From NCBI GenBank assembly GCA_030599585.1, contig JAUVNS010000004.1, positions 96,001 through 160,000 on the forward strand: 64,000 nucleotides of DNA. Reading direction: 5' to 3'. Below the pieces are notes generated by a model. It made no database searches. It worked only from the letters and a program-made list of their open reading frames with translations, and was not told where the DNA came from. The translations under genes were made by a program, and so were the position numbers. The stretch comes from Promethearchaeota archaeon. Lineage in GTDB: Archaea > Asgardarchaeota > Lokiarchaeia > Sigyniarchaeales > SOKP01. Shown here piece after piece: positions 1 through 64,000 of the stretch; within the stretch, counting starts at the first letter, position 1; every line of letters begins with the position of its first letter.

Positions 1-1398
1 AATCTTCGAAGTTTTGAGCAAGCCCAACTAGTAGGAGCACCATTTATTGCTACTAACGAAAAAAATATGGGGGGCTTACCAAATAGAACAAACGATCCTG
101 CCGAAGAAATAATAGACGATTTAGTGAGTGGTAAATTTCCGGGTGTCCTTATCTTAGACCCGATTAAAGCCGGCGTAGTTGCTGCTGAAACGGCAATAAA
201 AGTCCGCCCAATTAGAAATTCTCGAAGCGCTGTTCCCGATGAGGAAGGTTGCATCCAAATGGCCTACAACTGCAATGGATGCGGTAATTGTCAGCGTAAT
301 TGCCCTAACGATTTACCCATTGTTGAAGGAGTTCGATTAGCGAAAGATGGTGATTTTTCATTATTAGAGAGCGTTTTTGACGATTGTTTAGATTGTGGGC
401 GCTGTGAAGCCGATTGTATGAAAGATGTATCTCCACTAACGCTTATAATGCATGCGGGAAGAGATAAAATCAGAAATGAGAGGTTTAATGTTCGAGTAGG
501 ACGAGGACCTATACAAGACACAGAGATTCGAAATGTTGGAGCTCCGATCGTATTAGGAGAAATACCAGGGATAATTGCGATTATTGGATGTGCAAGTTAT
601 GGAAAAGATATACAAGAACTATATAAACTCGCTGAAGAATTCTGCATAAGAAATTACATTGTAGTAGTTTCCGGTTGTGGGGCTATGGATATCGGTTTAG
701 TAAAGGATGAAGATGGAAATACACTTTATGATAGATTTCCTGGGGACTTTGATAGAGGATGTCTGGTTAATGTTGGTTCTTGCGTTTCAAATCCACACAT
801 TACTGGTGCTGCGATGAAAGTAGCAAATATTTTTGCAAGACGTCCGTTACGAGGAAACTTCGAAGAAATTGCCGATTACATCTTACATAGAGTTGGAGCT
901 GTTGGCGTTGCGTGGGGTGCTATGTCTCAAAAAGCTGCCAGCATAGCCAGTATGGCAAATGGATTGGGTGTTCCAGCCGTAGTGGGTCCACATGCAGCAG
1001 AATATCGACGGGCATATGTTGGTCGATCTGACAACGAAGATTCGTGGAAAGTATATAACGCAAGAGACGGAACTGCTGACCATGTAGTTGGACCAGGACC
1101 TGAACATTTATTAGTTACTGCTGAATCTATTGAACAAGCTATATGTTTAGTTGCAAAATTGTGTTTAAGACCTGCTGATAACTCAAAGGGTAGGATGATT
1201 AAGTTATCTCATTGGATGGATTTAGAACGAAAATATAAGGGAGTCGATTTTCCAAACGATTTAGAAAAATTCATTCGGGTAGAAGCGGATATTCCTATTA
1301 ACATGAAAGACGAAATCGTAGCATTTTTAAAAGAAAAAGGTTGGAAACCAAAGGAAATTATAGATCCAACTTTGCTCAAAAGAATGTGTCATACATAA
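1..1398 (+). CDS. cdhA: CO dehydrogenase/acetyl-CoA synthase complex subunit alpha, 5'-truncated by the window edge
   Basis: Frame is open from base 1 (NLRSFEQAQ...). Contains two CxxCxxCxxxC(P) ferredoxin motifs and the archaeal CdhA motifs GRGPI.D.EIRNVG, GSCVSNPH, AWGAMSQKA and RPADNSKGR. Confidence 0.93.
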   Translation, partial: NLRSFEQAQLVGAPFIATNEKNMGGLPNRTNDPAEEIIDDLVSGKFPGVLILDPIKAGVVAAETAIKVRPIRNSRSAVPDEEGCIQMAYNCNGCGNCQRNCPNDLPIVEGVRLAKDGDFSLLESVFDDCLDCGRCEADCMKDVSPLTLIMHAGRDKIRNERFNVRVGRGPIQDTEIRNVGAPIVLGEIPGIIAIIGCASYGKDIQELYKLAEEFCIRNYIVVVSGCGAMDIGLVKDEDGNTLYDRFPGDFDRGCLVNVGSCVSNPHITGAAMKVANIFARRPLRGNFEEIADYILHRVGAVGVAWGAMSQKAASIASMANGLGVPAVVGPHAAEYRRAYVGRSDNEDSWKVYNARDGTADHVVGPGPEHLLVTAESIEQAICLVAKLCLRPADNSKGRMIKLSHWMDLERKYKGVDFPNDLEKFIRVEADIPINMKDEIVAFLKEKGWKPKEIIDPTLLKRMCHT

Positions 1399-1422
1399 AG
1401 AATTTTCTTTATTTTTTTATTT

Positions 1423-2424
1423 TTATTCCAATAACTCAATTACATCCTCAGGAAATTCTTCTCCTCTATTTTTCATTCTGATAAACATATCCTTAACATC
1501 AGATATCGTATTACCGTAAATATGCAAAGAATTACTAAAATCGACATAATGTCCCATCTCTAATCCAAGTTGATCGGCGACATACTTCTGAATTCGAATC
1601 ATTCCATTTACATTTGCTTCCCATGCTCTAAACAAATCTCTACTCCTCCAGGTTGTTTGCATGATTAATTTGTTGTCTTTTACTCGCATATAAATCCTCT
1701 GAAGACAAGGAGGATCAGTGTGAAAGGGATCGACAAGCGGTCGCCAAGTTATTGCTTGAGCTCTGCGTGAATATGGTTTTTCTTTTAACTTTCTAATTAT
1801 GTATTCAATTTGATCTATTTTTGGGAAATTAATTACTTCGATGGGTATTTTTTGAATTCCTACTTGGTCTGATATATTTTTTTTTAAATCGAAATCAACT
1901 AAATGCTTTAATTTCCAGCTAACAGAATCATCAGAAATTTGAACTTTGCCTGCTTTCAATAGTTTTTTGTGCTTCTTTACGAAATTATTATCAACGAATT
2001 CTAAATCGTAATTTACTTTGATAGAATCCTCCAGTGAATAAGGTGTATACTTAAATATTCTATCGTGGTATGAATATGGAAAGCTCGCTTCTGACTCCCA
2101 TAAATAATGATCGTTTGCGCCCTCCATAATTTCTTCAATGTAACCACTTTGAATGGATCCTATCAAGTAAGTGTCTGCCATACAACCAAAAACTTCGAAT
2201 GAATTTCCATATTTTGATTTGATTTTCACTACTTTATCTTTCCGAGAAATAGGATTACTCATAGGGTTTTCTATTTCTATTAATACCGTCGCATCTTTGG
2301 AGGGAGGATCTTCGTTTTTATCATATTCAGTTCTAATGTCATCTCCACAGTATAAAACTTGAGCTACGGCTGAAAGCCATGCGTCCCGAACTGTTTTTTT
2401 AGAAATAAAAATTACTTGAGCCAT
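1423..2424 (-). CDS. thyA: Thymidylate synthase, archaeal ThyA type, with an internal insertion
   Basis: Motifs YSYHDR, DQIEYII, SRRAQAITW, DPPCLQ (catalytic Cys), RSRD, N(VNG) and SLHIY. Confidence 0.88.
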   Translation of the reverse strand: MAQVIFISKKTVRDAWLSAVAQVLYCGDDIRTEYDKNEDPPSKDATVLIEIENPMSNPISRKDKVVKIKSKYGNSFEVFGCMADTYLIGSIQSGYIEEIMEGANDHYLWESEASFPYSYHDRIFKYTPYSLEDSIKVNYDLEFVDNNFVKKHKKLLKAGKVQISDDSVSWKLKHLVDFDLKKNISDQVGIQKIPIEVINFPKIDQIEYIIRKLKEKPYSRRAQAITWRPLVDPFHTDPPCLQRIYMRVKDNKLIMQTTWRSRDLFRAWEANVNGMIRIQKYVADQLGLEMGHYVDFSNSLHIYGNTISDVKDMFIRMKNRGEEFPEDVIELLE

Positions 2425-2676
2425 ATTCTAAAACCTTAAAAGATTCATTAAAAATTTTATTTTTATTCTATTAGAATCTAATTGTTAAAACCTTAACAAG
2501 GTTGATTTTAATACATTATGTAAACCCATTATTCACCCCCAATTAAATTGAAGGGTGTTAATTGAGTGTATCTAATTAGATATTCAATTTTTTATATATA
2601 ATTACCAACAATATTTAATATTGGTAATTTCTTAGTCTTAATAGTAGTTCTTGAAAATACTAGTAGTTGATATAAA

Positions 2677-2970
2677 GTGATATCCATAAAGTTTAGGTTT
2701 GAACCGCCTTTTAACGAAATTACGAAAGGAACAAATCAAATCATTAAATTCGACCAGGAATTAACAGTAATGGAATTGTTATCATTTTTTAAAGAGCATT
2801 TTGGTGAAAAATTCTATGAATTACTCTGGGATAAAAAAAAGAAGAATATATTTAGTTCTTTCCTATCAATAATCATTAATGGTAGAAGTTTTAGGGATGA
2901 GCATTTTCTAGAGAAGACTTTAAAAGATGGAGACGACATTGCTTTTTTATATCTTTATTTTGGGGGATAA
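2677..2970 (+). CDS. MoaD/ThiS/SAMP-family ubiquitin-like sulfur carrier
   Basis: 97 aa beta-grasp pattern (IIINGR...LKDGDDIAF) with a C-terminal Gly-Gly. Confidence 0.85.
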   Translation: MISIKFRFEPPFNEITKGTNQIIKFDQELTVMELLSFFKEHFGEKFYELLWDKKKKNIFSSFLSIIINGRSFRDEHFLEKTLKDGDDIAFLYLYFGG

Positions 2971-2983
2971 TCTTTAGAATAAA

Positions 2984-4015
2984 TTATAATAATAAGATTA
3001 ACCACATACCAAAACCAGTTAAAATCGGATTTAATATATTGTCCGAAATATGGTTTGCAAAGAAATCAACTAATAAGAATAAGATTGTTGATACTGTAGC
3101 CATAAGTAAGATTTTTACAAAACTCACAGGCATCCAAATGTGATATAGGTTCATTATTAATAAAACAATTAAAAATGAAGACACACCACCAGTTATAAAT
3201 CCCTCAATAGTTTTATTGGAATTTTTTTTTAGGCTATGAGATCCATATTTTTTACCTATTAGGCAGGCGGCGGCATCCGCCCCAGTAGTTATTAACGCTA
3301 CTGACGCTAGAATCGGAAATGGGGCAAAAATGAAGGGTATTAATGATAAAACCAGAGGTGTGGACGCTACAAAAGTATTGAGCTCCTCAGGTCTTATCGA
3401 TAAAAACCAGCGCTTAGCCCAATTTGGAAGCATATAGAATTTATTTAGACGGGTAAGATCAGCAACCTGAAACATTATAACAAACCCAAATCCAATAGTA
3501 AGTATTAACCAATGGGAAAAACTATAATTGTCTAAATTTAATTGACTTAAAATGCCTAAATTTTCAAGAATGGTTCCCAACGACCAAAAAAAAAGAATAA
3601 TAAATGTAGTAAATAAATGTAGAAATTTCCTCCCGAATTCGCTCTTAAAATCGTCAACCCATCTATCAGTCACTTTCACACGATAATTGTTATAATCCCT
3701 TTCTGCCATAATTTCAGGGTTTTTTTTAGAAATAATTCCATTATAAAGTAAAGTGGTAATCCATATACTCATTTCAATCAAAAAAAATAAAGAAGTTAAA
3801 AACCATAAAAAATTTAATGATTCTAATGGCAAATATGGTGAGTGATACTGAAGCATAAAAGGAAACAATAATCCTGCTGCTAAAAATAATATGGCTATCA
3901 ATATCTCGTTTAATAATAAGTGGTTCTTGATCTTCTCAGCTCTATTTTTTATTACGTAAATGAATGTTAAAACGGAGTAACCAATGAAAATCAAAGAAGT
4001 TGGCAAATAATTCAT
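2984..4015 (-). CDS. CTP-dependent polyprenol/dolichol/diacylglycerol kinase family membrane protein
   Basis: Multi-TM protein with motifs RKFLH, ADAAACLIGKKYG, KTIEG and SDNILNP. Confidence 0.8.
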   Translation of the reverse strand: MNYLPTSLIFIGYSVLTFIYVIKNRAEKIKNHLLLNEILIAILFLAAGLLFPFMLQYHSPYLPLESLNFLWFLTSLFFLIEMSIWITTLLYNGIISKKNPEIMAERDYNNYRVKVTDRWVDDFKSEFGRKFLHLFTTFIILFFWSLGTILENLGILSQLNLDNYSFSHWLILTIGFGFVIMFQVADLTRLNKFYMLPNWAKRWFLSIRPEELNTFVASTPLVLSLIPFIFAPFPILASVALITTGADAAACLIGKKYGSHSLKKNSNKTIEGFITGGVSSFLIVLLIMNLYHIWMPVSFVKILLMATVSTILFLLVDFFANHISDNILNPILTGFGMWLILLL

Positions 4016-4062
4016 TTTTAATCATATAAAGTGAGTAATTTTTAAAAATCTATTATTTCTAA

Positions 4063-5169
4063 TTAAATCCACGTTAAAATAATTGTATAATAATCAAAAT
4101 TAAATAAATACCTTATAAACAAAAAGATAAGGCTGCTACCAAGCGGGATCAATAAATTATCAGATACATTGAAAGGTTTATTTGTAAGAACATCAAAAAT
4201 AAAGAAGGCAAAAGTAAAAATAAAAGCCCAATAAATACCAATAAACAACGTACATAGAATAAAACACGCAATTATTCCAGCTATTGCTCCCTGCCAAGAT
4301 TTATCGTTATTCCATTTAATTTTATTTTGTCCGTATCTTATTCCCACTTGGCTTGTTGCTAAATCAGCAAGAGAACTCATCCCTAAAATTGTTAAAAATA
4401 CCATCGGTGGCGTAATTAAAGCAGCAACCATTTGACCGATAGCAAAAAAGAGATACGTACCGTAACTTCTTTTTTCTTCCCCGCACAGTATAATATTGCA
4501 GAGAAAATTAAAGGGGAATCCAAGGCTCTTAGTTTTTCTTGTAAACTCATTTGCTAACATAATCAAACAAAACCCATAGAAAAAGAAAAATAGGAGATAA
4601 TAGAACCAACCTAACGAAAATAAAACCGTACTAATACTATTTGGTACTGTCATTATTGTTAAAAACAACAGAACCATGTTATTCTCCTCTGGAATCATCC
4701 CACTAATTGAACCTGTTAGGTCCTTCACAATAATTACTCCTAAATACCAAACTAAAAATAAACCAAGAAAAGTAAGAACATGAGGGATTTTCCGATAAGT
4801 GTCCGATCTTAATTTACTTCTCTTGTTTTGTTTTTCTTCTAATAAGCTCCAAAACTTCGATAAGTCCTTGTTTTTAAAAATTTTTTTGAATGAAAATAGC
4901 ATAAAGGATGAGATCAAGATTATCGCTCCTATTATAAGTAAAGGTAGTCCAAAAGAAAGAGTAAAAATTGGAATCGTAGTGAGATATAGCGTTGCATCTT
5001 GAAACATTAACAATACCACAATTATGATAATTAGAAAAGTTAAAAATAAAGCGCCAAACCCTAAAAAATTGTTAAGCACTTCTTTTTTATATGAAAAATG
5101 CATATAACTAAATAATACGATGAAATAAGAAATTATCATTAATAGAAACCAATAGAAAAACTCTGTCAT
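4063..5169 (-). CDS. CTP-dependent polyprenol/dolichol kinase family membrane protein (second paralog)
   Basis: Motifs RKIPH, ADLATSQVGIRYG, KSWQG and SDNLLIP; multi-TM. Confidence 0.8.
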   Translation of the reverse strand: MTEFFYWFLLMIISYFIVLFSYMHFSYKKEVLNNFLGFGALFLTFLIIIIVVLLMFQDATLYLTTIPIFTLSFGLPLLIIGAIILISSFMLFSFKKIFKNKDLSKFWSLLEEKQNKRSKLRSDTYRKIPHVLTFLGLFLVWYLGVIIVKDLTGSISGMIPEENNMVLLFLTIMTVPNSISTVLFSLGWFYYLLFFFFYGFCLIMLANEFTRKTKSLGFPFNFLCNIILCGEEKRSYGTYLFFAIGQMVAALITPPMVFLTILGMSSLADLATSQVGIRYGQNKIKWNNDKSWQGAIAGIIACFILCTLFIGIYWAFIFTFAFFIFDVLTNKPFNVSDNLLIPLGSSLIFLFIRYLFNFDYYTIILTWI

Positions 5170-5253
5170 GTGTAGTTCAAACTTGATAAATTAATTTAAT
5201 ATATTAATGATTGTGGTTTCATTCTTTAAATAAACTATTTTACAATTATAATT

Positions 5254-5856
5254 ATGAAGAAAATCATATTAGCATCAAAATCTATTGATCGCTCAAAGAT
5301 ACTTAATAGGCTCAATATTTCTTTTGAAATTCTCAACACAAACATTAACGAGAGCGATTACAAAGATCAATATCCTGACCCAATCGATTTGGTAAAGGAA
5401 TTAGCCAGGGTTAAAGCATTGAAAGCAAAAGAGTTATTAAAAAGCGAAGAGATAGGAACAATTATCATAGCTGCTGATACAATCGTGGAGCTTAATGGTA
5501 AAATTATTGGAAAAGCCCAAAATGAAAAAAAAGCATTCCAAATAATAAAATCTCTGGCTAATCGCTCTCATAACCTCATAACAGGTATAGCTTTAACAAG
5601 TATAGATGATCCTAAAATTATAGTTGATTACGATATTACCGTTGTTACCTTGACGGAGTTATCTGACGATGATATCCGGAACTATATTAAAAGTGAAGAA
5701 TGGAAAGGTAGAGCTGGTGCTTATTCTATTAGGGATAGAGCTAGTTTATTTATTAAAGAAATTCGAGGGTCTCCTTCAAACGTAATAGGGTTGCCGATGC
5801 ATAAGATTTTTAAAATTCTAAAAAGTGAATTTAATTTGAATTTGTTTGAGAATTAA
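5254..5856 (+). CDS. maf: Maf-family nucleoside triphosphate pyrophosphatase
   Basis: Motifs IILASKS..R, IAADTIV...GK, GRAGAY and G..SNVIGLP. Confidence 0.92.
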   Translation: MKKIILASKSIDRSKILNRLNISFEILNTNINESDYKDQYPDPIDLVKELARVKALKAKELLKSEEIGTIIIAADTIVELNGKIIGKAQNEKKAFQIIKSLANRSHNLITGIALTSIDDPKIIVDYDITVVTLTELSDDDIRNYIKSEEWKGRAGAYSIRDRASLFIKEIRGSPSNVIGLPMHKIFKILKSEFNLNLFEN

Positions 5857-5888
5857 ATTTGATAATAATAATTAAGAAGCTTGAATTT

Positions 5889-6059
5889 CTATGTTTCTAA
5901 ATCTACTTTCCAAATTTTCAAATTTTCATAAAAGTTCAACATTTTTTCAAGCCTGCTAACCATTTGTTCATAGTAACCGTGATCCGCGTGTTGATTTTTA
6001 GCCAGATTTCGAGCTAAAGTTATATTATCTTTATATCTTAGTATTTTATCCTCAATCAC
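5889..6059 (-). CDS. Small helical hypothetical protein (56 aa), absent from the ORF track
   Basis: GTG at 6059 to TAG at 5889: MIEDKILRYKDNITLARNLAKNQHADHGYYEQMVSRLEKMLNFYENLKIWKVDLET. Fills an otherwise empty gap. Confidence 0.6.
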   Translation of the reverse strand: MIEDKILRYKDNITLARNLAKNQHADHGYYEQMVSRLEKMLNFYENLKIWKVDLET

Positions 6060-6242
6060 ATAGTTTTTTGTAATCCTTTGGAATTAATAATAAAGAAATA
6101 TCTGGATGATACCTCTGAAATTCTGAACTTAATGAGATAAGAATTAAAATAAAATCACTTATGAAAAATGTCTTAAATGCTTTTATAGGTTAGTTTCTTA
6201 ATACAATTAACAAAACTAAATTACTTAATAAAGTGTGTAAAC

Positions 6243-6581
6243 ATGGGTAAACATCATTACAAAAACGAACAAATAATGAAATTATTGACGATACTTGGAG
6301 GACTAGTGGGAATCGCTACTATGATTCTTGGATTAGCGGGAATTGCTGATATTGGATTCGTCAATCCCCTTTTAGGATTAAATGCCGTTCTCAATTTTAT
6401 TGTCGGCATAGTTATTTCGGTTTTAACACTTTTAACTGGATTAAAACCTAATGCTCCACTTCCTTTTCACTGGTTGGTTCTTTTTATCCTGGGGATATTA
6501 CTGATTGTTTTTGGAGCGGGAATCTGGGCTTGTGTGCTAGTAATTATCGCTGCGTTAATAGGTTTAATAGAAGATTTATAA
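6243..6581 (+). CDS. Small membrane protein (3-4 TM)
   Basis: Hydrophobic Gly/Leu/Ile-rich helices; T-rich tract after the stop. Confidence 0.75.
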   Translation: MGKHHYKNEQIMKLLTILGGLVGIATMILGLAGIADIGFVNPLLGLNAVLNFIVGIVISVLTLLTGLKPNAPLPFHWLVLFILGILLIVFGAGIWACVLVIIAALIGLIEDL

Positions 6582-6629
6582 AAATATTTATAGTTAAAAA
6601 ACTATTTTTTTCTTTTTATTATTTTCAGA

Positions 6630-7508
6630 CTAAGAAGTTACATTATTAAGGAAATATGAAACGATTTCTTCCGCCAAATTAATATCAGATACTTTTTGAA
6701 GTGCAGTGAATCCTGGAATCGAGTTCACTTCTAAAACTATCAGACCTCTTTCACTTTCTACAATATCTACTCCCGCAATTTCAGTTTTTGTTATTTTAGC
6801 TGCTTTAATTGCCAAATTTTTTATCTCTTTTGTAAGCTCTATTGGCTCCATTGTTGCTCCGGAATGTATATTCGTTTTCCAATTATCACTTACTCGGTAC
6901 ATACCCGCTATAGCTTTATTGCCTAAAACTAAAACTCTAATATCTCGATTAGAATGTTCGATAAACTCTTGAAGGTAAAAAATGTGATTTAGTTGGGCTA
7001 ATGTATAGAAAATATTTTCTGCAAAACCCTTATCATTTATTCTTGTAATTCCTACTCCTTTAGAACCATATAACGGTTTAAGTACAATATCTCTACCAAG
7101 CTCTTCAAAGGAGCCTAAGGCATCATTGGGGTTTTCACATATTATTGTTTTTGGAGTAGGGATGCTATGTCGATCTAAGTAAATTGATGTTAAAAACTTA
7201 TCACTAGCTATTTCTAGTGATTCTCGAGAGTTTATTAACTTAAGACCATATTCCTCCATCGCGTTTAGTAGATCAAGTCGAAAAAAGATCTTCTGAGTAG
7301 CAGCAGCTCCAAAACCTCTTACAAGAGCGCCATATGGTTCAAGTTTTTCAAATTGTTCTTTAAATTGCTTATTATCTATTTTAACTTTTACATTCGATGG
7401 AATAAAATATTTTACTTCATATCCTCGTTTTTTAAATACTTCAGATAAGATTTGAACTTCAGGATCCCTAGGATTAGGAGTTATTATCATAGAACGCATA
7501 TCATTCAC
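6630..7508 (-). CDS. RimK-family ATP-grasp alpha-L-glutamate ligase (MptN/CofF-like)
   Basis: Motifs DKFLT, PTPKT, VLKPLYGSKGVG, YLQEFI, DIRVLV, WKTN, GVDI and LEVNSIPGF. The true start may be the ATG at 7499. Confidence 0.9.
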   Translation of the reverse strand: MNDMRSMIITPNPRDPEVQILSEVFKKRGYEVKYFIPSNVKVKIDNKQFKEQFEKLEPYGALVRGFGAAATQKIFFRLDLLNAMEEYGLKLINSRESLEIASDKFLTSIYLDRHSIPTPKTIICENPNDALGSFEELGRDIVLKPLYGSKGVGITRINDKGFAENIFYTLAQLNHIFYLQEFIEHSNRDIRVLVLGNKAIAGMYRVSDNWKTNIHSGATMEPIELTKEIKNLAIKAAKITKTEIAGVDIVESERGLIVLEVNSIPGFTALQKVSDINLAEEIVSYFLNNVTS

Positions 7509-7584
7509 TCATACGAAAATTACATAATTCAACTGACACTTAATAAATAAATTTAAGTTCTTAAATATATATATGTAGAATTAA

Positions 7585-8184
7585 ATGGATTCTAATAATA
7601 AGGAAAACGAAACGGAGAAATTAACGCGCATTCTTTCAGTCGTTCAGAATCTTTACTACAAAAAAAAAGAGCAACTGGAAGATTTAGAGCTAGAGATTTC
7701 TGATCTGCAATCAGTTATAAACCAATTAAACCCCATAGTATCAAATAAATCGTTTTCTAGCGCAGATGAATTATATTCAAAGAACCAATCTTTAGAAAAA
7801 CCCCCGATAGACGACTATTTCAAAGAAGAAATTTCAGAAGAAACATTTAAAGGGACTAACATAAAAAGAAAAATTTTCGCAAATCAAAACCAGAAAGAAG
7901 AAAATTTATTGTGCGTACTTAATCTCTACGATTTTAAAAGAGTAGAAATTAAATTCATTGATCCTGAAAATAGAGCTATTCAGGAAACATCAGAAAGGTT
8001 TATTAATGTTTTTCTTAAAGGAGCTTTAATCCGAATAAAAGAAAATAATCCTAATTTAAGTATAAGTTATCGTTTCAAGAACACTGATAAAATCGAATAT
8101 ATTACTATTTCTAATTTAAGCTCTATCGAAGATTACGATCTAATAACCGAAAAAATACGAGAATTATTAGCTCGTGAAATGTAA
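7585..8184 (+). CDS. Hypothetical protein with N-terminal coiled coil
   Basis: 199 aa ORF; heptad pattern at about residues 20-50. Confidence 0.7.
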   Translation: MDSNNKENETEKLTRILSVVQNLYYKKKEQLEDLELEISDLQSVINQLNPIVSNKSFSSADELYSKNQSLEKPPIDDYFKEEISEETFKGTNIKRKIFANQNQKEENLLCVLNLYDFKRVEIKFIDPENRAIQETSERFINVFLKGALIRIKENNPNLSISYRFKNTDKIEYITISNLSSIEDYDLITEKIRELLAREM

Positions 8185-8324
8185 TCAACCAGCAAACTGC
8201 GGATTAGATAAAGTTTGAATAGTATGTGTTATATAAAGATATTATATTGATTCATTAAAATACAAAGAATTAATTATACAAATTTTCATATTTTTTTTAA
8301 TTACTAATTTGGAGCGTAAAAACA

Positions 8325-9140
8325 ATGGCTAAGAAAAAAAAATTTTTAATGATGCCCGTAATTCATTCAAAATTTAACGACAAAGACTTGGAAGATTCAC
8401 TCATCACTACATCGCGAAATCTTTTAACAAAAAAAAAGGGAATCGCCCCTTCCTTCATCTTTCTCTCTGGAAGTTTTTTCGATGTAAAAGGGTTTGTTTA
8501 CACGGGACTTCGAGCGTGGAAAGGGGCAGCAAAACCTTCAGCTAGCGACGAGGGTAGAAGGCCCTTACTAGAAGCTACATTTGCATCGTTATCCGTCTAT
8601 CTCAGCTCTTTACTTGCATTGCAATCAGATTTTTATTTCGCGTACGACGAAATAAAAGAGATATTATTAGAAAAAAAAAGAGAAGATCTATGGGCAATCG
8701 TTTCAGAAAAACTTCCATTTATTTCATTGCCACCTAAAGAGATGTATGGAAGCCAAGTGTCTCCAATATCTCCTTATTTCGTGATCGAACAAGATGATGA
8801 ACTCGTACTAGGGGAAATTTATCCTTCGGCATACTTAACAAAAGTCATCTCTTCGATTAAAACGAGATTTTTTGTGTTCTTTCAATATTTAGGTTATTCC
8901 GCTTTCGGATTTTTCGATTCTTTACCTGAACGCACAAAGTTTGGATTTGAAGAAAAAGCGAGAGAATTTGAAGGAGAACCAACCTCAGAAAATCTTCAAA
9001 AATACGCAAAAAATGCTAAAAACTTAAAAGAAGTACTGATCGCACTCATTGAAGCTCATAACAACGCATATCTCGGACAATACCTAATTGAAGATTATGA
9101 ACTATTATTAAATAAATTACTAGAATCGGAGGAGCTCTAA
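8325..9140 (+). CDS. Hypothetical protein, coupled to the downstream small GTPase
   Basis: 271 aa ORF with a GGAG RBS; its stop is 1 nt before the GTPase ATG. Confidence 0.75.
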   Translation: MAKKKKFLMMPVIHSKFNDKDLEDSLITTSRNLLTKKKGIAPSFIFLSGSFFDVKGFVYTGLRAWKGAAKPSASDEGRRPLLEATFASLSVYLSSLLALQSDFYFAYDEIKEILLEKKREDLWAIVSEKLPFISLPPKEMYGSQVSPISPYFVIEQDDELVLGEIYPSAYLTKVISSIKTRFFVFFQYLGYSAFGFFDSLPERTKFGFEEKAREFEGEPTSENLQKYAKNAKNLKEVLIALIEAHNNAYLGQYLIEDYELLLNKLLESEEL

Positions 9141-9141
9141 A

Positions 9142-9774
9142 ATGGTGAATATTGGATTACTTGGCGATATTAGCGCTGGTAAAACTAGTATTCTTCGCCT
9201 ATTTGTAAGATACTTAAAAGTTGGAGACATAGAACAAGTAAAAGGGGGGGAAAAATGCGTTACGATAAAAGTGGATTTTTCTGGAGAGGCAACAGTCCCC
9301 GGAGGCGATAAGGAAGATCGCTTAAACCAAAAAGAAACTAAAACAATCCATCCTAATCGAGTGGTATTTAGAGAAGTCAAATCCGGAAGAGCCCATACAA
9401 TCTTCGCACCTGGTGGAGATCGAGCTAGAAGCGTTATTCGAATGGGAATTATAACGATATCCCGAATCGCAACCCAGATAGTAGCGGTTTTTTCATGCGA
9501 TAGACCTCTGAAAACCCAATTTGAGTTTTTTAGGGATGTGAGGTTCTTTCCAGACAATATTAGCGTTTGTATAAATAAGGTTGACCTACTTAAGGGCGAT
9601 CTAAAGGATGAAATAGAGAAATTGGAAGCAGAAATTAAAGATTTTTTCAAGCAGAGAAAAATTACGATCGTAGAGACATTTGTAACATGTGCTGAAAAAA
9701 TGGAAGGGTTCGAGGATGTCCAGATTTACAACGATCGAGTCGCAGAGATGCTCCTAAAAATAACTACTCAATAA
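9142..9774 (+). CDS. Small Ras-superfamily/MglA-like GTPase with divergent G3 motif
   Basis: G1 GDISAGKTS, G2 Thr (TIHPN), G3-like FAPGG, G4 NKVD, G5 TCA. Confidence 0.82.
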   Translation: MVNIGLLGDISAGKTSILRLFVRYLKVGDIEQVKGGEKCVTIKVDFSGEATVPGGDKEDRLNQKETKTIHPNRVVFREVKSGRAHTIFAPGGDRARSVIRMGIITISRIATQIVAVFSCDRPLKTQFEFFRDVRFFPDNISVCINKVDLLKGDLKDEIEKLEAEIKDFFKQRKITIVETFVTCAEKMEGFEDVQIYNDRVAEMLLKITTQ

Positions 9775-9793
9775 CCAATTAATCTTATATCTC

Positions 9794-10309
9794 TTATTCT
9801 TTTAATTTTAAAGCTAACCTTACAAAAAGTTTTTGCAAGTCAAGTTTGTAACCAATAAGAGGAGTTAATCTGATATTAGTAGTTTTTTTATCTAGCTCTA
9901 AAAACCCTTCTTTTTCTAATATTTTTATATCATCTTTGACATCCTTTTTATTTCTCAACGCTCTAATCTCCTGAATTGAGGTATGTCCCGAATTTTTAAG
10001 GCAAGAAGTTAAAACACATAATAGTGTAGCTGATAAACTCGGTCTACCTTCAAAAGGATTAGCAGAAATTAATTCCGTTAGTTCATTATCATAATTTATA
10101 AACCAATGTGAATTTAACGAGTTGAAGATTATTTGAAGTCCCAATGGCTCGAGATATTTAGATAATCCCGTTAATAAATCTTGGAAGTAAATTGATTTGT
10201 TCTTATTCTTAACATTTAATGACTTCAAAATCTCTTTTTTGGTTGCCCCTATATGATGGATGCTTTTTTTTCTACTTAACATATACATTAAAACCGATAT
10301 TTCGTTCAT
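9794..10309 (-). CDS. KITE-family tandem winged-helix protein (Nse1/Nse3/ScpB-like)
   Basis: 171 aa with two WH-like halves (..LSKYLEPLGLQI..; ..ILEKEGFLE...IRLTP). Last gene after the SMC and kleisin. Confidence 0.65.
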   Translation of the reverse strand: MNEISVLMYMLSRKKSIHHIGATKKEILKSLNVKNKNKSIYFQDLLTGLSKYLEPLGLQIIFNSLNSHWFINYDNELTELISANPFEGRPSLSATLLCVLTSCLKNSGHTSIQEIRALRNKKDVKDDIKILEKEGFLELDKKTTNIRLTPLIGYKLDLQKLFVRLALKLKE

Positions 10310-10322
10310 TTATTAAATAACC

Positions 10323-10976
10323 TCATATGTATAGCGTATTTGTATCTTTTTGATATTTTATTTTGCCTAACTGGAGTAGATGTAAAAGGTATACGAATTG
10401 TTCATAAATCTCTATTTGATCCAACTCGTTATCGAACACATCTTCAAAAAAGCAAGGAAGTTTTTTTTTAATTTTGTCATAAAAAGCGCTAATCTTTTCC
10501 GTATATTTATACTTTGGAACTTCTAGTAAAAATTGATCGTTAGTTTCCTCTCTAGTCAAGTGTTCAATTGTAAAATGCGTTATCCTTTCTTTGATATAAC
10601 GATTAGAAGCGTAATCTAGAAATTTCAAAGAAATTGGTTCGAAATGAAATGTTTCTCTCCAACACCCGCGAAATATGTCGGATATTTGGTCCTCGTTGGG
10701 GTGAGTTTTCAAAAAATCTTCAAACTTCTTTTCTATATCTAACGAACTTAGCAAATTCTTTAACTCTTCAAATTTATCGTTGAGCAATTCAACTGCACTT
10801 TTAAAGCTTTGCGAATAATTTTCGATATTGTATATGCTAATTGAGTTCTTAATTTCGCTAAAAATAGGATTAAGTTGTAACTCTAATAAATTAATCTTAC
10901 CTGAGAGGACATCATCTTTTATAAGCGCTATCCTTTTATTGATTTTTTCTGATAAATCTAATTCCTCCACTTTCAC
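10323..10976 (-). CDS. Kleisin-like subunit (ScpA/Nse4-like)
   Basis: C-terminal kleisin WH pattern YEQFVYLLHLLQLGKIKYQ. The GTG start overlaps the SMC stop (GTGA). Confidence 0.72.
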   Translation of the reverse strand: MKVEELDLSEKINKRIALIKDDVLSGKINLLELQLNPIFSEIKNSISIYNIENYSQSFKSAVELLNDKFEELKNLLSSLDIEKKFEDFLKTHPNEDQISDIFRGCWRETFHFEPISLKFLDYASNRYIKERITHFTIEHLTREETNDQFLLEVPKYKYTEKISAFYDKIKKKLPCFFEDVFDNELDQIEIYEQFVYLLHLLQLGKIKYQKDTNTLYI

Positions 10977-13900
10977 CCTTCCTTAACGATTTTAGGATTA
11001 AAAATAGTCGACACTTCATTTTTTCCTACTCTAGCAACTCCAATTAACTTGTCTGCAAGAAGATAAAGAGCGTTTGATGATTTTGGTAAGAATAGTAGCA
11101 TTTGAATAGAATTATTCTCAAGAGTTGATTTTATCATGGTATACGAAGCTTCCGAATTCCTATCATCCAAAAACATCCCAGCTTCGTCAAGCATTACAAT
11201 AGGTGAGCTTTTAATCTCTAAAAGGGATAAAATTAACCCAATAGATATCATGGAAATCTGACCTCCGCTTAAAGCCTTGCATGATTTTAACTGATCCTTA
11301 GAGATTGCAGCTTTAATCTCTATTCCTAAATCTTCAAATTTCCCTATTAACTCAAGCGTACAATAAGCTTTAATATCCGTAGACTTAAATTTATCATTGA
11401 TTCTCGAATTTAGTTTTTTTAAAACTAGATGGAATTTGTCGAAATAAGTGTCTTCCAATTTATTTTCAGTTTTAATCGCCGATTTTATATCTATTTCTAT
11501 CTCTCTCTGATTTTTTGTAATTTCTTTTAAACCCTTTAGAATTTGTTCTTTTTCGACCAAGATACTATCATCTATATCGAAATATTTCAAGAGCTCTTTG
11601 TCGATGTTCAATAAATCTCGATTTATCTCTTGAATAGGTCGAAGTGATATTACTTCTTCTTCAATTAACGGACCAATTTCAGATATGACTCGCTTTAAGT
11701 CATCTTCTTTGACCCCTAATTCGCGTGAAATTGAAGTCTGCTTAAAAATCTCTTGTTCTAACCTTAAATTTAGTTGAATATAAGAAGAATCAATTTCTTT
11801 CTTTTCATTCAGGGTTATTTTTTTCTTTTCTTTTAACTCTGAGATGACATTGTTGACATTTAATAATTCTTCTTCAAGGTTTTCCAAGGCTGTATAAATT
11901 CTAAAAGCTTTTTTATCTGACTTTTCGAACGCGTCTTTTTTTGAATTATAATTATCTTCAGATGACTTTAAATCGCTGCTTTGGTAATTAATTTCCTCAC
12001 TGATCTCTTTTAGAGATTCGAGGTTTTCATTAAATTTTTCTTCCCATTTTTTTAATTCGTTGTTGTAATTATTTAGTTCACCGGGAATTTCCTTTATTCT
12101 TTTGTTCCATTCAAAGAATTCGGGGTCTTTCTGAGACTCTAAATCGTTGAGTTTTTGGGACACTTCGTTTAGGTTGTCATCAAACTCTTTATTACGCTGT
12201 TCTAAAGAGTAAATCAAGTTATAATGATGATTCTTCTTAGTAGTTAACCTTTCTTTTTGTTTAAAATTGAATAGAAGATCGGTAAAAGATTCTTTTTTTC
12301 TGAGGATTTCGTTTTGGTTCTTATCAAGTTTAGTTAGGTCTACTTTTAATTCTAAAATTTTGCTGTTTAACGATTTGATTTCTTTCTCCAAGAAATTTGA
12401 TTGCTCTTTCTGCGTTCCTGCGCTCAACAAGCCTTTTAACCTTTTTACATGAGGACTTTCGTAGACATATTTATAAGATATAATTTGTTTCCCTTGTAAT
12501 GTCACACATTTTCCCTTAAAACTACTGGTTCTGTAAATTTCTTTAGCGGACTGGTAGTCATCAACTACAATGCAATTTTTGATTATCGAATAAATAACCT
12601 TTTGGACATCGGAGTCTCCATTAATAATTTCAACCAGTTCGACTAAATACCCGATTACACCATTCGCAGCGATTTTTGGAAATGCTGTAATGTTGCTTTT
12701 TTTTGGAATATAAATGTTACAATATGCGTTATATTTCTTTTTTAGCCGCTCCATTAAATTTAATGTATCCCAATCACTCGTAATAAAGCTATTTAGTAAT
12801 CTTTCTCCAAAAACAGATTCAATTGCGTAGCTTAACTTATCATCATATTTTAGGTATTCAATTATAGGGCCCTTAACTCGATCTGATAATTCTCGTTTAC
12901 TAATTTCTTCTTTGAGAATGTTAATATTAGGCGAGAGTACAATTTTTCGTTCTCTTAACGCAGTTTGTATTCGTTTAAATTCTCTTATTTTTTTAGACTT
13001 ATCATATTCTATTCTTTCAATTTCAGCTTCAAATTTTAGTAGCTCTACTGTCACTTTTTTAAGATTTATGTCTAACTGTTTTAGTAGATCCTCTGAAGGG
13101 TTTTCTAAAAACCATTTGTTTTTAGATAACTTGTGGTCGATATCCTTCAAACTCTGAAAAATGTCGTTAATATCTTTTTTAATATCTTCAACATTATTTT
13201 CGTTTTCTTGAATGGTTCTTAGAATAACTTCCCTCTGCTGCGATAATTTGTTGTACTTCTCTAAAAAAGCTTCATTCTCTTTAATTTTCCTTATTAAATC
13301 ACTCTGTTCCTTGATAATACCATCGATTTCGTTTTTAATAAAATCTTTTTTTTTTTTAATTACATCGATTTTCTCGTCAACATTCTTTTTCTGATTTCGA
13401 ATATTCTCTAAGTTTTTCTTTTTTTCTGCTATGGTTTCTGCTAGTTTATCCAAGTCACTCATAGCATTAATTTTCTCTTTTTGCCAAGCACTAATTTCAT
13501 TTATAAATTCCTGTTTCTTATACCCTAATACACCTAACTTTTCTGAAAAAATGCTAATCTTGTTATCAATATCAAGAATAGTTTTCTCTTTTTCATTGAT
13601 TTTATTTTGATATTCATCAACTTCTTTTCTGTTAATGTCAATTTGGTTTTCGATTTCATTAAGCTTGACTTCTAATTCTTCAATTTCTTTTTGTAGTTCT
13701 CCTTTATTTGCCCAAAGTAACTCATCTGTGTATTTTTTTCTAATATCTAATAATTTATTTTTCTCGGTCAATCGTTTTAATTGTGGTGTCAACAGATCCA
13801 AGTTAATATTTAGAGCATTTTTTCTTGAAATTAACGATTGAAATTCAGCGTTTAATGCCAATACGCCTTTTTTTTGTTGGAGGATTTCATCTCTAAGTCC

Positions 13901-14464
13901 TTTTAATCCAATTCCCTCTTCTAGAAATGAGCAAAGTTCTATTGGTTTTAAATTTTTTATAGCATCAATTTTTCCTTGGCTTACGAACGCAAACTGATTA
14001 TCAGGATTGATATCTAGCTTGGAGACTAGTTTTTGAACTTCAGTTACGTGAGCTTTCTTGAATTCTTTGTCCTTATCAAGTTGTAATTCAAAAAAAGGGG
14101 ATTTCCCTTTTACTACAGTTCTTCGAATTTTAATAATCTCGGTGTGATGTTGAATGTGAAGCTCTACCATAGCGTGTGCTTGGTCGTTTCTTATAAAATC
14201 AGACCATTTTTTATATCTTTCATCTCTTTCGTTACTCCCTAAAGCAAATTTAATAGCTTGAAAAATTGAAGTCTTACCGCTCCAATTCGGACCAATTATT
14301 AAAACAAAACGAGGAATACCTTTATTTTTTTCAGTTGAAAAATTTACTTCATCCCTTTGGAAAGATAAAAAATTCTCTAATATAACCTTGCGTATATAGG
14401 TACCAGTCTCGATTAGTGATTTATCTTGGGTGTCAGTAGTGTTTTTCTTACTGGAAGAAGCCGT
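10973..14464 (-). CDS. Smc5/6-like SMC ATPase (about 1163 aa; start extended to ACG at 14464)
   Basis: 98 in-frame codons upstream of the track's ATG (14170) encode YIRKVILENFLSF and Walker A GPNWSGKTS. Also has INPDNQFAFVSQ (Q-loop), coiled coils, hinge VKGPI, LSGGQ, IVMLDE, and QMLLFLP (Pro in place of the H-loop His, as in Smc5/6). Confidence 0.88.
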   Translation of the reverse strand, partial: TASSSKKNTTDTQDKSLIETGTYIRKVILENFLSFQRDEVNFSTEKNKGIPRFVLIIGPNWSGKTSIFQAIKFALGSNERDERYKKWSDFIRNDQAHAMVELHIQHHTEIIKIRRTVVKGKSPFFELQLDKDKEFKKAHVTEVQKLVSKLDINPDNQFAFVSQGKIDAIKNLKPIELCSFLEEGIGLKGLRDEILQQKKGVLALNAEFQSLISRKNALNINLDLLTPQLKRLTEKNKLLDIRKKYTDELLWANKGELQKEIEELEVKLNEIENQIDINRKEVDEYQNKINEKEKTILDIDNKISIFSEKLGVLGYKKQEFINEISAWQKEKINAMSDLDKLAETIAEKKKNLENIRNQKKNVDEKIDVIKKKKDFIKNEIDGIIKEQSDLIRKIKENEAFLEKYNKLSQQREVILRTIQENENNVEDIKKDINDIFQSLKDIDHKLSKNKWFLENPSEDLLKQLDINLKKVTVELLKFEAEIERIEYDKSKKIREFKRIQTALRERKIVLSPNINILKEEISKRELSDRVKGPIIEYLKYDDKLSYAIESVFGERLLNSFITSDWDTLNLMERLKKKYNAYCNIYIPKKSNITAFPKIAANGVIGYLVELVEIINGDSDVQKVIYSIIKNCIVVDDYQSAKEIYRTSSFKGKCVTLQGKQIISYKYVYESPHVKRLKGLLSAGTQKEQSNFLEKEIKSLNSKILELKVDLTKLDKNQNEILRKKESFTDLLFNFKQKERLTTKKNHHYNLIYSLEQRNKEFDDNLNEVSQKLNDLESQKDPEFFEWNKRIKEIPGELNNYNNELKKWEEKFNENLESLKEISEEINYQSSDLKSSEDNYNSKKDAFEKSDKKAFRIYTALENLEEELLNVNNVISELKEKKKITLNEKKEIDSSYIQLNLRLEQEIFKQTSISRELGVKEDDLKRVISEIGPLIEEEVISLRPIQEINRDLLNIDKELLKYFDIDDSILVEKEQILKGLKEITKNQREIEIDIKSAIKTENKLEDTYFDKFHLVLKKLNSRINDKFKSTDIKAYCTLELIGKFEDLGIEIKAAISKDQLKSCKALSGGQISMISIGLILSLLEIKSSPIVMLDEAGMFLDDRNSEASYTMIKSTLENNSIQMLLFLPKSSNALYLLADKLIGVARVGKNEVSTIFNPKIVKEG

Positions 14465-14484
14465 CTTTTATCTCACCTACTTAC

Positions 14485-15768
14485 TTAATACTTTCCAAAC
14501 GCTCTCTTTAAATTATCGATACGTTTCTTTGCTTTTTCTAAATTGATTTGAGCCATCTTTGGACTATCGTTTAGAATAAACGCATATTTTGCCATTATTT
14601 TTCTCTCAATTTCTTCTAAATGCTCGTTCTTGTTTAATTTATCAATTATCAGCACAAGCTCGCTGTAATTTTTTGATACTGCGTTTTCGTACAACTGATT
14701 TAACATAAAATCTGTGAATCTTTCCTCTTTAATTTCATTCCTTAAATTTTGAGCGTAAACATTTCTATTTTCTGCATTTCTTCCATACATAGAATTTTTG
14801 TTAGAAAATTCATCGCTTTTGAAGAACTCTGAATCTTTTATATTTTGTTTCGTTTCTGGAGTAGTAGGAATATACTCTCCTGATTCAATCAAATTAATCA
14901 AGCCATCGGTAATTTCATTACTCGACTCATTTAATTCAGAATTGAGAAAATGTTTAAATATCCCTATTCTTAATAGTTGAATTAAGTCTTTTACCTCCCA
15001 AGTTTCTGTGTAATCTACTAATGTCTTGATATCAAACACAATTTTCGGATTTTTTTCAGAAAAAGCTCTAAATATCGTTTCTCTTTCCGCCTTATCTAAA
15101 ATTGGAACTTTGATAAAAAAATCAAACACATCAAAAATCAATTGCGAACTTTCTTTGATTTCCTTCATTGTATTATTTATCCAGATTAATATCAATCCAT
15201 CTTTTACAAAATTTGCCCTATTCTTATAGGATACCATAAAAAGTTCTAACAAATTTTTCCCATTTAAGTTAAGGCTGGAAAATTTCTGTTGGTCTAAAAC
15301 TAATAATCCTTTTATTTTAGATTGTTCAGGATCGTGTTCATTTGATTGAGGTTTTTCGTTGTTTTTTGTTTCATTTTCTCTATTCTTCACCGTTCGTTTT
15401 ATTACATCCTCTAAAATGTCAATTAGATTAGAAATAAAGACGTCAGGAGCCTTGACGATTTCCTCACGATTCAATTCAAAGAAATTTAAATAGTAATTTT
15501 TAGATATTAATTTTAAATAATCTACGATATCAGTTCCAGGATTTACTTTTATCAATATCGCACCTTTAGGGTGAATAAACTTATCATAACTCTGAACAAC
15601 TGATTCCTCGTCATTTGTTAAAACAATTTTCAGATAATTTATAATATCGTTATACTTATCTCGATAAAAAATCTCCTCTCTATCAATTTCAATTTCATTT
15701 GGTGTAATTACCCGATAGTACTTAGAGAATTCTATATCGTTATCTATATCTTCCATAGAGAAGTTCAT
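14485..15768 (-). CDS. Degenerate (Walker-less) classical AAA+ ATPase-like protein
   Basis: PKGAILIKVNPGTD occupies the position of PKGILLYGPPGTGKT; LLVLDQ at Walker B; FDFFIKVPILDKAERETIF...LVDYTETWEVKDL resembles the AAA lid. Confidence 0.6.
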   Translation of the reverse strand: MNFSMEDIDNDIEFSKYYRVITPNEIEIDREEIFYRDKYNDIINYLKIVLTNDEESVVQSYDKFIHPKGAILIKVNPGTDIVDYLKLISKNYYLNFFELNREEIVKAPDVFISNLIDILEDVIKRTVKNRENETKNNEKPQSNEHDPEQSKIKGLLVLDQQKFSSLNLNGKNLLELFMVSYKNRANFVKDGLILIWINNTMKEIKESSQLIFDVFDFFIKVPILDKAERETIFRAFSEKNPKIVFDIKTLVDYTETWEVKDLIQLLRIGIFKHFLNSELNESSNEITDGLINLIESGEYIPTTPETKQNIKDSEFFKSDEFSNKNSMYGRNAENRNVYAQNLRNEIKEERFTDFMLNQLYENAVSKNYSELVLIIDKLNKNEHLEEIERKIMAKYAFILNDSPKMAQINLEKAKKRIDNLKRAFGKY

Positions 15769-15865
15769 CTAACTGTTATTTATTTTTTTTTAACATTATT
15801 TCCATGTCAATTCTCACATATATATTTAGCGTTTGATAATCTGCCGACAAAAACTCATACATTTA

Positions 15866-15902
15866 AATATCATAATTTAGAATATCATAATTTAGAATAT
15901 CA
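15866..15902. repeat. 15-bp tandem repeat AATATCATAATTTAG, about 2.5 copies
   Basis: Copies at 15866-15880 and 15881-15895, partial copy at 15896-15902. Confidence 0.85.
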
Positions 15903-16009
15903 ACATCTTAATTAAGTTCAACAAGAAAGTGTTAATAAAATAAAGAGAGATAAATAATTTACAATAATATTGAGTATTAATAAAAAAAAGAGTAGAAATT
16001 AAAAATATT

Positions 16010-16267
16010 TTATTTTTTTCCGCCAGTACCATGCATACAGAAAAATCCGCCTTCTAGTTCGTACTTTGGAAATAATCCACAACCAAAGCAACTACAACCA
16101 TAATCCTTAACTTCGGACATTGGTTTTTCAGTTTTTCCACGGGAACAAAACAATGCATGTGGCTCAAATTCGTTTAATTTATTAGGTTTGAACGATGGAC
16201 AAGGACCACAGAATTTACGACATTCACTCATACTTTCCTCGTCATCGGGAACCGGTTTTGGAGTCAT
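16010..16267 (-). CDS. Small Cys-rich metal-binding protein (DUF2769-like)
   Basis: CxxxCxxCPSF...LFCSRGK...GCxCxxC...FFCxxG. Confidence 0.75.
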   Translation of the reverse strand: MTPKPVPDDEESMSECRKFCGPCPSFKPNKLNEFEPHALFCSRGKTEKPMSEVKDYGCSCFGCGLFPKYELEGGFFCMHGTGGKK

Positions 16268-16431
16268 ATTACTTAAACCTATATTTAGATGTGTTTTTAA
16301 TATTTATTAAAATTCTAATTACTATCGAAATGTCCTTTTTAGCTATTAAATTTAATATTTATAGATTATTAATTTTTAGGCGTATTGATACTTCCTTGAT
16401 GTATTCAACACAAAAAATGGTTAGAATTAAT

Positions 16432-16824
16432 TCATTCTAAAGCTAAATTTTGATTAAAAGTTGTTAAGTTATTCTTCAATTCTTCTTTAAATAGGTGGTA
16501 GAAGGTGAATTTCTGCTTTTTATATCCTTGAATTAACCCCACAGCAACTAACTTTCTTAAATGATGAGATATTGTTGATTGTGATTTATTCAATATCGTT
16601 TCTAACTCACAAACGCACCTATCTTGCTTTTTCAAGGCATTAATAATGATTAGTCGCTCTTTTGATGCAATTGCAGATGTAAATCTTTCAATAGCGTCTA
16701 AATTCTTATTCTCTTCCAACATTTTGCCCAATTTTAGTAACTTATCGAAATCAGGGTTTGAATCTGAACAATCTTTACAGTCACATAACATCTTTTTAAT
16801 TTCTTGAGCTCTTTTTTGTTTCAT
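16432..16824 (-). CDS. arsR: ArsR/SmtB metalloregulator
   Basis: CVCEL alpha3 As(III)-type site, SQSTISHHLRKL HTH and an extra N-terminal CxCxxC. Divergent from acr3. Confidence 0.88.
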   Translation of the reverse strand: MKQKRAQEIKKMLCDCKDCSDSNPDFDKLLKLGKMLEENKNLDAIERFTSAIASKERLIIINALKKQDRCVCELETILNKSQSTISHHLRKLVAVGLIQGYKKQKFTFYHLFKEELKNNLTTFNQNLALE

Positions 16825-17037
16825 AAGGTGCCAATTTTAAAAATATCTCTTGTATATATAGAATGAATAAATCGATAAATATAAATTTATAGGATTTGAA
16901 GCTCCATATTCACTCAAATCGATAACCTTAAATTTAACGTAGAATATTATATCTCAAGTTTCATCAACAAATAACATGAATTTTATAACTAAAATCAAAA
17001 AGGAATATAGAGTTAAAAAAGATAATTCAAAACCAGA

Positions 17038-18159
17038 TTGATGCTTATGGTTGAAGATGGTATTGAAAGTGAAGCAATAAATAATTTAGATAAATCAGAA
17101 GAAGCAAAACAAAAATCAAGAAAGATTAATTATTTCGAAAAGCTTCTTCCGATTTGGGTGGTACTATGTATCATCATTGGTATACTTCTCTCCCAATTTA
17201 TACCCGAATTAAGTCAAGCAATAAATTCTTTGCAAATTGGAGGTATTTCTATACCAATTGGAATTTGTTTGTTTTTAATGATGTACCCTGCGATGTTAAA
17301 TCTACAAGCATCAGAATTAAAAAAACTACGCAAAAACCCAAAACCTATAGTATTAACATTAATTTCTAATTGGCTCATTGCTCCTTTTGTGGGTTTGGCG
17401 ATGATTAATATATTTCTACCTGGTACAACCGAAGATATACAACAATTAAAAGTTGCGATAATTTTACTCTCAAGTTCGCCTTGTACAGCTATGGTGTTAG
17501 TGTGGGGATGGATGGCAAAAGGTAATCAAGAACAAAATGTAGTTAATACAAGCTTAAATACGATTACTATAATCTTTTTGTACGTAGGAATGGTTTCTTT
17601 ATTAACTAGCATTCAAAATATTCTCACGCCTGGGATTGTTGTTGATCCATGGTTGTTGTTAATCTCTTTAGTATTCTTCATTGGTATTCCGTTGTTATTA
17701 GGAATTGTAAGCAAGAGATTAATTATCACTTCGAAAGGATTATCGTGGTTTAATGATAGCTATAAACCATTTGTAGGAAAAATTTCAATTGTTGCTTTAT
17801 TGACAACTTTAGTGGTTTTGTTTTCCCTAAATGGCGATGTTCTTATAAATAATCCTGATTTGCTGCTACTAATCTCAATTCCACTCTTAGTAGGTTTTGT
17901 AATAGTGGTTGCTTACAACGTTTTTATTACTAAGATTTTTAAAATGAAGTATAAAGAAGCGATTATAACAATAATTATCGGCTCATCTAGTCACTTTGAA
18001 ATTGCTATCGCAACAGCCGTCGCAATGTATGGCGTTGGGTCCATAGCGGCTTTAGGAACTACAATGGGTTTATTTTGGGAAGTACCTGTTATGCTAGCAA
18101 TGGTATATCTTGGAAAATTCCTTGGGAAACGAGGATTTTGGAAATCTAATTCAAATTAA
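17038..18159 (+). CDS. acr3: Acr3 arsenite/antimonite efflux permease
   Basis: Motifs LMMYP, NWLIAPF, PCTAMVLVW, SSHFEIAIA and EVPVM. The start may be the ATG at 17041 or 17047. Confidence 0.93.
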   Translation: MMLMVEDGIESEAINNLDKSEEAKQKSRKINYFEKLLPIWVVLCIIIGILLSQFIPELSQAINSLQIGGISIPIGICLFLMMYPAMLNLQASELKKLRKNPKPIVLTLISNWLIAPFVGLAMINIFLPGTTEDIQQLKVAIILLSSSPCTAMVLVWGWMAKGNQEQNVVNTSLNTITIIFLYVGMVSLLTSIQNILTPGIVVDPWLLLISLVFFIGIPLLLGIVSKRLIITSKGLSWFNDSYKPFVGKISIVALLTTLVVLFSLNGDVLINNPDLLLLISIPLLVGFVIVVAYNVFITKIFKMKYKEAIITIIIGSSSHFEIAIATAVAMYGVGSIAALGTTMGLFWEVPVMLAMVYLGKFLGKRGFWKSNSN

Positions 18160-18187
18160 CAAAAACATATTAAAAAACTAAATAGGA

Positions 18188-19864
18188 TTGATAATAATGG
18201 CAGTAGTGTATATGCGTAAACTCGAACAAGAACCAGATAGCTACGATTCTAAATTCACAGCACTTACAAAGGGAGTAAATTTAAGCGTTAGAGAATGGAT
18301 ACTTAATAAAACTGGTAATTCTCAATCAATTCTGGAGGTTGGATGTGGGACTGGAAGCCTCGCCTCTAAAATGGCGTTAAAAGGAAATGATGTTACTGCG
18401 ATAGATATAAATTTTCAAATGATAAATCACGCAATGCAGAATTTTCCTCCAGATTTAAAGGAAGGAACGCTCTTATACCAAACTGGATCATTTTCCAACA
18501 TGCCTGTAGAAGAAAGGTCTCAAGATTTAGTCATTAGTACGTTTATGCTTTCAGAACTTCGACCTTTTGAACAACAAATCTTCCTTAGAAATGTTTGGAA
18601 AGTATTAAAACCAAATGGAAGATTATTAATCGCAGCAGAATTTATTCCAGATGGTTTTTGGAAGCTAATCTTTAAAATAAAAAGATGGAGATATAAAAAG
18701 AAACTTAGGCGTCTTAAATTAAGGAGCACTTTTCTGCTAAAATGGTTCTTTAGATATATCGAACCAATTGGATTCAAAATCAAAGCAAAAGAAGACTGGA
18801 AACACGGAACAATTCAAGCTCTCGAACTGATAAAACATGACGATATAGAAATTAATGAACCAGGATATTATCAACCTAGCCCAAAACGATTCAAAGGGAT
18901 AATATCGCAGCTAAGAATATATCGTTGCATTTACACAGGCCAAATTGATCTCGTTCCAATCGATCCTGGTATTTACAAATCTGGTAATCCTACTGAATCT
19001 TCTCCTATAATAGTGACAGCTAATTATGAATTCACCTACATCAAAGTAATGAGAGATCTTAAAGGTATTGATGCATGGGTATTATGTGTTGATTCTAACG
19101 GAATTAATGTGTGGTGTGCTGCGAGAGGAAATGATTTTGGAAATAATCAACTAATCGAGGCTGTTGAAGCTACTGGTATTGAAAGATTAACTAATAAAAA
19201 AACATTAATTCTCCCACAATTATCTGCAGGAGGAGTAGCCACTCCAGAATTGCAGAAAAAATCTAATGATTTTTCTTTTAGAGTTGTTTATGGACCTGTT
19301 TGGTCTAAAGATTTACCCGAATATCTTGAAAAACGCCCTGCTCGAAAACCCGATAGAATGAAGCTTGCTAAATTCACTCTAAAACATCGATTTCGTGGTT
19401 TTATCACGCACACAACATTTCTATTAAGAAAGATTTTCATGTTACCTCTCATAAGTTTATTCGTTGTGTTTCTTATCCTTAACTCTCTTAATATAACGGC
19501 TAAATTATGGTGGGTTGGTGAATTATTACTCTGGATAGTTACAGCAAATTTCATCATAACTTTTACATATCCGATTGCAAATTTCACTCGTCGGTTTATT
19601 ATTAAGGGAATTTTCTTTGGGACTTTGAATGTTTTTATTTTGGGAATGTTCTCTTATTTATTTCATAATTCGATATTTTTCACACTTATGAACATTAGTT
19701 TTTTCTTTTGGATTTCATTTTTTTCAACAATGTCGTTAAGTGGGTATACAATGGCTACTAGCCCTAGTGAAATACAAGAAGAGTATCCCATTTTTAGTAT
19801 TTTAAATAAAGTTTTATTAACCATAAGTTTGATTTCATTAGTGATTGGAATCGTTTTTCTCTAA
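18188..19864 (+). CDS. Fusion of class I SAM-dependent methyltransferase, HgcA-like corrinoid-binding domain and C-terminal TM domain
   Basis: N-terminal ILEVGCGTG, AIDIN and LKPNGRL. Central PGIY..GNP...SPIIVTANY, GINVWCAARG (cap helix), LILPQL and YGPV..KDLPEYL. Four to five TM helices ending TMATSPS. Confidence 0.88.
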   Translation: MIIMAVVYMRKLEQEPDSYDSKFTALTKGVNLSVREWILNKTGNSQSILEVGCGTGSLASKMALKGNDVTAIDINFQMINHAMQNFPPDLKEGTLLYQTGSFSNMPVEERSQDLVISTFMLSELRPFEQQIFLRNVWKVLKPNGRLLIAAEFIPDGFWKLIFKIKRWRYKKKLRRLKLRSTFLLKWFFRYIEPIGFKIKAKEDWKHGTIQALELIKHDDIEINEPGYYQPSPKRFKGIISQLRIYRCIYTGQIDLVPIDPGIYKSGNPTESSPIIVTANYEFTYIKVMRDLKGIDAWVLCVDSNGINVWCAARGNDFGNNQLIEAVEATGIERLTNKKTLILPQLSAGGVATPELQKKSNDFSFRVVYGPVWSKDLPEYLEKRPARKPDRMKLAKFTLKHRFRGFITHTTFLLRKIFMLPLISLFVVFLILNSLNITAKLWWVGELLLWIVTANFIITFTYPIANFTRRFIIKGIFFGTLNVFILGMFSYLFHNSIFFTLMNISFFFWISFFSTMSLSGYTMATSPSEIQEEYPIFSILNKVLLTISLISLVIGIVFL

Positions 19865-19916
19865 TAAAAAATAATACAAAAATTAAAAAGAAATTGATAT
19901 TTAAGAGGTATGTATA

Positions 19917-20279
19917 ATGACTGAAGCAGAATTTAAAGCAAGTTTAAGTAAATTATCTATAAAGGATTTTAAAATATTTATAAATGAAAGCTTATGCAAC
20001 AAGTGTGGTTTATGTGCAGAAGTGTGTCCTTTTGGGCTTCCACAACAAACAGATTCCGGAAAATACGATATTAAAAATCATGAACTATGTACTGAATGTA
20101 GTGCTTGTAAGAGGAATTGCCCCGTAAATGCGATCATTATGAACGAAAAGAAGGGGTGCGGTTGTTTATGGAACGCTAGAGCAAACGCAAAAAATTCCAA
20201 ATCAGGAAATAAAGACATAAATAATTGTGGTTGTGGTCCAGAAAACGAAAGTGAAACAACTTCAAGTTGTTGCGGTTAA
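19917..20279 (+). CDS. HgcB-like 2[4Fe-4S] ferredoxin with a Cys-rich tail
   Basis: CNKCGLCAEVCP and CTECSACKRNCP, then GCGC, CGC and terminal SSCCG. Directly follows the HgcA-like gene. Confidence 0.85.
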   Translation: MTEAEFKASLSKLSIKDFKIFINESLCNKCGLCAEVCPFGLPQQTDSGKYDIKNHELCTECSACKRNCPVNAIIMNEKKGCGCLWNARANAKNSKSGNKDINNCGCGPENESETTSSCCG

Positions 20280-20331
20280 AATGGTATCAAATTTTACTAT
20301 AATTTTGAACTAAAAAACATTGATTTAAAAG

Positions 20332-20790
20332 GTGGAAAAAATGGAAAAAGAAGAAATAAAAATATCGGTTAACGAAAACCAAAATAGTCAAATAAGTTTA
20401 GAGGAATCATGCTGCGGAACGTCAAATTCTTGTTGTGGTTCATCAGATTCTTGTTGTGAGGGTTCAACTTCAAAGGAATCGCCTAATACTCAAGAAATTA
20501 ATTTGAAAGAGACAGCAAATGTAGATACGAATAAAATATCTGTAGATGTATATGTTCCTCTAAACGCTTGCGAATGCGTTTGGTCTCAATTTATGAACCT
20601 TGTATTTTCGGCACTTAGCCCTTACATGAAACACATAAGGTTTGAAACAAAAGACTTAGACTCTGACGAAGCTCGAAAACTTAATTTAAATGGAAATTGC
20701 GTTGTCGTTGATGGTACAAAGAAATACATTACTTCATTCGCATTAAAGAAAGATTTACCTGTACTTCTAAAGGAAAAAGGGCTATTATAA
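20332..20790 (+). CDS. Cys-Cys-rich putative metallochaperone with thioredoxin-like C-terminal domain
   Basis: SCCGTSNSCCGSSDSCC in a low-complexity N-terminus, followed by VYVPLNACECVW and CVVVDG. Confidence 0.65.
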   Translation: MEKMEKEEIKISVNENQNSQISLEESCCGTSNSCCGSSDSCCEGSTSKESPNTQEINLKETANVDTNKISVDVYVPLNACECVWSQFMNLVFSALSPYMKHIRFETKDLDSDEARKLNLNGNCVVVDGTKKYITSFALKKDLPVLLKEKGLL

Positions 20791-20833
20791 AATTAAGTTG
20801 TTTATTTTTTTCTCTATAAAAAGGTGATTTTAG

Positions 20834-21304
20834 ATTAAAAAAATTAAATTAACAATTTTTGGACCTGAAAAAGAGCTCGCAAACGGAATTGAGTACGAAG
20901 TATCTATCGAGGAAGAAGGATCGATAATTGAAGCATTGGCTGCTATAGATAGACAGCTCCTTAACAACCCCAAGCTTTCACCGTTTCCATTGTATAAAGG
21001 ACTAATTAAGAGCTATCTCCAATTAATCTGGGACCCCCAAAAAAACGCTATTTACGAAGACTGTGCAAGTAATGCCTATGGGCCGAACAAAGAGTTTATG
21101 CCTCTTCTGGATGATGTAAACTTCAACCTTTATCAGAACAGCGATATAACTCTTATAGTCCACGCCGATTGATGAGCTGATAACATGAGAGAACGCTTAG
21201 ATTACGGTTCATTTAAAAGAGTAATCATGAAAAAATATGGAAAAGACCACGAAACTTTTGCTCAATACTTCATAATAAAATTAAAAAATCAAAAGCAGGG
21301 ATGA
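20834..21304 (+). CDS. Candidate selenoprotein with a beta-grasp-like pattern, ATT start and UGA-UGA at 21170-21175
   Basis: AGGTGA RBS at 20822-20827 and ATT at 20834 extend the track ORF by 34 codons (MKKIKLTIFGPEKELANGIEYEV...). Then HAD-TGA-TGA and 42 more sense codons to TGA 21302. A SECIS-like hairpin lies at 21301-21336. The minimal CDS is 20834-21172. Confidence 0.55.
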
Positions 21305-21363
21305 TATCTTTCAATAAACTTTAGTGGAAGATTGACAACAGGATTGCCTCCTATTTGCTTTGA
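21292..21363 (+). promoter_or_regulatory. Eukaryote/Lokiarchaeota-type SECIS-like element
   Basis: AUGAU (21301-05), stem AUCUUUCA (21306-13) paired with UGGAAGAU (21325-32), AAA at 21316-18 (11 nt after AUGA) and 3' core UGAC (21333-36). Possible lower helix AAAGCAGG/UUUGCUUU. A T9 tract follows. Confidence 0.6.
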
Positions 21364-21594
21364 ATTACTATTTTTTTTTAATTACATGAATAGAAAGAAT
21401 AACTCTAAATTTATACATGATTGAATTTTTAAATGATCCTTTAGGTTTCAAATACGCTATTTTCTCAAATCTCACTCAAAACATTTAAAAATTTCTAAGG
21501 AACATTAATCCCCAATTCTCTCAATTCATGAACTCAGTCGATGTGAGAAAAAAATAAAAAAAAAATTTATTTGAAAATTTATTTATTCAGGTTT

Positions 21595-23025
21595 CTAGTC
21601 GTAAAAAATTAAACCCCAATCTGGTCTTTCTATGGGTTGCATATTCACAAGTTTACCGGAAGGTTCGGCAGTAGGCCCACCATATGGATCGCTAGGATAA
21701 ATACCCACTCCGGGAACTAATATCTTTGATCCATTAAACCACTGGAGAGCAAGAGCAGTACCATATGGCCAGCCCTCTACAATGCAGTGACTGGCATCAA
21801 AGGCTGCCCATCCAGAAGATCCTTCAAGTGGATTCGCTGTTGTAATTCCTTCTAGTGCTGTTATAACCGCATCAGTATTGAGCGACTGGGACGCGTTAAA
21901 TGCATAAGCATAAGCATATATAGCGTCGTAACTACCAGTAGAAGTATAGATTGGTGAGACACCAAATTCCGCAACATAAGCATCCCAGAAATCAAGCGTT
22001 AGTGAAGTTTTATTTGTCTGAAATATTGATTCCAAACTAATTCCATATTCAACCAATCCATTAGTATCATCCCAAAAGTCGCCATCTTGCGCTAAAACAT
22101 TAATTCCGATCGGGATACAGCCGGGTTTATAAGTACCATATGAGTTCGCAAAAGTTAATCCTGCTGAACCAGAGATTATTGGGATTACTATTTGTGTATT
22201 GGAAGCATTGACAGTAGCCCAATGAGCTGCCATTTCTACCGGAGTAACATCTTGTGGAAATGCAATATCCACTCCAGTATATGTAAGATTAAAATTTGAG
22301 TTACTTGTCAGATGGTATGCCATAAGCGCTTGAAAGCCAGCAGTCCAGCTTAGATCTTCTCTCATAAACGAAAATCGGGTTACATTATGACCAGTCCCAC
22401 CATATATAAGCGGTTGAGACATTCCCGCTGCTGAACCGATTATTAATGCTATTAACTCCATTGCTAAAGCGGTTGTGTTTATCGGGTTTATTTGGAAGAA
22501 ATATTTATATGTGTCGTAATCTGAGAGAACACTTGCGCTGAAAGCTGAGGGTGCAGCACCAGTATTTATAAAGATGATCTCACTTTCCATGAATAAGCCT
22601 CGATATGCGCCTAATGCTTCGGTTCTAAATCCTCCCGTAGCGAAATGAACTTGTTTATAATTAATCAAACGTTCTACGGCAGCAACTGCTTTTGCCGGAT
22701 CGAGAATAGGATTAGCTTCGTCTGTATTTTCGTACGTAATCCCAATATAGTATGTTTTTCCTCCTATTACTATACCACCTGCTGAGTTTATCTCATATGC
22801 GGCTAACCTTGCCCCATTAAGTTGTCCTTCACCTTGTATACGCTCTGTATCACCCGAAACTCCTATTCTTATGATCTGATCTTCAGTTATATTCGTTGGA
22901 GCACCAGGAGCATCTGCAGCAGTCCATTGATATGGAGCCACAAATATCCATACAGTAACTCCAACACCAATTCCAATTACTGCGATTAGAACAATTGCTA
23001 ATATTCTTTTAGTTAAAGATTCCAT
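21595..23025 (-). CDS. Liv-type (HAAT) ABC transporter substrate-binding protein, membrane-anchored
   Basis: N-terminal TM; GARLAAYEINSAGG, GGFRTE and YDAIY periplasmic-binding-protein motifs. Confidence 0.9.
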   Translation of the reverse strand: MESLTKRILAIVLIAVIGIGVGVTVWIFVAPYQWTAADAPGAPTNITEDQIIRIGVSGDTERIQGEGQLNGARLAAYEINSAGGIVIGGKTYYIGITYENTDEANPILDPAKAVAAVERLINYKQVHFATGGFRTEALGAYRGLFMESEIIFINTGAAPSAFSASVLSDYDTYKYFFQINPINTTALAMELIALIIGSAAGMSQPLIYGGTGHNVTRFSFMREDLSWTAGFQALMAYHLTSNSNFNLTYTGVDIAFPQDVTPVEMAAHWATVNASNTQIVIPIISGSAGLTFANSYGTYKPGCIPIGINVLAQDGDFWDDTNGLVEYGISLESIFQTNKTSLTLDFWDAYVAEFGVSPIYTSTGSYDAIYAYAYAFNASQSLNTDAVITALEGITTANPLEGSSGWAAFDASHCIVEGWPYGTALALQWFNGSKILVPGVGIYPSDPYGGPTAEPSGKLVNMQPIERPDWGLIFYD

Positions 23026-23340
23026 TTTTTAATCACTTTTTTGGATAAATTTTTGTTTATATTACTGATTCAGATAAACTTTTATTTAAAGATTTAGGAT
23101 TTTTAATACAATTTAAGATTAATATGTAGAAGCCTAAACAATTTTAATGTATTCTTTAATTGAGAAATATTAAATTCTTAATTTGATGTTAGATACTCAA
23201 ACAAAAAGCTTTTTATATTATAGAAGCGAATTATTTTTATCATAATTTAGAACTTTTCTATAATTATTAGATTTGGTAAAATTTTTTAAATTTTTAAATA
23301 TTATTTGTTAAGAATTAATTAGCAAAGGTGGTTTTTTCGT

Positions 23341-24219
23341 TTGGTTGTCGAAGAAATAATAATTTATGGAGCTGTACAAGGTTCGGTATATGCCTTACTC
23401 GCGTTGGGCTACTCTTTAGTTTATGGGGTAGGCGGTATTTTAAATTTAGCTCACGGTGCTTATTACTTAATTGCATCGTATGCTTTTTATTGGACATGGC
23501 TCATAATTGCGCCAATTTTTGGAGGGATAACTGGCTTTTTTATAGGAATGGTTATAGGCTTGATTGTTGCAGCAGTAGCAGGTGTGCTTTCGTATGTTTT
23601 ACTTATTAAACCATTGAAAGAGAATGAGATTAATGTTTTAATTGGTACTTTCGCAATCGGTTTTTTTTGTGAACAGTTAGTAATCGCTTTGTACGATCCA
23701 AAAACTCATTCAATTCCCACAATTTTTAGTGAATATGTAAATATTTTTGGGAAACAAATTCAAGTACATTGGATTATAATTATTTTCGCATCTTTGATAA
23801 TCGTAACTTTAGTTACGATTTTTATAAATAAATCCAAACTTGGGAAATCTATACGAGCTGTGTCTCAAGATCCCGAAGCTGCTACGCTTATGGGTATAAA
23901 CGCTGATAGAATTCTAATGTATACTGTTACAATATCCGCATTACTTGCGGGTTTAGCCGCCGTCCTGTATGTCCCAGTCGATATAGTCGCTCCCTATAAA
24001 GGTTGGCCTATATTAACAGGTGCGATTGCCGTAGTGATTCTCGGAGGGATGGGAAGTCTCACTGGTAGTGTAGTTGGAGCATTTATTATAGGATATGCGA
24101 GAATAGCTACTAATTTTCTTATAGATCCAGTTTATTCTAGTTTAGTTCCAATATTAGTTATCCTTGTTATACTTGTAATTAGACCTCGAGGGTTATTTGG
24201 AAAAAAAGAAATCGATTAA
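23341..24219 (+). CDS. livH: Liv-type ABC permease
   Basis: ALGYSLVYG..GILNLAHG, GKSIRAVSQD..AA.LMGIN, VILGGMGS. Confidence 0.9.
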   Translation: MVVEEIIIYGAVQGSVYALLALGYSLVYGVGGILNLAHGAYYLIASYAFYWTWLIIAPIFGGITGFFIGMVIGLIVAAVAGVLSYVLLIKPLKENEINVLIGTFAIGFFCEQLVIALYDPKTHSIPTIFSEYVNIFGKQIQVHWIIIIFASLIIVTLVTIFINKSKLGKSIRAVSQDPEAATLMGINADRILMYTVTISALLAGLAAVLYVPVDIVAPYKGWPILTGAIAVVILGGMGSLTGSVVGAFIIGYARIATNFLIDPVYSSLVPILVILVILVIRPRGLFGKKEID

Positions 24220-24259
24220 TAAAAATGAATAAAATTACAAAGATAAGATGCATTAAAAA

Positions 24260-25303
24260 ATGTCATTAAATATTCAAAAAATCCGTAAAAAATTCAAAGG
24301 CTTCCCAACTTATTTAAAACATTGGGTTTTTACTTTTAAGGGAGGAACAACATTATTTTGCTTATTGATCCTCTTAATTTTTCCAATCATTACTCAAAAT
24401 CCTTACTTCTTAGGGATATTTGTTCTCGCAATGATATATTCTATTTTTGCAGCTAGCTGGGATTTTCTAGCAGGATTTTCAGGACAAGTTAGTTTTGGAC
24501 ATGCGATTTTCTTTGGGTTATCAGCATACGGAGTAAGTGCCACACTTGTGTTCTATAATTTTACATGGTGGGGCGCTCTTTTAGTTGGAGTATCTATAGC
24601 AGTGATTACGGGGTTTATAGTAGGGATTATATGTTTAAGACTGAAAGGACCGTATTTAGCCTTAGGAACCATGGTAATTGCTATAATGTTGATGGATTTA
24701 TTCAAAATTGGCCAGCTTAAGGATTATTTGTGGGGCGATGAAGGGATAATCAACGTTCCTCCATTATCAAGTAGTAGTACAGTAGTTTATTACACAATTT
24801 TGCTTTTTATGATAATTACCATAATAGTATTAATTCAGATTACCAAATCGAACATAGGCACGATTTTTAAATCAATTCGTGACGATGAAACTGGCGCCGA
24901 GGCTTCAGGGATCAACACTACTAAATATAAGGTTATTGCATTTATGATTAGTAGTGCATTTGCTGGGCTTGCAGGTGGTTTTTATGCTATGTACATTAGA
25001 AGCGTGGGACCTTTGATTTTTCAACCTTTGTACTCATTTTATGTGTTGATTATGGCAGCACTAGGTGGTATAGCTACGATCTCGGGGTCTGCTTTAGGAG
25101 CATTCGTATTTATTTTTCTTAGCGAAGTATTAAGAGACATGAATCAAATTGATCCAACAAATACCCTTTTAACAGCATTTTCGAACCCAGCTTTTATTTT
25201 CTCAGTATTACTTATAATTATTATTCGATTTGTCTCAGGTGGAATATTGAAACCTGCTTTAGAGCGTTTAAAAGAAGTTTGGGATATATTATTAGGAAGA
25301 TAA
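24260..25303 (+). CDS. livM: Liv-type ABC permease
   Basis: GQVSFGHA, LRLKGPYLAL, SIRDDE.GAEASGIN. Confidence 0.9.
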   Translation: MSLNIQKIRKKFKGFPTYLKHWVFTFKGGTTLFCLLILLIFPIITQNPYFLGIFVLAMIYSIFAASWDFLAGFSGQVSFGHAIFFGLSAYGVSATLVFYNFTWWGALLVGVSIAVITGFIVGIICLRLKGPYLALGTMVIAIMLMDLFKIGQLKDYLWGDEGIINVPPLSSSSTVVYYTILLFMIITIIVLIQITKSNIGTIFKSIRDDETGAEASGINTTKYKVIAFMISSAFAGLAGGFYAMYIRSVGPLIFQPLYSFYVLIMAALGGIATISGSALGAFVFIFLSEVLRDMNQIDPTNTLLTAFSNPAFIFSVLLIIIIRFVSGGILKPALERLKEVWDILLGR

Positions 25304-25346
25304 ATAATTCGAAATTTAGATTATTAGTTTAGTGGTGTGTTAGAGA

Positions 25347-26090
25347 ATGGGAGTATTATTAGAAGTTAAAAATTTAACAAAAAAATATAGTGGTTTAACA
25401 GCAGTAAACGATTTTAGCTTTGAAATTCATCGTGGAGAATTCGTCGGTTTGATTGGTCCGAATGGAGCGGGAAAAACAACAATATTCAACTTAATTTCAG
25501 GATTAGTGAAACCTAGTTCGGGAACAATCAGGTTTGACGGACGTGATATCACGGGAATGAAATCATATAAGATAGTGAATCTAGGTATAGCGAGAACTTT
25601 TCAACTTGTTAGATCATTTAAATACATGACGCTTCTTGATAATATATCAGTATCCTGTCTTTCACCTCGCGGTAAAAAACTAGCAAAGCAATACGGAATA
25701 GACGAATCTGCGAGTTCAATTTTAGCAGCTGTTGGTCTTGTTGATAAAGCAAGAATACCCCCAGTTGTCCTACCTCATGGTGATTTGAGAAAATTGCAAA
25801 TTGGGAAAGCTTTAGGTACCAATCCCCAACTTTTACTATTAGACGAACCTTTTAGTGGTCTTTCTCACGAAGAACAGAAAGGTATTACAGAATTGATAAA
25901 AAGATTGCACGATGATGGGGTGACCGTTTTTATGACTGGTCATGTATTGCGTGAACTAATGCACTTAGTGCCTAGAGTAATCGCTATGCATCAAGGTAAA
26001 TATATAACAGAAGGACCTCCACAAGAGGTTGCAAACAATAAAATCGTAATGGAAGCATATTTAGGAAAAGGAAGTGAAGATCTTGCTTGA
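25347..26090 (+). CDS. livG: Liv-type ABC ATPase
   Basis: GPNGAGKTT, GIARTFQ, LPHG, LLLLDEP, EAYLG. Confidence 0.9.
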   Translation: MGVLLEVKNLTKKYSGLTAVNDFSFEIHRGEFVGLIGPNGAGKTTIFNLISGLVKPSSGTIRFDGRDITGMKSYKIVNLGIARTFQLVRSFKYMTLLDNISVSCLSPRGKKLAKQYGIDESASSILAAVGLVDKARIPPVVLPHGDLRKLQIGKALGTNPQLLLLDEPFSGLSHEEQKGITELIKRLHDDGVTVFMTGHVLRELMHLVPRVIAMHQGKYITEGPPQEVANNKIVMEAYLGKGSEDLA

Positions 26091-26787
26091 AATTAGAAAA
26101 GTTTATCATTATTATGAAAAAGCTAGAGCCCTTGAAGAAATAAACTTAACAATTGAGAAAGGAGCTCTTGATGCTGTAATTGGGCCTAACGGAGCAGGGA
26201 AATCAACGCTCCTCAGAGTCATTTCTGGGTTGGAAGAAATAGATAGAGGTAAAATTGTATTTCTAGGGGAGCGAATAGACGAGCTTAAGACTCATAAAAT
26301 TGCAAAGAAAGGAATAGCTCACTGCCCAGAGCGACGACGATTATTTTATGATATGACAGTTATGGAAAATATCCAAATGGGAGCGTATTCGTTAAAAGAT
26401 AAGAAAAAATTTAACGCCCTCTTAGCATTTATTTTTGAACTTTTCCCTCGCCTAGAGGAAAGAAAAAAACAAAGAGCAGGTACATTGAGTGGTGGAGAAC
26501 AGCAAATGTTAGCAATCGCTAGAGCGATTATAGCAAATCCAAAATTACTTCTTTTGGATGAACCTTCTTTAGGGTTAGCTCCTAAAATCAAGGATAAAAT
26601 ATTCGCTGCGATCGATTTAATTAAAAAGCAGGGGACCACGACTTTGTTAGTTGAACAAGATGCTGTGTTAGCTATGAATGTTGCTGAAAATATTCACTTA
26701 CTAGAGGAAGGAAAAATAGAAATGAGGGGAACAAAGGAAGAACTTGAGAAAGAACCTCGAATTAAAAAAGTATATTTAGGAATTTAA
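26074..26787 (+). CDS. livF: Liv-type ABC ATPase
   Basis: GPNGAGKST, PE.RRLF, LSGGEQQMLA, LDEPSLGLAP, LVEQ. Confidence 0.92.
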   Translation: MKILLEIRKVYHYYEKARALEEINLTIEKGALDAVIGPNGAGKSTLLRVISGLEEIDRGKIVFLGERIDELKTHKIAKKGIAHCPERRRLFYDMTVMENIQMGAYSLKDKKKFNALLAFIFELFPRLEERKKQRAGTLSGGEQQMLAIARAIIANPKLLLLDEPSLGLAPKIKDKIFAAIDLIKKQGTTTLLVEQDAVLAMNVAENIHLLEEGKIEMRGTKEELEKEPRIKKVYLGI

Positions 26788-26788
26788 G

Positions 26789-28144
26789 GTGATAAAAATG
26801 TCGGCTTCCTTAGAACAATTATTAAGAGATGCGAGAATCGATTTAGTTTTAGCGAGAATAGAAAAAGATTCTACTGTTATTGAAGAAGTTATTAGAAATG
26901 TAGAAAACGATATACGTTCTATCCGCTTTAATTCAATATTTGTTCTCGGTGAATTAGGAGAGAAATCCGGTGAAAGGGCAGTACATAAAATTACTGAATA
27001 TATAGAAGATGACGATTGGAGTATTCGTCGAGAAGTAGCAAGATCACTTGGAAAAATTGGAAAAATGGCAAGTTCTTCAACCAACGAATTATCTAAATGT
27101 TGTTCTGACGATGAAGATTCAATTAGACTTGCAGTGGTTACCTCGCTTGGCAAAATTGGTTTTGTTTCAGAAGAAGTTTTAGAAACTCTTAAAAATGCAT
27201 TGAAAGATAAAAACGAGCAAGTACGAATTGAAGCTGCAAATGCGTTAGGTTTGTTAGGCTCCGAAGCATACGAAGTAATACCTGATTTAATGAGGAGCGT
27301 TAGCGATCCAAGCTGGGCAGTAAGAACATCTTCAGCTCGAGCTATGAGTGGTATTGGTAAAGGTACAATTAAAGCAATTCCTACTTTAGTAAATGCACTT
27401 GACGATAAAGATTGGCGTGTACGATATCATATTGTTAATACTCTTAGAGAAATTGGTGAAGAATCCATTTCTCACTTAATAAATGCGCTGGATCATAAAA
27501 ATTTCGTTGTAAGAAAAGAGGCTGTAGATGCTTTAGGAGAATTAGGAATAATAACTCCAAAAGTTATTAAAAAATTGGCTTTAATGTTAAAAGATTCGAA
27601 CGAAAATGTAAGAGGAAAAGCTGCTAGTTCTCTTCGAAACTTAGGTAAAGAAACAGTCTCAGCTTTAATTGGAGCAATTAAAATCGCCAGTACGAAGATG
27701 AAAGTGGTCATAATTTCTGCGATTGGTGGGATAGGCGAAGAGGCAAAAGAAGCCATCCCCGAATTAATACACTTGTTAAATGATAACAAAGCTACTGTTC
27801 GAGTAGAAGCGGCTAGAAATTTAGGGTTAATTGGCGTAGATTCAGAAGAAGCGCGAATAGCCCTAGAAAAATCTTTACAAGATTCAAAAACTATTGTCAG
27901 ACGAGAAGTAGCTCTTTCGCTTGGAAAAATAGGTTCTATAGCAAAGAAAGCAGTTCCATCTTTGCTAATGGCATTAGAAGATAAACAGCCGGATGTTCGT
28001 TGGAGAGCTTCAGAAGCTTTAGGAAAAATTAATGTAAATACACCAGAAGTTATATCAGCCTTAAAAAATCTAATTCATGACAAATGTGATTATGTGTGCG
28101 AATCTGCCGATTTCGCAATTGACAACATCACAGAAAATATTTAA
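26789..28144 (+). CDS. HEAT/PBS-lyase repeat protein
   Basis: About 12 repeats of L.D....VR..A..ALG.IG. Confidence 0.9.
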   Translation: MIKMSASLEQLLRDARIDLVLARIEKDSTVIEEVIRNVENDIRSIRFNSIFVLGELGEKSGERAVHKITEYIEDDDWSIRREVARSLGKIGKMASSSTNELSKCCSDDEDSIRLAVVTSLGKIGFVSEEVLETLKNALKDKNEQVRIEAANALGLLGSEAYEVIPDLMRSVSDPSWAVRTSSARAMSGIGKGTIKAIPTLVNALDDKDWRVRYHIVNTLREIGEESISHLINALDHKNFVVRKEAVDALGELGIITPKVIKKLALMLKDSNENVRGKAASSLRNLGKETVSALIGAIKIASTKMKVVIISAIGGIGEEAKEAIPELIHLLNDNKATVRVEAARNLGLIGVDSEEARIALEKSLQDSKTIVRREVALSLGKIGSIAKKAVPSLLMALEDKQPDVRWRASEALGKINVNTPEVISALKNLIHDKCDYVCESADFAIDNITENI

Positions 28145-28224
28145 ATTTTAACTTATTTTATTTCAGAGATATATTAAAAGAAAAAAGAAATTAACTAATA
28201 CAATCAAAAAGGACGGTTAAAATA

Positions 28225-29910
28225 ATGAGTGAAAATCCATATGCTGCCAAACCTTGGTTAGCACATTACGATGATAATGTTCCTCCACACATAGATTATC
28301 CTAATATGAATATTTACGAATTTTTGGATAATTCTGCAAAAGATTTTGGTGGTCGAACAGCGATTTGGTTTATGAAAAACAAAATTACTTATAAGAAATT
28401 TAAAGACATAGCTGACAGACTCGCAACTGCTCTCGTTGGATTAGGAGTAAAGAAAGGCGATGTGGTTGCAATAATGGTACCTAATTTCCCCCAATTTATT
28501 TTCAGCTATTATGGGATATTAAAAGCGGGAGGAATAGTTACTGCTTGTAGCGTCCTCCATACAGAACACGAATTAGCATACCAATTAAATGATTCTGGAG
28601 CAGAGGTAATTATAGTATGGGACAACCAAGTCGAAAAAATAAACAACATACGAGATAGAACCCGATTGAGGCATGTAATAATCACAAATGTATTTGATTA
28701 CACAATGATGGCACCAAGAAACCCTCCTGAAATCGCGGGAACAAAACAATTTATAAATCTCATCAATAATACGAAACCTAATCCTCCACATTTCGAAACG
28801 AATGCAAAAGAAACTATAGCATGTTTGCAATATACTGGGGGCACAACAGGACTCCCTAAAGGAGCAATGCTTACTCATTTTAACATAGTGTCAAATTGTA
28901 TAGCTACTCACAAATGGTTAGGCGCGGAAATTAAAAGAGGCAAAGATACTACTCTTACCAACCTACCATTATTCCATATTTATGGCCAAACAGTATGTAT
29001 GAATATCGTGATATACAATGGCTCAACCATTGCTTTAAATCCAGACCCGCGGGATCAAAAATCGTTATTCGAAATTATTAAAGCAACGAATCCAGCAATG
29101 TTTCCAGGAGTGCCAACGATGTATATGCGTTTATTAGAGCGGGATGATTTAGAAGATTATGCTAAAGATATGAAATCGATAAGAATATGTAACACAGGAG
29201 CAGCCCCCATGCCTCCTGAAGTTCTTAAAGAATTTGAAAAGAGAACTGGTGGTAAAATTCTTGAGGGTTATGGGCTGACAGAGACATCACCGGTAGCAAC
29301 TACAAATCCTGTAATAGGAGAACGGAAGATAGGTTCTGTTGGAATGCCAATTTCTGACACGGAACTAAAGATCGTAGATCTTGACGATTATACAAAAATT
29401 GTACCTCTTGGCGAATCGGGTGAAATTATGATCAAAGGACCTCAAGTTATGAAAGGTTATTGGAACAAGCCTGAAGCTACTGCTAATCAAATAAAGGGCG
29501 ACTGGCTTTTAACCGGAGATATCGCGATAATGGACGAAGATGGCTATTTCTTTATAGTTGATAGGAAGAAGGACATGATAAATGTTAGTGGATTTAAAGT
29601 ATACCCAAGAGAAGTTGAGGATGTATTATTTGAATACGAAGCTATTGAAAATGCTGCCGTAATTGGGCTTCCTAATCCGGATATACCCGGTAGTGAAAAA
29701 GTAAAAGCTTTCATTGTACTTAAAGATGGATTCAATGAATCTGAAGAGCTTAAAGCTGAAATAAAAGAATTTTGTAGACAAACTGTAGCTCCTTATAAAG
29801 TCCCAAAATTTATAGAATTTAGAAAAGAACTTCCTGAAACTCTCGTTGGTAAAGTCTTAAGAAAAGATCTGAAAGATATCGAAGCCCGAAAGCGAGGAGA
29901 AGAAGTCTAA
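28225..29910 (+). CDS. fadD: Long-chain fatty acid-CoA ligase (AMP-binding)
   Basis: QYTGGTTGLPKG, EGYGLTETSP, TGDIA, DRKKDMI, GKVLR. Confidence 0.9.
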   Translation: MSENPYAAKPWLAHYDDNVPPHIDYPNMNIYEFLDNSAKDFGGRTAIWFMKNKITYKKFKDIADRLATALVGLGVKKGDVVAIMVPNFPQFIFSYYGILKAGGIVTACSVLHTEHELAYQLNDSGAEVIIVWDNQVEKINNIRDRTRLRHVIITNVFDYTMMAPRNPPEIAGTKQFINLINNTKPNPPHFETNAKETIACLQYTGGTTGLPKGAMLTHFNIVSNCIATHKWLGAEIKRGKDTTLTNLPLFHIYGQTVCMNIVIYNGSTIALNPDPRDQKSLFEIIKATNPAMFPGVPTMYMRLLERDDLEDYAKDMKSIRICNTGAAPMPPEVLKEFEKRTGGKILEGYGLTETSPVATTNPVIGERKIGSVGMPISDTELKIVDLDDYTKIVPLGESGEIMIKGPQVMKGYWNKPEATANQIKGDWLLTGDIAIMDEDGYFFIVDRKKDMINVSGFKVYPREVEDVLFEYEAIENAAVIGLPNPDIPGSEKVKAFIVLKDGFNESEELKAEIKEFCRQTVAPYKVPKFIEFRKELPETLVGKVLRKDLKDIEARKRGEEV

Positions 29911-30001
29911 TCTCGTTAAATTTATCTTTTTACATTTTTTTGTGTTTTTTTAACTTAATTTATTTCTAAATCAAATCTTTATTTGCGCTTATAAAAAGAT
30001 T

Positions 30002-30589
30002 ATGCACACTAACGAGATGCTATCGGAAGTTAGAACTTTTGCATACAATAATTCTGAGAAAAATGACATACACGGTTTTATGCATGTCGAGCGAGTACTA
30101 AAATTAAGTTCAGAAATAGGAACAGTTTTAAACGCAAATTTACCCGTAATTAAAATTGCCGCTTTACTTCATGATGTGGGGAGATTTCTCAAAAAAAATG
30201 ATGAAGTGAGAAATCACGCTGAAATATCAGCTGATATCGCTGAAAATTTTATAATGAAAAACAACTTTAACATTGCCATCGAAGATGTTGAAAATATTCT
30301 CCATAGCATTCGAGCTCATTCATTTTCTAATGATTTGGAACCTAAAACTCTCGAAGCTAAAATTCTCTCCGACGCAGATAAATTGGATGCGCTAGGAGCA
30401 ATAGGTTTATACCGAATTATTGGGTTTACAATATTGAGGAATGGGGGTTTAGACGATGTAATTGAACATCTTGAGAATAAGATTTTGAAACTTAAAAATC
30501 GACTTTATTTGGATATTTCTACAGAAATTGCTAATTCTCGTGAAAAATTAATAATTAAATTCTATAATGAAATAAAAGAACAAAAATAG
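30002..30589 (+). CDS. HD-domain phosphohydrolase
   Basis: H..HVERV, ALLHDVG, HAE, DADKLDALGAIG. Confidence 0.9.
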   Translation: MHTNEMLSEVRTFAYNNSEKNDIHGFMHVERVLKLSSEIGTVLNANLPVIKIAALLHDVGRFLKKNDEVRNHAEISADIAENFIMKNNFNIAIEDVENILHSIRAHSFSNDLEPKTLEAKILSDADKLDALGAIGLYRIIGFTILRNGGLDDVIEHLENKILKLKNRLYLDISTEIANSREKLIIKFYNEIKEQK

Positions 30590-30750
30590 AAATCTAAATT
30601 TAGGATATCTTTAGAATCATATTCAATAGAATAGTGAATCACCAATGATCATTCATTGTGACAAAGAAATAAAATCAAGCTTATAAATAATTAGAGTGCA
30701 ATAAATACAACATACGGGTTTTTTTGAACAATATTATATAGGTGAATGAA

Positions 30751-30906
30751 ATGAAATGTAAATGTGTAGAATTTCCATTAAAAGCATCTAAAGCCGAACC
30801 TAGAATTAATGAGTGGTTAGAAAATAATAGCAACCTAAATATTAAATTTATTAATCAAGCAGTCGTGAACGGAATAAGAAGAGTTTGTTATTATTACGAA
30901 GATTAA
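30751..30906 (+). CDS. Small hypothetical protein (51 aa), absent from the ORF track
   Basis: GGTGA RBS at 30741; MKCKCVEFPLKASKAEPRINEWLENNSNLNIKFINQAVVNGIRRVCYYYED. Confidence 0.6.
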   Translation: MKCKCVEFPLKASKAEPRINEWLENNSNLNIKFINQAVVNGIRRVCYYYED

Positions 30907-30968
30907 GATTAATCTTTAATTTTTTTTTTTAAAAAAACATCTCTCAGTATTAATCAAAACCCCCCGTC

Positions 30969-33470
30969 TTATTTTAGGTATTTCCCTGTAACTGATTTCG
31001 TATTCGCAATTATTTCTTGAGGTGTACCCGTAGCAATGATTTCTCCTCCCTTAGGTCCTCCTTCAGGTCCTAATTCGATAATGAAATCTACGTAGGATAA
31101 AATTTCTGGATCGTGTTCTATAATGACGACGCTGTTTCCTTCTCGAACTAGTTGATCTAAAAGATCCATTAATTTAATAGCATCATAAAAGGATAAACCA
31201 ACTGTAGGTTCATCTAAAATGTATAACGATTTTGTTTTTCTAGCTCTTCCAAGTTCTTTAGCAAGTTTTACTCGTTGCGCCTCTCCGCCACTCAATGTTG
31301 GAGAAGGCTGTCCTAATGTTATATATCCCATTCCAATATCTTCAAGTATCTGTAAAATATTTGATATGCTCGCATCGGATGCAAATAACTTCGCCGCTTC
31401 TGAAACAGTCAAATTTAATACATCTGAGATTGAACAATTTTTATATTTTACTTCCAATATTTCTGGCCTATATCTAAGCCCATGGCATTCCTTACAGACG
31501 ATGTTAAAACTACTCAAAAACGAAATTTTTAGATCTTGTTCACCGGTACCTTTACATGAGAGACATCTTCCTTTATCAGAATTATAAGAAAAGTGACCTG
31601 CTGTATATTTGCGTTTTTTCGATTCAGCCAGTTTTGCAAATTTATTTCTAATTTTATCCCAAATTCCGATATATGACGCGGGTGTAGATGTTTTAACCCT
31701 TGAAATTGGTTTTTGACTGACAACTATAACTTCATCTAGAAATTCCCAACCACTGATCATTCCAGAATATTCTAGAAGTTCATCACCATTTTCTTCTTCA
31801 CCATTATCATTATTTTTATTTGTGGCTTTAACTGCGCCTCGCTTGAAAAAAGGTTGCAATAGAGGGACTAAAGTATCCAAAATCAGAGAGCTTTTTCCGG
31901 AACCAGATACCCCCGCAACTCCTACCATCATGCCTAAAGGGATTTTGATTTCAATATTCTTTAAATTATTAGTCTTTGCATTCTTAATAGTTAGAAAATT
32001 AGTTGACTTGTCTATAAATTTCTTTAAATTCTCTGGTTTATCTGGTAATGATAATTTTCCATTAAGAAATTGTCCTGTATAGGAATTACTAACATTTTTT
32101 AGCTCATCTATTGTTCCTTGGAAAACTAATTCTCCACCATTTTTTCCTGCACCTGGACCAATGTCAATAATCTCATCAGCTATTTCAATAAAGCGTTTAT
32201 CATGTTCTACAATTATAATCGTATTCCCTAAATCTTTCAATTTCTTCAACAATTCTATTAATGAGTCTTTTTCTCGTTCATGCAAACTCATACTTGGCTC
32301 GTCCAGGATATATATTAGAGAATCAATACCTGCATCTAAATGAGTCATTAACGACAATCTTTGGAGTTCACCACCACTTAGTGTGGGTAATGGTCGATTT
32401 AAATTAATATACGATAAACCTACACCTCTCATACTTCTTAGTCCTTTGATTACAAGCTCGCTCATATTCTTTCCTTGAATCGTTTTTATATTATTTTTTT
32501 TCAATTCTTTTAGAAAAGAGATCAATTGGTCGATAGGCATCTTTGCTAACTCGCCAATATGTTTATCTCCAATTTTTACACTTCTAGCTTGTTCGTTTAT
32601 TTTATATCCCTCACATTCAGCACATTTTTTTAAAGACATGAAATTTTTATGAATCTTATCTCGTCGATATACACTCTTTGATTCTGTAAGAGCACGTTTT
32701 ATATGAGGGATAATTCCTTCAAATACTCTTTCTAAAATCCCCGTAAAGGTTTTCGAGTCCCAATCAAAAGGTAGTATTTTCCCACTCCCATACAAAAATA
32801 TTTGTTTAATATTTTCAGGTAAATCTTTATATGGCGTATTTATGTCAAAATCATAAAACTTTGGAAGTTGCTCTACAAATCTGATTTGATCACCAAATAC
32901 TGGTGAACCGGCTTTAGTAATTTGAATAAGATTTCTATTATAATCTTGAACAATTAAATCTTCAGTCAGATGCATTTGATAACCCCGTCCTTTACAGGCT
33001 AAGCACATCCCACTTGGTTCGTTGAAACTGAAGTGCTTAATCTCCAAGCGATCTACTACCATACCACAAATATCGCACTCAAGATTTTGATTTACTGGTT
33101 CTTTACAAATAGGACAAATTAATTTCCCTTCTGTCGCATATAACATCCTCAGAAGATTATATAACCTGGTTTTTGTTCCGACTGTAGAACGAGGATTAAA
33201 TACGCGAGTTGTTCTTTGTTCCACTGCTACAGTAGGACTTAATCCTTCAATTAAATCAAACGGTTTTTCATCTTCAAACTTTGGAGGAAACCCAATAGAT
33301 TGTAAATATCGATTCATTCCTTCGTCAAAAATAATGTCAAAAGCTAAACTTGATTTACCTGAACCTGATACGCCTGTAATTAGGATCATTTTTTTTTTAG
33401 GGATTTCTACATTCAAATCCTTTAAATTATGGAGTCTTGCTCCTACTACTCTTATTTTATCCATTCTCAT
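30969..33470 (-). CDS. uvrA: UvrA-like ABC ATPase (short, class II/DrrC-like)
   Basis: Two GVSGSGKSS Walker A motifs, two LSGGE signatures and Zn-finger CxxC pairs. At 833 aa it is shorter than NER UvrA, and no uvrB/uvrC is nearby. Confidence 0.85.
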   Translation of the reverse strand: MRMDKIRVVGARLHNLKDLNVEIPKKKMILITGVSGSGKSSLAFDIIFDEGMNRYLQSIGFPPKFEDEKPFDLIEGLSPTVAVEQRTTRVFNPRSTVGTKTRLYNLLRMLYATEGKLICPICKEPVNQNLECDICGMVVDRLEIKHFSFNEPSGMCLACKGRGYQMHLTEDLIVQDYNRNLIQITKAGSPVFGDQIRFVEQLPKFYDFDINTPYKDLPENIKQIFLYGSGKILPFDWDSKTFTGILERVFEGIIPHIKRALTESKSVYRRDKIHKNFMSLKKCAECEGYKINEQARSVKIGDKHIGELAKMPIDQLISFLKELKKNNIKTIQGKNMSELVIKGLRSMRGVGLSYINLNRPLPTLSGGELQRLSLMTHLDAGIDSLIYILDEPSMSLHEREKDSLIELLKKLKDLGNTIIIVEHDKRFIEIADEIIDIGPGAGKNGGELVFQGTIDELKNVSNSYTGQFLNGKLSLPDKPENLKKFIDKSTNFLTIKNAKTNNLKNIEIKIPLGMMVGVAGVSGSGKSSLILDTLVPLLQPFFKRGAVKATNKNNDNGEEENGDELLEYSGMISGWEFLDEVIVVSQKPISRVKTSTPASYIGIWDKIRNKFAKLAESKKRKYTAGHFSYNSDKGRCLSCKGTGEQDLKISFLSSFNIVCKECHGLRYRPEILEVKYKNCSISDVLNLTVSEAAKLFASDASISNILQILEDIGMGYITLGQPSPTLSGGEAQRVKLAKELGRARKTKSLYILDEPTVGLSFYDAIKLMDLLDQLVREGNSVVIIEHDPEILSYVDFIIELGPEGGPKGGEIIATGTPQEIIANTKSVTGKYLK

Positions 33471-33482
33471 TCATTACCCATT

Positions 33483-33926
33483 TTATTTTAAATTTGGATT
33501 TAATTTATTGCCACAATCAAAACATTCAGCATCGTGGACGCAGATTTCTCCACCACAGTCCGGACATTGATATAACTTTTCTTTTTCTTGAATCCATTGT
33601 TCAAATCCAACCTCTTGAAGTCTCTTCAGATTCTTAACCAGGCTCACACCATACCTTTTAGAATATAGCTCATCAATTCTTTTCAGGTTTGAACATGGAA
33701 AAGTGTCGCATTCGTAACAGAACTCAATTTCATTTTTTCTTATTAACGCACATTCTTTTTTTATGAAGGCACAATTTTTATTTCGAATCCTACAGCCTTT
33801 GCAACCCTGTTTATACCCTCTTTCTTCTAAGATATCTTTTTTCAATAACAAATATGATCTACATGCTCCGCAATAAATTCCGCATGGAGCTGCTAAATTT
33901 TTTTCATACATTTTTTTTCTCTTCAA
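33483..33926 (-). CDS. DUF3795-like Cys-rich protein
   Basis: APCGIYCGAC, CKGC, FCYECDTFPC and a C-terminal CPDCGG...CFDCG. Confidence 0.8.
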   Translation of the reverse strand: MKRKKMYEKNLAAPCGIYCGACRSYLLLKKDILEERGYKQGCKGCRIRNKNCAFIKKECALIRKNEIEFCYECDTFPCSNLKRIDELYSKRYGVSLVKNLKRLQEVGFEQWIQEKEKLYQCPDCGGEICVHDAECFDCGNKLNPNLK

Positions 33927-33939
33927 ATTTTGAGTTTAT

Positions 33940-34965
33940 TTAATTTATTAAACTGTAATATCTTTTTAACACTTTTAAAGCGTTCAATGTGATCCACTTG
34001 CTTTCTTTACCTATTTGCTCGACTCTTACTTGCATCCGCCCATTAAATGATTTTTCTAACTTCCAACGGCCACTCTTATCTTGTTTAGATATAACTAAAT
34101 CGAAAGCATCGCGCATACGATCGTCTTTATATCCTAATCTTGTTAATATATCTAAAACTTCCAAGGCATCAATTTTCCACATTAATGGAAAACCAAATTG
34201 AGTCCACTCTTGCTTAGCTATAACATCCTGATCATGACTTTTTTTGTATATGCGGTGTTTTAGCAGATAATCTACTGCTCTATTAATTATCTCTACAACT
34301 TTTTTTGATCTAATATTAGGAGGAATTTCTGAAAGTGCTTTCAAATTTTTTACAATTCCCATATGACATGTGTGTTTTCCCCAACATTTTTCCTTTTTCT
34401 CGTAAGGCCAACCACTTGGAGACTTGTCTATTCCATCATCGTATCGTTGAAAATTCAAAATACATTCAATTCCATTTTGAACCCTTGAATCCTCCAAATA
34501 TCCAAACTTTATAAGAGCCCATATCATATTACCTGTTAAACATGGGATTACTAAATCAGCAGTACCTCCATTATCATCACTGCCACGAGCAGAAAACCCG
34601 CCACTTGCTCGATGTTGGGAAATATTAAGAATAAATTCGCAAGTTTGTCTGATTCGTTCATCGTTTGCATCCGCATTGAGTTCTGCTAAGAGTATAAAAC
34701 TCCATATTGTTCCTTTATATTTAGCTTTAATGTAAAAATTATTACGGTTTAACCAATATTCACCATCTATTTGTTTGCTAAGAATTTTAGGGACAAGTCC
34801 AGATTTCATGATCTCTTTTTTTGCTGAGATTACCTCTGCATTATCTTCAGGTTTATTTAGTATTTCAGTTAAAGTAAAAAATCGAACTGAAGGATTACTT
34901 TCTTCTAAAAGCCAATCTATAGGGTCCTCATTTAACAAAGATTTCCAAGCATTCATTTTTTTCAC
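33940..34965 (-). CDS. Prenyltransferase/squalene-cyclase-repeat (alpha/alpha toroid) protein
   Basis: Repeated Q...GG(F/W) motifs (KQIDGEYW, SQHRASGGF, KQDKSGRW) and SKWITLNAL. Confidence 0.7.
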   Translation of the reverse strand: MKKMNAWKSLLNEDPIDWLLEESNPSVRFFTLTEILNKPEDNAEVISAKKEIMKSGLVPKILSKQIDGEYWLNRNNFYIKAKYKGTIWSFILLAELNADANDERIRQTCEFILNISQHRASGGFSARGSDDNGGTADLVIPCLTGNMIWALIKFGYLEDSRVQNGIECILNFQRYDDGIDKSPSGWPYEKKEKCWGKHTCHMGIVKNLKALSEIPPNIRSKKVVEIINRAVDYLLKHRIYKKSHDQDVIAKQEWTQFGFPLMWKIDALEVLDILTRLGYKDDRMRDAFDLVISKQDKSGRWKLEKSFNGRMQVRVEQIGKESKWITLNALKVLKRYYSLIN

Positions 34966-34982
34966 TTTTGGTTAAAAACGGT

Positions 34983-36122
34983 TTAGATTTTTAGTTTGTT
35001 TAATTTATTAAACAAAATTTCTTCCTGGTTAAGAATATCATAAGCAATATGCTGTAGTTCTTCTAAATTGATAAAATTTAGGCACTCATCCTTGTATTCT
35101 TCTGCTGATTCCTTCAAAGTGTCTGCGATCGCAGTCCAATTATGTGCAGACTTACTAATAATGGGAATGCACTCTTCAATAATTCTGAAATCTTCGCTTT
35201 TCCATGCTTTAGGACCTTCTTTAATCTCGGGATGATCTAGTAATTCTTCTAGGAAATTTCTATATAGATTACGAAAACTTGACCCTCCAGTGCCCCAAGT
35301 TTCAATATATCCATGCAATAGTTCAAACATTAATCTCGCACGGGAAATCGGTTTACCTAGCGGATCTTTTGCTAATCCCTGCAATTTTTTATCCCACTGA
35401 GGAATAGATGCTGCGAATTGTTTTAACCCTTGAACCCCGTTATTGTTTACGGATGGACGCAACATGTTGTCTACCACTTTTTTAATAGCAACTTTTACTC
35501 CCGCTGCTAAAGGTGGATGTTTTCCGTCAGGTCTTCTTACCATGGAAAATTGGGCATTGCTCGGATGCATGAATTTCGGACCGTGCTCAGAACTTCTTGC
35601 TTGTTTTAATTTTTCTATCGGGACTTCTTGGAAGCCTTCAAATTCTGAATCACCTACAAATGCCATACCATTCTCATCATTATAACCTGCTAAAGTTATT
35701 GCATGTCCTCCAAAATGAATTTCTCCCTCCCTTTCAAAATAGGGCAAATATCCCAGATCGGCTTTGAGGATTAAAGGTATATTTTGGGTTAACATCTTTT
35801 TTGACTCTTCCCATGCTTTATTAGCGCTAGAAAAAGACTGCTTCCTTAATGTGATTCCTAATAATCGACAAGCTAGAGAATTTGGTTCAATTGTTCCCTG
35901 CTTTCCTCCAAGAAAAAAAGGAATATCTGATTCAGGTATAAATGAAACACTATTGGTGGTATCGAAAAATCCGAATCCCATCGTAGCATCTAAACCAAAT
36001 GCCATAGGCTCCGACATAGGAAAACCATGAAATTCAAACATATCTCTCATTGAGGATGATTCACAATGATAACCAATTCTGTGAATAAAATCATTTACTA
36101 GGCATTTTTGAGCTAATTTCAT
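34983..36122 (-). CDS. BtrH-N/DUF4872-like papain-fold protein
   Basis: G.HCES (Cys), LPYF, HFGGHAITLAGY (His), GTGGSSFR.LY..FL. Confidence 0.78.
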   Translation of the reverse strand: MKLAQKCLVNDFIHRIGYHCESSSMRDMFEFHGFPMSEPMAFGLDATMGFGFFDTTNSVSFIPESDIPFFLGGKQGTIEPNSLACRLLGITLRKQSFSSANKAWEESKKMLTQNIPLILKADLGYLPYFEREGEIHFGGHAITLAGYNDENGMAFVGDSEFEGFQEVPIEKLKQARSSEHGPKFMHPSNAQFSMVRRPDGKHPPLAAGVKVAIKKVVDNMLRPSVNNNGVQGLKQFAASIPQWDKKLQGLAKDPLGKPISRARLMFELLHGYIETWGTGGSSFRNLYRNFLEELLDHPEIKEGPKAWKSEDFRIIEECIPIISKSAHNWTAIADTLKESAEEYKDECLNFINLEELQHIAYDILNQEEILFNKLNKLKI

Positions 36123-36663
36123 CTCCCCCGTCGATTTTTTCTATAACCCATTCCATAAATAAAATATCAGTTTCAAGTATTTTTATTGGATGAATAAATA
36201 ACCCTGAAACATTTATCGGAAAATTAGGATTGACCTTGAGCATATTTTCCAACTCAAGCTTATGTTTTTTCATTGTCTCTATTGAATAAGAAAAAGCTTC
36301 AATCATTTGCTCCGTGCTCAAGAGTGGAAGCATAGAAAAAGCGACATAAAAATCCTCATCATTTTTACCAATAAATCCCTTAATTACGTTATAAACCTTC
36401 TCCTTTAGTATTTTTGCACCATAATCTGTAATTGTGTATACTTTTCGCTTCCGATGATCCACTTCTTCTTCATAATGTTCTACTAATTTTATATCCTCAA
36501 GTTCTAGAATTACTCTATATATTGAAGATTTACCTATTGCTGTCCATTCTCTCATTCCTCTTTCATCTATTCGTTGATTGATACTATATGCATGACTAGG
36601 TGTTTCTGCTACCAATCCTAGAATAACAAATTGCTTATGACTTATTTCTTCCATCATTCTCAT
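36091..36663 (-). CDS. PadR-family transcriptional regulator
   Basis: VILGLV..PSHAY, SSIY...LE, RKVYTITDYG. Confidence 0.88.
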   Translation of the reverse strand: MRMMEEISHKQFVILGLVAETPSHAYSINQRIDERGMREWTAIGKSSIYRVILELEDIKLVEHYEEEVDHRKRKVYTITDYGAKILKEKVYNVIKGFIGKNDEDFYVAFSMLPLLSTEQMIEAFSYSIETMKKHKLELENMLKVNPNFPINVSGLFIHPIKILETDILFMEWVIEKIDGGDEISSKMPSK

Positions 36664-36672
36664 TTTTCCTAA

Positions 36673-36710
36673 TATTCTTAAATGAGAGTATATATTCTCA
36701 TATGAGAATA
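36673..36710. promoter_or_regulatory. Tandem palindromic operators, likely PadR sites
   Basis: Perfect 18-bp palindrome TATTCTCATATGAGAATA (36693-36710) and an imperfect copy TATTCTTAAATGAGAGTA (36673-36690), just upstream of padR. Confidence 0.7.
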
Positions 36711-36778
36711 ATCAACATAATTATATATATGTTTTCCCGTTCAATAATTTTTAATTCAGCTATTCATACATTAAAACC

Positions 36779-37516
36779 ATGTCAAAAGAAATACCACAAA
36801 ATGAAAATGATAAGAGTGATAAACCACTTCCTCTTTGGACAATAGCACTCATCCCAGTTTACATTTCTGTTTTATTTATACTCATGTTTTTCCCCCTCGC
36901 TCAAGATTGGTTATGGATTGAAGCTTGGTTATTCATCGTATCATTTGTTATTAATATGACAATCAGTTTCTTTATCATAAACAAGAAGAATCCGCGAGTT
37001 CTTCGGAACCGGATGAAGGTGAAGAAAGTCGGTGTCACAGAGAAAACAAAAAGTTCAGCAGGATCAGATAAATTTTTATTGCCGATTCTTGCTATCGGAT
37101 TTATTGGAGCATTTATACTGCCTGTATTCGATTACCGTTATCAATGGTCTTCAATTCATTTCATAGTGGAGATTATAAGTCTTGTGGTTGCGAATATTGG
37201 ACTAATAATAATGGATATCGCAATGGTACAAAATGCATACGCCTCAAAAGTACTTGATATAAACAAAGACCAAAAACTCATTGATACAGGATTATATAGT
37301 CATGTTCGCCATCCTCTCTACTCGGGGGCATTTTTAATGATGCTTGGACTGCCCATTGCGCTAGGATCGTGGATATCATTAATTCCTGCTACAATCGGAG
37401 TAATATCCTTAATAATCCGAATAAAATTCGAGGAGGAAATGCTCATTAAGGGAATGGAAGGCTATGATGAATATCGAATTCGAGTAAAATACAAAATAAT
37501 CCCTAAAATCTACTGA
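36779..37516 (+). CDS. Isoprenylcysteine carboxylmethyltransferase/PEMT-family membrane protein
   Basis: LIDTGLY..VRHPLYSG, RI..EE..L, Y..Y...V.Y..IP. Confidence 0.88.
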   Translation: MSKEIPQNENDKSDKPLPLWTIALIPVYISVLFILMFFPLAQDWLWIEAWLFIVSFVINMTISFFIINKKNPRVLRNRMKVKKVGVTEKTKSSAGSDKFLLPILAIGFIGAFILPVFDYRYQWSSIHFIVEIISLVVANIGLIIMDIAMVQNAYASKVLDINKDQKLIDTGLYSHVRHPLYSGAFLMMLGLPIALGSWISLIPATIGVISLIIRIKFEEEMLIKGMEGYDEYRIRVKYKIIPKIY

Positions 37517-37628
37517 TTTAACGTTATATACCTTTCAATTTTAATACAAAATGTTATTTATGATTTTTTACTAAGTTTTTTTTCCATATTGAGTAAGATA
37601 TTTCTTATTTAAATCATAGAGTTACATT

Positions 37629-39062
37629 ATGAATGAAGAAACGGAAGAAATTTTAACAATTATAGCTGAAAAAGCACAGCTAGCAGAAGGCGTTGAAGGA
37701 GTTAGATCAATCCTCCTTACTATGTTTCGCTTTCCTTCATTAAAAAACAAAAAAGTTTCCCAAAAAACTGGAATCGCTATCCCTGCCCTAGCAGCAGCTC
37801 GGGGTGAGTTAGTAAAAGCAGGAATCGTAGAAAAGAAAAATTATCTTGGCGAAAAAGGCAGAACTTGGATTCGTAAAAATTTGAACTTAAAATTTGAGTA
37901 TGATCCTCTTCCAAATAATTTTGACTTGTCTTTAGCTGAAATTCCAGAAGAATATGCTTCTATTAATAAAATAAAAGAAATTTTAAATAATCGTCCTGAA
38001 CCAGATTTTGCATTAGACCAATCACATGCCATTTCTACTACAGTAATAAATCGTGCTCTTTATCTCTTAAAAAAAGGAGATATAGAGGGAAGGAAAATAG
38101 TATTCCTTGGGGATGACGACGCTACTTCTTTAGCCGTTGGCTTATTGAACTTAACTGAAGAAATAACGGTCATAGATATCGATCCTAACGTCTTAAAATT
38201 TCTTTCAGAGAGTGCAAATACCCTTTCTTTAAAAAATTTCACTGTTATTTCGCACGATCTCAGAGATCCCTGCCCTACTAATATTCTTAATAATTATGAT
38301 ATTGTTTTGATGGATCCTCCTTATACTAATGAAGGGTTACGTTTATTTCTAAAAAGAGCTAAACAAGTTTTAAAAACTAGCATAGTTATCGAAGGAAATA
38401 TGCATAAAGTTTTAGGTAAAAAATGTCTCTTATCCTTTGGAAACAAACCACCCAAAGAAATGCTACATATTCAACTATCTATTTTAGATCATGGATTCAT
38501 AATAAAAGAAATGATTCCATATTTCAATCTTTATAAGGGAGCAAGTATATTGGGCCAGTTTAGTCACCTCTATTATATAGAATTAGCTGAAATTCAAAAC
38601 ATAGAGGATACATTAAGTTTAAATGCGCTCCCAATATACACTTCCGAACTAAAAAAAAGAAAAACTAATCCTTACCGTCCTATTGGATATCATTTTGTTG
38701 GAGAAATGCGTTTTACAGACCAAAACTTCCTTTTAGAAAATGAAAAAATTCAAAAAATCTTTCTAGACTCGCTAACTTACGCAGATTTAATAATTTACGA
38801 CATATTTCACCACAATTACCAACCATTTGGATATAGTGCTGTTGCCATACTTAAAACAAGTCATGCAGCAATTCATACCTGGCCAGAACACGGATATATT
38901 AGCGTTGATATATTTATATGTGACGAGTTCTCTAAAGGATTAGAAGTCCTAAAATTCTTGAAAAATCATTTTAAACCCGAAAAATATGAGTTTCTTTATA
39001 TGGAGCGAGGGAAGGGTTCTATGATTAAATATGAACCACTCGATTTAGAAAACAAGAGATAG
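37629..39062 (+). CDS. Fusion of branched-chain polyamine synthase (BpsA-like) and S-adenosylmethionine decarboxylase proenzyme (SpeD-like)
   Basis: N-terminal HTH-like segment. BpsA motifs LDQ, GDIEGRKIVFLGDDD, DID and DPPY. C-terminal SpeD motifs PFGYSAVAILKTSHAAIHTWPEHGYISVDIFIC and ERG. Confidence 0.85.
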   Translation: MNEETEEILTIIAEKAQLAEGVEGVRSILLTMFRFPSLKNKKVSQKTGIAIPALAAARGELVKAGIVEKKNYLGEKGRTWIRKNLNLKFEYDPLPNNFDLSLAEIPEEYASINKIKEILNNRPEPDFALDQSHAISTTVINRALYLLKKGDIEGRKIVFLGDDDATSLAVGLLNLTEEITVIDIDPNVLKFLSESANTLSLKNFTVISHDLRDPCPTNILNNYDIVLMDPPYTNEGLRLFLKRAKQVLKTSIVIEGNMHKVLGKKCLLSFGNKPPKEMLHIQLSILDHGFIIKEMIPYFNLYKGASILGQFSHLYYIELAEIQNIEDTLSLNALPIYTSELKKRKTNPYRPIGYHFVGEMRFTDQNFLLENEKIQKIFLDSLTYADLIIYDIFHHNYQPFGYSAVAILKTSHAAIHTWPEHGYISVDIFICDEFSKGLEVLKFLKNHFKPEKYEFLYMERGKGSMIKYEPLDLENKR

Positions 39063-39190
39063 AGTTAATAAAATAAAAAGACACTATCCTAATAGTTAAA
39101 AATTTGTATAAAAAAGTTGAGAAAATATTATAAATAATTATATAAATATTTTTTAATACTGATTGTTATCTTCTACAAGAGTTATGCGAG

Positions 39191-39844
39191 GTGCCAACCA
39201 TGGAAGAAAAAAAATTAACAGAATTAAATGATCTTAAAGAAATTGCAATAGGAAAAATAAAGTCTGCATACAATCGCTCGATTGATGCTGAAGCAACCCA
39301 TTCAGTTCTCTGGGATATCACTGAAAGAAAGAGGAATACGCTACTAAAGCTTGCTCTATTAATTAGTATTTTTATCATAGTCTTTGCTTATTTACCGTTT
39401 CTTTTTGGCGAAGTTGTAATAATATGGGTTTTTAGTTTAATTGCTGAAATTTTAGCTTTTGTAATAGCTGGATTAGTAATTTATGGAATTTTCCTTGCCA
39501 ATTATTCGAAAGCTCATAAACAACTTATTCACGCCTCTATTCTCTTGCGAAGACAGAGTCTGGATTTCCTCCAATATAAATTAGATAATTTAGATAAAAA
39601 ATCTTATATCGAAGAATTGAAGTCTTTAGAAGTAAATGATAAGGACCTAAAAGAAAAAACTCAGCTGCATACTGAAAAAATATCAACTCAATTAATAATG
39701 AGAATTACATACAATATCGAAGAACTTGAAAAAGCGGGGTTTAAAAAGCATATTATTACTCAACAAGCAATAGATTCTGCCAACGAAAAATTACAGAAAT
39801 TCACCGCGTTGAGAACTTGCGAAGCGTGGCTTAAATTTGATTAA
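39191..39844 (+). CDS. Two-TM protein, SLATT-like
   Basis: Helix with TH...., a TM hairpin, then A.H....ILLR and a helical tail. Confidence 0.5.
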   Translation: MPTMEEKKLTELNDLKEIAIGKIKSAYNRSIDAEATHSVLWDITERKRNTLLKLALLISIFIIVFAYLPFLFGEVVIIWVFSLIAEILAFVIAGLVIYGIFLANYSKAHKQLIHASILLRRQSLDFLQYKLDNLDKKSYIEELKSLEVNDKDLKEKTQLHTEKISTQLIMRITYNIEELEKAGFKKHIITQQAIDSANEKLQKFTALRTCEAWLKFD

Positions 39845-40354
39845 AAACCTTTTTTTGTGTTTGTGAAGTCTACTTTGTTAACAAAATTGTCAAATAACTT
39901 CATTTTTATATGTTCTATCAACACAAATTATAATCCTTAACACTCGCTTTTATATAATTTGAAAACAAATATGTTATTGAAGGATTGCAAGAAATTCGCA
40001 GCTAACATTGGATTTCAGAGAATATGGTTTCTATATTTTCGATTAAGCCCTCTATTAAACTCAAATATGAGTTTAATTCTCTCTTAACCTAAAATACTTC
40101 GGCTCGAATTGACGCTCCTTTTCCTACTTTTTCATAGATTCTATTTTTTGATTGAAGATTTGCCCTTAAAATTAAAGATCGGTTTGCTTAATCCCCCAAT
40201 CACCATAAAATGTTTAAATTTTGTTTGAACTCTACGAAAGAATTTAATAAATTATAACAAAAATTTTTATAGAAATTATATGGTAATTATATTGTTAGTT
40301 TTCTACTTAAAAGTAGATAATGATCAAAAATAAAACTGAATCCGGAAAGACAAA

Positions 40355-41794
40355 ATGAAAAATTCAACTGTTAGACTTACTTTTTTGGGGGGTGTGAATG
40401 AAGTAGGAGGAAATAAAATCCTATTAGAAGATTTCAATTATAATGTGAAAATTTTTTTAGACTTTGGAATTAACATAAAAGATTATAATGATCAATACGA
40501 TAGAAATGAAGCACCAAATTCAATCAAAGAATTAGTTAGGTTAGGATTATTACCTGAAGCGGAAAAATTATCAATCAATAATTTATATACCGACTTTAAA
40601 GCGAATGAGGACCAAGATTGTAATGATTTGGAAACCAATCTCGATGGAATTTTTGTCAGTCATCCCCATAAAGATCATTTTTTTGGATTGTCATTTGTTA
40701 ATAAAAACATACCAATATATACGGGAGTTTTTACCAAAAAAATTATTTCTGCTTATTATAAATGTTCTAAAAATTCAATCACTAATAATTATGGAGGTTT
40801 GAACTGGAGGCTGTTTCGTACGGGCGATATTCTTGATATTAAAGGATTAGAAATAATACCGGTGCATGTAGATCACTCAATCCCCGCCGCTTATGGTTTC
40901 ATCATTAAAACTTCTAACGGTATTGTTGTTTACACCGGAGATTTTCGTATGCACGGCCCTTTAGCTGCTATGACTCAAGATTTTTTAAAAGAAATAACAA
41001 ATAAAGATATTGATAAAATTGATATCTTAATCTGTGAAGGGACACATATTCATAGGGGTGCAATCGAGTCTGAAGACAATGTAGAGAAAAATATTGAACA
41101 ACTCTTCCTTGAAAACCCTTTTGATTTTTTTTTAGTAAAGTATGGACGTTTAGATTGGGATCGTTTCAGGACCTTTTCTTTAATTGCGAAGAAGTACGGT
41201 TGGAAATTTATCATCACCGAAAAAGACGCTTATTTCTATTATCTCATGAATAAAGATAAAATCTACGAAAGTATGAAAAATCCAAATATAATTGATGATG
41301 ATCACATTTTAATCCTCTCTAGAGGCAATGCAAGATATCGATGGCAAGAAAAAATAAGACAAGCGCTACATAAGGAAAAGAAGGGTTTCCGTTTTATAAA
41401 ATATGATGAAATTAAAGAGTTAAAAAGTCAATTTTTCTTCTACATTACTTCTGTTCCAAAAGATATTATTCAAAGATTAAATCCGAATCTTAGGGGGGCT
41501 TTTATATCATCTAGCATAGATCCCTACACGGAAGAATACATTGATAATCATAGAACATTAACCCATTATTTCCGTCAACATGGCATTCCTTCTTACAGAG
41601 TACATGCGTCTGGACACGCGATGCCACATCATTTAATAAACTTTATCCAGATAATCAGACCTGATTATTTAATCCCCGTTCACTCAGATCAACCGCATTT
41701 TTTTAAAACTTTTTTCAAAAATTCTGAAATTAATGTAATACTTCCTAATAAAAACGATCGATTTGAATTGCAATCAGATATAGGTGTTTCTTAA
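40355..41794 (+). CDS. Metallo-beta-lactamase/beta-CASP hydrolase (RNase J-related)
   Basis: GGVNEVGGN, DFG, SHPHKDH, VDHSIP, YTGDFR, EGT, HASGHA, PVH. Confidence 0.88.
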   Translation: MKNSTVRLTFLGGVNEVGGNKILLEDFNYNVKIFLDFGINIKDYNDQYDRNEAPNSIKELVRLGLLPEAEKLSINNLYTDFKANEDQDCNDLETNLDGIFVSHPHKDHFFGLSFVNKNIPIYTGVFTKKIISAYYKCSKNSITNNYGGLNWRLFRTGDILDIKGLEIIPVHVDHSIPAAYGFIIKTSNGIVVYTGDFRMHGPLAAMTQDFLKEITNKDIDKIDILICEGTHIHRGAIESEDNVEKNIEQLFLENPFDFFLVKYGRLDWDRFRTFSLIAKKYGWKFIITEKDAYFYYLMNKDKIYESMKNPNIIDDDHILILSRGNARYRWQEKIRQALHKEKKGFRFIKYDEIKELKSQFFFYITSVPKDIIQRLNPNLRGAFISSSIDPYTEEYIDNHRTLTHYFRQHGIPSYRVHASGHAMPHHLINFIQIIRPDYLIPVHSDQPHFFKTFFKNSEINVILPNKNDRFELQSDIGVS

Positions 41795-41795
41795 G

Positions 41796-41930
41796 TTGAA
41801 AAAAAAATGTTCGGAATGCGGTATGATCCGTTCAAGTAAAGATCTCGTAAAATTAGGGGGGGGAGATATCATTTGCTTTTCTTGTTGGAATAAAAAGTTA
41901 AGAGAAAAGAAAAATTCACAACAAAACTAA
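41796..41930 (+). CDS. Zinc-finger microprotein (44 aa), absent from the ORF track
   Basis: TTG 1 nt after the upstream stop, with an AGGTG RBS: MKKKCSECGMIRSSKDLVKLGGGDIICFSCWNKKLREKKNSQQN. Confidence 0.68.
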   Translation: MKKKCSECGMIRSSKDLVKLGGGDIICFSCWNKKLREKKNSQQN

Positions 41931-41965
41931 CTTGATTAATGGTATGAAACATTAAGCAAACATCG

Positions 41966-42181
41966 TTAATACGAGAGGAGATATGTGTATTTCGTCAAAT
42001 TAAATTTTTTGAGTTTAATCTCATTTTGAGTTTCTGAGCCTTGAGGTATTATTGGCATTTTAATTACCCAATCGTAATCTTCTAAATACAAATTATTATA
42101 GAAGATATTCGTGTACTTGCACCAATCGATGAACATACTTATTGATACACTCTCGTTTTTAAGAGATGGGACTACCGACAT
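41966..42181 (-). CDS. Small hypothetical protein
   Basis: 71 aa ORF with a GAGG RBS; no motif recognised. Confidence 0.5.
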   Translation of the reverse strand: MSVVPSLKNESVSISMFIDWCKYTNIFYNNLYLEDYDWVIKMPIIPQGSETQNEIKLKKFNLTKYTYLLSY

Positions 42182-42453
42182 AAAAAACCTCGTTATATTT
42201 ATAATTAATTGAATAACCTTACGCAGTGAAACTTGTTTCGCCTAGTTTATATAAGAAATACCCTTAATCAACTTTACCTATTAAAGGCAATAGCGTAATT
42301 GGAAATACTTGATATTTACAGCAACCATCATAATATTAAAAAATGACATATTTATATGTTTCGAAGTTTTGTTCAAATGAATAACTAATCAAAATATTAA
42401 TATGACTTGCCTTCTCTTTATTAAAACAAACATTCGAGAATCTGATGGTATAA

Positions 42454-44418
42454 ATGGAATATGGTTTTTTTGGAAAAGTATTATGGGTTGACTTAACAAA
42501 TGATACTTTTAGGGAGGAGGAAGTGCCTGAAAAGATATATCGTCAATTCATGGGTGGATACGGTTTAGGATGTAGATTATTATATGAAAGAATGCCCTCG
42601 CATATAAAACCCTTGAGTCCTGATTCCATAATTGGATTTTTCCCAGGGTTATTAACGAGTACTGTAGCTCCTTATTCAGGCAGATATATGGTTGTAGGTA
42701 AGTCACCACTTACAGGAACTTGGGGTGACGCAAATAGTGGAGGAACTTTTGGACCTGCGCTTAAAACTTGTGGCTACGATGGAATTATAGTCGTAGGCAA
42801 ATCTAAAAAACCAACATATCTCTCTATTATAGACAATGCAATTAAGATTTTAGACGCTTCAGATATTTGGGGAAAAGATATTATAGAAACCGAGAAAATT
42901 CTAAAAAAAAGGCACGGTAACTCAATCAAAACCGCTGGCATTGGACAAGCAGGAGAAAAATTATCAAAAATCTCTGGAATCGCAAATGACAAAGGAAGAA
43001 TTGCTGCCCGTTCGGGTTTAGGAGCTATAATGGGTTCTAAAAATCTAAAAACGATAGTTCTTAATGGCAATAAAAAAGTTGAGATTTTTAATCGCGAAAA
43101 ATTTTATGAATTGATAAAAGAGTATAATAGAGCAACCAAGATTAAACCTTTAAACTTAATGAAAAAGTCGTTTTTAGGTAAAATGTTTGGAATGGTAAAA
43201 TCTATGCGCAGACTTAAAATTGGAATGATAAATGCGCCAGATCTTATGCGAACAATTTATCGTAATTATGGGACTAGTATTGGAAATACAATTAGTGCGG
43301 AGACTGGGGACTCTCCTATTAAAAATTGGTCAGGAATAGGGATGTACGATTTCCCTTACGAAAAATCAGTCAATTTATCATCAATTGAGATTTCCAAATA
43401 TAAAGTGAAAGAATATGGATGTTTTAGTTGTCCTGTTCAATGTGGAGCAATTCTGAAAATCCCTGAGTTAAATATCGAAGAAATGCACATTCCTGAATAC
43501 GAAACTTGTTGTGCCTTCGGTTCTCTTTTGCTTAACAATGATTTATTCTCGATATTCCAAATTAATGACATTTGCAATCGAGCCGCAATTGATACAATTT
43601 CAGTTGGAGCTACCGTTGCTTATGCAATTGAGTGTTTCGAAAAAGGACTTCTAAGTTTGGAAGATACAGGTGGTTTAGAATTAGCATGGGGCGATACTAA
43701 GGTTATTTTGAGTCTAGTCAACATGATAATAATGAGAGAGGGTATTGGTGATTTATTAGCTGACGGAGTAAAAATAGCAGTCGGCAAAATTGGAAAAGAG
43801 AGCGAACCATATGCGATTAATTCGTTAGGTTCAGAAATTCCTATGCACGATCCACGATATTTTGAGTCTTTAGCATTTTCATATGCCTTTGATCCGACAC
43901 CAGGAAGGCATACAACGGCAAGTATTGATTTTGCTGAAATTGGATCTTATGATAAATTCGAAAAAAAGGTAACTTTACCAAAAAACCGAACAAAAAACAT
44001 TAATAATAAAATAGAAGCACAAGTTATTACTACGGGTTTTCATCAAATACTTAACTGTGCTGGGATGTGCATGTTCTCAACTTCTTTTGGACCTTATCCT
44101 TTTATTGATCTTTTAAATGCTTTAACAGGGTGGAAAGGTAATATTGATGAGTATATCGAAACCGGTCTAAGAATCCAGACATTGCGTCAAGCATTCACTT
44201 TAAGAGAGGGGATTAAAATATCACAGAATGAACTTCCGGATAGAGTTATAGGAATACCCCCCGCAAAAAAAGGACCCCTAAAAGGTAAAACTATAGAATA
44301 TAAAGACTTTTATAAAAAATACTGCGTCAGAATGGGCTGGAATCCCGAAAATGGATATCCGTTAAAAAGAACGCTAGAAAAACTAGACCTTGAATTTGTG
44401 ATTAAAGATTTGTATTAG
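42454..44418 (+). CDS. aor: Tungsten-dependent aldehyde:ferredoxin oxidoreductase family protein
   Basis: KSPLTGTWGDANSGG, GAIMGSKNLK, CFSCPVQCG, PEYET, DLLADG, HDPR. Confidence 0.92.
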   Translation: MEYGFFGKVLWVDLTNDTFREEEVPEKIYRQFMGGYGLGCRLLYERMPSHIKPLSPDSIIGFFPGLLTSTVAPYSGRYMVVGKSPLTGTWGDANSGGTFGPALKTCGYDGIIVVGKSKKPTYLSIIDNAIKILDASDIWGKDIIETEKILKKRHGNSIKTAGIGQAGEKLSKISGIANDKGRIAARSGLGAIMGSKNLKTIVLNGNKKVEIFNREKFYELIKEYNRATKIKPLNLMKKSFLGKMFGMVKSMRRLKIGMINAPDLMRTIYRNYGTSIGNTISAETGDSPIKNWSGIGMYDFPYEKSVNLSSIEISKYKVKEYGCFSCPVQCGAILKIPELNIEEMHIPEYETCCAFGSLLLNNDLFSIFQINDICNRAAIDTISVGATVAYAIECFEKGLLSLEDTGGLELAWGDTKVILSLVNMIIMREGIGDLLADGVKIAVGKIGKESEPYAINSLGSEIPMHDPRYFESLAFSYAFDPTPGRHTTASIDFAEIGSYDKFEKKVTLPKNRTKNINNKIEAQVITTGFHQILNCAGMCMFSTSFGPYPFIDLLNALTGWKGNIDEYIETGLRIQTLRQAFTLREGIKISQNELPDRVIGIPPAKKGPLKGKTIEYKDFYKKYCVRMGWNPENGYPLKRTLEKLDLEFVIKDLY

Positions 44419-44471
44419 AAATTCACTTTTAAAAACCTAACAATCTAATTTAAGAGAATATTCATACTCTT

Positions 44472-44948
44472 ATGACTACTGATAATGATACTATGGAAAA
44501 CCTACAAAGCTATCTGAAAAAAGAGATTTTAAAAGATGCTATAATATTAAAAAATAAATATCCTCCTATTTCAGAAAAGGTAAACGGAATCTCTAAATCC
44601 TTAAGGATTAAGAACATTTACAAGTTAAAAGGAAATTTGAATAATTTCATTTTCATAACAACAAAAAACTACACTAAAAATCCTCGATACAGATATTTTT
44701 TGGCCATATTATTAGCTACTCAAAGCTCTGATCTTTTAGTTAGTCTAGCAAAAGAATTTAGCAAAAAAAATAGATTAAAACTGATCCAATTTTCACTATA
44801 TCCTCAACACTTCAGAGTTGGTTTATTTTCTTTGAAAGAAATACATAATAAGAATAATTTTTCAGAAGTAATCGATTTACTAAAAGGTTTTAGAATTATT
44901 TATCGAAAAGATTTAGAAAAACTCGGAAAATTAATTGAACGTGTATAA
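44472..44948 (+). CDS. Hypothetical protein
   Basis: 158 aa basic ORF between aor and pyk. Confidence 0.65.
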   Translation: MTTDNDTMENLQSYLKKEILKDAIILKNKYPPISEKVNGISKSLRIKNIYKLKGNLNNFIFITTKNYTKNPRYRYFLAILLATQSSDLLVSLAKEFSKKNRLKLIQFSLYPQHFRVGLFSLKEIHNKNNFSEVIDLLKGFRIIYRKDLEKLGKLIERV

Positions 44949-45025
44949 TATTTATAGCTAGTTATAATAGTAATAATAATAATTTTATAGTAGAATTTGA
45001 ATTAAATACCTAACTTTGTTATAAA

Positions 45026-46489
45026 ATGTCATTTAGAGAGAATACCGTTAAAATTGTTAGCACTATTGGTCCTGCTTCGAGTTCAAAACAGATGATTAAG
45101 AGTCTAATCGATGCTGGTGTTGATGTTTTTCGATTAAATTTTTCTCATGGAACACATAAGGAAAAGGGCGAATTAGTTGAAAGAATCAGAAGCGTAGACG
45201 ATAAAATTGGAATTATGGCCGATATTCAAGGTCCAAAAATTAGAGTTGGTAAATTTAAGAACGATGAGGCCTACATACTAAATGTTGGACAAGAAGTAAA
45301 GGTATACGAAAGTGAAATTCCTGGGGGTGGAGATCAAACTCAATTTTCCATTCCGTTAGTAGGATTTCTAAAGTCAATGAAAAAGGGGAATGTGTTTTTT
45401 GTTAACGATGGGATTATTAAAATTGAAATTAAAAGTAAAGAAAAAGATCATTTGATTGGAGAAGTAATCGCGGGTGGAATAATTAGTAACAACAAAGGAG
45501 TAAATATTCCAGCTGTAGAACTAAATCAATCTGTGCCTACTGAAAAAGATATTAAAGACCTTGAGTTTATAGCAGATATTAATCCCGAGTTTGTCGCAAT
45601 TTCATTCGTATCTAGAGGGGACGATGTTCTCACTGTCAAAAAACTCCTTGAAAATTACGGGAATAACGAAATAAAATTAATTTCTAAGATCGAACGCCCT
45701 ATCGCACTCGATAATTTTGATCAAATATTAGAAGTATCAGATGGGATAATGATTGCGAGAGGAGATTTGGGCGTTGAGATATCTCCAGATCAAGTACCAA
45801 TTAAACAAAAAGAATTGATTATTAAATGTAACCGAGAAGGAAAACCCGTAATTGTAGCAACCCAAATGTTGGAATCAATGATAAACACACCTGTTCCCAC
45901 TAGAGCTGAAGCTAACGATATATTTAACGCTGTTATCGATGGGACCGACGCTGTAATGCTTTCTGCCGAAACTGCAGTAGGAAAATATCCAATAAATGCT
46001 GTCGAATATATGAACAAGATTGCGACAACAGCTAGCGAAAATACACCAAAACGAGCTCCTGACGATTACGATTCAGATCGTTTAACACACACGCAAACGC
46101 TTGGTCATGCAATATATGCTCTTGCTCACGAAATGGAAGAATTAAATTTTAGAGGCAAAATTTTAGTAATTACCAGAAAAGGTTATGGTGCTAAGATGAT
46201 TTCTAAATTCCGGCCTCCGTTGCCAATAATTGCAATGACTCCTTCAAAAAAAACTGCACGAGAATTAAACCTTATTTGGGGAGTACAACCCATATATATC
46301 GAGAATATCGACTTTTTTAATTTGGATGTTGAAAGTTTAATCGAGCAATCCGTAAGATTTGGTGTTGAAACTGGTCATATCGACGAAAATGAGCACGTTA
46401 TTATTTTGCTAGTTTCGAGAAAGTTTCAAAAAAGAGGAAATCTTGTTGGACTTTACTATGTTGGTGAAATCCTTAACCCAGAGACCTAA
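45026..46489 (+). CDS. pyk: Pyruvate kinase
   Basis: KIVSTIGPAS, RLNFSHG, DIQGPKIR, KIE, ARGDLGVE, ATQMLESM, PTRAE. Confidence 0.96.
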   Translation: MSFRENTVKIVSTIGPASSSKQMIKSLIDAGVDVFRLNFSHGTHKEKGELVERIRSVDDKIGIMADIQGPKIRVGKFKNDEAYILNVGQEVKVYESEIPGGGDQTQFSIPLVGFLKSMKKGNVFFVNDGIIKIEIKSKEKDHLIGEVIAGGIISNNKGVNIPAVELNQSVPTEKDIKDLEFIADINPEFVAISFVSRGDDVLTVKKLLENYGNNEIKLISKIERPIALDNFDQILEVSDGIMIARGDLGVEISPDQVPIKQKELIIKCNREGKPVIVATQMLESMINTPVPTRAEANDIFNAVIDGTDAVMLSAETAVGKYPINAVEYMNKIATTASENTPKRAPDDYDSDRLTHTQTLGHAIYALAHEMEELNFRGKILVITRKGYGAKMISKFRPPLPIIAMTPSKKTARELNLIWGVQPIYIENIDFFNLDVESLIEQSVRFGVETGHIDENEHVIILLVSRKFQKRGNLVGLYYVGEILNPET

Positions 46490-46697
46490 TTTTTTTCCTC
46501 ATCGTTAATTTAATTAACATTCTTTTCTCATTTTTCTGTATCTTGTTAAATTACATGAAGATTGCTTTAAAATTTATTAATTTATTATGATCAATTTTAA
46601 ATTCAAGGAATATGAATATAATCATAATTTTAAATTAAATTTCAAAACTATAAGGAATTCAATACTAAACAATATTAAGTAATGAGGTAGAAAAAAT

Positions 46698-47156
46698 ATG
46701 GGAGAAAGTGAATGGCAACACGCCTCTTGGGTATCTACATTAGGAAAATGGGCTTGGATTATCATTATTCTTATTGATATAATCGGATTATTGTTGTCTC
46801 TTTTTGCAATTATCCCACTGGTTATTTTATTGGGGGTTTTAGGGTTTGCGGCATTAGGAGCATCAACATGGAATATATTTGCAAGCATTATTGGCATTAT
46901 AATTGCTCTACTTGTTATTAAACCTAAATTCTCAAAGCCATGTGGAGAAAAAGACTGGGATGCATTGTATGGTTGGGTTTTAAAATTAGGTGGTTTTAAT
47001 GTTCCATGGATGTTTGTATGGGGCCTTATTTTGCTTCTGTTCGGATGGTATGGCTGGGGGACATTATCAGTTTTTGTTCCGGCCTTTATGTTAATTTTTG
47101 CTGGTCCTAAAGAATACAAATGGTCTGAAGAAAAAGCACCAAAAGAGAATCTATAA
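46698..47156 (+). CDS. Membrane protein (about 4 TM, Trp/Gly-rich)
   Basis: Hydrophobic helices; GAGGT RBS. Confidence 0.72.
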   Translation: MGESEWQHASWVSTLGKWAWIIIILIDIIGLLLSLFAIIPLVILLGVLGFAALGASTWNIFASIIGIIIALLVIKPKFSKPCGEKDWDALYGWVLKLGGFNVPWMFVWGLILLLFGWYGWGTLSVFVPAFMLIFAGPKEYKWSEEKAPKENL

Positions 47157-47197
47157 AAATTCTTTTTATTTTCTTTTTATTTTTAAATGTAAAAAAA

Positions 47198-48085
47198 TTA
47201 AACTTTTATTTTGAGTTTTGTTGAGAGTTCTTTATATCTGGAGCGTAAGGTAACTTCAGTGACTCCTACAATCTCGGCAATATCCTTTTGCGTTAGTTCT
47301 AATCCCTTCATTCTACACGCTAAATATATAGCTCCAGCTACTATTCCTTTGGGATCTTTACCGCTGGTGGAAAACCTCTCAGAATAAGCGTTTACAATTT
47401 TAGTAGAATTAATTTCAATGTCGGGACCGAGTTTTAAAGTAGCTATATAAGTTGGTATTAAATCGCTTGGGTTGGTATTTGGAGCTTTAATGTTAAATTC
47501 TCTAATTAAAACGCGATAACACCTTCTAATATCTTTCTCGCTCTCGGATGATTCATCCAAAATCTCTTGCAAAGTACGTGGTATCCTTTTTAATCTAATC
47601 GCCAAATATATCGAAGCTGCAATCATGGAATTAATCGATCTACCCCTTAACAACTTCTTTTTAAAAGCGTCCTTATACAACTTTATAGCTTCGAACTTTA
47701 TATGATTTGGTAAGTTTAAGTTGCTGCATATCCTTTTAAGCTCAGTTGTAGCGATGAGAATATTTCTTTTTTCCCATGTAATTCGAGTATTCCATTTTAC
47801 TGCTCTCTTCAAATCAGGATCTTTAATATTTTTTCTATCGATTACAGTCGTTAATCCCATGTCAGGTAGTAAACTAGAAATCGGAGCCCCTGTATGCTCC
47901 CTTTGATTTTTCTCTTGAGATGTGTAAGCTCTTTTATCGCTGTGGGACAAATCTACACTCCTTTCTTTAATAACTAGTCCACAATCAGAACACACAATCT
48001 CTCCAATCTGATTTAGAGAAATAACATTGCCATTGCATTCAGGGCATAAATCTGATATAATATTTAAGTCTGTTACAGCATTCAT
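47198..48085 (-). CDS. tfb: Transcription initiation factor IIB
   Basis: Zn ribbon CPEC...CSDCG and two cyclin repeats (GRS, GKDP, GVTEVTLRSRYKEL). Confidence 0.95.
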   Translation of the reverse strand: MNAVTDLNIISDLCPECNGNVISLNQIGEIVCSDCGLVIKERSVDLSHSDKRAYTSQEKNQREHTGAPISSLLPDMGLTTVIDRKNIKDPDLKRAVKWNTRITWEKRNILIATTELKRICSNLNLPNHIKFEAIKLYKDAFKKKLLRGRSINSMIAASIYLAIRLKRIPRTLQEILDESSESEKDIRRCYRVLIREFNIKAPNTNPSDLIPTYIATLKLGPDIEINSTKIVNAYSERFSTSGKDPKGIVAGAIYLACRMKGLELTQKDIAEIVGVTEVTLRSRYKELSTKLKIKV

Positions 48086-48097
48086 TTAATCACCTTT

Positions 48098-49129
48098 TTA
48101 TATTCCTGTTGCTTTTAATTGTTCTAATAATTCTTTTTGTTTCTTACTAATTCTCTTAGGAACCTTAATCTTTACTCTTACTAATTGGTTTCCTCTTTCT
48201 TCTGAATTAATTTTATAAAATCCCTTATTCTTTAATCTTAATATTGTTGAATCTTTAGTTCCTTCGGGAACTGATACGTTTATATCTTTTTCTATCCCTG
48301 GAACTTGAGTTTTACCGCCTAATGCTGCTGTAGTAAAAGGGATTTCTTGATCAATATATATATCGTCTCCATCTCTTTCAAAGAGTTTATGATTTTTCAC
48401 ATGGATGGCAATATACAGATCACCGGGGGAACCTCCATTTTCACCTGGCATCCCTTTTCCTTTTAGGCGTAATTTCTGGTCATCTCTAACCCCTCGTGGA
48501 ATTGTTACTGATAAAGTTTGATTCGACCCTGTAGCGGGGTCCTTATATTGAACTTGTCTCTTCCCTCCAAGAAATGCGTCCATAAAACTTATTTCCATGT
48601 CGTATCTTAAATCTTCACCTTCTCTTGGATAATTTTGTTGTCTAGTGGATCTCGCTCTCGTACTTCCACCTCTATTAGAAAAGACATCAAATATGTCTCC
48701 TAAATCGTTAAAAAAGTCATTCCCTCCTGAAGATTGCCCTCTACGAGAGTTTCTTGAATTTCCAAAAATTTCGCTAAAATCAAAATTCCCAGGCGTTTCA
48801 GAAGTTGAATAATAATATGTATTTCCATCTGGACCTCGTTGCACTCTTGCACCTCCTGGTGCACGGCCCCCTCGTTGGTAGGTAGAGGAGTCTCCTTCAA
48901 CAACCCCAAATTTGTCATACATTTCTCTTTTTTTATCATCACTCAATAAACTATACGCTTCATTTATTTCCTTAAATTTTTCGCCAGACTTAGCTTCATT
49001 AGCGTTTACATCAGGGTGATATTTTCTGGCTAATTTTCGAAATGCTCTTTTAATTTCCTCTTTTGAAGCGCTTTTTTTTAACCCTAATGTTTTATAATAA
49101 TCTTTTGCCATAATTTTTAACCTCTTCAA
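48098..49129 (-). CDS. dnaJ: DnaJ co-chaperone, class B (no Zn finger)
   Basis: J domain (DYY...HPD), G/F-rich region and C-terminal domain; no CxxCxGxG repeats. Confidence 0.92.
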
Positions 49130-49178
49130 TAAAAAAAATAAAAAATAAAAAAACTAAACAAAAAAACTATATATATAC

Positions 49179-51068
49179 TTATTCGTATTCAGCATCAACT
49201 ACGCCATCGTCTTGACCTGTAGCTCTACGGAATTGTTCCTGCTCGATTTCGTCTTGAGTTTGTGGAGCGCCACCCATTCCTCCAGGTGGAGCACCTTGAT
49301 AAGTGCCTTCTTGTGCATCTTGCTGTTGACCGTACATTCGAGATGAAACCTCGTGAAGAGAATTCTGTAAAGTTTCCATTGAACTTTTTATTCGAACAAC
49401 ATCCTCAGATTCCATTGCACTCCTGAGATCTGAAACTTTTTCAAGAATGTTCGATTTTAAATCTCCTATTACTGACTCGTTTTCCTTCAACAACTTCTCA
49501 GTTTGATAGATTAAAGCCTCGGCGTGATTTTTTGCTTCAGTTAATTCTTTAAACTTTTGATCTTCTTCAGCATAACTCTCCGCTTCTCTTACTTTTTGGT
49601 TGATTTCATCTTCTGACATCTTAGTTGATGCCGTAATCGTTATCGATTGACTTTTACCAGTTCCTTTATCTTTCGCTGAAACATTGATAATACCGTTCTG
49701 ATCGATGTCAAATGTCACTTCTATTTGAGGTATCCCTCGTGGAGCAGGTGGTATCCCCGTCAAATGAAACTTTCCTAATGTTATGTTATCAGCAGCTTTT
49801 GGTCGTTCTCCTTGTAATACATGAATTTCTACTGCAGGTTGATTATCAGCAGCCGTGGAAAAAGTTTCTGCCTTTTTTGTTGGAATCGTAGTGTTTCGGT
49901 TAATCAATTTGGTAAATACGCCACCTAAAGTCTCAACTCCTAACGATAATGGAGTGACATCTAATAGCAATAAATCTTCCACTTCTCCAGTTAAAATACC
50001 CCCTTGAACAGCAGCACCCATAGCAACACATTCCATCGGATCTATACTCCTTTCAGGCTTTTTCCCTAAGAAATCTTCGAAGATCTTTTGAACGCTAGGC
50101 ATTCTCGTTGGTCCACCAACTAAAATTACTTTATCAACTTCTCCTTTGTTTAATTTCGCGTCTTTCAAAGCATTAATTATAGGTGCTTCTAATCTCTTTA
50201 AAATGGGGCCAATTAGTTGTTCTAATTTTGCTCTTGTAATGTTCAAAGTAAGATGTTTTGGACCTGAATCCGTTGCTGTTATGTATGGTAAATTTATATC
50301 AGTCGAAATTGAAGTAGATAATTCAATTTTAGCCTTTTCAACTGCTTCTTTGACTCTTTGTATTGCCATAGAATCTTTGTTTAAATCAACGCCTTCCTGA
50401 TTCTTAAATTCATCAACAACATATTTAACAAGAATCCTATCCATATCTGTTCCACCTAATTGAGTATCTCCCGCTGTCGAGATTACTTCAAAGACTTGAC
50501 TGTCCAATTCCATTACTGTAACATCAAATGTACCACCACCTAGATCTAAAACTGCGATTTTTAATTGCGCATCTTTTTTATCTAATCCATATGCTACGGC
50601 CGCTGCAGTAGGTTCGTTAATTAAACGTTTAACGTTCAATCCCGCGATCTTACCAGCGTCTTTGGTGGCTTGTCTTTGATTATCGTTAAAGTAGGCAGGT
50701 ACTGTAATAATAACGTCTGTTACTTCTTCACCTAAGTAAGCGCTTGCGTCTTCTTTGATTTTTCTCAAAATCATTGCCGAAATTTCTTGCGGCTTGTATT
50801 CTTTATTTTCGATTTTCACTTTATAGGATGTTCCCATCTTTCGCTTTATAGCTGTAATTGTTCGATCAGGGTTCGAAATTGCTTGCCTTCTCGCAGGCTC
50901 CCCTACTAACCTTTGCCCATCCTTTGTAAAAGCTACAACGGAAGGAAAAGCCTTTCCACCTAATGTATTACCTTCAGCACTAGGTATAATTGTAGGCTTG
51001 CCACCTACTAATACAGCAGCAGCGCTATTCGATGTTCCGAGATCTATCCCAATGATTTTTTTTCCCAT
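49179..51068 (-). CDS. dnaK: Hsp70 chaperone DnaK
   Basis: [34 protein letters not shown]. Confidence 0.98.
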
Positions 51069-51116
51069 ATTTTATCACTTCTTTTTTTTAATTTTTATTA
51101 TCATTTTTGTTTAAAT

Positions 51117-51785
51117 TTATAATTTTGATTTGATTTTTGATATCTTAACCCCAGCGGGTTTCAATATCTTGTTATTTAAATAATAACCTTTATTTAATTC
51201 TTCAATTATAGTATTTTCAGGGAATTCTTCATTCGCTTCAACCATTAATGCTTCGTGTTTGTAAGGATCAAACTTCTCACCCTCTGAATGCATAGGTTTT
51301 ACTCCCTCGTCTTCTAAGAATTTTTCAAAATTTTCGACAATCATTTTAAAACCCTTTTTTACTGACTCTCCCTTTTTTATTAAATCCAATACATTTAAAG
51401 CTCTCAGTAAATCCTCGTAATGTTTAATTAATTTCTTCATTATATCTTCTTTTACTCGCGCTCTATATCTCTCGTTCTCCCGTTGATTTGCCTTCTTGTA
51501 GTTATCGAAATCCGCTTGCGTTCTCACTAAAGAATTTAAGTATTTCTCATTTTTCTCTTCTAACTCCTTTAACTTTCTGCCGTCATCCTTTAAATATTCA
51601 ATTTGTCTTTCTAACTCTGATTTTTTCGACTCAACTTGATCTAATTTTTTTAGTAGCATCTGATATTTTTCCGCGGTCTCCACGAGGTTTTTATATTTTT
51701 CTTTTGAAACCGTTACTTTACGGTAAGGGTCTTCCAACGACCTACGAGCGTTGAAAAATTCGTCGTAATAATCTTCAAATACCAT
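51117..51785 (-). CDS. grpE: Nucleotide exchange factor GrpE
   Basis: ADFDNYKK, FDPYKHEA, KGY......PA.V. Confidence 0.93.
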   Translation of the reverse strand: MVFEDYYDEFFNARRSLEDPYRKVTVSKEKYKNLVETAEKYQMLLKKLDQVESKKSELERQIEYLKDDGRKLKELEEKNEKYLNSLVRTQADFDNYKKANQRENERYRARVKEDIMKKLIKHYEDLLRALNVLDLIKKGESVKKGFKMIVENFEKFLEDEGVKPMHSEGEKFDPYKHEALMVEANEEFPENTIIEELNKGYYLNNKILKPAGVKISKIKSKL

Positions 51786-51818
51786 ATTTTTATCTCTTTT
51801 TTTGTAAACAATTCTTTT

Positions 51819-51853
51819 TTGTCAATTGATTGTTGACAATCATTAATATATAA
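51819..51853 (-). promoter_or_regulatory. grpE-dnaK operon promoter with overlapping inverted repeats
   Basis: TTGTCAA-N7-TTGACAA (51819-51839) and TGATTGT-N2-ACAATCA (51827-51842), immediately downstream of a minus-strand TTATATA box (about 51846-51853). Confidence 0.6.
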
Positions 51854-51989
51854 GTATTAATTGACCTATTTAAAGGTATCGATTATTAAATATAGATAGC
51901 TCAAGCCTTCTACTAACGAGATTTTAGGTTTTTCAAACATTTTGTATAAAAAAAAATTAAAAAAAAAAAGAAAAAAAAAATTACTTTCT

Positions 51990-52142
51990 TTACTTCTCAC
52001 GTTCAAATATTACATACGTTCCGGTTACGAATCTAAATTCCCAACCTTCAGCTGCTAGCGCATTTAAAAGGCTTTCAAACTGTTCTACTCCTATTTTAGG
52101 ATTCATGTTCCCTTTTTCATATATTACTTTATACTCTTTCAT
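51990..52142 (-). CDS. DUF4177-like microprotein (50 aa), absent from the ORF track
   Basis: MKEYKVIYEKGNMNPKIGVEQFESLLNALAAEGWEFRFVTGTYVIFEREK, matching the EYKV...LN..A.EGWE...FER pattern. Confidence 0.75.
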   Translation of the reverse strand: MKEYKVIYEKGNMNPKIGVEQFESLLNALAAEGWEFRFVTGTYVIFEREK

Positions 52143-52225
52143 ATACTCATCTCTTTGATTTTTACGAATAATAAAGAGAGCATTTATAGATAAATGTTAT
52201 ATATTGTGAGAAGATTAAGAATTAT

Positions 52226-52290
52226 ATGATTACATGGATTTTAGGTATAGCCCTAAAGTCTTTGTTCTAATCAAAAGATTTTGAAATGAT
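52226..52290 (+). repeat. Degenerate direct duplicate of the first about 65 bp of the CDS at 53214
   Basis: 31 nt identical (ATGATTACATGGATTTTAGGTATAGCCCTAA), then an indel, then 19 nt identical (TCTTTGTTCTAATCAAAAG) to 53214-53279. Confidence 0.9.
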
Positions 52291-52326
52291 TTTATTATCT
52301 TTGTTTATTTTTAATGGTAGAAAAAA

Positions 52327-53091
52327 ATGGCAACTTCTATTGTAATTGAGGGTAAAATCTCTGTAGATGCAGTTTTACGATCAAAATATCGTAAGATTCT
52401 GACTATATATTATGATGTTGCCAAGCTCCAGAGAAAAAAGAATAAAAAACGAGTAAGATATCTCAAGCAGACACTTGAATCAGCAAAATCCAAGGAAGTT
52501 AAGATTGAAGCGGTGGATCAAAAATGGTTTGAAAAACATGCAATTGGAAAGACACACGGAGGACTTGCTGCTATTGTAAGTAAAAGAACCTATCAAAAAA
52601 TACCTGAACTCTTGAAATCAATACCAGGCATATTTTTTTTTTTAGATGGAATTGAAGATCCTTATAATCTTGGTTATACGATACGGTCATTATATGCCGC
52701 AGGAATTGATGGAATCGTGATGAAACAGAGAAACTGGCTTGATGTGGATGGAATTATTATCAAATCTTCTGCAGGCACCTCAGAATTAATGCCAATTGCG
52801 TTAGTTGAAGATATCGACACAACGGTAAACTTCTTCAAAACTAAAAATTACACCATTGCTTGCACTGGTAAAGATGATGGTCAGTCAATATATCAAAGTA
52901 ATCTGAAACCCCCGTTATTTATAGCAATCGGGGGTGAAAAAAGAGGCATTAATCGCAATTTTTTAGAGAAGGCAGATTTACGGCTTACGATTCCATATGA
53001 GCGAGAATTTTCGGGATCGCTACCGCTTAATTCGGTAGCAGTTATAATTGGATTTGAAATTCTTAGACAACGAAGTTATTCCAACAACTAA
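52327..53091 (+). CDS. SPOUT RNA methyltransferase (TrmH/RlmB family)
   Basis: LDGIEDPYNLG..IRS, KSSAG, IGGEKRG, SL..NS.A. Confidence 0.9.
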   Translation: MATSIVIEGKISVDAVLRSKYRKILTIYYDVAKLQRKKNKKRVRYLKQTLESAKSKEVKIEAVDQKWFEKHAIGKTHGGLAAIVSKRTYQKIPELLKSIPGIFFFLDGIEDPYNLGYTIRSLYAAGIDGIVMKQRNWLDVDGIIIKSSAGTSELMPIALVEDIDTTVNFFKTKNYTIACTGKDDGQSIYQSNLKPPLFIAIGGEKRGINRNFLEKADLRLTIPYEREFSGSLPLNSVAVIIGFEILRQRSYSNN

Positions 53092-53213
53092 GTCATCTTC
53101 AAATTCAAGAAATCTTCAAAATACTATTATGTTGCCAGAGAATAGATAATTTTATTATGGTACCAGAAGGCAGATAGAAACAATTATATTTATAAAAATT
53201 CATATAAAATATT

Positions 53214-53981
53214 ATGATTACATGGATTTTAGGTATAGCCCTAATTATCTTTGTTCTAATCAAAAGGTTTGGAAAGGATGGGAGAGTCGAGGGATATCCG
53301 CTTGGAATGCCTCGTGGGACAATTAGAGCGATAATTACCATAATGGTCGTATCTTTTCCCTTTACATATATCCTTTATAACACTCAAATTCCTTCTGAAG
53401 TTGTCAATACGATTTTTATTTTAGTAGCGTTTTATTTTGAAGCTCGAAAGGGTCAGGATAATAGATTAAAAATTATTGAGGAGATCAAAAACCCGGAAAA
53501 GGTGTCTGAAGAGAAAAGAAAGACAAAAAAGCCACTTTATCTTCCGAGATACACAGTAAGAATATCTTTGATGATTTTCCTAATTGTCTTCTATCTAATT
53601 GATCTTTTTATTCAAAATATTTCCTTAGAGTTAACTAACACGCTTATAGATATACTCGTCATTGCAATACTTTACTTTATAGGTACTTTTTTTCGAGCAA
53701 TAGGGCAAATATTTTCTAAGAAAAAATTGAAAGAACGAATTGAAGAAATACCTAGCTACCAAGAGTTATCAAAATACGACATCCTTGAGAAACTTGACGA
53801 ACAAAAACGTGGCAGTATCAGTAGTATTGGAAGAAACCTATTTTCTATTATAGTCTTCATTGCAGTAACTTCAGCTCTATTCTTATTCACCATAGATATC
53901 GATTTCGCCTTGATTTTTAACGTATCGTTACGAAGATCATTGTTACTACTAATTAACTTGTATTATGGTTTCAGAGATTAA
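53214..53981 (+). CDS. Membrane protein with an internal repeat
   Basis: PLGMPRGTIRA and PLYLPRYTVRI each precede a TM pair. Confidence 0.75.
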   Translation: MITWILGIALIIFVLIKRFGKDGRVEGYPLGMPRGTIRAIITIMVVSFPFTYILYNTQIPSEVVNTIFILVAFYFEARKGQDNRLKIIEEIKNPEKVSEEKRKTKKPLYLPRYTVRISLMIFLIVFYLIDLFIQNISLELTNTLIDILVIAILYFIGTFFRAIGQIFSKKKLKERIEEIPSYQELSKYDILEKLDEQKRGSISSIGRNLFSIIVFIAVTSALFLFTIDIDFALIFNVSLRRSLLLLINLYYGFRD

Positions 53982-54106
53982 ATTTAAATTAAAATAATTT
54001 CTTTTTTTTTAATTCTCTTAAGTTCTTAACGTTTTTACAGTAAAAAGGCATAGATTTATTTTTATTCATTAAATCAACTATCTTAAAAACACGAATAGTA
54101 ACGATC

Positions 54107-55351
54107 ATGAAATACCGAAAAATGGGTTCATTAGGCTGGGATGTTTCTGCTTTAGGTTTTGGGGCAATGAGGTTGCCAGTAGAAAAGGTGAAAGACGAAA
54201 AAACGGGAGAAATGAAGTTAGATATTAAAGAAAACGAAGCTATTGAAATGATTCGCTATGCTATTGATAACGGTGTAAATTATATTGATACAGCATACCC
54301 TTACCACGGTGGAAAAAGCGAAGTGCTCGTTGGAAAAGCATTACAAGACGGGTATCGTGAGAAGGTTCACCTTACTACGAAATTACCGATGTGGATGGTT
54401 AAAAACACAGAAGATTTTGATACTTTTCTCAACCAACAGATCGAACGACTACAAACAAATCCTGATATTTACTTGTTCCACGGGTTAAACAAAGCAAGAG
54501 CTGAAAAAATCAAAAATTTAAACTTGTTCGAGAAGATGGAGCAAGCGAAGGCTAAAGGGATAATTAAATATATTGGATTCTCCTTTCACGACACCTTTGA
54601 AGCGTTTAAAGAGATAATAGATATGTATAATTGGGATTGCTGCCAGATACAATACAACTATCTTGATATAGAATTTCAAGCGGGAATTGAAGGGTTAAAA
54701 TATGCAAGGAGCAAAGATATAGCAGTAATAATTATGGAACCAATAAGAGGTGGAAAACTAGCGATTCCAGAAGATAAATTAGATTTATATCCTGAAATTA
54801 AAAAGACTCTTGAAAAATCAAAAATTAAAAGGAGTACGCCAGATTGGGCATTACAATTTATCTGGAATCACCCCGAAGTTTCTGTTGTTTTAAGTGGGAT
54901 GAGTACGATGCAACATGTTGTAGAAAATATCGACTCTGCAAATAATTCAGAGATGGATTCCTTAACTGAAGCTGAATTGGCGACAATATCAGAATTACGT
55001 GAAGCTTATGGAAAGTATAACGTCGCTCCTTGCACGAGCTGTGGTTACTGCATACCCTGTCCTAATGGCGTTTCAATTCCATTTATTCTTAGATTGCTGA
55101 ATGATCTCGCATATTGGGGTGAATCTGGTAAAGAACGAATCTCTTTTTTCTATAATTATATGGCAAAAACTCAAGAAGGTATCGAAGAAAGGAAATCTAA
55201 AGGGGAAGAATTCGATGGGGCTGCTACATTATGTATTCAATGCGGAGAATGTTTGGAAAAGTGCCCACAACAGATTGAAATTCCTGATTTCATGGAGAAA
55301 GCAAATGAGATATTTGAAAATGGCAAAAGTATTTCGGAAATATTATTTTAA
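54107..55351 (+). CDS. Aldo/keto reductase with C-terminal Fe-S domain
   Basis: LGFGAMRLP, DTAYPY, GFSFH, MEP.RGG, CTSCGYCIPCP, CIQCGECLEKCP. Confidence 0.92.
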   Translation: MKYRKMGSLGWDVSALGFGAMRLPVEKVKDEKTGEMKLDIKENEAIEMIRYAIDNGVNYIDTAYPYHGGKSEVLVGKALQDGYREKVHLTTKLPMWMVKNTEDFDTFLNQQIERLQTNPDIYLFHGLNKARAEKIKNLNLFEKMEQAKAKGIIKYIGFSFHDTFEAFKEIIDMYNWDCCQIQYNYLDIEFQAGIEGLKYARSKDIAVIIMEPIRGGKLAIPEDKLDLYPEIKKTLEKSKIKRSTPDWALQFIWNHPEVSVVLSGMSTMQHVVENIDSANNSEMDSLTEAELATISELREAYGKYNVAPCTSCGYCIPCPNGVSIPFILRLLNDLAYWGESGKERISFFYNYMAKTQEGIEERKSKGEEFDGAATLCIQCGECLEKCPQQIEIPDFMEKANEIFENGKSISEILF

Positions 55352-55488
55352 CAATAAAATTAGAATTTTAGCTAAAACAATAGAACTTAACTATAAATAA
55401 ACAATTTAAAGTATCGAATTTTAATTTTAATATTAATTTCAGAATTCATTTTCCTAAATGAAAAAAAAAAAATTGAATGAGATAAAAT

Positions 55489-55650
55489 ATGGCGATTAAA
55501 TGGAAACTTTTCAGAATGTCTTTCCCAAAAGTTTGTGGTAAATGCGGAGCTTTAGCTAATATGGAAAGAGAGTATTGCGAATCTTGCGGAGCCCAGAACA
55601 GCCTTAGAGAGGTTACAAAAGAGGATTACCGTAAATATCTGAATAAGTAA
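55489..55650 (+). CDS. Zinc-ribbon microprotein (53 aa), absent from the ORF track
   Basis: MAIKWKLFRMSFPKVCGKCGALANMEREYCESCGAQNSLREVTKEDYRKYLNK. Confidence 0.72.
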   Translation: MAIKWKLFRMSFPKVCGKCGALANMEREYCESCGAQNSLREVTKEDYRKYLNK

Positions 55651-55700
55651 AATAAATTAGATATTGTAGAGAGATCAATAAATAAGGCATTTAAGGTTTT

Positions 55701-55889
55701 TTATTCTTTTAAACTTTTTTTAATCTTTTGATACAAATCTTTAAGTCCGGTTTCGTTAAGAAATTGGTCTATTTTTGATGTTGGTCTTAATGCTTGGGGT
55801 TCACTGTCTTTTACTAATTCGCTACCACAATACTCACAGATATTTTGATTAGGATCAGCGTAATCAGTATCACAATTTGAACATTTCAT
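55701..55889 (-). CDS. Zinc-ribbon microprotein
   Basis: CSNC...CEYCG followed by a short helix. Confidence 0.72.
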   Translation of the reverse strand: MKCSNCDTDYADPNQNICEYCGSELVKDSEPQALRPTSKIDQFLNETGLKDLYQKIKKSLKE

Positions 55890-56062
55890 TTTAGTATCGA
55901 AATCTTTTAGGCTTAATTCTTATAATAAAATACTCAAATTATAATATTAAATTTTACTGAATTGACTTTTCTCTGTAATTTCTTATACAATTAAAATTAG
56001 TTATTTCAACAGTAATCTTTAAAATTAAAAAAAAAAAAAATAAAAAAATAAGATTTATTTGA

Positions 56063-56806
56063 CTAAACTTTTCCATATTTCTTAAATAGAAAAATGCCAA
56101 TGAATACTATTATAATGCTAATCAACGCAATCATACCGAGTTGCATCAATATTTCTACTGCAAATGGAGAACCTCCACCGAATATTGTTGTAATGGCATT
56201 GGTGACGTAATAACTTGGGAGAAAAGCACCAATAATTCTAGTAGTTTCTGTCAATGGGATAAATGTTCCAAAGAACATTTGTGGGAGAATAAATATAAAT
56301 GATATTCCCGTGGCAGCACCAGCCGATTTAGCTATTGTAGCAGTAATTAGGCCTAGTCCAACAGAGCATAATGATAAAAATAACATAAAAATAAATGCCA
56401 TTATAACCCCAAAGACATCCACATTTGGTCGAAAGCCCATTAAAAGAGACAATAGAAACACTATTGCAAGCTGAATAACTGCGATAAACAGATTTGTAAT
56501 GATATGACTCCCTATAAATTGGCTTGAAGGTGTAGGTGTTACATTTATCCTTTTTAATAGCCCATTTTCTCGATCATCGGTAAAAGACATCGACACAGTC
56601 ATTATTATAAAGATACACGCATAAGCAAATAATCCAGGCGCCATTGTATCAAATAATGGCGGGTCTGCACCACCTAAACTTCCAAATGCTAATCCAAATA
56701 CTAATGTAAGTATGGCAGGAAAAAGTAAATTAAGAAATAAATTAGCTGGTTCCCTTAATACTTTCAATAGTTCCATTTTTACGAGCGCTAAAACTCTTTG
56801 TATCAT
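56063..56806 (-). CDS. ABC-2 type exporter permease
   Basis: Six TM; DRENGLLKRI..TP. Confidence 0.88.
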   Translation of the reverse strand: MIQRVLALVKMELLKVLREPANLFLNLLFPAILTLVFGLAFGSLGGADPPLFDTMAPGLFAYACIFIIMTVSMSFTDDRENGLLKRINVTPTPSSQFIGSHIITNLFIAVIQLAIVFLLSLLMGFRPNVDVFGVIMAFIFMLFLSLCSVGLGLITATIAKSAGAATGISFIFILPQMFFGTFIPLTETTRIIGAFLPSYYVTNAITTIFGGGSPFAVEILMQLGMIALISIIIVFIGIFLFKKYGKV

Positions 56807-56810
56807 TTTT

Positions 56811-57779
56811 CTAAACCCCCTCCATAATTCTTCTTCCAGTTATTTTCATAAACACTTCCTCTAAATTTTTTGCATCGTGTTTTTTCATGAGTTCTTTTGG
56901 AGAACCAAGGGCAATAAGCTCGCCGTAATCTACGATGCCTACTCTATCGCATAGAGCCTCTGCTTCTTCAATATAATGAGTCGTTAAAACTATTGTCTTA
57001 TCTTGTTGTTTTAGATCCCCAATGAAGGTCCAAGTTTTCCGTCTAACGCGAGCATCCATTCCTACTGTGGGTTCGTCCAGAAATACAATTTGAGGATCAT
57101 TAATTAAAGCAATAATTAGATTTAACTGCCGAACCATTCCGCCACTATAACCTTTTGCTTTCCTATTACTTGCCTCTTCTAACCCCGATGCTTTAAAAAA
57201 TTTATCAGCTCGTTCTTTTAACACATTTTTATCCATTTCAAATAAATTTCCAAAGAGTTCTACATTCTCTCGCCCTTTTAGAAATTTAAAAACCGAAGGT
57301 TCCTGAGGACAAACTCCAATAATTTCCTTTATTTTGTTTATATCTCTTTTAACATCGTATCCTCCTACAGTTGCAGTTCCTTCCGTGGGATTTAACAACC
57401 CTACAAGCATGTTAATTGTCGTAGTTTTGCCTGCTCCATTTGGACCTAAAAGACCAAAAAGCTCACCTTTTTTTATTTCAAGGTTTATTCCGTTTACAGC
57501 CGTAACATCGTCGAATTTTTTTACGAGATCTTTAACGACTATCGCACTTTCTCCATCAGGATCAAATATATCTTCAGGTTTTTCCCTTTTAATTTTTATT
57601 TTCGAAGCTTCTCCGGGTATAAGGTTTTGTAACCTCATAATTTCTTGCTCAAGAGCTTCGATTTTATCAAGGTGTCTTACGATTTCATTATCTTTTGTTT
57701 TTATATCCTTTTTAAGATCATCTATTAACTCTTCCATTTTTTCTTCATCATCCATTTTAACAATAATTTTATTTTTCAT
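56811..57779 (-). CDS. ABC-2 exporter ATPase with an N-terminal coiled-coil extension
   Basis: GPNGAGKTT, YSGGM, FLDEPT, TTHY; about 75 aa N-terminal extension containing a coiled coil. Confidence 0.9.
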   Translation of the reverse strand: MKNKIIVKMDDEEKMEELIDDLKKDIKTKDNEIVRHLDKIEALEQEIMRLQNLIPGEASKIKIKREKPEDIFDPDGESAIVVKDLVKKFDDVTAVNGINLEIKKGELFGLLGPNGAGKTTTINMLVGLLNPTEGTATVGGYDVKRDINKIKEIIGVCPQEPSVFKFLKGRENVELFGNLFEMDKNVLKERADKFFKASGLEEASNRKAKGYSGGMVRQLNLIIALINDPQIVFLDEPTVGMDARVRRKTWTFIGDLKQQDKTIVLTTHYIEEAEALCDRVGIVDYGELIALGSPKELMKKHDAKNLEEVFMKITGRRIMEGV

Positions 57780-58094
57780 TAGAGATTAATTAATAATTTG
57801 TAGTCCGATGTTTGTGATAAAGCTATTTCAATAGTATATATTTTTGATGGTAGGCATCAAGTGGTAAAATAGGAACATTAAAAAGTAAAAATGGGCGTTT
57901 CTTAACCCGTTTAGGTGATAAATTATCCCCCCAAAATGGCACCTTTCTGAGAAAAATTTTATCTAATTACCACCTAATGGATTTTTTCCAAATTTTTGAT
58001 TTTTGGTATTTAAATAAATTTCGTAAAAGATCTTCCTATTTTTAATCCAAAAAGGTTTGAAATTGCATGTTAGGAAAATTAAAATTACATAAAA

Positions 58095-59039
58095 CTAAGC
58101 TGTATTTCCACTTATTTCTTTTACTTTATCTTCTAGATACTTATTCCTCCATGTTGGAAAGATTTTTCCTCCAATTCCAATATTTATTGAAATTGATTCG
58201 AAATCGTCTGAATTGAGTGAAGTTTGAATATCCTGTAATTCTTTCATTGAGTCAACCCAAATACAAATGATAATAGTATTCGGTAGGGTACTAAATGTCC
58301 ACGTGAATAATATTTTTTGACCATACTTACTGCGCAAAGTTTCAATAATTTTCGTTTTATCAACCTTAATACTTGGTTTAATAGTTAATATTACCATCAC
58401 CGTGACCTCTGAGCATTTATCGGGATACCAATGTATTGAGAAATCAATAAGATGATTTTCAATTAGCCTATCTAAATGACGTCTAACAGTTTTAGTTGAA
58501 ACCCCAACTTCTTCTGCAATTTCTACTATCGTTTTTCTTGAATTGTCTTTTAGCGCATTTACAATTAAAAAATCGGTAGTTGAGAGATTAATTTTTCTTG
58601 TCATATCTACTTCTGTTCCCAGCGGCATAGGGGAGCTATCTAATCCCACTTTAAGTTCAGGAATCTCAGCCGTTTGTTTAACAAATGAAACTAGGGGTTC
58701 CAAATCGCTTAAATTTCGTAAATATGCATGGATAATAAATAAATTACCACTATGTTGAGAAACTGTGTAAATATTTTCATTTACCCCTAATTTTTCAATC
58801 AAGTCTTCAACATGTTTTGCCTTAGAGGTTCCAAACATAACTACGTTTGAAGGAATTGGCTTGAAAACCCTAAAACTTAGAGTAGTTACGAATTTATCAA
58901 GTATTCCTAAATTTACCATTGTTTTAACTCGTTTATGGATAGAATTAACGCTCATTTTGAAGGATTCAGCAAGTTCTCGATATGGAGTCCTAGAATTCCA
59001 GACAAGCATCAAACATATGGTAAAATCAATTTCATCCAT
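58095..59039 (-). CDS. Tandem (double) Lrp/AsnC-family regulator
   Basis: Two HTH-RAM units (D.ID...NSRTPYRELA; TDFLIVNALKDNSRKTIVEIA). Confidence 0.85.
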   Translation of the reverse strand: MDEIDFTICLMLVWNSRTPYRELAESFKMSVNSIHKRVKTMVNLGILDKFVTTLSFRVFKPIPSNVVMFGTSKAKHVEDLIEKLGVNENIYTVSQHSGNLFIIHAYLRNLSDLEPLVSFVKQTAEIPELKVGLDSSPMPLGTEVDMTRKINLSTTDFLIVNALKDNSRKTIVEIAEEVGVSTKTVRRHLDRLIENHLIDFSIHWYPDKCSEVTVMVILTIKPSIKVDKTKIIETLRSKYGQKILFTWTFSTLPNTIIICIWVDSMKELQDIQTSLNSDDFESISINIGIGGKIFPTWRNKYLEDKVKEISGNTA

Positions 59040-59281
59040 AGTATTATATTTCTCTAATTTCTTACCGTTAAATAAAAATTCGATTATACTTCACATTATA
59101 CAAAATTAGAAGTATTTCAAATATGATTAAACGAGATAATTAATTATGCCTCTAATAAGAATATTTATGCAAATTTAGCGTGATTTATTGAGGGTTTAAC
59201 TTCTATTTTATAATCACTTAAATGTGGTAATTATAAGGATTAAATACAAAAAGAGCACATTATTTAGTATGAGGATACATT

Positions 59282-60256
59282 ATGGGAAAAAAAAATCACC
59301 CTGAAGCCTTTCAAGGAAATTTGAAGAAGAATTATTATTATGAAGGTTGGTATAATAAAATCATAGATAAAAATCAAGACTTCATTTATGCTTTTATTCC
59401 AACTATCGCCATTAATAAGAAAAAAAACAATTCTCACGCATTTATACAGATTTTAGATGGAAAAACAGGAAATACTAATTATGTCAAATACGAATTAGCT
59501 CAATTTGAAAACTTCGCACTGGATGACTATGATATTAGAATTGGAAACAATTTCTTTTCATCTAAAGGTTTCAAATTAAATATCAATCAAGACCAAACTA
59601 AAATTAAAGGGTTTGTTGAGTATATTAAGCCTGTACTATGGCCTAAAACATTTTTTCAACCAGGAATAATGGGTATTTTAACATTTTTTCCCTTTCTCGA
59701 GACATATCACTCCATTGTAAGCATGAATCATAGCCTTAAAGGCTCTATTGATTTTAATGGTGAAATTATTGACTTTAACGGCGGTAAAGGGTATTTAGAA
59801 AAAGATTGGGGGACTTCGTTCCCAAAAGCATATATTTGGGCTCAAACTAACCATTTTTTAAGTCCTGAATTATCTTTTATATTATCAATAGCGCTAGTTC
59901 CCCTTTTTAAGATAAGAGTTAAAGGTTTTTTTTGTGTAATTTGGTACAAAGGAACTTTTTATAAATTTGCCACTTACACAGGTGCGAAAATTAGCCTACT
60001 TGAAACAACTTCTGAAAGGATTAAAATTAAGATAGAGGATAGAAAATTATCGTTACTTATCTTAATTAATAAGAAAAATATAAGATTTAGTAAGCTTAAA
60101 GCGCCTTTTTCAGGAGCAATGTCAACTGAAATATCTGAAACTATGAATTCTAAAATTAGAATAAAACTTCACGATAAAAAAAATAATGAATTGATATTGA
60201 AAGATACGGGAAAATACGCTGGATTAGATCTTAGCAACATCGAATTACTTCTTTAG
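59282..60256 (+). CDS. Tocopherol cyclase-family protein
   Basis: YYEGWYNK, AFIQ, GIMG...PF.E.YH..VSM.H, GYLEKDWGTSFPKAYIWAQ. Confidence 0.82.
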   Translation: MGKKNHPEAFQGNLKKNYYYEGWYNKIIDKNQDFIYAFIPTIAINKKKNNSHAFIQILDGKTGNTNYVKYELAQFENFALDDYDIRIGNNFFSSKGFKLNINQDQTKIKGFVEYIKPVLWPKTFFQPGIMGILTFFPFLETYHSIVSMNHSLKGSIDFNGEIIDFNGGKGYLEKDWGTSFPKAYIWAQTNHFLSPELSFILSIALVPLFKIRVKGFFCVIWYKGTFYKFATYTGAKISLLETTSERIKIKIEDRKLSLLILINKKNIRFSKLKAPFSGAMSTEISETMNSKIRIKLHDKKNNELILKDTGKYAGLDLSNIELLL

Positions 60257-60268
60257 TTAATGTGACTT

Positions 60269-60994
60269 CTATTTATCCATTTTTTCTGACAAAGTTTTTT
60301 TTGAAAATAACCTCTTCTTTAAGGTTACCATTGATGTATCTTCATCATATTCTAAGACATCGATCTTTGCTAATTCGTGGACTGCTCTTAAAACCATAGC
60401 TCCTGCAATACCCGTCGTGTTCTTGATTTCTTCTCTGGACATTTTTTCTTTTTCTCCATGAAGACTAAGCAGTATGCGATAATGCGGTTGTCCTTGCCAA
60501 ATCTCCGAAATTAAAAGTTGTGTAATTGATAATAATGCTTTAATCCTCTCAAAATCAAATTCTGAATCTTGACTCTCTTCTGCTACTTTTGCTAACTTTT
60601 TCAATTCCACCTTTAAACTTGAGTATTCCTTTAATAACCGCTTTTGTTCTTCTGTCAATGAGCCGATTTTCTGGTCTCTCTCTAGTTTTTCTTGTTCAAG
60701 TTTCTTAGTTTCTTCTTCTAGTTTTTTCTTATCGCTTTCTAAACTAGCTTTTTCAAGTTCAAGTTGTGATTTATCGGCTTCCAGCGTCTTAGTGGCTTGC
60801 TCAAGCTGCAGTTTTTCACCTTCAAGTAACTTTTTGTCCATGCTGAGTTGTTCCCTATCTTTTTCAAGCACAAGTAATTCCGTTTTAGCTGTTTCTAAAA
60901 CGTCTATAAATTGTTTAAAATTATCTTCAACAGATCGTAAGGAGCTTTCAATTATTTCTGTAGCACTTTTTTTTTCCGACATTAGATTACACAA
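60269..60994 (-). CDS. Coiled-coil protein with C-terminal winged helix
   Basis: LExxKxx heptads, then PHYRILL.LHG...MSREEI..TGI. Confidence 0.7.
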   Translation of the reverse strand: MCNLMSEKKSATEIIESSLRSVEDNFKQFIDVLETAKTELLVLEKDREQLSMDKKLLEGEKLQLEQATKTLEADKSQLELEKASLESDKKKLEEETKKLEQEKLERDQKIGSLTEEQKRLLKEYSSLKVELKKLAKVAEESQDSEFDFERIKALLSITQLLISEIWQGQPHYRILLSLHGEKEKMSREEIKNTTGIAGAMVLRAVHELAKIDVLEYDEDTSMVTLKKRLFSKKTLSEKMDK

Positions 60995-61138
60995 TAATGA
61001 TTTTAATTAATAATTATAAGTCAAATTAAAATATATAAGTTAGATCTAGTATAAAATAATATAGAAAAATATTAAACTCCTAATTATCCTCAAAAAAGTT
61101 CAATTTCACGATAATTAAAACAAGAAATGTAATTAGTC

Positions 61139-62875
61139 ATGGAGAGTCTAGTAGACAAGAAAGATTTGCGGTTCTATAAAAGAATGATAATATTTATCAT
61201 TCTGTTAGTAATTTCTCTTTCCTATTTAGCTTATGATAGATCCGTAAGTTATACTAAATATGAAAGGATCGACTTTCAATCTTCAGACGCGATTTTGTAT
61301 GCCAATTTATATTTTCCATCCAAGAGTTTGGAATTTCAAGAAAAAAGACCTTTATTAATTTATTGCCACGGAATTGGTAGTCAAAGAGATTTTGATTTAA
61401 GGATTCCAATCGAGTTTTCTAAAAGGGGTTTTTATGTAGCGGCTTTGGATTACCAAGGCCACGGAGAGAGCGGTGGAAATATCTTAGATGTTGATCCAAT
61501 CACTGATAAACCTGCTCTTGCTCAAGACTGTTCAAACCTTTTAGATAAACTTGAGACATTATCTTTTTATTCAAATGTAAATACTTCTCAGATTGGCTTG
61601 ATTGGACATTCTTTAGGAGGATTTGTGGTTCTTATGAATCAAGCGTTAGATCCTCGATTCAATATTACAGTTGCTTGGGCTCCTTTAGTCAATTTTGATC
61701 CCAACCATATCCGTGTCATTCAACCAGGATACGAACAATACATCCCTGCTAATCTTCTTAATAAAACTAACACTAATAATTTGTTGGTTATAATGCATGT
61801 TGACGACGAGGTATTAGATTACGCAGACCAAGCATTAGTTGCTCAAAATTTAACTGATTGTGCAGTAATTCCTATAACGGGACCACTGTTTGGAGGTGGT
61901 CACCAATTATTCTCGGATGTTGTTATTGTCGAATCAATCAAATGGTTTGAATTAAATTTTTTTAAATCAATTTCAATTAACGGACCTATTAACATAACCT
62001 TTATTGTAAATTACATTGTGCTATTTATCACTCTAATTTTACTAGTGTTCATCGTACTTTCTTTAATTTCTTACACCTCCCAATTTATTCCATATAAAAA
62101 GGAAAGCCCTCCTATCGAAATCGTTAGAAAGGTAACGACATTATCAAAGATTAAAGACAAAGCGATAACAACTAAACAAATCTTAAAAATTGTGCTCTAT
62201 ACAACTATTTTTCTTCTTAATTGGGAGATTTTTGAAAGAGTTTTTGGCTTAGTAGGTATTTTTTTAGCTTCGCTTAATATTACAGTAATATATTTTACTG
62301 TGAAGATAATACTCTACTTGCGAAAATTAAAGGAAGATGAAGTGAAATTTGATCTAAACCAGATTAAAATTTTACTCAAATCAGAGTTCCAGTTAAAATA
62401 TGTATTATACGTAATTCTGTGTAATTTCTATTTTATTGTAATATATCTAATCTTCAGCTATTTCTATCCATTTGCATTTATGTGGCCTTCCAATTTTTTT
62501 AACACAGTTCTAGCTGCTGGTGTCTCCTTTCCTGTATATTTCTCTCTTGAACTTTTGTATAGAAAAGCTATATATCCACAACTTAGATTCTTAAAAGAGG
62601 AACGCAAAAAAACAAGGTGGATGGTAATTATAGTTGTGCTCGTAAATATCAATTTGATGACACTAACATGGACTTGGGCATTCTTCCCCTCTGTTTTATT
62701 TATGTACTTAATATTCCTATATGCAACTATTCAGAATACATTAATTTATGAAAATACTCAACGATTTAGCACTGTAATAATAAGCTCCTTTGCTTTAATT
62801 CAGATTTTCTTCGCTGCCGTAGTCTCTAACGCGTTAGGTATTGGTTCTGCATTACAGTTATTTGTTCAACTATAA
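61139..62875 (+). CDS. Membrane-bound alpha/beta hydrolase
   Basis: HGIG, DYQGHGES, GHSLGG nucleophile, D and H of the triad, and a C-terminal multi-TM domain. Confidence 0.88.
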   Translation: MESLVDKKDLRFYKRMIIFIILLVISLSYLAYDRSVSYTKYERIDFQSSDAILYANLYFPSKSLEFQEKRPLLIYCHGIGSQRDFDLRIPIEFSKRGFYVAALDYQGHGESGGNILDVDPITDKPALAQDCSNLLDKLETLSFYSNVNTSQIGLIGHSLGGFVVLMNQALDPRFNITVAWAPLVNFDPNHIRVIQPGYEQYIPANLLNKTNTNNLLVIMHVDDEVLDYADQALVAQNLTDCAVIPITGPLFGGGHQLFSDVVIVESIKWFELNFFKSISINGPINITFIVNYIVLFITLILLVFIVLSLISYTSQFIPYKKESPPIEIVRKVTTLSKIKDKAITTKQILKIVLYTTIFLLNWEIFERVFGLVGIFLASLNITVIYFTVKIILYLRKLKEDEVKFDLNQIKILLKSEFQLKYVLYVILCNFYFIVIYLIFSYFYPFAFMWPSNFFNTVLAAGVSFPVYFSLELLYRKAIYPQLRFLKEERKKTRWMVIIVVLVNINLMTLTWTWAFFPSVLFMYLIFLYATIQNTLIYENTQRFSTVIISSFALIQIFFAAVVSNALGIGSALQLFVQL

Positions 62876-63018
62876 AGAAGTAAAAATTAAATTTATGTTT
62901 TTTTTTCATTTGGGTTTCATTACCAAATCCTTAATTAAGTATTAGTAATTACTATAAAACAATTTTTATACAATTTTAAAATAAATATTCTATAAACCTT
63001 TTTACAACGGATTTCAAA

Positions 63019-64000
63019 ATGTCTGTGAAAGAACAATCCAATGGTTTATCTACAAAAAAGAGAAGACTTATATTCGGGGTTTCAATTCCTGTTTTCTTAA
63101 TGGGATTAGTATCCTTATTTACCGATATTTCTAGCGAAAGTATTCAAAGTATTTTACCATTGTTCATACTTGACATTGGGGGAAGCGTTCTGGCACTCGG
63201 AATAATCTCCGGAATTACCAATGCTATAGCAAATATCCTCAAAGGGATAACTGGATGGATGAGCGATAAAATTAACAAAAGAAAACCCTTTATAGTAGCA
63301 GGATATACATTGTCAAATCTTTCAAAACCAATAATTGGCTTGAGCCCCTCATGGGAAATGGTATTAGGTCTTAAAACAACAGATCGTATAGGTAAAGGTC
63401 TAAGAACTTCTTCGCGAGATGCTTTGATTTCTTATTACGCTGAGAAAAAAGGAAGAGCATTTGGCTTACATCGTGCTATGGATACTTTAGGTGCGGTTTT
63501 CGGATCTCTACTAGCTTTTATCCTTTTGTATTTTGCATGGACTTACTCGCAAATAATATTTTTCTCGATAATTCCTGGATTAATTGCTATTGCTCTTATT
63601 CTTCCCGTTAAGGATATTTCTTCCCGTGAATTAGTTAAAAAGTCAGAAAAGAAAAGCAAAAAAGAAAAAATGGAAAAGATAGATAAAAATTTTATAAAGC
63701 TAATTGTTATTCTAGGAGTAATTGAATTCGCAAGTTTAGATGTTGTGTTTTTAATACTTAGGGCGGCAGATTATATTCCCATAGACTTAATTTTTCTTAT
63801 ACCCATCTTTTATTTAATCCTAAACTTGGTCTATACCATTTTTTCCCCTATAAACGGTTCTCTCTCTGATAAGATTGGAAGAAAACCTATAATTGTTGTG
63901 GGATTGTCGATATTGCTAATATCATGTGTAATATTAGCGTTCCCCATTCAAGTTTCGCCATTTTCAATAGTGTTAATTATTATAATTTATATCATGCACG
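63019..64000 (+). CDS. MFS transporter, 3'-truncated by the window edge and absent from the ORF track
   Basis: ATG at 63019: MSVKEQ...SLFTDISSE...GWMSDKINKRK...DRIGKGLRTSSRDALI...AFGLHRAMDTLGA. Confidence 0.9.
   Translation, partial: MSVKEQSNGLSTKKRRLIFGVSIPVFLMGLVSLFTDISSESIQSILPLFILDIGGSVLALGIISGITNAIANILKGITGWMSDKINKRKPFIVAGYTLSNLSKPIIGLSPSWEMVLGLKTTDRIGKGLRTSSRDALISYYAEKKGRAFGLHRAMDTLGAVFGSLLAFILLYFAWTYSQIIFFSIIPGLIAIALILPVKDISSRELVKKSEKKSKKEKMEKIDKNFIKLIVILGVIEFASLDVVFLILRAADYIPIDLIFLIPIFYLILNLVYTIFSPINGSLSDKIGRKPIIVVGLSILLISCVILAFPIQVSPFSIVLIIIIYIMH

What the first reader, a model, noticed from the sequence alone, without database searches (positions are those of the whole stretch)
16010..21380. 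ArsR-linked island joining arsenite efflux, a corrinoid methyl-transfer module and a possible selenoprotein
Seen: [Cys-rich DUF2769-like, arsR] diverge from [acr3, MTase-HgcA-like, HgcB-like, CC-rich protein, UGA-containing ORF with SECIS-like hairpin], with gaps of only 28-52 nt. No arsC or stand-alone arsM is present. Known: HgcAB methylates Hg, and hgcAB is sometimes linked to ars genes. Inference: an As(III)-inducible, cobalamin-dependent metal(loid) methylation or detoxification pathway, possibly acting on As/Sb rather than or in addition to Hg, with dedicated thiol and selenol carriers.
Basis: partly seen in the sequence, partly recalled or inferred. Interest (0 to 1): 0.88.

Follow-up and report, generated by a model that had tools for sequence, protein, structure and literature searches.

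The report
Asgard arsenic operon with Sec-Sec protein
This is a conserved arsenic-type resistance operon of Loki-type Asgard archaea that also carries a vitamin-B12-type methyl-transfer enzyme related to the mercury methylase, and it ends in a small ubiquitin-shaped protein with two adjacent selenocysteines that the published selenoprotein lists I read do not contain.

Summary
DUF2769 and arsR diverge from acr3, a SAM-methyltransferase::HgcA-like fusion, an HgcB-like ferredoxin, a Cys-rich thioredoxin-fold CxC protein and a UGA-containing ORF, with gaps of 28-52 nt.

The last ORF is very probably a real selenoprotein:
- In-frame TGA-TGA is present in every one of about 150 listed homologs, from 138 of 400 genomes of the phylum.
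- The 40-codon tail is coding and in frame.
- A covarying Asgard-type SECIS follows, and the ORF's own stop lies in its AUGA.
- The same SECIS model finds the hdrA and frhD loci of this genome, which also has Sec-type selD and SepSecS.
- It is absent from the Asgard selenoproteomes of 2016, 2024 and 2026.

The fold is a beta-grasp like SAMP/MoaD, with Sec-Sec at the Gly-Gly position.

The HgcA-like protein is not a true HgcA. It scores below NCBIfam cut-offs, its cap helix is NVWCAARG, and it lies outside the GK clade. It belongs to the CpaM-fused HgcAB-like group of unknown function.

The arsenic link holds within Asgard: a CVC-type ArsR, Acr3, and ArsM at the same position in some relatives. 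Three distant fusions lack it, and no substrate is shown.

This scan found the same family before on other genomes.

The parts
16010..16267 (-). DUF2769 Cys-rich protein (85 aa), downstream of arsR on the same strand
   Evidence: PF10967, E 3.3e-10. The arsR-DUF2769 pair is conserved in 5 of 6 same-genus genomes fetched. It is absent in L013/L074, L006 and L011, where DUF166 precedes acr3 instead.
16432..16824 (-). ArsR/SmtB metalloregulator with invariant alpha-3 CVCELE and N-terminal LCxC
   Evidence: NF033788, 65.7 bits against a cut-off of 55. PF01022, E 1.9e-16. C14, C16, C70 and C72 are invariant in 8 orthologs at 48-91% identity.
16869..16925 (.). Two copies of AAATCGATAA (16869-16878 and 16916-16925), each followed by an A/T box, in the arsR-acr3 divergent intergenic region. 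These are candidate operator/promoter elements (inferred).
   Evidence: Both blocks are invariant in 5 genomes, while the rest of the spacer diverges. There are 3 copies in the window against 0.71 expected. The third copy lies inside a coding region.
17038..18159 (+). Acr3 arsenite efflux permease
   Evidence: TIGR00832, 274.8 bits against a cut-off of 282.8, covering 2-325 of 327 profile positions. PF01758, E 8.5e-38. PCTAMV motif at residue 148.
18188..19864 (+). Fusion protein of three parts: a CpaM-type class I SAM methyltransferase (about residues 1-215), an HgcA-like corrinoid-binding domain (about residues 240-400, cap helix NVWCAARG at 19106-19129), and a C-terminal membrane domain (residues 409-558)
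   Evidence: NF043040, 141.5 bits (cut-off 180). NF040863, 178.4 (cut-off 275). NF043039, 184.5 (cut-off 285). PF03599, E 1.4e-16. Cap helix and alignment. Hydrophobic segments and the single Cys in the methyltransferase domain. Tree. The protein is 64-93% identical in more than 120 Asgard proteins and present in 143 of 400 genomes of the phylum.
19917..20279 (+). HgcB-like 2x[4Fe-4S] ferredoxin with a Cys-rich tail (GCGC, CGCG, terminal CCG)
   Evidence: NF040864, 47 bits (cut-off 99); Fer4 families. Cys positions. It always follows the fusion gene, including in distant lineages.
20332..20790 (+). CxC protein: a variable CC-rich N-terminal tail followed by a conserved thioredoxin-fold domain with C-x-C at the CxxC position
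   Evidence: No Pfam or NCBIfam family. Model pLDDT 93. Thioredoxin fold, Z up to 10.3. C17 and C19 are at least 90% conserved. It lies upstream of the UU gene in nearly all loci.
20834..21304 (+). Beta-grasp selenoprotein. It has an ATT start, 112 residues, then UGA-UGA (21170-21175) read as Sec-Sec, then a 42-residue helical tail. Its stop is the UGA at 21302-21304.
   Evidence: Translation. In-frame TGA-TGA in all listed homologs. The tail is coding and in frame. ATT start in 30 of 34. Model pLDDT 89. SAMP1/MoaD/Urm1-like fold. Database entries are truncated or read 'WW'.
21293..21360 (+). Asgard eSECIS-like element. It consists of the AUGA core (21301-21304), helix 21306-21312/21326-21332, an A-rich apical loop, UGA on the 3' side (21333-21335), and a second hairpin 21338-21343/21349-21354.
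   Evidence: Alignment A1. Pair counts: 96.2% paired, 7 compensatory pairs, 0 of 500 shuffles. Model R1 scores 76 bits here and also hits the 3' ends of the hdrA and hdrA-frhD loci of the same genome.
21371..21379 (+). T9 tract after the SECIS, the likely end of the transcription unit (inferred)
   Evidence: Read directly from the sequence.

Best explanation
This is a vertically inherited operon of Loki-type Asgard archaea for handling a thiophilic metalloid, most likely As(III)/Sb(III). It is controlled by a CVC-type ArsR.

Proposed roles of the products:
- Acr3 exports the metalloid.
- The thioredoxin-fold CxC protein, with its CC-rich tail, and the beta-grasp protein are soft-ligand carriers. 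The latter has a flexible arm bearing two adjacent selenocysteines at the position of the Gly-Gly end of SAMP/MoaD-type carriers. Both would capture the metalloid and pass it on.
- The membrane-anchored CpaM::HgcA-like protein, with its HgcB-like ferredoxin, is a SAM-to-cobalt-to-substrate methyl-transfer machine built like HgcAB. The ferredoxin reduces Co to Co(I). The fused class I methyltransferase loads CH3 from SAM. The Cys-ligated CH3-Co(III) then gives the methyl group to a metal(loid) held by vicinal Cys/Sec.

What is shown:
- Gene content, order and conservation.
- Sec decoding signals.
- Folds.
- Retention of the Co-ligating Cys and the membrane domain.
- The ArsR Cys sites.

What is inferred: the substrate, the hand-over, the direction of methyl transfer, and regulation by As(III).

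My odds for the parts:
- Real Sec-Sec selenoprotein: 0.93.
- Operon concerned with As/Sb or a similar soft metal(loid): 0.65.
- The HgcA-like module methylates that metal(loid): 0.25.
For: Selenoprotein:
- TGA-TGA is in frame in all of about 150 listed matches from 138 of 400 genomes, at 36-99% identity. This includes five distant families.
- The flanks differ between two subfamilies (HAD-UU-AD versus GC-UU-E), but both sides are conserved as protein.
- The tail has 0 of 34 in-frame stops, against 33 and 34 of 34 in the other frames, and shows an excess of third-position changes.
- Subfamily B has no start codon after the UGAs.
- The SECIS shows covariation. Its model also finds the hdrA/frhD SECIS elements of this genome.
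- The genome has two selD genes with in-frame TGA and SepSecS at 473 bits.

Link to ars genes:
- ArsR has an invariant CVC.
- Acr3 is present.
- Of the 30 best UU loci, 12 follow fusion+HgcB, 14 follow Acr3 directly, and one is Acr3-ArsM-UU.
- By my reading, at least 38 genomes have the fusion within about 3.5 kb of a UU gene.
- L011 has ArsM inside the same operon.

Methyl-transfer module:
- The NVWC cap-helix Cys is invariant, the membrane domain is kept, and an HgcB-like partner is always adjacent.
- SAM is the methyl donor of true HgcAB (PMC11588087).
- An ArsR-like regulator that responds to As and SAH controls hgcAB in strain ND132 (10.1101/2022.10.17.512643).

Folds.
Against:
- The HgcA-like domain fails every equivalog cut-off and lies outside the true HgcA clade. 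A fused relative did not methylate Hg (PMC10083202).
- Three distant CpaM-HgcA fusions have no ars neighbours.
- L009 has ArsR-fusion-HgcB followed by an EamA transporter and flavin reductases, with no Acr3, CxC or UU.
- In many genomes the fusion and Acr3-CxC-UU are at different places.
- The ArsR Cys pattern (N-terminal CxC plus alpha-3 CVC) also fits CadC-type Cd/Pb sensors. This comparison is from my own knowledge.
- The genome already has a canonical ArsM.
- tRNA-Sec was not found with ARAGORN or RF01852.
- The PSTK candidate is below cut-off.
- The beta-grasp domain matches the cobalamin-binding beta-domain of transcobalamin as well as it matches SAMP1 (Z 8.0 against 7.9).
Confidence: 0.6

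Rival explanations
1. There are two separate modules that only sometimes sit together. Acr3-CxC-UU would be the arsenic or soft-metal efflux and chaperone unit. The CpaM::HgcA-like/HgcB-like pair would have another native job, such as methylating a thiol, a cofactor or another small molecule. It would be under an ArsR/SahR-type regulator because it consumes SAM.
For: - Acr3-CxC-UU occurs without the fusion in 14 of 30 loci, and the fusion is elsewhere in those genomes.
- L009 has ArsR-fusion-HgcB-EamA without Acr3, CxC or UU.
- Distant fusions have no ars genes. One sits next to a URO-D family (MT2-like) gene.
- The ND132 regulator also responds to SAH (10.1101/2022.10.17.512643).
Against: - Even L009 keeps the CVC-type ArsR.
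- The fusion sits between acr3 and CxC-UU, or directly before a UU gene, in at least 38 genomes of several genera.
- ArsM takes the same position in L026 and sits beside the fusion in L011.
- The HgcB-like tail and the neighbouring proteins are rich in vicinal Cys/Sec, which suits a metal substrate.
Confidence: 0.25
2. The fusion plus the HgcB-like protein is a true mercury methylase. The operon would then be a Hg(II) handling and methylation system, with Sec and Cys carriers for Hg.
For: - The architecture matches HgcAB: a Cys-on cap helix, a membrane domain and a ferredoxin with a terminal CC.
- Selenols and vicinal thiols bind Hg(II) very tightly (established chemistry).
- Many true HgcA proteins carry a CU motif (10.1101/2022.07.06.499078).
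Against: - NF040863 scores 178 bits against a cut-off of 275.
- The cap helix lacks the GK found in all 89 stand-alone HgcA representatives.
- The protein is placed outside the GK clade with support of 95-99.
- The fused-clade relative from P. furiosus did not methylate Hg (PMC10083202).
- The transporter in the operon is Acr3, not a mer-type or P-type Hg/Cd pump.
Confidence: 0.08
3. CxC plus UU is a redox pair rather than a passive carrier. The thioredoxin-fold CxC protein would recycle a selenenylsulfide or diselenide on the UU arm. This would reduce As(V), or another oxidised substrate, in a genome with no recognisable ArsC.
For: - No ArsC is above cut-off in a MAG rated 100% complete.
- The CxC lies at the thioredoxin active-site position.
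- The GC-UU arm of subfamily B recalls the GCUG arm of thioredoxin reductase (my own knowledge).
- CxC and UU are neighbours in nearly all loci.
Against: - No reductase domain or phosphate/arsenate-binding loop is seen.
- L026 has UU without CxC.
- The habitat of these archaea is anoxic, where As(III) prevails (general knowledge).
- Earlier scan notes report arsC beside UU in other genomes. I did not check this here.
Confidence: 0.12
4. TGA-TGA is an ordinary double stop. The 112-residue beta-grasp protein would be complete, and the downstream 40 codons would be a separate small gene or non-coding.
For: - Gene callers end the ORF there, and most database entries are about 118 aa long.
- Subfamily A has an ATG four codons after the UGAs.
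- tRNA-Sec was not found.
Against: - The frame and the protein sequence are conserved across the UGAs in all listed homologs.
- Subfamily B and L043 have no ATG there.
- The tail has 0 of 34 in-frame stops, against 33-34 of 34 in the other frames.
- A covarying SECIS of the organism's own type follows directly.
- Gene callers that used code 4 read straight through, giving 'WW'.
Confidence: 0.04

Closest known systems
HgcA/HgcB mercury methylation pair (e.g. Pseudodesulfovibrio mercurii ND132)
   Same: - A corrinoid domain of the CdhD/CFeSP type with the NVWC cap helix and its Co-ligating Cys.
- A C-terminal membrane domain.
- An adjacent 2x[4Fe-4S] ferredoxin with a terminal vicinal Cys pair.
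- SAM as methyl source in HgcAB (PMC11588087).
- An ArsR-like regulator upstream (10.1101/2022.10.17.512643).
   Different: - It scores below the NF040863 and NF040864 cut-offs.
- The cap helix reads AARG, not A(A/G)GK.
- It lies outside the GK clade.
- It has a fused N-terminal class I SAM methyltransferase.
- It has no N-terminal CU/CC extension.
- Its substrate is unknown.
NCBIfam 'HgcAB-like fusion protein' (NF043039) with 'corrinoid protein-associated methyltransferase CpaM' (NF043040); the fused-HgcAB clade of Lin et al. 2023 (PMC10083202)
   Same: - These are the best-scoring families for both halves.
- Representatives that join CpaM to an HgcA-like domain lack the GK lysine, as this protein does.
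- Asgard sequences were already placed in the fused-HgcAB clade (PMC10083202).
   Different: - Here CpaM is fused to the HgcA-like part and HgcB is a separate gene. In the named family HgcA and HgcB are fused and CpaM is separate.
- All three scores are below the curated cut-offs.
- The ars/selenoprotein context is not part of the family descriptions available to me.
Classical ars operons (arsR-acr3/arsB-arsD-arsA-arsC, arsM)
   Same: - A divergent ArsR with a CVC site.
- Acr3 with PCTAMV.
- A small thioredoxin-fold protein with a vicinal-Cys tail in the place where ArsD-type chaperones stand.
- ArsM in the same slot in some relatives.
   Different: - There is no ArsA, ArsC or ArsD family match.
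- The chaperone candidates are orphan families.
- One of them is a Sec-Sec protein.
- A corrinoid module stands where ArsM would be.
Beta-grasp sulfur carriers and modifiers (MoaD, ThiS, SAMP1, Urm1)
   Same: The fold matches (SAMP1: Z 7.9, rmsd 3.3, 87 residues aligned). Model residues 2..115 align to SAMP1 -1..87, so the Sec-Sec pair falls at the position of the terminal Gly-Gly.
   Different: - There is no Gly-Gly end.
- U-U is followed by a helical tail of about 40 residues.
- No E1-like gene was seen in the operon.
- There is no sequence similarity.
Lokiarchaeial selenoprotein genes with eukaryote-like SECIS (SelD, FrhA/VhuU, HdrA, FrhD/VhuD, PrxL; PMC4989117, PMC11227280)
   Same: - A 3'-UTR SECIS with an AUGA..GA core and an A-rich apical loop.
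- The same covariance model hits the hdrA and frhD loci of this genome.
   Different: - The protein family is not in those lists.
- It has two adjacent Sec residues.
- No Cys-form homolog was found among about 150 listed matches.
- A second conserved hairpin follows the SECIS.
Beta-domain of transcobalamin / intrinsic factor / haptocorrin
   Same: It is an equally good structural match to the beta-grasp domain (Z 8.0, rmsd 3.0, 86 residues aligned). A corrinoid enzyme is encoded two genes upstream.
   Different: - The Z score is in the range where only a shared arrangement may be meant.
- UU genes also occur in Acr3-only operons that have no corrinoid protein.
- There is no sequence similarity.

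Membership tests
HgcA (NF040863, mercury methylation corrinoid protein) | Score at or above the curated equivalog cut-off (275 bits) | tested here: not met
   178.4 bits. True HgcA representatives score 367-419 bits.
HgcA (NF040863, mercury methylation corrinoid protein) | Cap-helix motif N(V/I)WCA(A/G)GK | tested here: not met
   The motif is NVWCAARG. NVWC and the Cys are kept, but GK is replaced. All 89 stand-alone representatives have GK.
HgcA (NF040863, mercury methylation corrinoid protein) | Co-ligating Cys and a C-terminal transmembrane domain | tested here: met
   Cys310 lies in an invariant column. Four to five hydrophobic segments lie between residues 409 and 558.
HgcA (NF040863, mercury methylation corrinoid protein) | Placement inside the clade of confirmed-type HgcA | tested here: not met
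   A quick ML tree places the window protein in a clade of AARG fusions (support 99), outside the GK clade (support 97).
HgcA (NF040863, mercury methylation corrinoid protein) | Hg(II) methylation activity | not testable with these tools
   Needs an assay.
HgcAB-like fusion protein (NF043039) / CpaM (NF043040) | Scores at or above the cut-offs (285 and 180 bits) | tested here: not met
   184.5 and 141.5 bits. The CpaM alignment is nearly full length (positions 2-212 of 216). More distant fusions pass the CpaM cut-off.
HgcAB-like fusion protein (NF043039) / CpaM (NF043040) | A methyltransferase physically associated with an HgcA-like corrinoid protein and an HgcB-like ferredoxin | tested here: met
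   The methyltransferase is fused in one polypeptide and the ferredoxin gene lies 52 nt downstream. The same arrangement is found in distant lineages.
HgcB (NF040864) | Cut-off of 99 bits; two CX2CX2CX3C motifs; C-terminal vicinal Cys | tested here: inconclusive
   47 bits, below the cut-off. Both cluster motifs and the terminal C118-C119 are present.
ArsR/SmtB metalloregulator | Family score, and the alpha-3 CVC metal(loid) site | tested here: met
   NF033788, 65.7 bits against a cut-off of 55. CVCELE is invariant in 8 orthologs. Which metal(loid) it senses was not tested.
Acr3 (TIGR00832) | Equivalog cut-off of 282.8 bits; conserved (P/R)C(T/I)AMV Cys motif | tested here: inconclusive
   274.8 bits, just below the cut-off, over 324 of 327 positions. 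PCTAMV is present.
ArsM (NF008823) | Cut-off of 263 bits and the As(III)-binding cysteines | tested here: not met
   The methyltransferase domain of the fusion scores 33-34 bits. Its only Cys lies in the GxGxG loop. A true ArsM is encoded on C21 (345 bits).
ArsD metallochaperone | Pfam ArsD match; CC...C site; ArsA partner | tested here: not met
   There is no Pfam or NCBIfam hit for the CxC protein. The site is C-x-C. The thioredoxin fold is shared. ArsD itself is not among the listed matches, which does not exclude it. ArsA was not searched for in the genome.
Archaeal (Asgard-type) selenoprotein gene | Conserved in-frame UGA with coding sequence on both sides | tested here: met
Archaeal (Asgard-type) selenoprotein gene | A 3'-UTR SECIS of the organism's type | tested here: met
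   AUGA..GA core, A-rich loop and covariation. The model also finds the hdrA/frhD SECIS elements. Rfam has no matching family.
Archaeal (Asgard-type) selenoprotein gene | Sec machinery in the genome (SelD, SepSecS, PSTK, tRNA-Sec, SelB) | tested here: inconclusive
   - SelD: two copies, each with an in-frame TGA.
- SepSecS: 473 bits.
- PSTK candidate: 155 bits, below the cut-off of 290.
- tRNA-Sec: not found.
- SelB: not searched.
Beta-grasp sulfur carriers (MoaD/ThiS/SAMP/Urm1) | Beta-grasp fold | tested here: met
   Foldseek probability 1.0 to SAMP1. VIA Z 7.9 (SAMP1), 7.3 (MoaD-related) and 6.6 (Urm1). This ties with the transcobalamin beta-domain.
Beta-grasp sulfur carriers (MoaD/ThiS/SAMP/Urm1) | C-terminal Gly-Gly that is adenylated and thiocarboxylated by an E1-like enzyme | tested here: not met
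   The sequence has U-U followed by a tail of about 40 residues instead. No E1-like gene is in the operon.

The most novel reading that the evidence does not exclude
Loki-type Asgard archaea would own a corrinoid- and SAM-dependent metalloid methylase, built like HgcAB but with its own fused SAM-loading domain. Its native substrate would be As(III) or Sb(III). That would give a genetic basis to the old observation, which I recall from memory, of methylcobalamin-dependent arsenic methylation in anaerobes. It would also point to the ancestral job of the HgcAB family. The enzyme would be served by a new kind of carrier: a ubiquitin-fold protein that has replaced the Gly-Gly sulfur-carrying end with a diselenol arm that holds the metalloid.
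Probability: 0.2. Interest if true: 0.92.

Novelty: new variant of a known kind. Interest (0 to 1): 0.8.

Why it matters
1. It adds a widespread selenoprotein family to the Asgard selenoproteome. As far as was seen, the family is obligately Sec-containing. It has two adjacent Sec residues, which is rare in any organism, and it has been missed because gene callers stop at the UGA or read 'WW'.
2. It places selenium chemistry inside an arsenic-type resistance operon. This makes the role of Sec as a soft-metal ligand testable.
3. It gives the unexplained CpaM/HgcAB-like branch of the mercury-methylase family a concrete, conserved context of ArsR and Acr3, sometimes with ArsM. This bears on the open question of what HgcAB evolved to do.
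4. The fused SAM methyltransferase fits the recent finding that SAM is the methyl donor of HgcAB.

Tried and rejected
- Rfam gave only chance-level hits in 20800-21600.
- tRNA-Sec was not found. Default ARAGORN found none. The best RF01852 hit (30 bits) is a tRNA-Leu with anticodon UAG. Relaxed ARAGORN settings gave a flood of false hits.
- The CxC and UU profiles have no sequence relatives in the PDB. UU has no Pfam family even at E <= 1.
- ArsD did not appear among the 50 listed structural matches of the CxC domain. This does not exclude it.
- Inverted repeats in the arsR-acr3 spacer were unconvincing. The conserved direct AAATCGATAA boxes are the better operator candidates.
- The sigma-70 promoter/terminator scan does not apply to an archaeon and found fewer sites than the shuffles did.
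- I looked for Cys-form (CC) homologs of the UU protein. The full-length database entries turned out to be 'WW' artefacts, and the profile search listed no stop-free match.
- I looked for ars genes next to distant CpaM-HgcA fusions and found none in three cases.
The ArsC family searches hit nothing on contig C40.

Full report
**1. What is there.**

The window is AT-rich (about 30-35% G+C) with no composition break at the locus. On the minus strand lie a DUF2769 Cys-rich gene (16010-16267) and arsR (16432-16824). On the plus strand lie five genes:
- acr3 (17038-18159)
- a 558-residue fusion gene (18188-19864)
- a 120-residue ferredoxin gene (19917-20279)
- a 152-residue CC-rich gene (20332-20790)
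- an ORF that the ORF table shows only as 78 residues (20936-21172)

The gaps are 28, 52, 52 and 43 nt. Family scans confirm the names. The best homologs are annotated as Lokiarchaeota, Promethearchaeota, Hermod-, Hod-, Heimdall- and Odinarchaeota MAG proteins.

**2. The last ORF is a Sec-Sec selenoprotein.**

The frame is open from an ATT at 20834 that directly follows a TAG stop and a GGTGAT Shine-Dalgarno box. After 112 codons come TGA-TGA, then 42 more sense codons, then TGA.

Conservation:
- In relatives the same frame continues across the two TGAs, and the protein sequence is conserved on both sides.
- There are two subfamilies..VHAD-UU-AD(N/V)M.. (this window) and ..PD(S/V/A)GC-UU-E...
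- A six-frame search of 400 genomes of the phylum finds the gene in 137 with the window's protein and in 138 with a profile of the family.
- It is present in 117 of 134 genomes of the window's own family. All genomes that carry it belong to seven families of one class.
- Every one of about 150 listed matches contains two or three in-frame TGAs, down to 36% identity.
- Members from five other families all read GC-UU.

Evidence that the tail is coding:
- The 32 codons after UU have no in-frame stop in 34 of 34 sequences. The two other frames have stops in 33 and 34 of 34.
- Differences pile up at third positions (5102, 4494 and 7453 for positions 1, 2 and 3), as they do before UU.

Database entries:
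- They are either cut at about 118 residues or read 'WW' at the site. The latter is a gene-caller artefact of code 4. One such entry comes from the original Loki's Castle metagenome.
- No Cys-form homolog was seen.

**3. The SECIS.**

Directly after the ORF lies a conserved element (window 21293-21360). It has an AUGA core, a 7-bp helix, an A-rich apical loop, UGA on the 3' side, and then a second 6-bp hairpin. In this genome the ORF's stop codon is the UGA of the AUGA core.
- On 34 sequences 96.2% of cells pair, and 7 of 13 pairs show changes on both sides.
- None of 500 shuffles, and no slid register, comes close to these values.
- This is the eukaryote-like SECIS described for Lokiarchaeia (PMC4989117, PMC11227280). 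Rfam has no model for it.
- A covariance model built from the alignment scores 76 bits here. In the same genome it also finds elements just 3' of hdrA and of two hdrA-frhD(mvhD) loci. In the two hdrA-frhD loci the known Sec position of FrhD is an in-frame TGA.

Sec machinery in the genome:
- Two selD genes, each with one in-frame TGA.
- SepSecS at 473 bits.
- A PSTK-like gene below cut-off.
- tRNA-Sec was not detected. This is the one gap in the case.

**4. Is the family known?**

The Lokiarchaeota study of 2016 lists five families (PMC4989117). The survey of more than 400 Asgard genomes in 2024 lists seven: SelD, FrhA, HdrA, FrhD, Prx-like, AhpF-N-like and DsbA-like (PMC11227280). The 2026 review repeats that set (PMC13188914). 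None of them is this protein.

Those searches relied on known families or on Cys homologs, and this family has neither. NCBIfam and Pfam have no model for it.

Earlier notes and follow-up reports of this scan describe the same family on other genomes, with the same reading. I reached it independently before opening them.

**5. Folds.**

The UU protein:
- It models with pLDDT 89 and pTM 0.86. Residues 1-112 form a beta-grasp. UU sits at 113-114 on a less confident stretch, followed by two helices.
- Foldseek's top matches are SAMP1, MoaD, Urm1 and HVO_2177.
- In the VIA second look SAMP1 gives Z 7.9, rmsd 3.3 and 87 aligned residues. Model residues 2..115 align to SAMP1 -1..87, so Sec-Sec falls where the sulfur carriers have their terminal Gly-Gly.
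- The cobalamin-binding beta-domain of transcobalamin, intrinsic factor and haptocorrin ties with this (Z 8.0). I leave that open.

The CxC protein:
- Its conserved domain models with pLDDT 93 as a thioredoxin fold (Z up to 10.3).
- C-x-C lies at the CxxC position.
- Its N-terminal tail varies in length and in its number of CC pairs.

**6. The corrinoid module.**

Methyltransferase half:
- Residues 6-212 match NCBI's 'corrinoid protein-associated methyltransferase CpaM' nearly end to end (141.5 bits, cut-off 180).
- The methyltransferase domain has the GxGxG SAM loop, and its only Cys lies in that loop. It is therefore not an ArsM-type arsenic binder.

HgcA-like half:
- Residues 256-552 match HgcA (178 bits, cut-off 275) and the HgcAB-like fusion family (184 bits, cut-off 285) about equally.
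- The cap helix keeps NVWC with the Co-ligating Cys but reads AARG instead of A(A/G)GK.
- Four to five hydrophobic segments fill residues 409-558.

Comparison with representatives:
- Among 150 cluster representatives, all 89 stand-alone proteins of about 340 residues have the GK motif.
- The forms fused to an N-terminal methyltransferase lack the lysine. One exception, which I classed as fused by length only, has GK and sits in the GK clade.
- Seven of the fused forms also carry a fused HgcB.
- A quick ML tree of the corrinoid domain puts the window's protein in a clade of AARG fusions (support 99), outside the GK clade (support 97).
- This agrees with Lin et al., who placed Asgard sequences in the fused-HgcAB clade. 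They noted that the P. furiosus member did not methylate Hg (PMC10083202).

The fusion is single-copy in 97 of 134 genomes of the window's family. More distant versions (31-37% identity) occur in other families of the phylum. Since SAM was shown to be the methyl donor of true HgcAB (PMC11588087), a fused SAM methyltransferase is a natural way to load the cobalt.

**7. How firmly are the genes linked?**

ArsR plus fusion plus HgcB-like is the most constant set. CxC lies upstream of UU in nearly all loci.

Among the 30 best UU loci:
- 12 are preceded by fusion+HgcB.
- 14 are preceded directly by Acr3.
- One is Acr3-ArsM-UU.
- The rest are cut by contig ends.

Further points:
- Comparing the places listed by eye, at least 38 genomes from several genera have the fusion within about 3.5 kb of a UU gene.
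- In many other genomes the two are far apart.
- L011 carries a 293-residue ArsM-like gene between acr3 and the fusion.
- L009 has ArsR-fusion-HgcB followed by an EamA transporter and flavin reductases, without Acr3, CxC or UU.
- Three distant CpaM-HgcA fusions keep the ferredoxin but have no ars neighbours.
- Several relatives have the block at the same place next to an SMC gene. It is therefore inherited, not a mobile island.

**8. Regulation (inferred).**

The ArsR has an invariant CVCELE in helix alpha-3. This is the position of the As(III) site of the R773 ArsR, as I recall it. It also has an invariant N-terminal LCxC. This four-Cys layout also resembles CadC-type sensors, so the effector is a soft metal(loid) but is not proven to be arsenic.

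The arsR-acr3 spacer holds two invariant AAATCGATAA boxes (16869 and 16916), each followed by an A/T-rich box, while the rest of the spacer diverges. I read these as operator-plus-TATA pairs for the two divergent promoters. In ND132 an ArsR-like regulator of hgcAB responds to arsenic and to SAH (10.1101/2022.10.17.512643).

**9. Rest of the genome.**

A canonical ArsM with its own regulator lies on contig C21 (345 bits). No ArsC of either family passes the cut-off.

**10. Verdict.**

The most solid and most novel piece is the tandem-Sec beta-grasp protein with its SECIS.

The reading of the whole as a metalloid-handling operon is well supported by context within the Asgard clade. The specific claim that the HgcA-like module methylates As or Sb is a reasonable hypothesis with about one chance in four. 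It is not a finding.

Noticed in passing
window 20820-20836, and the same position in L006-L043: The UU gene starts with ATT in 30 of 34 homologs (ATA and ATC once each, ATG twice), 5-9 nt after a conserved GGTGAT box. In this window a TAG stop lies directly before the ATT, so no canonical start can serve. A conserved weak start codon may throttle translation of a protein that needs two Sec insertions.
   Followed up: partly
P0272, P0274, P0279-P0283, P0286: Public protein entries for this family read 'WW' where the DNA has TGA-TGA, because short contigs were called with genetic code 4. One of them is LCGC14_3073660, from the original Loki's Castle metagenome. Most other entries are truncated at about 118 residues.
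   Followed up: yes
model m303ee5845a9d, residues 1-113: The beta-grasp domain aligns as well to the cobalamin-binding beta-domain of transcobalamin, intrinsic factor and haptocorrin (Z 8.0) as to SAMP1 (Z 7.9). Because a corrinoid enzyme lies two genes upstream, this could be more than a coincidence. However, UU genes also occur in Acr3-only operons.
   Followed up: partly
P0122-P0271: There is a clean split in the HgcA superfamily. Every stand-alone representative has the cap helix NVWC(A/S)(A/G)GK. The forms fused to an N-terminal SAM methyltransferase lack the lysine. One exception, which I classed as fused by length only, has GK and sits in the GK clade. Seven forms are triple fusions of methyltransferase, HgcA and HgcB.
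   Followed up: partly
L022 (three SECIS hits), L023, and G177, G184, G255: Many genomes carry two or three UU paralogs in tandem (subfamily A next to subfamily B), each with its own SECIS. Some members have a third in-frame TGA.
   Followed up: partly
G000:C34:187468-188265 and 190381-191178: Two selD genes lie 2 kb apart, each with one in-frame TGA. This fits the report that Loki/Thor archaea often have several Sec-containing SelD copies (PMC11227280).
   Followed up: no
window 10973-15768; L006, L011 and L013 upstream parts: A 1065-residue SMC-like gene and a 427-residue gene with no family match lie just upstream of the ars block. They keep this position in several Asgard relatives.
   Followed up: no
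G000:C40:22454-22933 (L002), outside the window: There is a second, weak CdhD/HgcA-like match (31% identity, E 2e-15) on the same contig, with one in-frame TAG inside a 524-residue open frame. It could be a CFeSP/Cdh subunit, or two genes.
   Followed up: no
L006 5155-5898, L011 3227-3973: In other Asgard lineages a DUF166 gene precedes acr3 in the operon. The window's genus instead has DUF2769 after arsR. Both are Cys-rich proteins of unknown function.
   Followed up: no
L080 7869-8963: Next to a distant CpaM-HgcA fusion and its ferredoxin lies a URO-D family gene. This is the family of methylcobamide:CoM-type (MT2) methyltransferases, and it hints at a thiol acceptor in that lineage.
   Followed up: no

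Follow-up and report, generated by a model that had tools for sequence, protein, structure and literature searches.

In the window, by which we mean the whole stretch of 64,000 nucleotides analysed here, a small cysteine-rich protein offers a concrete handle on the native role of HgcAB and of its paralogues that do not methylate mercury: it resembles the two ends of an ArsM fusion and is encoded directly behind a HgcA-like/HgcB-like pair in an ArsR/Acr3 cluster. What does such a protein do there? In the literature, hgcAB adjoin ars genes in gene-neighbourhood work (PMC7438021), expression of hgcAB in P. mercurii is arsenic-responsive (preprint 10.1101/2022.10.17.512643), the clade of fused HgcAB proteins includes Asgard sequences (PMC10083202), and acr3 and arsM of Asgard archaea are reported from cold seeps (PMC10060404). 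The protein described here, hereafter the target, is a new thioredoxin-fold variant through which a connection of HgcAB-like corrinoid enzymes with arsenic can be put to the test.

The target and the genes around it were assigned as follows, in window coordinates.

16432 to 16824, minus strand: ArsR/SmtB-family regulator, divergently transcribed (profile match).
17038 to 18159, plus strand: ACR3-family arsenite efflux permease, first gene of the co-directional cluster (profile match).
18188 to 19864, plus strand: fusion of a CpaM-type SAM methyltransferase with a HgcA-like corrinoid and transmembrane domain (profile match).
19917 to 20279, plus strand: HgcB-like 2x[4Fe-4S] ferredoxin whose C-terminal tail is rich in Cys (...CGCG...SSCCG) (profile match).
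20341 to 20790, plus strand: target gene, encoding a 149-aa Cys-rich protein, stop codon 20788-20790 included (ORF reading and homologue search).
20834 to 21172, plus strand: orfX, downstream of the target, a conserved 112-aa beta-grasp protein whose frame begins without a canonical start codon.

The order in the window is DUF2769 and ArsR on the minus strand, then Acr3, the CpaM::HgcA-like fusion, the HgcB-like gene, the target and orfX on the plus strand, where the intergenic gaps from Acr3 through orfX measure 28, 52, 61 and 43 nt. Against the NCBIfam models the fusion reaches 178 bits for HgcA (cut-off 275), 184.5 for the HgcAB-like fusion (cut-off 285) and 141 for CpaM (cut-off 180), and the ferredoxin reaches 47 for HgcB (cut-off 99). 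These scores lie below their cut-offs; we therefore treat the genes as paralogues and not as certified mercury methylation genes. A complex prediction pairing the 90-aa domain of the target with orfX scored 0.01 against a mark of 0.32 and is no evidence either way.

The preliminary description had begun the target at a GTG (20332). This codon falls inside GGTGG (20331-20335), a Shine-Dalgarno-like, hence ribosome-binding-like, element upstream of the ATG at 20341, and the homologues listed are most often 149 aa long. The ATG is thus the likelier start. Counted from it, the N-terminal tail of the protein (residues 1 to about 59) is variable and its C-terminal domain is conserved; the features are as follows.

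20407 to 20469, plus strand: heptad units SCCGTSN, SCCGSSD and SCCEGST, residues 23-43 (translation).
20518 to 20787, plus strand: conserved 90-aa domain, residues 60-149, with a predicted thioredoxin fold (alignment, AlphaFold2, structure searches).
20569 to 20577, plus strand: Cys77-Glu-Cys79, the CxC signature of the family (family alignment and model).
20698 to 20700, plus strand: Cys120, at the cis-proline position, a candidate third As(III) thiolate (alignments).

Translation confirms the three CC pairs at 7-residue spacing that had been claimed (residues 24-25, 31-32 and 38-39, spaced by exactly 7), as well as a compact domain with a CEC motif, which is residues 77-79. A degenerate 21-bp DNA repeat had also been proposed. 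The period is exact in the protein, but in pairwise comparison the 21-nt units agree at 14/21, 12/21 and 14/21 bases, and Tandem Repeats Finder, at a minimum score of 30, reported no DNA repeat. The period is therefore maintained in the protein and does not reflect a recent DNA duplication. To set the pattern against its genome, we took 4,545 ATG-started ORFs of at least 80 aa (1.42 million residues), with a Cys content of 1.16 % and 355 occurrences of CC. At least three CC inside 25 aa were found in 14 of these ORFs. The other 13, read by eye, carry a contiguous CxCCxCCC-type motif beside ferredoxin motifs, so the target is the only ORF with three separated CC pairs, and its three-pair pattern exceeds chance. 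Among 120 listed homologues three pairs occur in 40, two in 67 and one in 10, the other 3 being without the motif that served as key for the count; the gap between pairs is exactly 7 residues in 146 of 147 cases.

The target belongs to a family that has so far gone unannotated. A word-indexed protein search returned 161 homologues at E<=0.01, named 'hypothetical protein' at their source and mostly from Lokiarchaeota/Promethearchaeota and Hermodarchaeota MAGs. One of these records (locus L005) is labelled Nanopelagicaceae bacterium; its synteny matches the archaeal loci, so the bacterial label is probably a binning error. An exhaustive search of representatives gave 51 clusters at E<=0.001, most of them stand-alone proteins, 85-105 aa long, equivalent to the C-terminal domain without the tail. 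Of 201 genomes sampled from the same phylum, 70 have a match to the family profile, including 42/85 of the high-quality genomes, and 28/59 genera are represented. At E<=1, neither the target nor any of 39 family representatives has a Pfam match, and NCBIfam gave nothing significant for the target. Searching the PDB sequences with the family profile likewise produced nothing meaningful, the best match being a DinB-type polymerase at E 0.47, with a glutaredoxin-like protein at E 1.4. Judged by these homologues, the target is a real gene of Asgard archaea in a conserved family lacking Pfam or NCBIfam annotation. A literature search by title and start of abstract found no paper on such a small protein, and none was found that combines 'CpaM' and 'corrinoid'.

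In the best loci of this family the gene falls into one of four settings. For the 30 best loci of the phylum scan, neighbours were called by tblastn with the window proteins and by Pfam on 113 of the 133 neighbouring ORFs; the ORFs of L033, L037, L040 and L041 fell outside the Pfam scan and were covered by tblastn, and all calls depend on a crude custom ORF picker. A target homologue stands behind an HgcB-like gene in 14 loci, with the HgcA-like gene visible in 13; directly behind Acr3 in 7 (in L032 this Acr3 reaches 288 bits, above the acr3 cut-off); and between ArsR and a DGC-domain gene in 8. At one locus, L045, it is the C-terminal domain of a true ArsM (NF008823, 351 bits, cut-off 263). 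Every one of the 30 loci thus has an ars, hgc-like or ArsM setting, in agreement with the proposed genomic association with ars or hgc genes. An orfX homologue lies directly behind the target gene in 22/30. ArsR-family regulators also sense other signals, a point against the arsenic carrier proposed below. A separate related-locus search found 13 genome loci. The whole cluster is kept in 4/4 of those with enough flank on the HgcA side, and the order shared by the window and these four is ArsR, Acr3-fusion-HgcB-like-target-orfX. Five shorter, tail-less relatives among the 13 lie directly after an ArsR-family gene and two lie beside Acr3-like genes. In a tree of 43 domain sequences, whose deep nodes are left open and in which the ArsM fusions are unplaced, the different contexts form separate clades, and paralogues often coexist in one genome.

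What the conserved domain may be was addressed by modelling. In an alignment of close homologues it is nearly invariant (...VDVYVPLNACECVWSQF...NGNCVVVDG...LLKEKGLL), in contrast to the variable tail. AlphaFold2 predicts it at pLDDT 93.8 and pTM 0.81 with the topology beta-alpha-beta-alpha-beta-beta-alpha, and PDB structure searches with this model return thioredoxins throughout (Foldseek TM 0.5-0.7, E about 1e-3). The domain is therefore predicted with high confidence to be a thioredoxin fold: the model has the core of that superfamily and places a Cys at the reactive position, at the N-terminus of helix 1. Cys77 comes directly before this helix (model residues 19-39), whose first turn contains Cys79; this is the position of the thioredoxin CxxC. 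Among 39 family representatives, in domain numbering, Pro14 is kept in 37, Cys18 in 39 and Cys20 in 38; the two cysteines are Cys77 and Cys79 of the full protein. Cys120 precedes strand 3, at the place taken by the cis-proline in thioredoxins, Thioredoxin_3 proteins and ArsD. Proline is found in this column in 0/39 representatives, which have instead Cys (12), Ser (11), Thr (9), Ala (3), Gly (2), Lys (1) or Glu (1).

The third cysteine follows genomic context. An equivalent of Cys120 is present in 7/7 Acr3-linked forms, in the 1/1 ArsM-fused form and in 9/14 HgcA-linked forms, and, in the alignment as read by eye, in all 7 tail-bearing forms among the 30 loci. The position is Ser in 8/8 ArsR-DGC forms, and Ser or Thr in 13/30 loci overall, including 5/14 HgcA-linked ones. 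A three-sulfur site therefore cannot be the general mechanism of the family. Because CxxC has been shortened to CxC and the cis-proline has been lost, the alignments argue that classical disulfide-exchange chemistry was given up in this family; the thiolates of the domain would then be available as ligands of a soft metal or metalloid. Loss of the cis-proline in thioredoxin is reported to let the active-site thiolates bind metal (PMC2665069). Selenocysteine was considered for the active site and set aside: in six family matches with in-frame stops, these lie at ORF ends, away from the CxC, and none places selenocysteine at the active site.

The tail points to ArsM. By BLASTP, target residues 1-52 align with residues 1-52 of the L045 fusion (40 % identity, E 4e-7) and residues 55-149 with its residues 275-370 (56 % identity, E 8e-39); the two alignments flank the methyltransferase core, which the target skips. 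Three further fusions of ArsM with the domain, or fragments of such fusions, were found (P0123, P0298 and P0299). P0299, a 390-aa fusion that starts MEDEEIKK... and carries SPCCEPTQ-SSCCGPSQ-TSCCG, with three CC pairs, aligns to the target at both ends as L045 does, its N-terminal match having E 5e-5. The N-terminal alignments of the tail with these fusions are short and compositionally biased, and the NF008823 model itself matches the target tail only at E 0.56. The N-terminal segment of ArsM (NF008823) and the target both start M-x-x-EEIK and carry SCCG repeats. Since tail and domain align to the two ends of ArsM fusions, the target looks like an ArsM::thioredoxin-like fusion without the SAM-methyltransferase core, which distinguishes it from ArsM. 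It sits directly behind a different methyltransferase, of corrinoid type.

The preliminary description had named the target a candidate ArsD-like metallochaperone. Membership of the ArsD family was rejected: no PF06953 match was found at E<=1, and hhalign of the family profile against an alignment of 21 ArsD sequences, gathered with arsD of plasmid R46 as reference, gave a probability of 0.18 % over 8 aligned columns. PF06953 scored above its cut-off in 0/201 genomes of the phylum and nowhere in the source genome. The proposed fold comparison came out in part. Thioredoxins match the predicted domain, and no ArsD structure appears among the best 50 matches listed in each PDB fold search, although the folds may still agree: ArsD has a thioredoxin fold, the type of fold predicted for the target. 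With no ArsD homology detectable and no ArsD structure among those matches, the analogy with ArsD therefore rests on architecture and context.

That architecture is alike in several respects. Both are small proteins (about 90-120 aa) of ars operons, with loop cysteines after strand 1 (...VFDPAMCCSTGVCG in ArsD, ...VYVPLNACECV in the target) and a flexible terminal tail of SCCG-type vicinal Cys pairs (ArsD of R46 ends ...STSCCGGKTSCC, with SCCGG..SCC). The tail of ArsD is C-terminal, whereas that of the target is N-terminal. The loop motif is CC-x4-C in ArsD, with C12, C13 and C18 invariant in the 21 sequences, and C-x-C (Cys77, Cys79) in the target. ArsD keeps the cis-proline, as an invariant Pro74, where the target has Cys; the two regions, compared by eye, read 'EGLPLLLLDGE' and 'NGNCVVVDGT'. 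Finally, ArsD acts on ArsA, and no arsA adjoins the target, whose neighbours are the HgcB-like gene and orfX; the nearest ArsA/Get3-like gene (C40:55245-56228) lies about 60 kb from the target (C40:116341). In ArsD, Cys12/13/18 bind As(III) three-coordinately, facing the site of ArsA (PMC12415280). The functional analogy is apt because ArsD combines a thioredoxin fold, loop cysteines and a vicinal-Cys tail. Thus, of the ArsD-like proposal, the predicted fold, the ars/hgc-like linkage and the functional analogy stand, and family membership falls.

Two other known proteins invite comparison. A role in Hg(II) delivery has been proposed for the HgcB tail. The HgcB-like neighbour of the target ends ...SSCCG, so that vicinal thiols on a flexible end stand beside a corrinoid methyltransferase in both cases, but HgcB is a different protein with a different fold, that of a ferredoxin. 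The nearest detectable sequence relative, a weak one, appears to be Thioredoxin_3 (PF13192), which the target domain resembles in size and fold. Hhalign of the family against 7 Thioredoxin_3 neighbours gave a probability of 42 % (E 2.6e-4) over 73 columns, the full domain, and 24 % against a single Thioredoxin_3 sequence; a protein-language-model feature search scored 0.89, as a lead only. By hmmscan at E<=1, PF13192 matched neither the target nor any of the family members (0/39). In the hhalign alignment the first Cys of the family coincides with the first of the two in the Thioredoxin_3 CxxC, and Cys120 stands beside the cis-proline. C11, C14 and P52 are invariant in the Thioredoxin_3 alignment, whereas the target family has CxC in 38/39 and Pro in 0/39. 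Thioredoxin_3 proteins in ars operons have been called ArsE, and in P. mercurii the order given in a preprint is ArsR-ArsP-Thioredoxin_3-DGC (bioRxiv 10.1101/2022.10.17.512643), a slot like that of the target family in the Asgard type C order ArsR-target-DGC. Classical Thioredoxin_3 proteins, with CxxC and cis-proline, share clusters with distant family members (L048, L056-L058, L068 and L071), and the two kinds of protein are therefore not redundant.

We propose, with confidence about evenly divided for and against, that the target is an As(III)-thiolate carrier doing the job of ArsD from an independently evolved thioredoxin-fold lineage. Such a carrier would have two parts. The first would be a flexible tail in which one, two or three vicinal Cys pairs follow a strict 7-residue period, putatively homologous to the ArsM N-terminus; the second would be a thioredoxin-fold domain in which CxxC has become CxC and the shielding cis-proline has become Cys120. 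The thiols of the tail would capture As(III), Cys77, Cys79 and Cys120 would hold it as a two- or three-sulfur thiolate complex, and thiol exchange would hand it to the CpaM::HgcA-like protein with its HgcB-like ferredoxin, to Acr3, or to both. We infer the binding of As(III), its transfer and the identity of the acceptor.

The main rival, which we hold to be unlikely but serious, is that the target serves arsenic methylation as a thioredoxin of its own, a dedicated thiol-disulfide oxidoreductase. When As(III) is methylated oxidatively, an As(V) intermediate results, and its reduction by enzyme cysteines forms disulfides. The domain, together with its ArsM-derived tail, would provide or regenerate the electrons for ArsM, when fused to it, or for the HgcA-like enzyme here. 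The predicted thioredoxin-like fold with cysteines at the active-site position is what this reading expects, and a true ArsM carries the domain at its C-terminus. CxxC and a cis-proline are standard in thiol-disulfide oxidoreductases of this fold, however, and the family has CxC in 38/39 and has lost the cis-proline in 39/39; nor does a selenocysteine variant of the active site appear among the six matches described above. The classical Thioredoxin_3 proteins in the clusters of distant family members, with which the family is not redundant, also count against this rival. The disulfide cascade of ArsM is proposed to be reset by thioredoxin, with N-terminal cysteines as electron donors (PMC6138428), and it is to this electron-donating region that the target tail aligns. 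A thioredoxin fold fused to ArsM fits a built-in reductant as well as it fits a carrier, in the light of the same source. In L026 and L036 the second gene downstream encodes an arsenate-reductase-like LMWP, and one distant member (L075) has ferredoxin-thioredoxin-reductase and glutaredoxin genes nearby. The carrier and reductant roles are not mutually exclusive.

It is quite improbable that the target is instead a metal-cluster or zinc protein, in which the CxC of two subunits, perhaps with Cys120, would bind Fe-S or Zn for electron transfer or sensing beside the ferredoxin and corrinoid proteins. The reported binding of metal by thioredoxin after loss of the cis-proline (PMC2665069) would allow it, and the neighbours include Fe-S ferredoxins and DGC-domain proteins, whose four conserved cysteines are thought to bind Zn according to the preprint above (bioRxiv 10.1101/2022.10.17.512643). 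Only two cysteines of the domain are invariant, however, so a cluster would need a dimer, and the close subfamily tracks Acr3, ArsR and ArsM rather than redox enzymes.

A shade less probable still is a general carrier of sulfur or persulfide, or a handler of thio-arsenicals, a reading that makes the tie to arsenic secondary in the close subfamily. The case for it comes from the distant members. We analysed 20 of their regions, with Pfam on 150 of 151 ORFs, in 7/20 of which the ORF picker took an overlapping ORF over the family member itself. Acr3 or ArsP_1 lies near 7, DGC and/or GcvH-like genes occur in 10, and other neighbours are DsrE/DsrH (L067, L070), lipoate-protein ligase (L069, L070, L074), and rhodanese with TauE (L073). 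Given such neighbours, the family at large is not specific to arsenic; it is tied to general thiol and sulfur chemistry, and the arsenic tie is limited to the subfamily of the window. Against a sulfur carrier in that subfamily, 30/30 loci of the clade of the window and of its sister clades have ties to Acr3, ArsM, ArsR or HgcA-like genes.

That the target carries mercury(II) for a true mercury-methylating HgcAB pair is highly improbable: vicinal thiols bind Hg(II) well and HgcA-like and HgcB-like genes lie immediately upstream, but these neighbours score below their cut-offs, 16/30 loci have Acr3, ArsR or ArsM and no hgc-like gene, and mer genes are absent from the seven scanned ORFs of the window and from the scanned neighbours of related loci.

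A more novel reading, which we think rather unlikely to hold, makes the target the arsenic-presenting and -reducing subunit of a split, corrinoid-dependent arsenite methyltransferase. The two ends of the ArsM::thioredoxin-like fusion would be kept in the target, and the SAM-methyltransferase core would be replaced in trans by the CpaM::HgcA-like and HgcB-like proteins. If so, a HgcAB-like paralogue would natively methylate arsenic, with Acr3 exporting the remainder. The family itself constitutes an unannotated thioredoxin-fold group, with CxC and without the cis-proline. It is widespread among Asgard archaea, and in the genomes searched (201, same phylum) canonical ArsD was not found above its cut-off. 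The source genome also encodes a canonical ArsM elsewhere (345 bits, C21).

Within the ArsR/Acr3 cluster of the window lies a gene pair. Its first product joins a CpaM-type SAM methyltransferase and an HgcA-like corrinoid and membrane domain in one chain, its second is an HgcB-like ferredoxin, and this cluster is kept in at least four other MAGs. The fusion carries the motif NVWCAARG, whose counterpart in HgcA is N(V/I)WCA(A/G)GK. For both the fusion and the ferredoxin every score falls below the curated cut-offs. The features of the cluster considered here are as follows.

16010-16267, minus strand: small, Cys-rich DUF2769 protein, adjoining ArsR
16825-17037: ArsR/Acr3 intergenic region
18188-19864, plus strand: CpaM-type SAM methyltransferase fused to HgcA-like corrinoid and membrane domain
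19917-20279, plus strand: HgcB-like ferredoxin with C-terminal ...CGCG...SSCCG, next after the fusion
20834-21172, plus strand: orfX, a conserved gene of 112 aa

The intergenic region contains two copies of the 10-mer AAATCGATAA (16869-16878 and 16916-16925) with the palindromic core ATCGAT, a repeat that is a possible ArsR operator. On the other side of ArsR, the DUF2769 gene is kept at the same position in three loci with members of the target family (L002, L004 and L005), and none was seen at the corresponding place in a fourth, L007.

Directly behind the Cys-rich target gene, an orfX homologue is found in 22 of the 30 best loci from the same phylum. The orfX frame lacks any ATG, GTG or TTG start; it begins at ATT, immediately past a TAG stop and with a GGTGA motif 6 nt ahead, and the homologues in L031 and L033 show the identical start situation. 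Two subtypes of orfX are distinguished by their C-termini, ...VHAD and ...PDVGC, and searches of Pfam and NCBIfam returned zero family matches.

The same genome also encodes a canonical arsenite methyltransferase, ArsM, which has N-terminal CC pairs of its own.

Contig C21:122553-123404, minus strand: canonical ArsM gene (345 bits, cut-off 263)

The HgcA-like cluster is therefore not the only candidate arsenic-methylation route of this genome. Elsewhere, 13 ORFs of about 270-400 aa, spread over contigs C8, C20, C21, C24, C26 and C40, combine a C-x-CC-x-CCC-type motif with subsequent ferredoxin-like CxxCxxC motifs and, judged by these shared motifs, form a large paralogous family.

The L005 contig (protein P0059), labelled as a Nanopelagicaceae bacterium, has the same seven-gene cluster as the Asgard loci at a protein identity of about 80-90 %, and is probably mis-binned.

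In L060, L061, L063-L067, L069, L070, L073 and L074, distant members of the target's thioredoxin-fold CxC family occur in gene clusters that encode DGC-domain proteins, a few of which have a GcvH-like lipoyl carrier as fusion partner. These clusters, which look like a sulfur-trafficking module, also include DsrE/DsrH, lipoate-protein ligases, rhodanese and TauE, and often an ArsR-family regulator.

Follow-up and report, generated by a model that had tools for sequence, protein, structure and literature searches.

The window analyzed here is a stretch of 64,000 nucleotides from a Promethearchaeota archaeon (GenBank assembly GCA_030599585.1, contig JAUVNS010000004.1), whose genome comprises 4.85 Mb at 32.6% GC, and all positions below are those of the window unless a contig is named. 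A gene predicted to encode two adjacent selenocysteine (Sec, U) residues closes an operon that contains arsR and acr3, a gene for a methyltransferase::HgcA-like protein, a ferredoxin gene and a gene for a CxC protein. The features of this operon and of the Sec-Sec gene are given below, and locus counts refer to 25 close loci (the source genome and 24 other genomes, at 56-94% identity).

16432-16824, minus strand: arsR-family regulator, divergent from acr3 (PF01022, E 2e-16; 18 of 25 loci).
17038-18159, plus strand: acr3, for an arsenite efflux transporter, with no second copy found in the genome (TIGR00832, E 1e-81, 274.8 bits, just under the cut-off of 282.8; a single tblastn match; 18 of 25 loci).
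18188-20279, plus strand: methyltransferase::HgcA-like corrinoid protein and 2x[4Fe-4S] HgcB-like ferredoxin, a variable operon insert (NF040863, NF043039, NF043040 and NF040864 all below their cut-offs; 7-8 of 25 loci).
20332-20790, plus strand: unannotated upstream neighbor with an invariant CxC, and with an N-terminal CC-rich linker in this clade only (directly upstream in 19 of 25 loci; no Pfam or PDB match).
20823-20827, plus strand: ribosome-binding site GGTGA, from sequence (GGTGA or GTGA equally placed in most relatives).
20834-21169, plus strand: codons 1-112 from ATT, predicted MoaD/CysO/SAMP-type beta-grasp domain that contains insertions.
21170-21175, plus strand: tandem UGA-UGA, predicted Sec113-Sec114, in a low-confidence and probably flexible loop.
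21176-21304, plus strand: predicted read-through helical tail of 42 codons, about 33 of them conserved, and the true stop TGA at 21302-21304.
21301-21335, plus strand: type I lokiSECIS, in which AUGA leads into a U.U plus an 8-bp stem; its A-rich loop is 11 nt long and closes with AG, and GA follows.
21338-21354, plus strand: second conserved hairpin of unknown role right after the SECIS (6 bp, 5-nt loop).

The earlier note had described the surroundings as ars/hgc-like, which is typical of the source's archaeal family but does not extend to more distant ones. An ars-module gene lies within 1.5 kb at 29 of 35 further loci of that family and at 2 of 4 in family f4, but at 0 of 16 loci in families f2, f3, f5, f6 and f7, giving 2 of 20 outside the source's family overall; among those 16 loci, three stand beside an aldehyde:ferredoxin oxidoreductase (AOR) gene and two beside a cation-efflux gene, and unrelated genes are found there as well. 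The CxC and HgcA-like genes, which are tied to arsenic only by context, were counted as ars-module genes here, and loci of one family are not independent. The hgc-like pair is itself a variable part of the operon. In the source genome, the only acr3 and the only copy of the Sec-Sec family share one operon. A connection among ArsR, hgcAB and arsenic has been reported in Pseudodesulfovibrio (bioRxiv 10.1101/2022.10.17.512643). No clear ArsR operator palindrome was found; a T-rich tract and TATA-like run occupy 20786-20815 and, judged on sequence only, may uncouple the Sec-Sec gene from the operon. Elsewhere in the operon, NVWCAAR replaces the usual ..WCAAGK ending in the SAM methyltransferase::HgcA-like protein, the HgcB-like ferredoxin ends in CCG, and a Cys-rich DUF2769 protein is encoded downstream of arsR (16010-16267, minus strand; 3 of 25 loci).

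The frame at 20834-21304 (plus strand) runs from ATT through 112 sense codons to TGA at 21170-21172 and TGA at 21173-21175, and then through 42 further sense codons to TGA at 21302-21304. The ATT start behind a ribosome-binding site that had been proposed for this gene holds, with 6 nt between GGTGA and ATT; initiation there is supported because an in-frame TAG abuts the ATT on its 5' side, no ATG, GTG or TTG occurs before codon 35, and five relatives carry an ATG at the homologous position. The 42-codon continuation is likewise found as previously described. An open frame of this length has a chance probability of about 0.02 at the local composition, so the single sequence does not prove read-through and the proof has to be comparative.

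Both codons are TGA at all 25 close loci and are never TAA or TAG. Since TGA is the stop of only 36 of 216 other ORFs at the same loci, and the true stop of family members varies (TAA 55, TGA 21, TAG 9), the two UGAs are under selection as UGA. Beyond them, the homologous frame is kept for about 33 codons, with change of 0.27 at third positions against 0.12 at first and second positions. Homologues that end at this point with TAA or TAG, and a downstream frame without conservation, would each have counted against the proposal, and neither was seen at the close loci.

A SECIS-like hairpin had been placed about 130 nt after the UGAs. One is present: it begins 125 nt past the second UGA, with an AUGA that shares bases with the terminal stop. 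The lokiSECIS has been defined by an AUGA, a 9-bp stem, an 11-nt loop with 5' adenines and a terminal AG, and then GA, near the stop (PMC4989117), and the element at 21301-21335 meets every one of these criteria, the ninth pair being U.U. Across the 25 loci, 98% of its cells are paired and three pairs show double-sided changes; slid alignments drop to about 50% paired, and the relatedness of the sequences inflates the shuffle control. Because the plain folding energy of 21160-21400 is not above that of shuffled sequences (z = -0.73), support for the SECIS comes from motif and covariation and not from energy. Rfam returned no match to the SECIS or to the TGATGA region. A strict scan of the source genome gave nine lokiSECIS-like elements where two are expected, this gene's being one of them and those behind three VhuD genes and PrxL being among the others. 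The hairpin at 21338-21354 is conserved to a similar degree (95% paired, three pairs with double-sided changes, 25 loci) and may either belong to the recoding signal or serve as a terminator or stabilizer.

The Sec machinery that such a gene would require, and whose absence the earlier note had named as a refutation, is present in the source genome. It includes SepSecS (E 1e-112), an EFSec-like protein (E 2e-68) and a PSTK-like protein (E 5e-45), the latter two scoring under the TIGR cut-offs, together with two SelD genes 3 kb apart, each with an in-frame TGA (contig C34:187468-191178; L027 and L028). A tRNA-Sec lies between the EFSec and SepSecS genes (contig C28:16776-16923, plus strand), with a UCA anticodon, a long variable arm and, after intron removal, a 9-bp acceptor stem. 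It was identified by hand, having been overlooked by Rfam and ARAGORN, and relaxed ARAGORN output was noise. Two introns split it, one of about 28 nt in the anticodon loop and one of 30 nt in the T loop, of which only a T-loop intron has been described for lokiarchaeial tRNA-Sec (PMC4989117). Other parts of the genome hold further Sec candidates. A second uncatalogued selenoprotein may be encoded by a 68-codon GTG ORF (C21:176537-176740, plus strand; L119:1501-1704) in which an in-frame TGA (A-U-G) lies between two hydrophobic stretches; this TGA is kept in 5 of 5 homologues and a SECIS is found in 4 of 5 (its own at C21:176757), with no Pfam match. Another candidate, ahead of a SECIS near C34 226786 (plus strand; L116), is a small ORF whose product would have a single hydrophobic helix and the sequence G-G-G-U-P-S-T-C, and a SECIS near C26 252454 (plus strand) stands behind a short CxxC..CxxC ORF ending in TGA-TAG, possibly a zinc finger with a C-terminal Sec.

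A wider profile matched 138 of 161 genomes of Lokiarchaeia (about 86%), covering all seven archaeal families. The family was not found in 239 other Asgard genomes, 88 of which have SepSecS; only two weak matches appeared there, one of them a canonical ThiS/MoaD protein. Distant homologues, recovered by a full-library profile search, end in a PDAGC-like motif, and the two for which DNA was fetched both run on with TGA-TGA. The 91 members read from DNA fall into C-U-U (51), U-U (34, including this gene) and U-G-U-U (6) subtypes, and a looser scan gave a SECIS call in 82 of the 91. The tail measures 32-50 aa and is conserved in all 85 members examined. Several tandem paralogue pairs (L060, L086, L064 and L092) have a canonical SECIS call on the second gene only, which suggests that a single SECIS serves the four to five UGAs of both genes, as it does in HdrA-VhuD.

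The first UGA of this gene aligns without gaps to the Cys of C-U-U members. Cys-only homologues (P0188, P0190, P0201-P0204 and P0208), mostly on short contigs, also carry Cys at the first UGA and continue through the tail in one frame, and a SECIS is absent from the two that were checked. Among the homologues found, none has a Cys counterpart of the second UGA or Cys-Cys at both positions, so that the prediction of Cys aligned to the UGAs is borne out for the first and not for the second. Two distant full-length homologues, P0200 and P0209, have neither Cys nor Sec at the motif. In a phylogenetic tree, the U-U and U-G-U-U subtypes each come out as a single, well-supported group; both groups belong to one archaeal family and stand against a C-U-U background. 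The tree has a midpoint root only and its bootstrap barely converged; on this tree, the number of Sec residues was raised repeatedly, from C-U-U to U-U and from C-U-U to U-G-U-U, with one origin each. A search of 69 members against NCBIfam (June 2026) hit no family, Pfam gave no consistent family, and a PDB sequence search gave no match. The proposal of a new selenoprotein family is thus upheld, with members throughout the class, no Pfam or NCBIfam family and no entry in the 2024 or 2026 inventories.

An AlphaFold model of the 156-aa read-through product, built from 69 sequences with Cys in place of Sec, reached a pLDDT of 90.1 and a pTM of 0.86; it supersedes a weak earlier model from the 25 close sequences (pLDDT 63). 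Blocks of the first domain have pLDDT 91-97, residues 111-120 around the UGAs 64, and residues 121-140 of the tail 94-95. The best structural matches were CysO (Z 8.1, rmsd 3.1 A over 84 residues), the transcobalamin beta domain (7.8), SAMP1 (7.6) and MoaD-related proteins (7.2 and 6.7), with Urm1 also among the best; these Z values are middling and tied. Profile alignment with hhalign to an Asgard ThiS-family (ThiS/MoaD) protein gave E 2e-6 and 89.6%. A MoaD/ubiquitin-like fold with the UGAs at the position of the Gly-Gly end had been inferred from the sequence, and the model agrees on both points: the terminal Gly of CysO (residue 90) and of Escherichia coli MoaD (residue 81) superpose on residue 114, and in the hhalign register the carrier's PPVG before Gly-Gly falls on the four residues before the UGAs. 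The tail, which was searched only within the full model, found no structural match.

Taken together, the invariant TGA-TGA, the coding-type conservation beyond it, the covarying SECIS, the Sec machinery, the Cys-only homologues without SECIS and the confident full-length model lead us to predict, with high confidence, that the gene encodes a 156-aa selenoprotein in which both adjacent UGAs are read as Sec. There is no direct evidence of selenium incorporation or of expression, and double Sec insertion is inferred; we regard the identity as firm and the function as open. The ribosome would start at the ATT at 20834, the lokiSECIS in the 3' UTR would direct Sec-tRNA into both UGAs, and translation would end at 21302. 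A sulfur-carrier-type beta-grasp domain would thereby have exchanged its Gly-Gly end for a genetically encoded Sec-Sec, with a helical tail beyond it, and the two selenols are expected on an exposed loop because the pair sits between the beta-grasp domain and the tail.

As(III) and Hg(II) favor vicinal thiolates and selenolates. The vicinal selenols of this protein, as deprotonated soft nucleophiles, could trap trivalent arsenic, methyl-arsenite or Hg(II) and either hold the metal(loid) or hand it to the co-encoded CxC protein, to Acr3 or to the corrinoid methyl-transfer module, so that the Sec-Sec protein would act, under the control of ArsR, as a buffer or a metallochaperone of the ArsD type. 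The repeated rise in Sec count is consistent with a site that draws on several chalcogen ligands, and organometal systems show recurrent CU/CC motifs (bioRxiv 10.1101/2022.07.06.499078). No metal-binding data exist and this function is inferred; taken jointly with the identity, a trap or hand-over protein for As(III) or Hg in an Acr3 operon is the likeliest of the readings but still a tentative one, quite possible but short of probable. Because none of the 16 loci in five families lies near an ars gene and some stand beside AOR or cation-efflux genes, the ancestral role may be wider than arsenic.

Other functions are conceivable for the same Sec-Sec protein. Mammalian thioredoxin reductase ends in a Cys-Sec pair within a G-C-U-G tail, which G-C-U-U resembles, and the pair could be a redox switch (selenol/diselenide or selenenyl-sulfide) that scavenges oxidants or supplies electrons to the CxC protein, ArsC or the corrinoid protein. 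Some members have ArsC-type and Thioredoxin_3 genes as neighbors, and near-universal presence in the class would suit a housekeeping role, but no reductase partner is conserved alongside, and the three chalcogens of C-U-U and U-G-U-U are more than a two-electron switch needs. Vicinal diselenides, moreover, have a very low potential and are hard to re-reduce. Even with most prokaryotic selenoproteins being redox proteins (PMC13188914), we consider a switch possible but unlikely. More doubtful still is a sulfur or selenium carrier or store, in which the encoded selenol replaces the thiocarboxylate and carries persulfide or perselenide to SelD, Mo/W-pterin or Fe-S assembly, or in which the tail is clipped to expose Sec. 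The structural matches to CysO, SAMP1, MoaD and Urm1 speak for such a role, as do the AOR genes at three loci and the neighbors of two Cys-only homologues, NifU_N for one and a molybdate/tungstate-type ABC binding protein for the other. The family nevertheless has no Gly-Gly, the U-U subtype lacks any Gly there, and the tail is predicted to be well folded. E1, JAMM protease and MoaE, and the partners ThiG and CysM, were not recognized among the recurrent neighbors, not all of which are annotated, and partners may be unlinked. The roughly 90 Sec-using Asgard genomes outside the class that lack the family indicate that it is not core Sec machinery.

The reading of the UGAs themselves can also be questioned. 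The earlier note had left undecided whether the product was 113 aa ending in Sec or 156 aa with Sec-Sec, and the longer form is favored. Decoding of two UGAs in tandem should, by inference, be inefficient, and only the first might be decoded, or the site might be a selenium-sensing stop with a mainly truncated product, the tail then being a separate 38-aa gene from the ATG at 21185. This Met at +5 is invariant in the U-U subtype, and the bases before it, GAGCTGAT, differ from an archaeal ribosome-binding site by a single mismatch. The bases resembling that site, however, vary synonymously as Ala-Asp codons, and the homologous tail is present even though an ATG in the first five codons past the UGAs occurs in only 4 of 53 C-U-U and U-G-U-U members; because the other 49 have none, the tail is not a separate gene. 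The single-frame tail of the Cys-only homologues and the pTM of the joined chain point the same way. We rejected the small downstream gene on these grounds and hold this whole alternative to be improbable, although truncated by-products are likely under selenium shortage. Least credible, and very improbable indeed, is a reading without selenium, in which the UGAs are ordinary stops, TGATGA is kept as a box C-like RNA motif, or UGA means Trp. Gene callers do stop there or write WW, and in database entries the protein either terminates at the first UGA or has WW at this point; TGATGA also resembles a box C motif. A UGA=Trp code was rejected, since TGA is the normal stop of 403 of 2916 long ORFs in the source genome and the position aligns with Cys and not Trp, as was a box C/D motif, since the adjacent CUGA is not invariant and Rfam gives no match. 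The SECIS, furthermore, accompanies the UGA forms and is absent from the two Cys-only forms checked.

We think it likely that the Sec-Sec protein represents a class-wide, ancestral Lokiarchaeial family in which the thiocarboxylate end of a carrier was swapped for two or three encoded Sec residues, making it the first prokaryotic case of consecutive Sec, with a selenium-based metalloid or chalcogen chemistry of its own; on the same reading it would be, as far as we found, the first selenoprotein on a MoaD/SAMP scaffold. If true, it is among the commonest Lokiarchaeial selenoproteins and yet was overlooked by both surveys. The Asgard selenoproteome, thought to comprise seven families, would gain one present in most Lokiarchaeial genomes, homology-only surveys would be seen to miss common selenoproteins, and the ubiquitin/sulfur-carrier fold would be tied to selenium chemistry. 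The finding also suggests that the handling of arsenic or mercury in sediments includes a step that depends on selenium. The 2024 Asgard survey relied on homology to known families and listed seven (PMC11227280), and the 2026 inventory of 119 prokaryotic selenoprotein families has no UU motif or beta-grasp carrier in its Table 1 (PMC13188914). We found no paper on the family, with most subscription journals outside our reach.

Among known proteins, the sulfur carriers MoaD, ThiS, CysO, SAMP1 and Urm1 share the beta-grasp fold (Z 7-8, rmsd about 3 A over 81-89 residues) and place their terminal Gly-Gly where the UGAs lie. In contrast to them, this family has U-U, C-U or G-U in place of Gly-Gly, no free C terminus there, a helical tail, about 25 extra residues in the domain and no PF02597 match, and we rejected membership in the MoaD/SAMP carriers because it is built alike but has no Gly-Gly and no free end. 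ArsD, SaoC/SaoL and the HgcA/HgcB CU selenoproteins resemble it in being small, with vicinal chalcogens, in metalloid or organometal operons (bioRxiv 10.1101/2022.07.06.499078), and the ars-operon location shared with ArsD holds for the close loci and not for distant families. Those proteins differ in having another fold and no sequence similarity, with CC or CU instead of UU and a bacterial SECIS. Membership in ArsD itself was rejected on the beta-grasp fold, where ArsD has a thioredoxin-like fold with a Cys-Cys-Cys site for As(III), and on the lack of an ArsD model match. The Lokiarchaeial selenoproteins with a lokiSECIS, namely SelD, HdrA, VhuD/FrhD, VhuU/FrhA, PrxL, AhpF-N-like and DsbA-like proteins (PMC4989117, PMC11227280), have in common with it a type I lokiSECIS by the stop, an AUGA overlapping the stop and several UGAs per SECIS; the protein is unrelated to them, and none of the seven has adjacent Sec. 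The only precedent for consecutive Sec that we found in the literature is an algal PDI_e selenoprotein with a GUGUU motif, a predicted Sec-Sec (PMC7539508). The two are alike in having consecutive Sec under a eukaryote-type SECIS, and the U-G-U-U subtype of this family matches the algal spacing, but PDI_e is a eukaryotic protein of thioredoxin fold whereas this family is archaeal and beta-grasp, so that their shared motif is convergent.

Follow-up and report, generated by a model that had tools for sequence, protein, structure and literature searches.

The hairpin with its core at 21301–21335 of the DNA analysed here (a 64,000-nucleotide stretch of an Asgard archaeal genome, hereafter the window) is very probably a functional Lokiarchaeota-type SECIS element, located at the 3′ mRNA end of gene 20834–21304, which carries two consecutive in-frame UGA codons. 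Direct support for this assignment comes from the motif itself, from its conservation and covariation in orthologous loci, from its likeness to the other SECIS elements of the same genome, from its co-occurrence with in-frame UGA and from the translation of the reading frame beyond the tandem UGA.

Results

Architecture of the hairpin

The core of the element runs from AUGA through a 9-nt stem strand, an 11-nt loop (AUAAA...UAG) and a second 9-nt stem strand to GA (Table 1). An 8-bp helix with one G-U pair, described in an initial annotation of this DNA, was confirmed between 21306–21313 (AUCUUUCA) and 21325–21332 (UGGAAGAU), the wobble pair being U-G at 21311/21327; a U.U apposition (21305/21333) adds to these eight canonical pairs to give the '9-bp' stem. 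The unpaired AAA of the loop lies 11 nt past AUGA, again as described. On the 5′ side, G21299, which pairs with C21336, is followed by a 3-nt bulge (G-A-U, 21300–21302) and by G21303 and A21304. The latter two would form one half of tandem sheared G.A pairs. The AUGA and GA of the annotated quartet were thus seen at 21301–21304 and 21334–21335, and it is from this motif that we infer a k-turn geometry. The frame running through TGA TGA (21170–21175) indeed ends at the UGA of the AUGA (21302–21304), which doubles as its stop codon. Downstream of the element, the tract of nine U residues that had been called terminator-like was found as a T9 tract, presumably an archaeal oligo-T transcription terminator; a scan for bacterial-type terminators returned nothing.

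The folding z-score of the hairpin is −1.33, an unremarkable thermodynamic stability, and the minimum free energy structure of the single sequence is an alternative pairing of −16.2 kcal/mol, compared with −9.8 kcal/mol for the SECIS/P3 model as calculated from nearest-neighbour rules that ignore k-turn contacts. As the hairpin alone is thermodynamically ordinary, the case for it is built on comparative evidence.

Table 1. Coordinates of the element, of the gene it is proposed to serve and of the upstream operon (window positions).
Feature	Position	Strand	Basis or remark
P1 lower helix, 5′ strand (AAAGCA)	21292–21297	+	pairs with 21356–21361
k-turn, 5′ strand (putative)	21299–21304	+	AUGA = 21301–21304; invariant, 59/59
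SECIS stem, 5′ strand (U + AUCUUUCA)	21305–21313	+	pairs with 21325–21333
Apical loop (AUAAACUUUAG), 11 nt, A-rich start, terminal AG	21314–21324	+	AAA at 21316–21318
SECIS stem, 3′ strand (UGGAAGAU + U)	21325–21333	+	alignment A2 and covariation
k-turn quartet GA (putative) + C21336	21334–21336	+	GA in 53/59, AA in 6/59 orthologues
P3 hairpin (AGGA-UUGCC-UCCU), directly 3′ of the k-turn	21340–21352	+	96.5% paired across orthologues
P1 lower helix, 3′ strand (UGCUUU)	21356–21361	+	pairs with 21292–21297
T9 tract	21371–21379	+	sequence
Predicted selenoprotein gene served by the element	20834–21304	+	translation; frame conservation in orthologues
Tandem UGA-UGA, probably read as Sec-Sec	21170–21175	+	TGA TGA in 59/59
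ACR3	within 17038–20790	+	operon upstream of the gene
CpaM-methyltransferase fused to HgcA-like corrinoid protein	within 17038–20790	+	NF043040 and NF043039/NF040863, below cut-offs
HgcB-like ferredoxin	within 17038–20790	+	operon upstream of the gene
Cys-rich 152-aa protein	within 17038–20790	+	operon upstream of the gene

Likeness to the SECIS elements of the same genome

A simple motif scan of the whole genome gave 21 matches, as against five in the reversed genome. Eleven of the 21 have 8/8 pairs, and seven of these eleven directly follow the genes for VhuD (four genes), HdrA, VhuU and a UxxU PrxL, each of them with an in-frame UGA. Covariance model R1 (alignment A4) was trained on these seven SECIS elements only. 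Its best match in the 64-kb window, with filters off, is 21298–21339 (31.8 bits, E 1.2e-4), the training members themselves scoring 43–54 bits. The second-best match in the window (26747–26796, 20.2 bits) is without AUGA and was taken as noise, so that the hairpin stands far above background when measured against the SECIS elements of its lineage. In the genome-wide search R1 also found the SECIS of a second PrxL (UxxC), which is outside the training set, at 38 bits.

Conservation and covariation in orthologous loci

Scanning of species-representative genomes led to 63 loci, and 59 full-length sequences (58 fetched loci and the window) were compared. The element was found in all 59 of these orthologous Asgard loci, each of which also keeps the tandem UGA; no case of hairpin loss was seen among them. 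Each has AUGA and a 9-nt stem strand on either side of the loop; the loop is 11 nt long in 56/59, its first five nucleotides are AAAAA in 33 and AUAAA in 15 sequences, and its last three are UAG in 54/59.

On alignment A2, the structure composed of the stem, a 3-bp C-stem and P3 has 93% of its cells paired, and double compensatory changes occur in 11 of the 17 pairs. None of 500 shuffles reached the observed values, a control that ignores phylogeny, and sliding the partners by one to three columns lowered pairing to 39–57%. Within the stem, double compensatory changes were found in five of nine pairs: for instance, pair 19/45 is UA in 35, CG in 16 and UG in 7 sequences, and pair 24/39 is CG in 50 and UA in 8. 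Pair 10/51 is present as UA (44), GC (4), GU (2), AU (1) and CG (1), and columns 11/50, which correspond to G21299-C21336, hold GC in 56 and AU in 2 sequences. The first stem pair is variable (U.U in 22, A-U in 20, G.U in 6) and is followed by eight Watson-Crick pairs and the A-rich loop. The 3-nt bulge reads R-A-U across the orthologues.

The flanks of the stem are conserved to different degrees. P3 starts three to four nucleotides past the GA and shows double changes in three of its five pairs; both the stem and P3 were predicted de novo by RNAalifold. The C-stem is UUG/CAA in most orthologues, whereas the window has only G21299-C21336 and, instead, the outer helix P1. The possible lower helix of the initial annotation is thus borne out in part: AAAGCA/UGCUUU is real in the window and is kept in its nearest relatives (L010, L011, L012, L013, L014 and L016), but over all orthologues the duplex energies of cognate and non-cognate flanks differed only marginally (p=0.056), and we claim P1 for the subclade of the window alone.

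AUGA follows the first UGA at a distance of 120–135 nt, and of exactly 131 nt in 35/59 loci. While this spacing is near-constant, the position of the stop codon with respect to AUGA varies between −1 and +28 nt.

Class membership

Lokiarchaeota SECIS elements (lokiSECIS) are defined by AUGA, a 9-bp stem, an 11-nt loop with five A-rich first nucleotides, and GA or AA (PMC4989117); the last nucleotide of the loop is G, usually preceded by A (PMC4989117), and both the GA and the AA variants are known (PMC4989117, PMC11227280). Judged by its sequence, the element at 21301–21335 carries every one of these features, and it is placed as lokiSECIS are, shortly after the end of a coding sequence that has an in-frame UGA. 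It lacks a eukaryotic Rfam match and the euryarchaeal GAA_A bulge, and for these reasons together we regard it as an RNA of a known class. The description as eukaryote-type therefore needs to be narrowed: the element is eukaryote-like, but of the Lokiarchaeota type with its 9-bp stem and 11-nt loop, and the shortness of the apical loop relative to typical eukaryotic elements, remarked on earlier, is the very geometry that defines lokiSECIS (PMC4989117). A permissive Rfam scan of 19000–24000 returned neither a SECIS nor any other relevant family at E<=10, which is consistent with the observation that lokiSECIS are missed by standard SECIS tools (PMC4989117).

With lokiSECIS and the type I eukaryotic SECIS-like elements (PMC4989117, PMC11227280) the hairpin shares stem, loop, AUGA and GA/AA. 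As in lokiSECIS, it also lies within about 30 nt of the end of the coding sequence, the UGA stop codon beside or inside the SECIS is left unrecoded, and two or more UGAs depend on a single element, with the difference that the UGAs are adjacent here. P3 and the 3-bp C-stem are conserved in the family studied here, and we saw neither of them described in the main text of the two reports (PMC4989117, PMC11227280).

Compared with the eukaryotic SECIS (RF00031), the AUGA...GA quartet, the unpaired adenines of the loop, the site in the 3′ UTR and the action on a distant upstream UGA are the same. In contrast, the upper stem has 9 bp instead of approx. 12–15, and there is no long helix I. For Asgard archaea, no SBP2 has been described (PMC4989117, PMC9723677). 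The euryarchaeal SECIS of Methanococcales and Methanopyrus occupies the same 3′-UTR position in archaeal selenoprotein mRNAs, and methanococcal VhuD and HdrA elements also have AUGA_GA (PMC4989117). However, the stem described here is AU-rich, the GC-rich 10-bp and 3-bp stems are missing, and no GAA_A asymmetric bulge was found by inspection of 21290–21365. Box C/D and Kt-7 kink-turns, the ligands of L7Ae, resemble the element in the 3-nt bulge, the tandem sheared G.A pairs, the U.U next to them and the G-C closing the C-stem. Unlike box C/D RNAs, the element has no pair of C box (RUGAUGA) and D box (CUGA) and no guide region, and it sits in the 3′ end of an mRNA; the Rfam scan of 19000–24000 gave no snoRNA family at its position.

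A single SECIS for several UGAs is known from SelL, SelenoP and archaeal VhuD (cited in PMC4989117), which likewise have one 3′ element and more than one Sec codon in the same mRNA. The Sec residues of the archaeal precedents VhuD and UxxU PrxL are spaced, whereas they would be directly adjacent here. The NCBIfam 'ArsM_..._UU' models were considered as a precedent for adjacent Sec-Sec and set aside: their motifs are UxxG/CxxU, and the UU of the name stands for two Sec residues and not for an adjacent pair (PMC13188914).

The gene and its tandem UGA

Gene 20834–21304 reads ...DITLIVHAD-UGA-UGA-ADNMRERLDYGSFKRVIMKKYGKDHETFAQYF..., with ADNMRERL... following the UGAs. The extension past the tandem UGA comprises 42 codons in the window, where it contains LDYGSFK and YGKDHETFAQYF, and 32–42 codons across the orthologues. 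In 59/59 orthologues the reading frame is retained together with its two TGAs and the extension (...VHAD-UGA-UGA-AD...), with the consensus AD(V/N)MKERLDYGTFKRIIMKKYGKxHETFAHYF for the extension. Directly behind the UGAs, A115 is invariant and D116 nearly so, and M118 is nearly invariant. The tandem codons themselves are always TGA TGA and never TAA, TAG or Cys codons, whereas the true terminal stops vary (TAA in 46, TGA in 12, TAG in 1). Entropy by codon position over the 31 codons past the UGAs is 0.48/0.40/0.94, compared with 0.48/0.28/1.19 upstream; variation in the extension peaks at the third position, and the other two frames are closed by stops in 59/59.

In databases, most homologues appear as hypothetical proteins of 118 aa with HAD at their end. 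Some ten gene calls from metagenomes read 'WW' at the tandem codons and run on, exposing the conserved extension; these calls, on short contigs, are artefacts of gene callers using code 4. Among 400 genomes of the phylum examined, the gene was found in 132, including 116 of the 134 genomes of the family to which the window belongs, and at least two in-frame TGAs are present in every one among the matches listed from these 132 genomes. Some genomes have two to five paralogues, and some copies contain three in-frame TGAs (e.g. G151:C119:3214-3651 and G157:C182:916-1341).

At its 5′ end, the gene has no ATG, GTG or TTG before the conserved N-terminus; an in-frame TAG (20831–20833) is followed by ATT at 20834, and the SD sequence GGTGAT (20824–20829) precedes this ATT. 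Going by this arrangement, translation probably starts at the non-canonical AUU of 20834, or the sequence contains an error.

Fold and distant homologues

Searches of Pfam, NCBIfam and PDB sequences with the protein gave no match. The AF2 model (pLDDT 89, pTM 0.86) predicts that the N-terminal 110 residues adopt a beta-grasp fold resembling SAMP1, Urm1 and MoaD, with the helices of the extension packed on this domain at pLDDT 94–96. Foldseek returned beta-grasp matches only (E ~1e-3, TM to target 0.64–0.66). The sulfur carriers MoaD, ThiS, SAMP and Urm1 are similar in fold; the protein described here differs from them in lacking a terminal GG, in place of which it has HAD-UU and the helical extension.

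Searching 1.84 billion representatives yielded only 34 members of the family. Distant members carry 'PDAGC', the Cys of which aligns with the first Sec (U113), as do those of 'SAGC-ITEF' and 'DATC-VSF' in other distant homologues (20–28% identity, register +/- one residue). Some of these are Cys-only single polypeptides (GC-ITEF, TC-VSF). Among the close orthologues (59 loci), no Cys form was found. L090 (24% identity) keeps 'DSGC-UGA-UGA' and has its own, sequence-divergent SECIS right after the stop (21.3 bits), consisting of AUGA, CCCUAUUGA, a 10-nt loop, UUGAUAGGC and GA and equipped with its own P1 (CAAGAACC/GGUUCUUG) and P3. The Cys-only homologues L091 and L092 have no SECIS above noise in the downstream coding strand; in L092, the next gene begins 5 nt past the stop. 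The GC-rich metagenomic homologue L089 (L089:62-650) reads '...WPDAGC-UGA-UGA-NKAGK...', followed by a protein-like extension, and no loki-type SECIS was found with it. It may be a bacterial member of the family with its SECIS inside the coding sequence.

Sec machinery and genomic context

The assembly (4.85 Mb, 32.6% GC, 100% complete, 8.9% contamination; the window is from contig C40) encodes a SepSecS that exceeds the curated cut-off, two SelD genes, both containing a single in-frame TGA, an EFsec-like gene (C28:12078-12959, 232 bits) and a PSTK-like gene (155 bits). A tRNA-Sec was not located in the MAG with Rfam RF01852 or with ARAGORN under default and relaxed settings. The best RF01852 match (C3:23499-23582) is a tRNA-Leu and was rejected, and relaxed ARAGORN gave 115 mostly spurious calls; the four intron-less candidates among them that looked plausible were not confirmed by Rfam.

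Many other Asgard MAGs show synteny with the locus, and the named homologues are from Promethearchaeota, Asgard archaea of the Lokiarchaeia type. Upstream of the gene and on the same strand lies an arsenic-resistance operon of four genes, ACR3 and a Cys-rich protein among them (Table 1). ACR3 accompanies 44 of the 59 related loci, 47 have the Cys-rich protein and 12–14 the HgcA/HgcB pair; ACR3 and the Cys-rich protein are thus the conserved neighbours of the Sec-Sec gene. With such surroundings, a role of the Sec-Sec pair in the handling of metalloids is plausible.

Discussion

The model that we propose leads from this evidence to a k-turn geometry, a binding partner and the actual incorporation of Sec. 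The element would fold into a k-turn of standard layout, in which a 3-nt bulge and a U.U apposition accompany the tandem sheared G.A/A.G pairs that AUGA and GA contribute, capped by the 8-bp Watson-Crick stem and the 11-nt A-rich loop ending in AG, and flanked by a short lower stem and the second small hairpin P3. While ribosomes are positioned at the adjacent UGAs 128–131 nt upstream, the folded element would recruit or activate the Sec-specific elongation factor carrying Sec-tRNA(Sec), either directly or via a putative k-turn-binding protein. Both UGAs would then be read as selenocysteine, yielding ...HAD-Sec-Sec-AD..., and the final UGA inside the AUGA core would act as a stop, being too close for recoding. 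That a stop UGA can be too near to the SECIS for recoding has been argued for other Loki genes (PMC4989117).

A different account of the locus takes the tandem UGA as a true double stop, followed by a separate small protein from ATG 21185 ('MRERLDYG...'), with the hairpin as a 3′-UTR k-turn that does something else, for instance bind L7Ae or act in mRNA stability or termination. The near-invariant Met three codons past the UGAs (M118), the annotated end of most homologues at HAD, after 118 aa, and the T9 tract behind the element would fit this account. It fails to explain why both codons are TGA in 59/59 loci and among the matches listed from 132 genomes when genuine stops are mostly TAA, and why the invariant A115 and nearly invariant D116 stand right after the UGAs. 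Moreover, the Cys-containing distant homologues are single polypeptides across the junction, AF2 packs the extension onto the beta-grasp domain with high confidence, and all those 8/8-paired matches of the genome that have an identifiable upstream gene follow genes with in-frame UGA (VhuD x4, HdrA, VhuU, PrxL). We consider a double stop very unlikely.

Still less probable, in our estimation, is a mechanism other than Sec insertion, in which the hairpin promotes the reading of UGA by near-cognate Trp, Cys or Arg tRNA. The missing tRNA-Sec of the assembly and the Trp assigned to these codons by some gene callers speak for such a mechanism; the latter, however, stems from the use of code 4. Against it, the genome has SepSecS, SelD with its own in-frame UGA and genes resembling EFsec and PSTK, the same element follows its canonical selenoprotein genes, UGA doubles as an ordinary stop, and the alignment of the first UGA with Cys in distant homologues is a classic Sec/Cys signature. 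A chance AT-rich hairpin devoid of function might be suspected from the z-score and from the five matches of the loose motif scan in the reversed genome. This last reading has next to no probability left and was discarded, given the double compensatory changes over 59 loci, the retention of unpaired AUGA, AAA, UAG and GA in most of them and the E-value of the lineage model. A functional SECIS acting on both UGAs remains the preferred explanation.

The gene family is not among the seven Asgard selenoprotein families of a 2024 survey (SelD, FrhA/VhuU, HdrA, FrhD/VhuD, Prx-like, AhpF-N-like and DsbA-like; PMC11227280), nor among the eleven archaeal families of a 2026 review (PMC13188914); two further Asgard papers name no selenoproteins but HdrA, Prx, MvhD, SPS and VhuU. 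The published selenoproteomes of Asgard archaea relied on similarity to families already known and on Sec/Cys pairs, and methods of the latter kind would miss this family because its close orthologues are without a Cys form. Here, the SECIS was the handle that revealed the family, which suggests that SECIS-first searches would enlarge the archaeal selenoproteome. Taken as a whole, a broader proposition has, in our view, about even chances of being correct: that the hairpin marks a widespread and previously unlisted Asgard selenoprotein family (beta-grasp, adjacent Sec-Sec, metalloid operons of the ACR3/HgcAB-like kind, present in most genomes of the family of the window), that a single loki-type element serves the decoding of two UGAs in a row, and that the elements are three-part units in which P3 could dock an archaeal SECIS-binding factor. 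Two adjacent UGAs and one short SECIS at a near-constant distance of 131 nt would offer a compact natural system for studying processive Sec insertion, in a lineage thought to bridge the archaeal and the eukaryotic Sec machinery. The position of a predicted vicinal diselenol beside an arsenite pump and a methylation module of the HgcA-like kind points to a possible handling of arsenic or mercury by selenium chemistry.

A further trait is common to most of the SECIS elements in this genome: a lower stem of 5–8 bp encloses the k-turn hairpin and, 3′ of the GA, a short hairpin rich in GC. Loci with this three-way fold are C20:52503, C20:389154, C24:250883(-), C26:75979(-), C34:226786, C26:252454 and C26:110508. 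No ORF containing UGA is evident upstream of one loki-type SECIS-like element with P1 and P3 (C26:252451-252493, plus strand, 35.4 bits). A loki-type SECIS directly follows each of two tiny ORFs with in-frame UGA, both on the plus strand and predicted to encode membrane proteins: C34:226574-226824 ('...EETGGGUPSTC...'; R1 41.3 bits) and C21:176537-176796 ('...NSFSAUGSRMSYY...'; R1 27.9 bits). From their sequences, these two are possible further selenoproteins outside the published lists.
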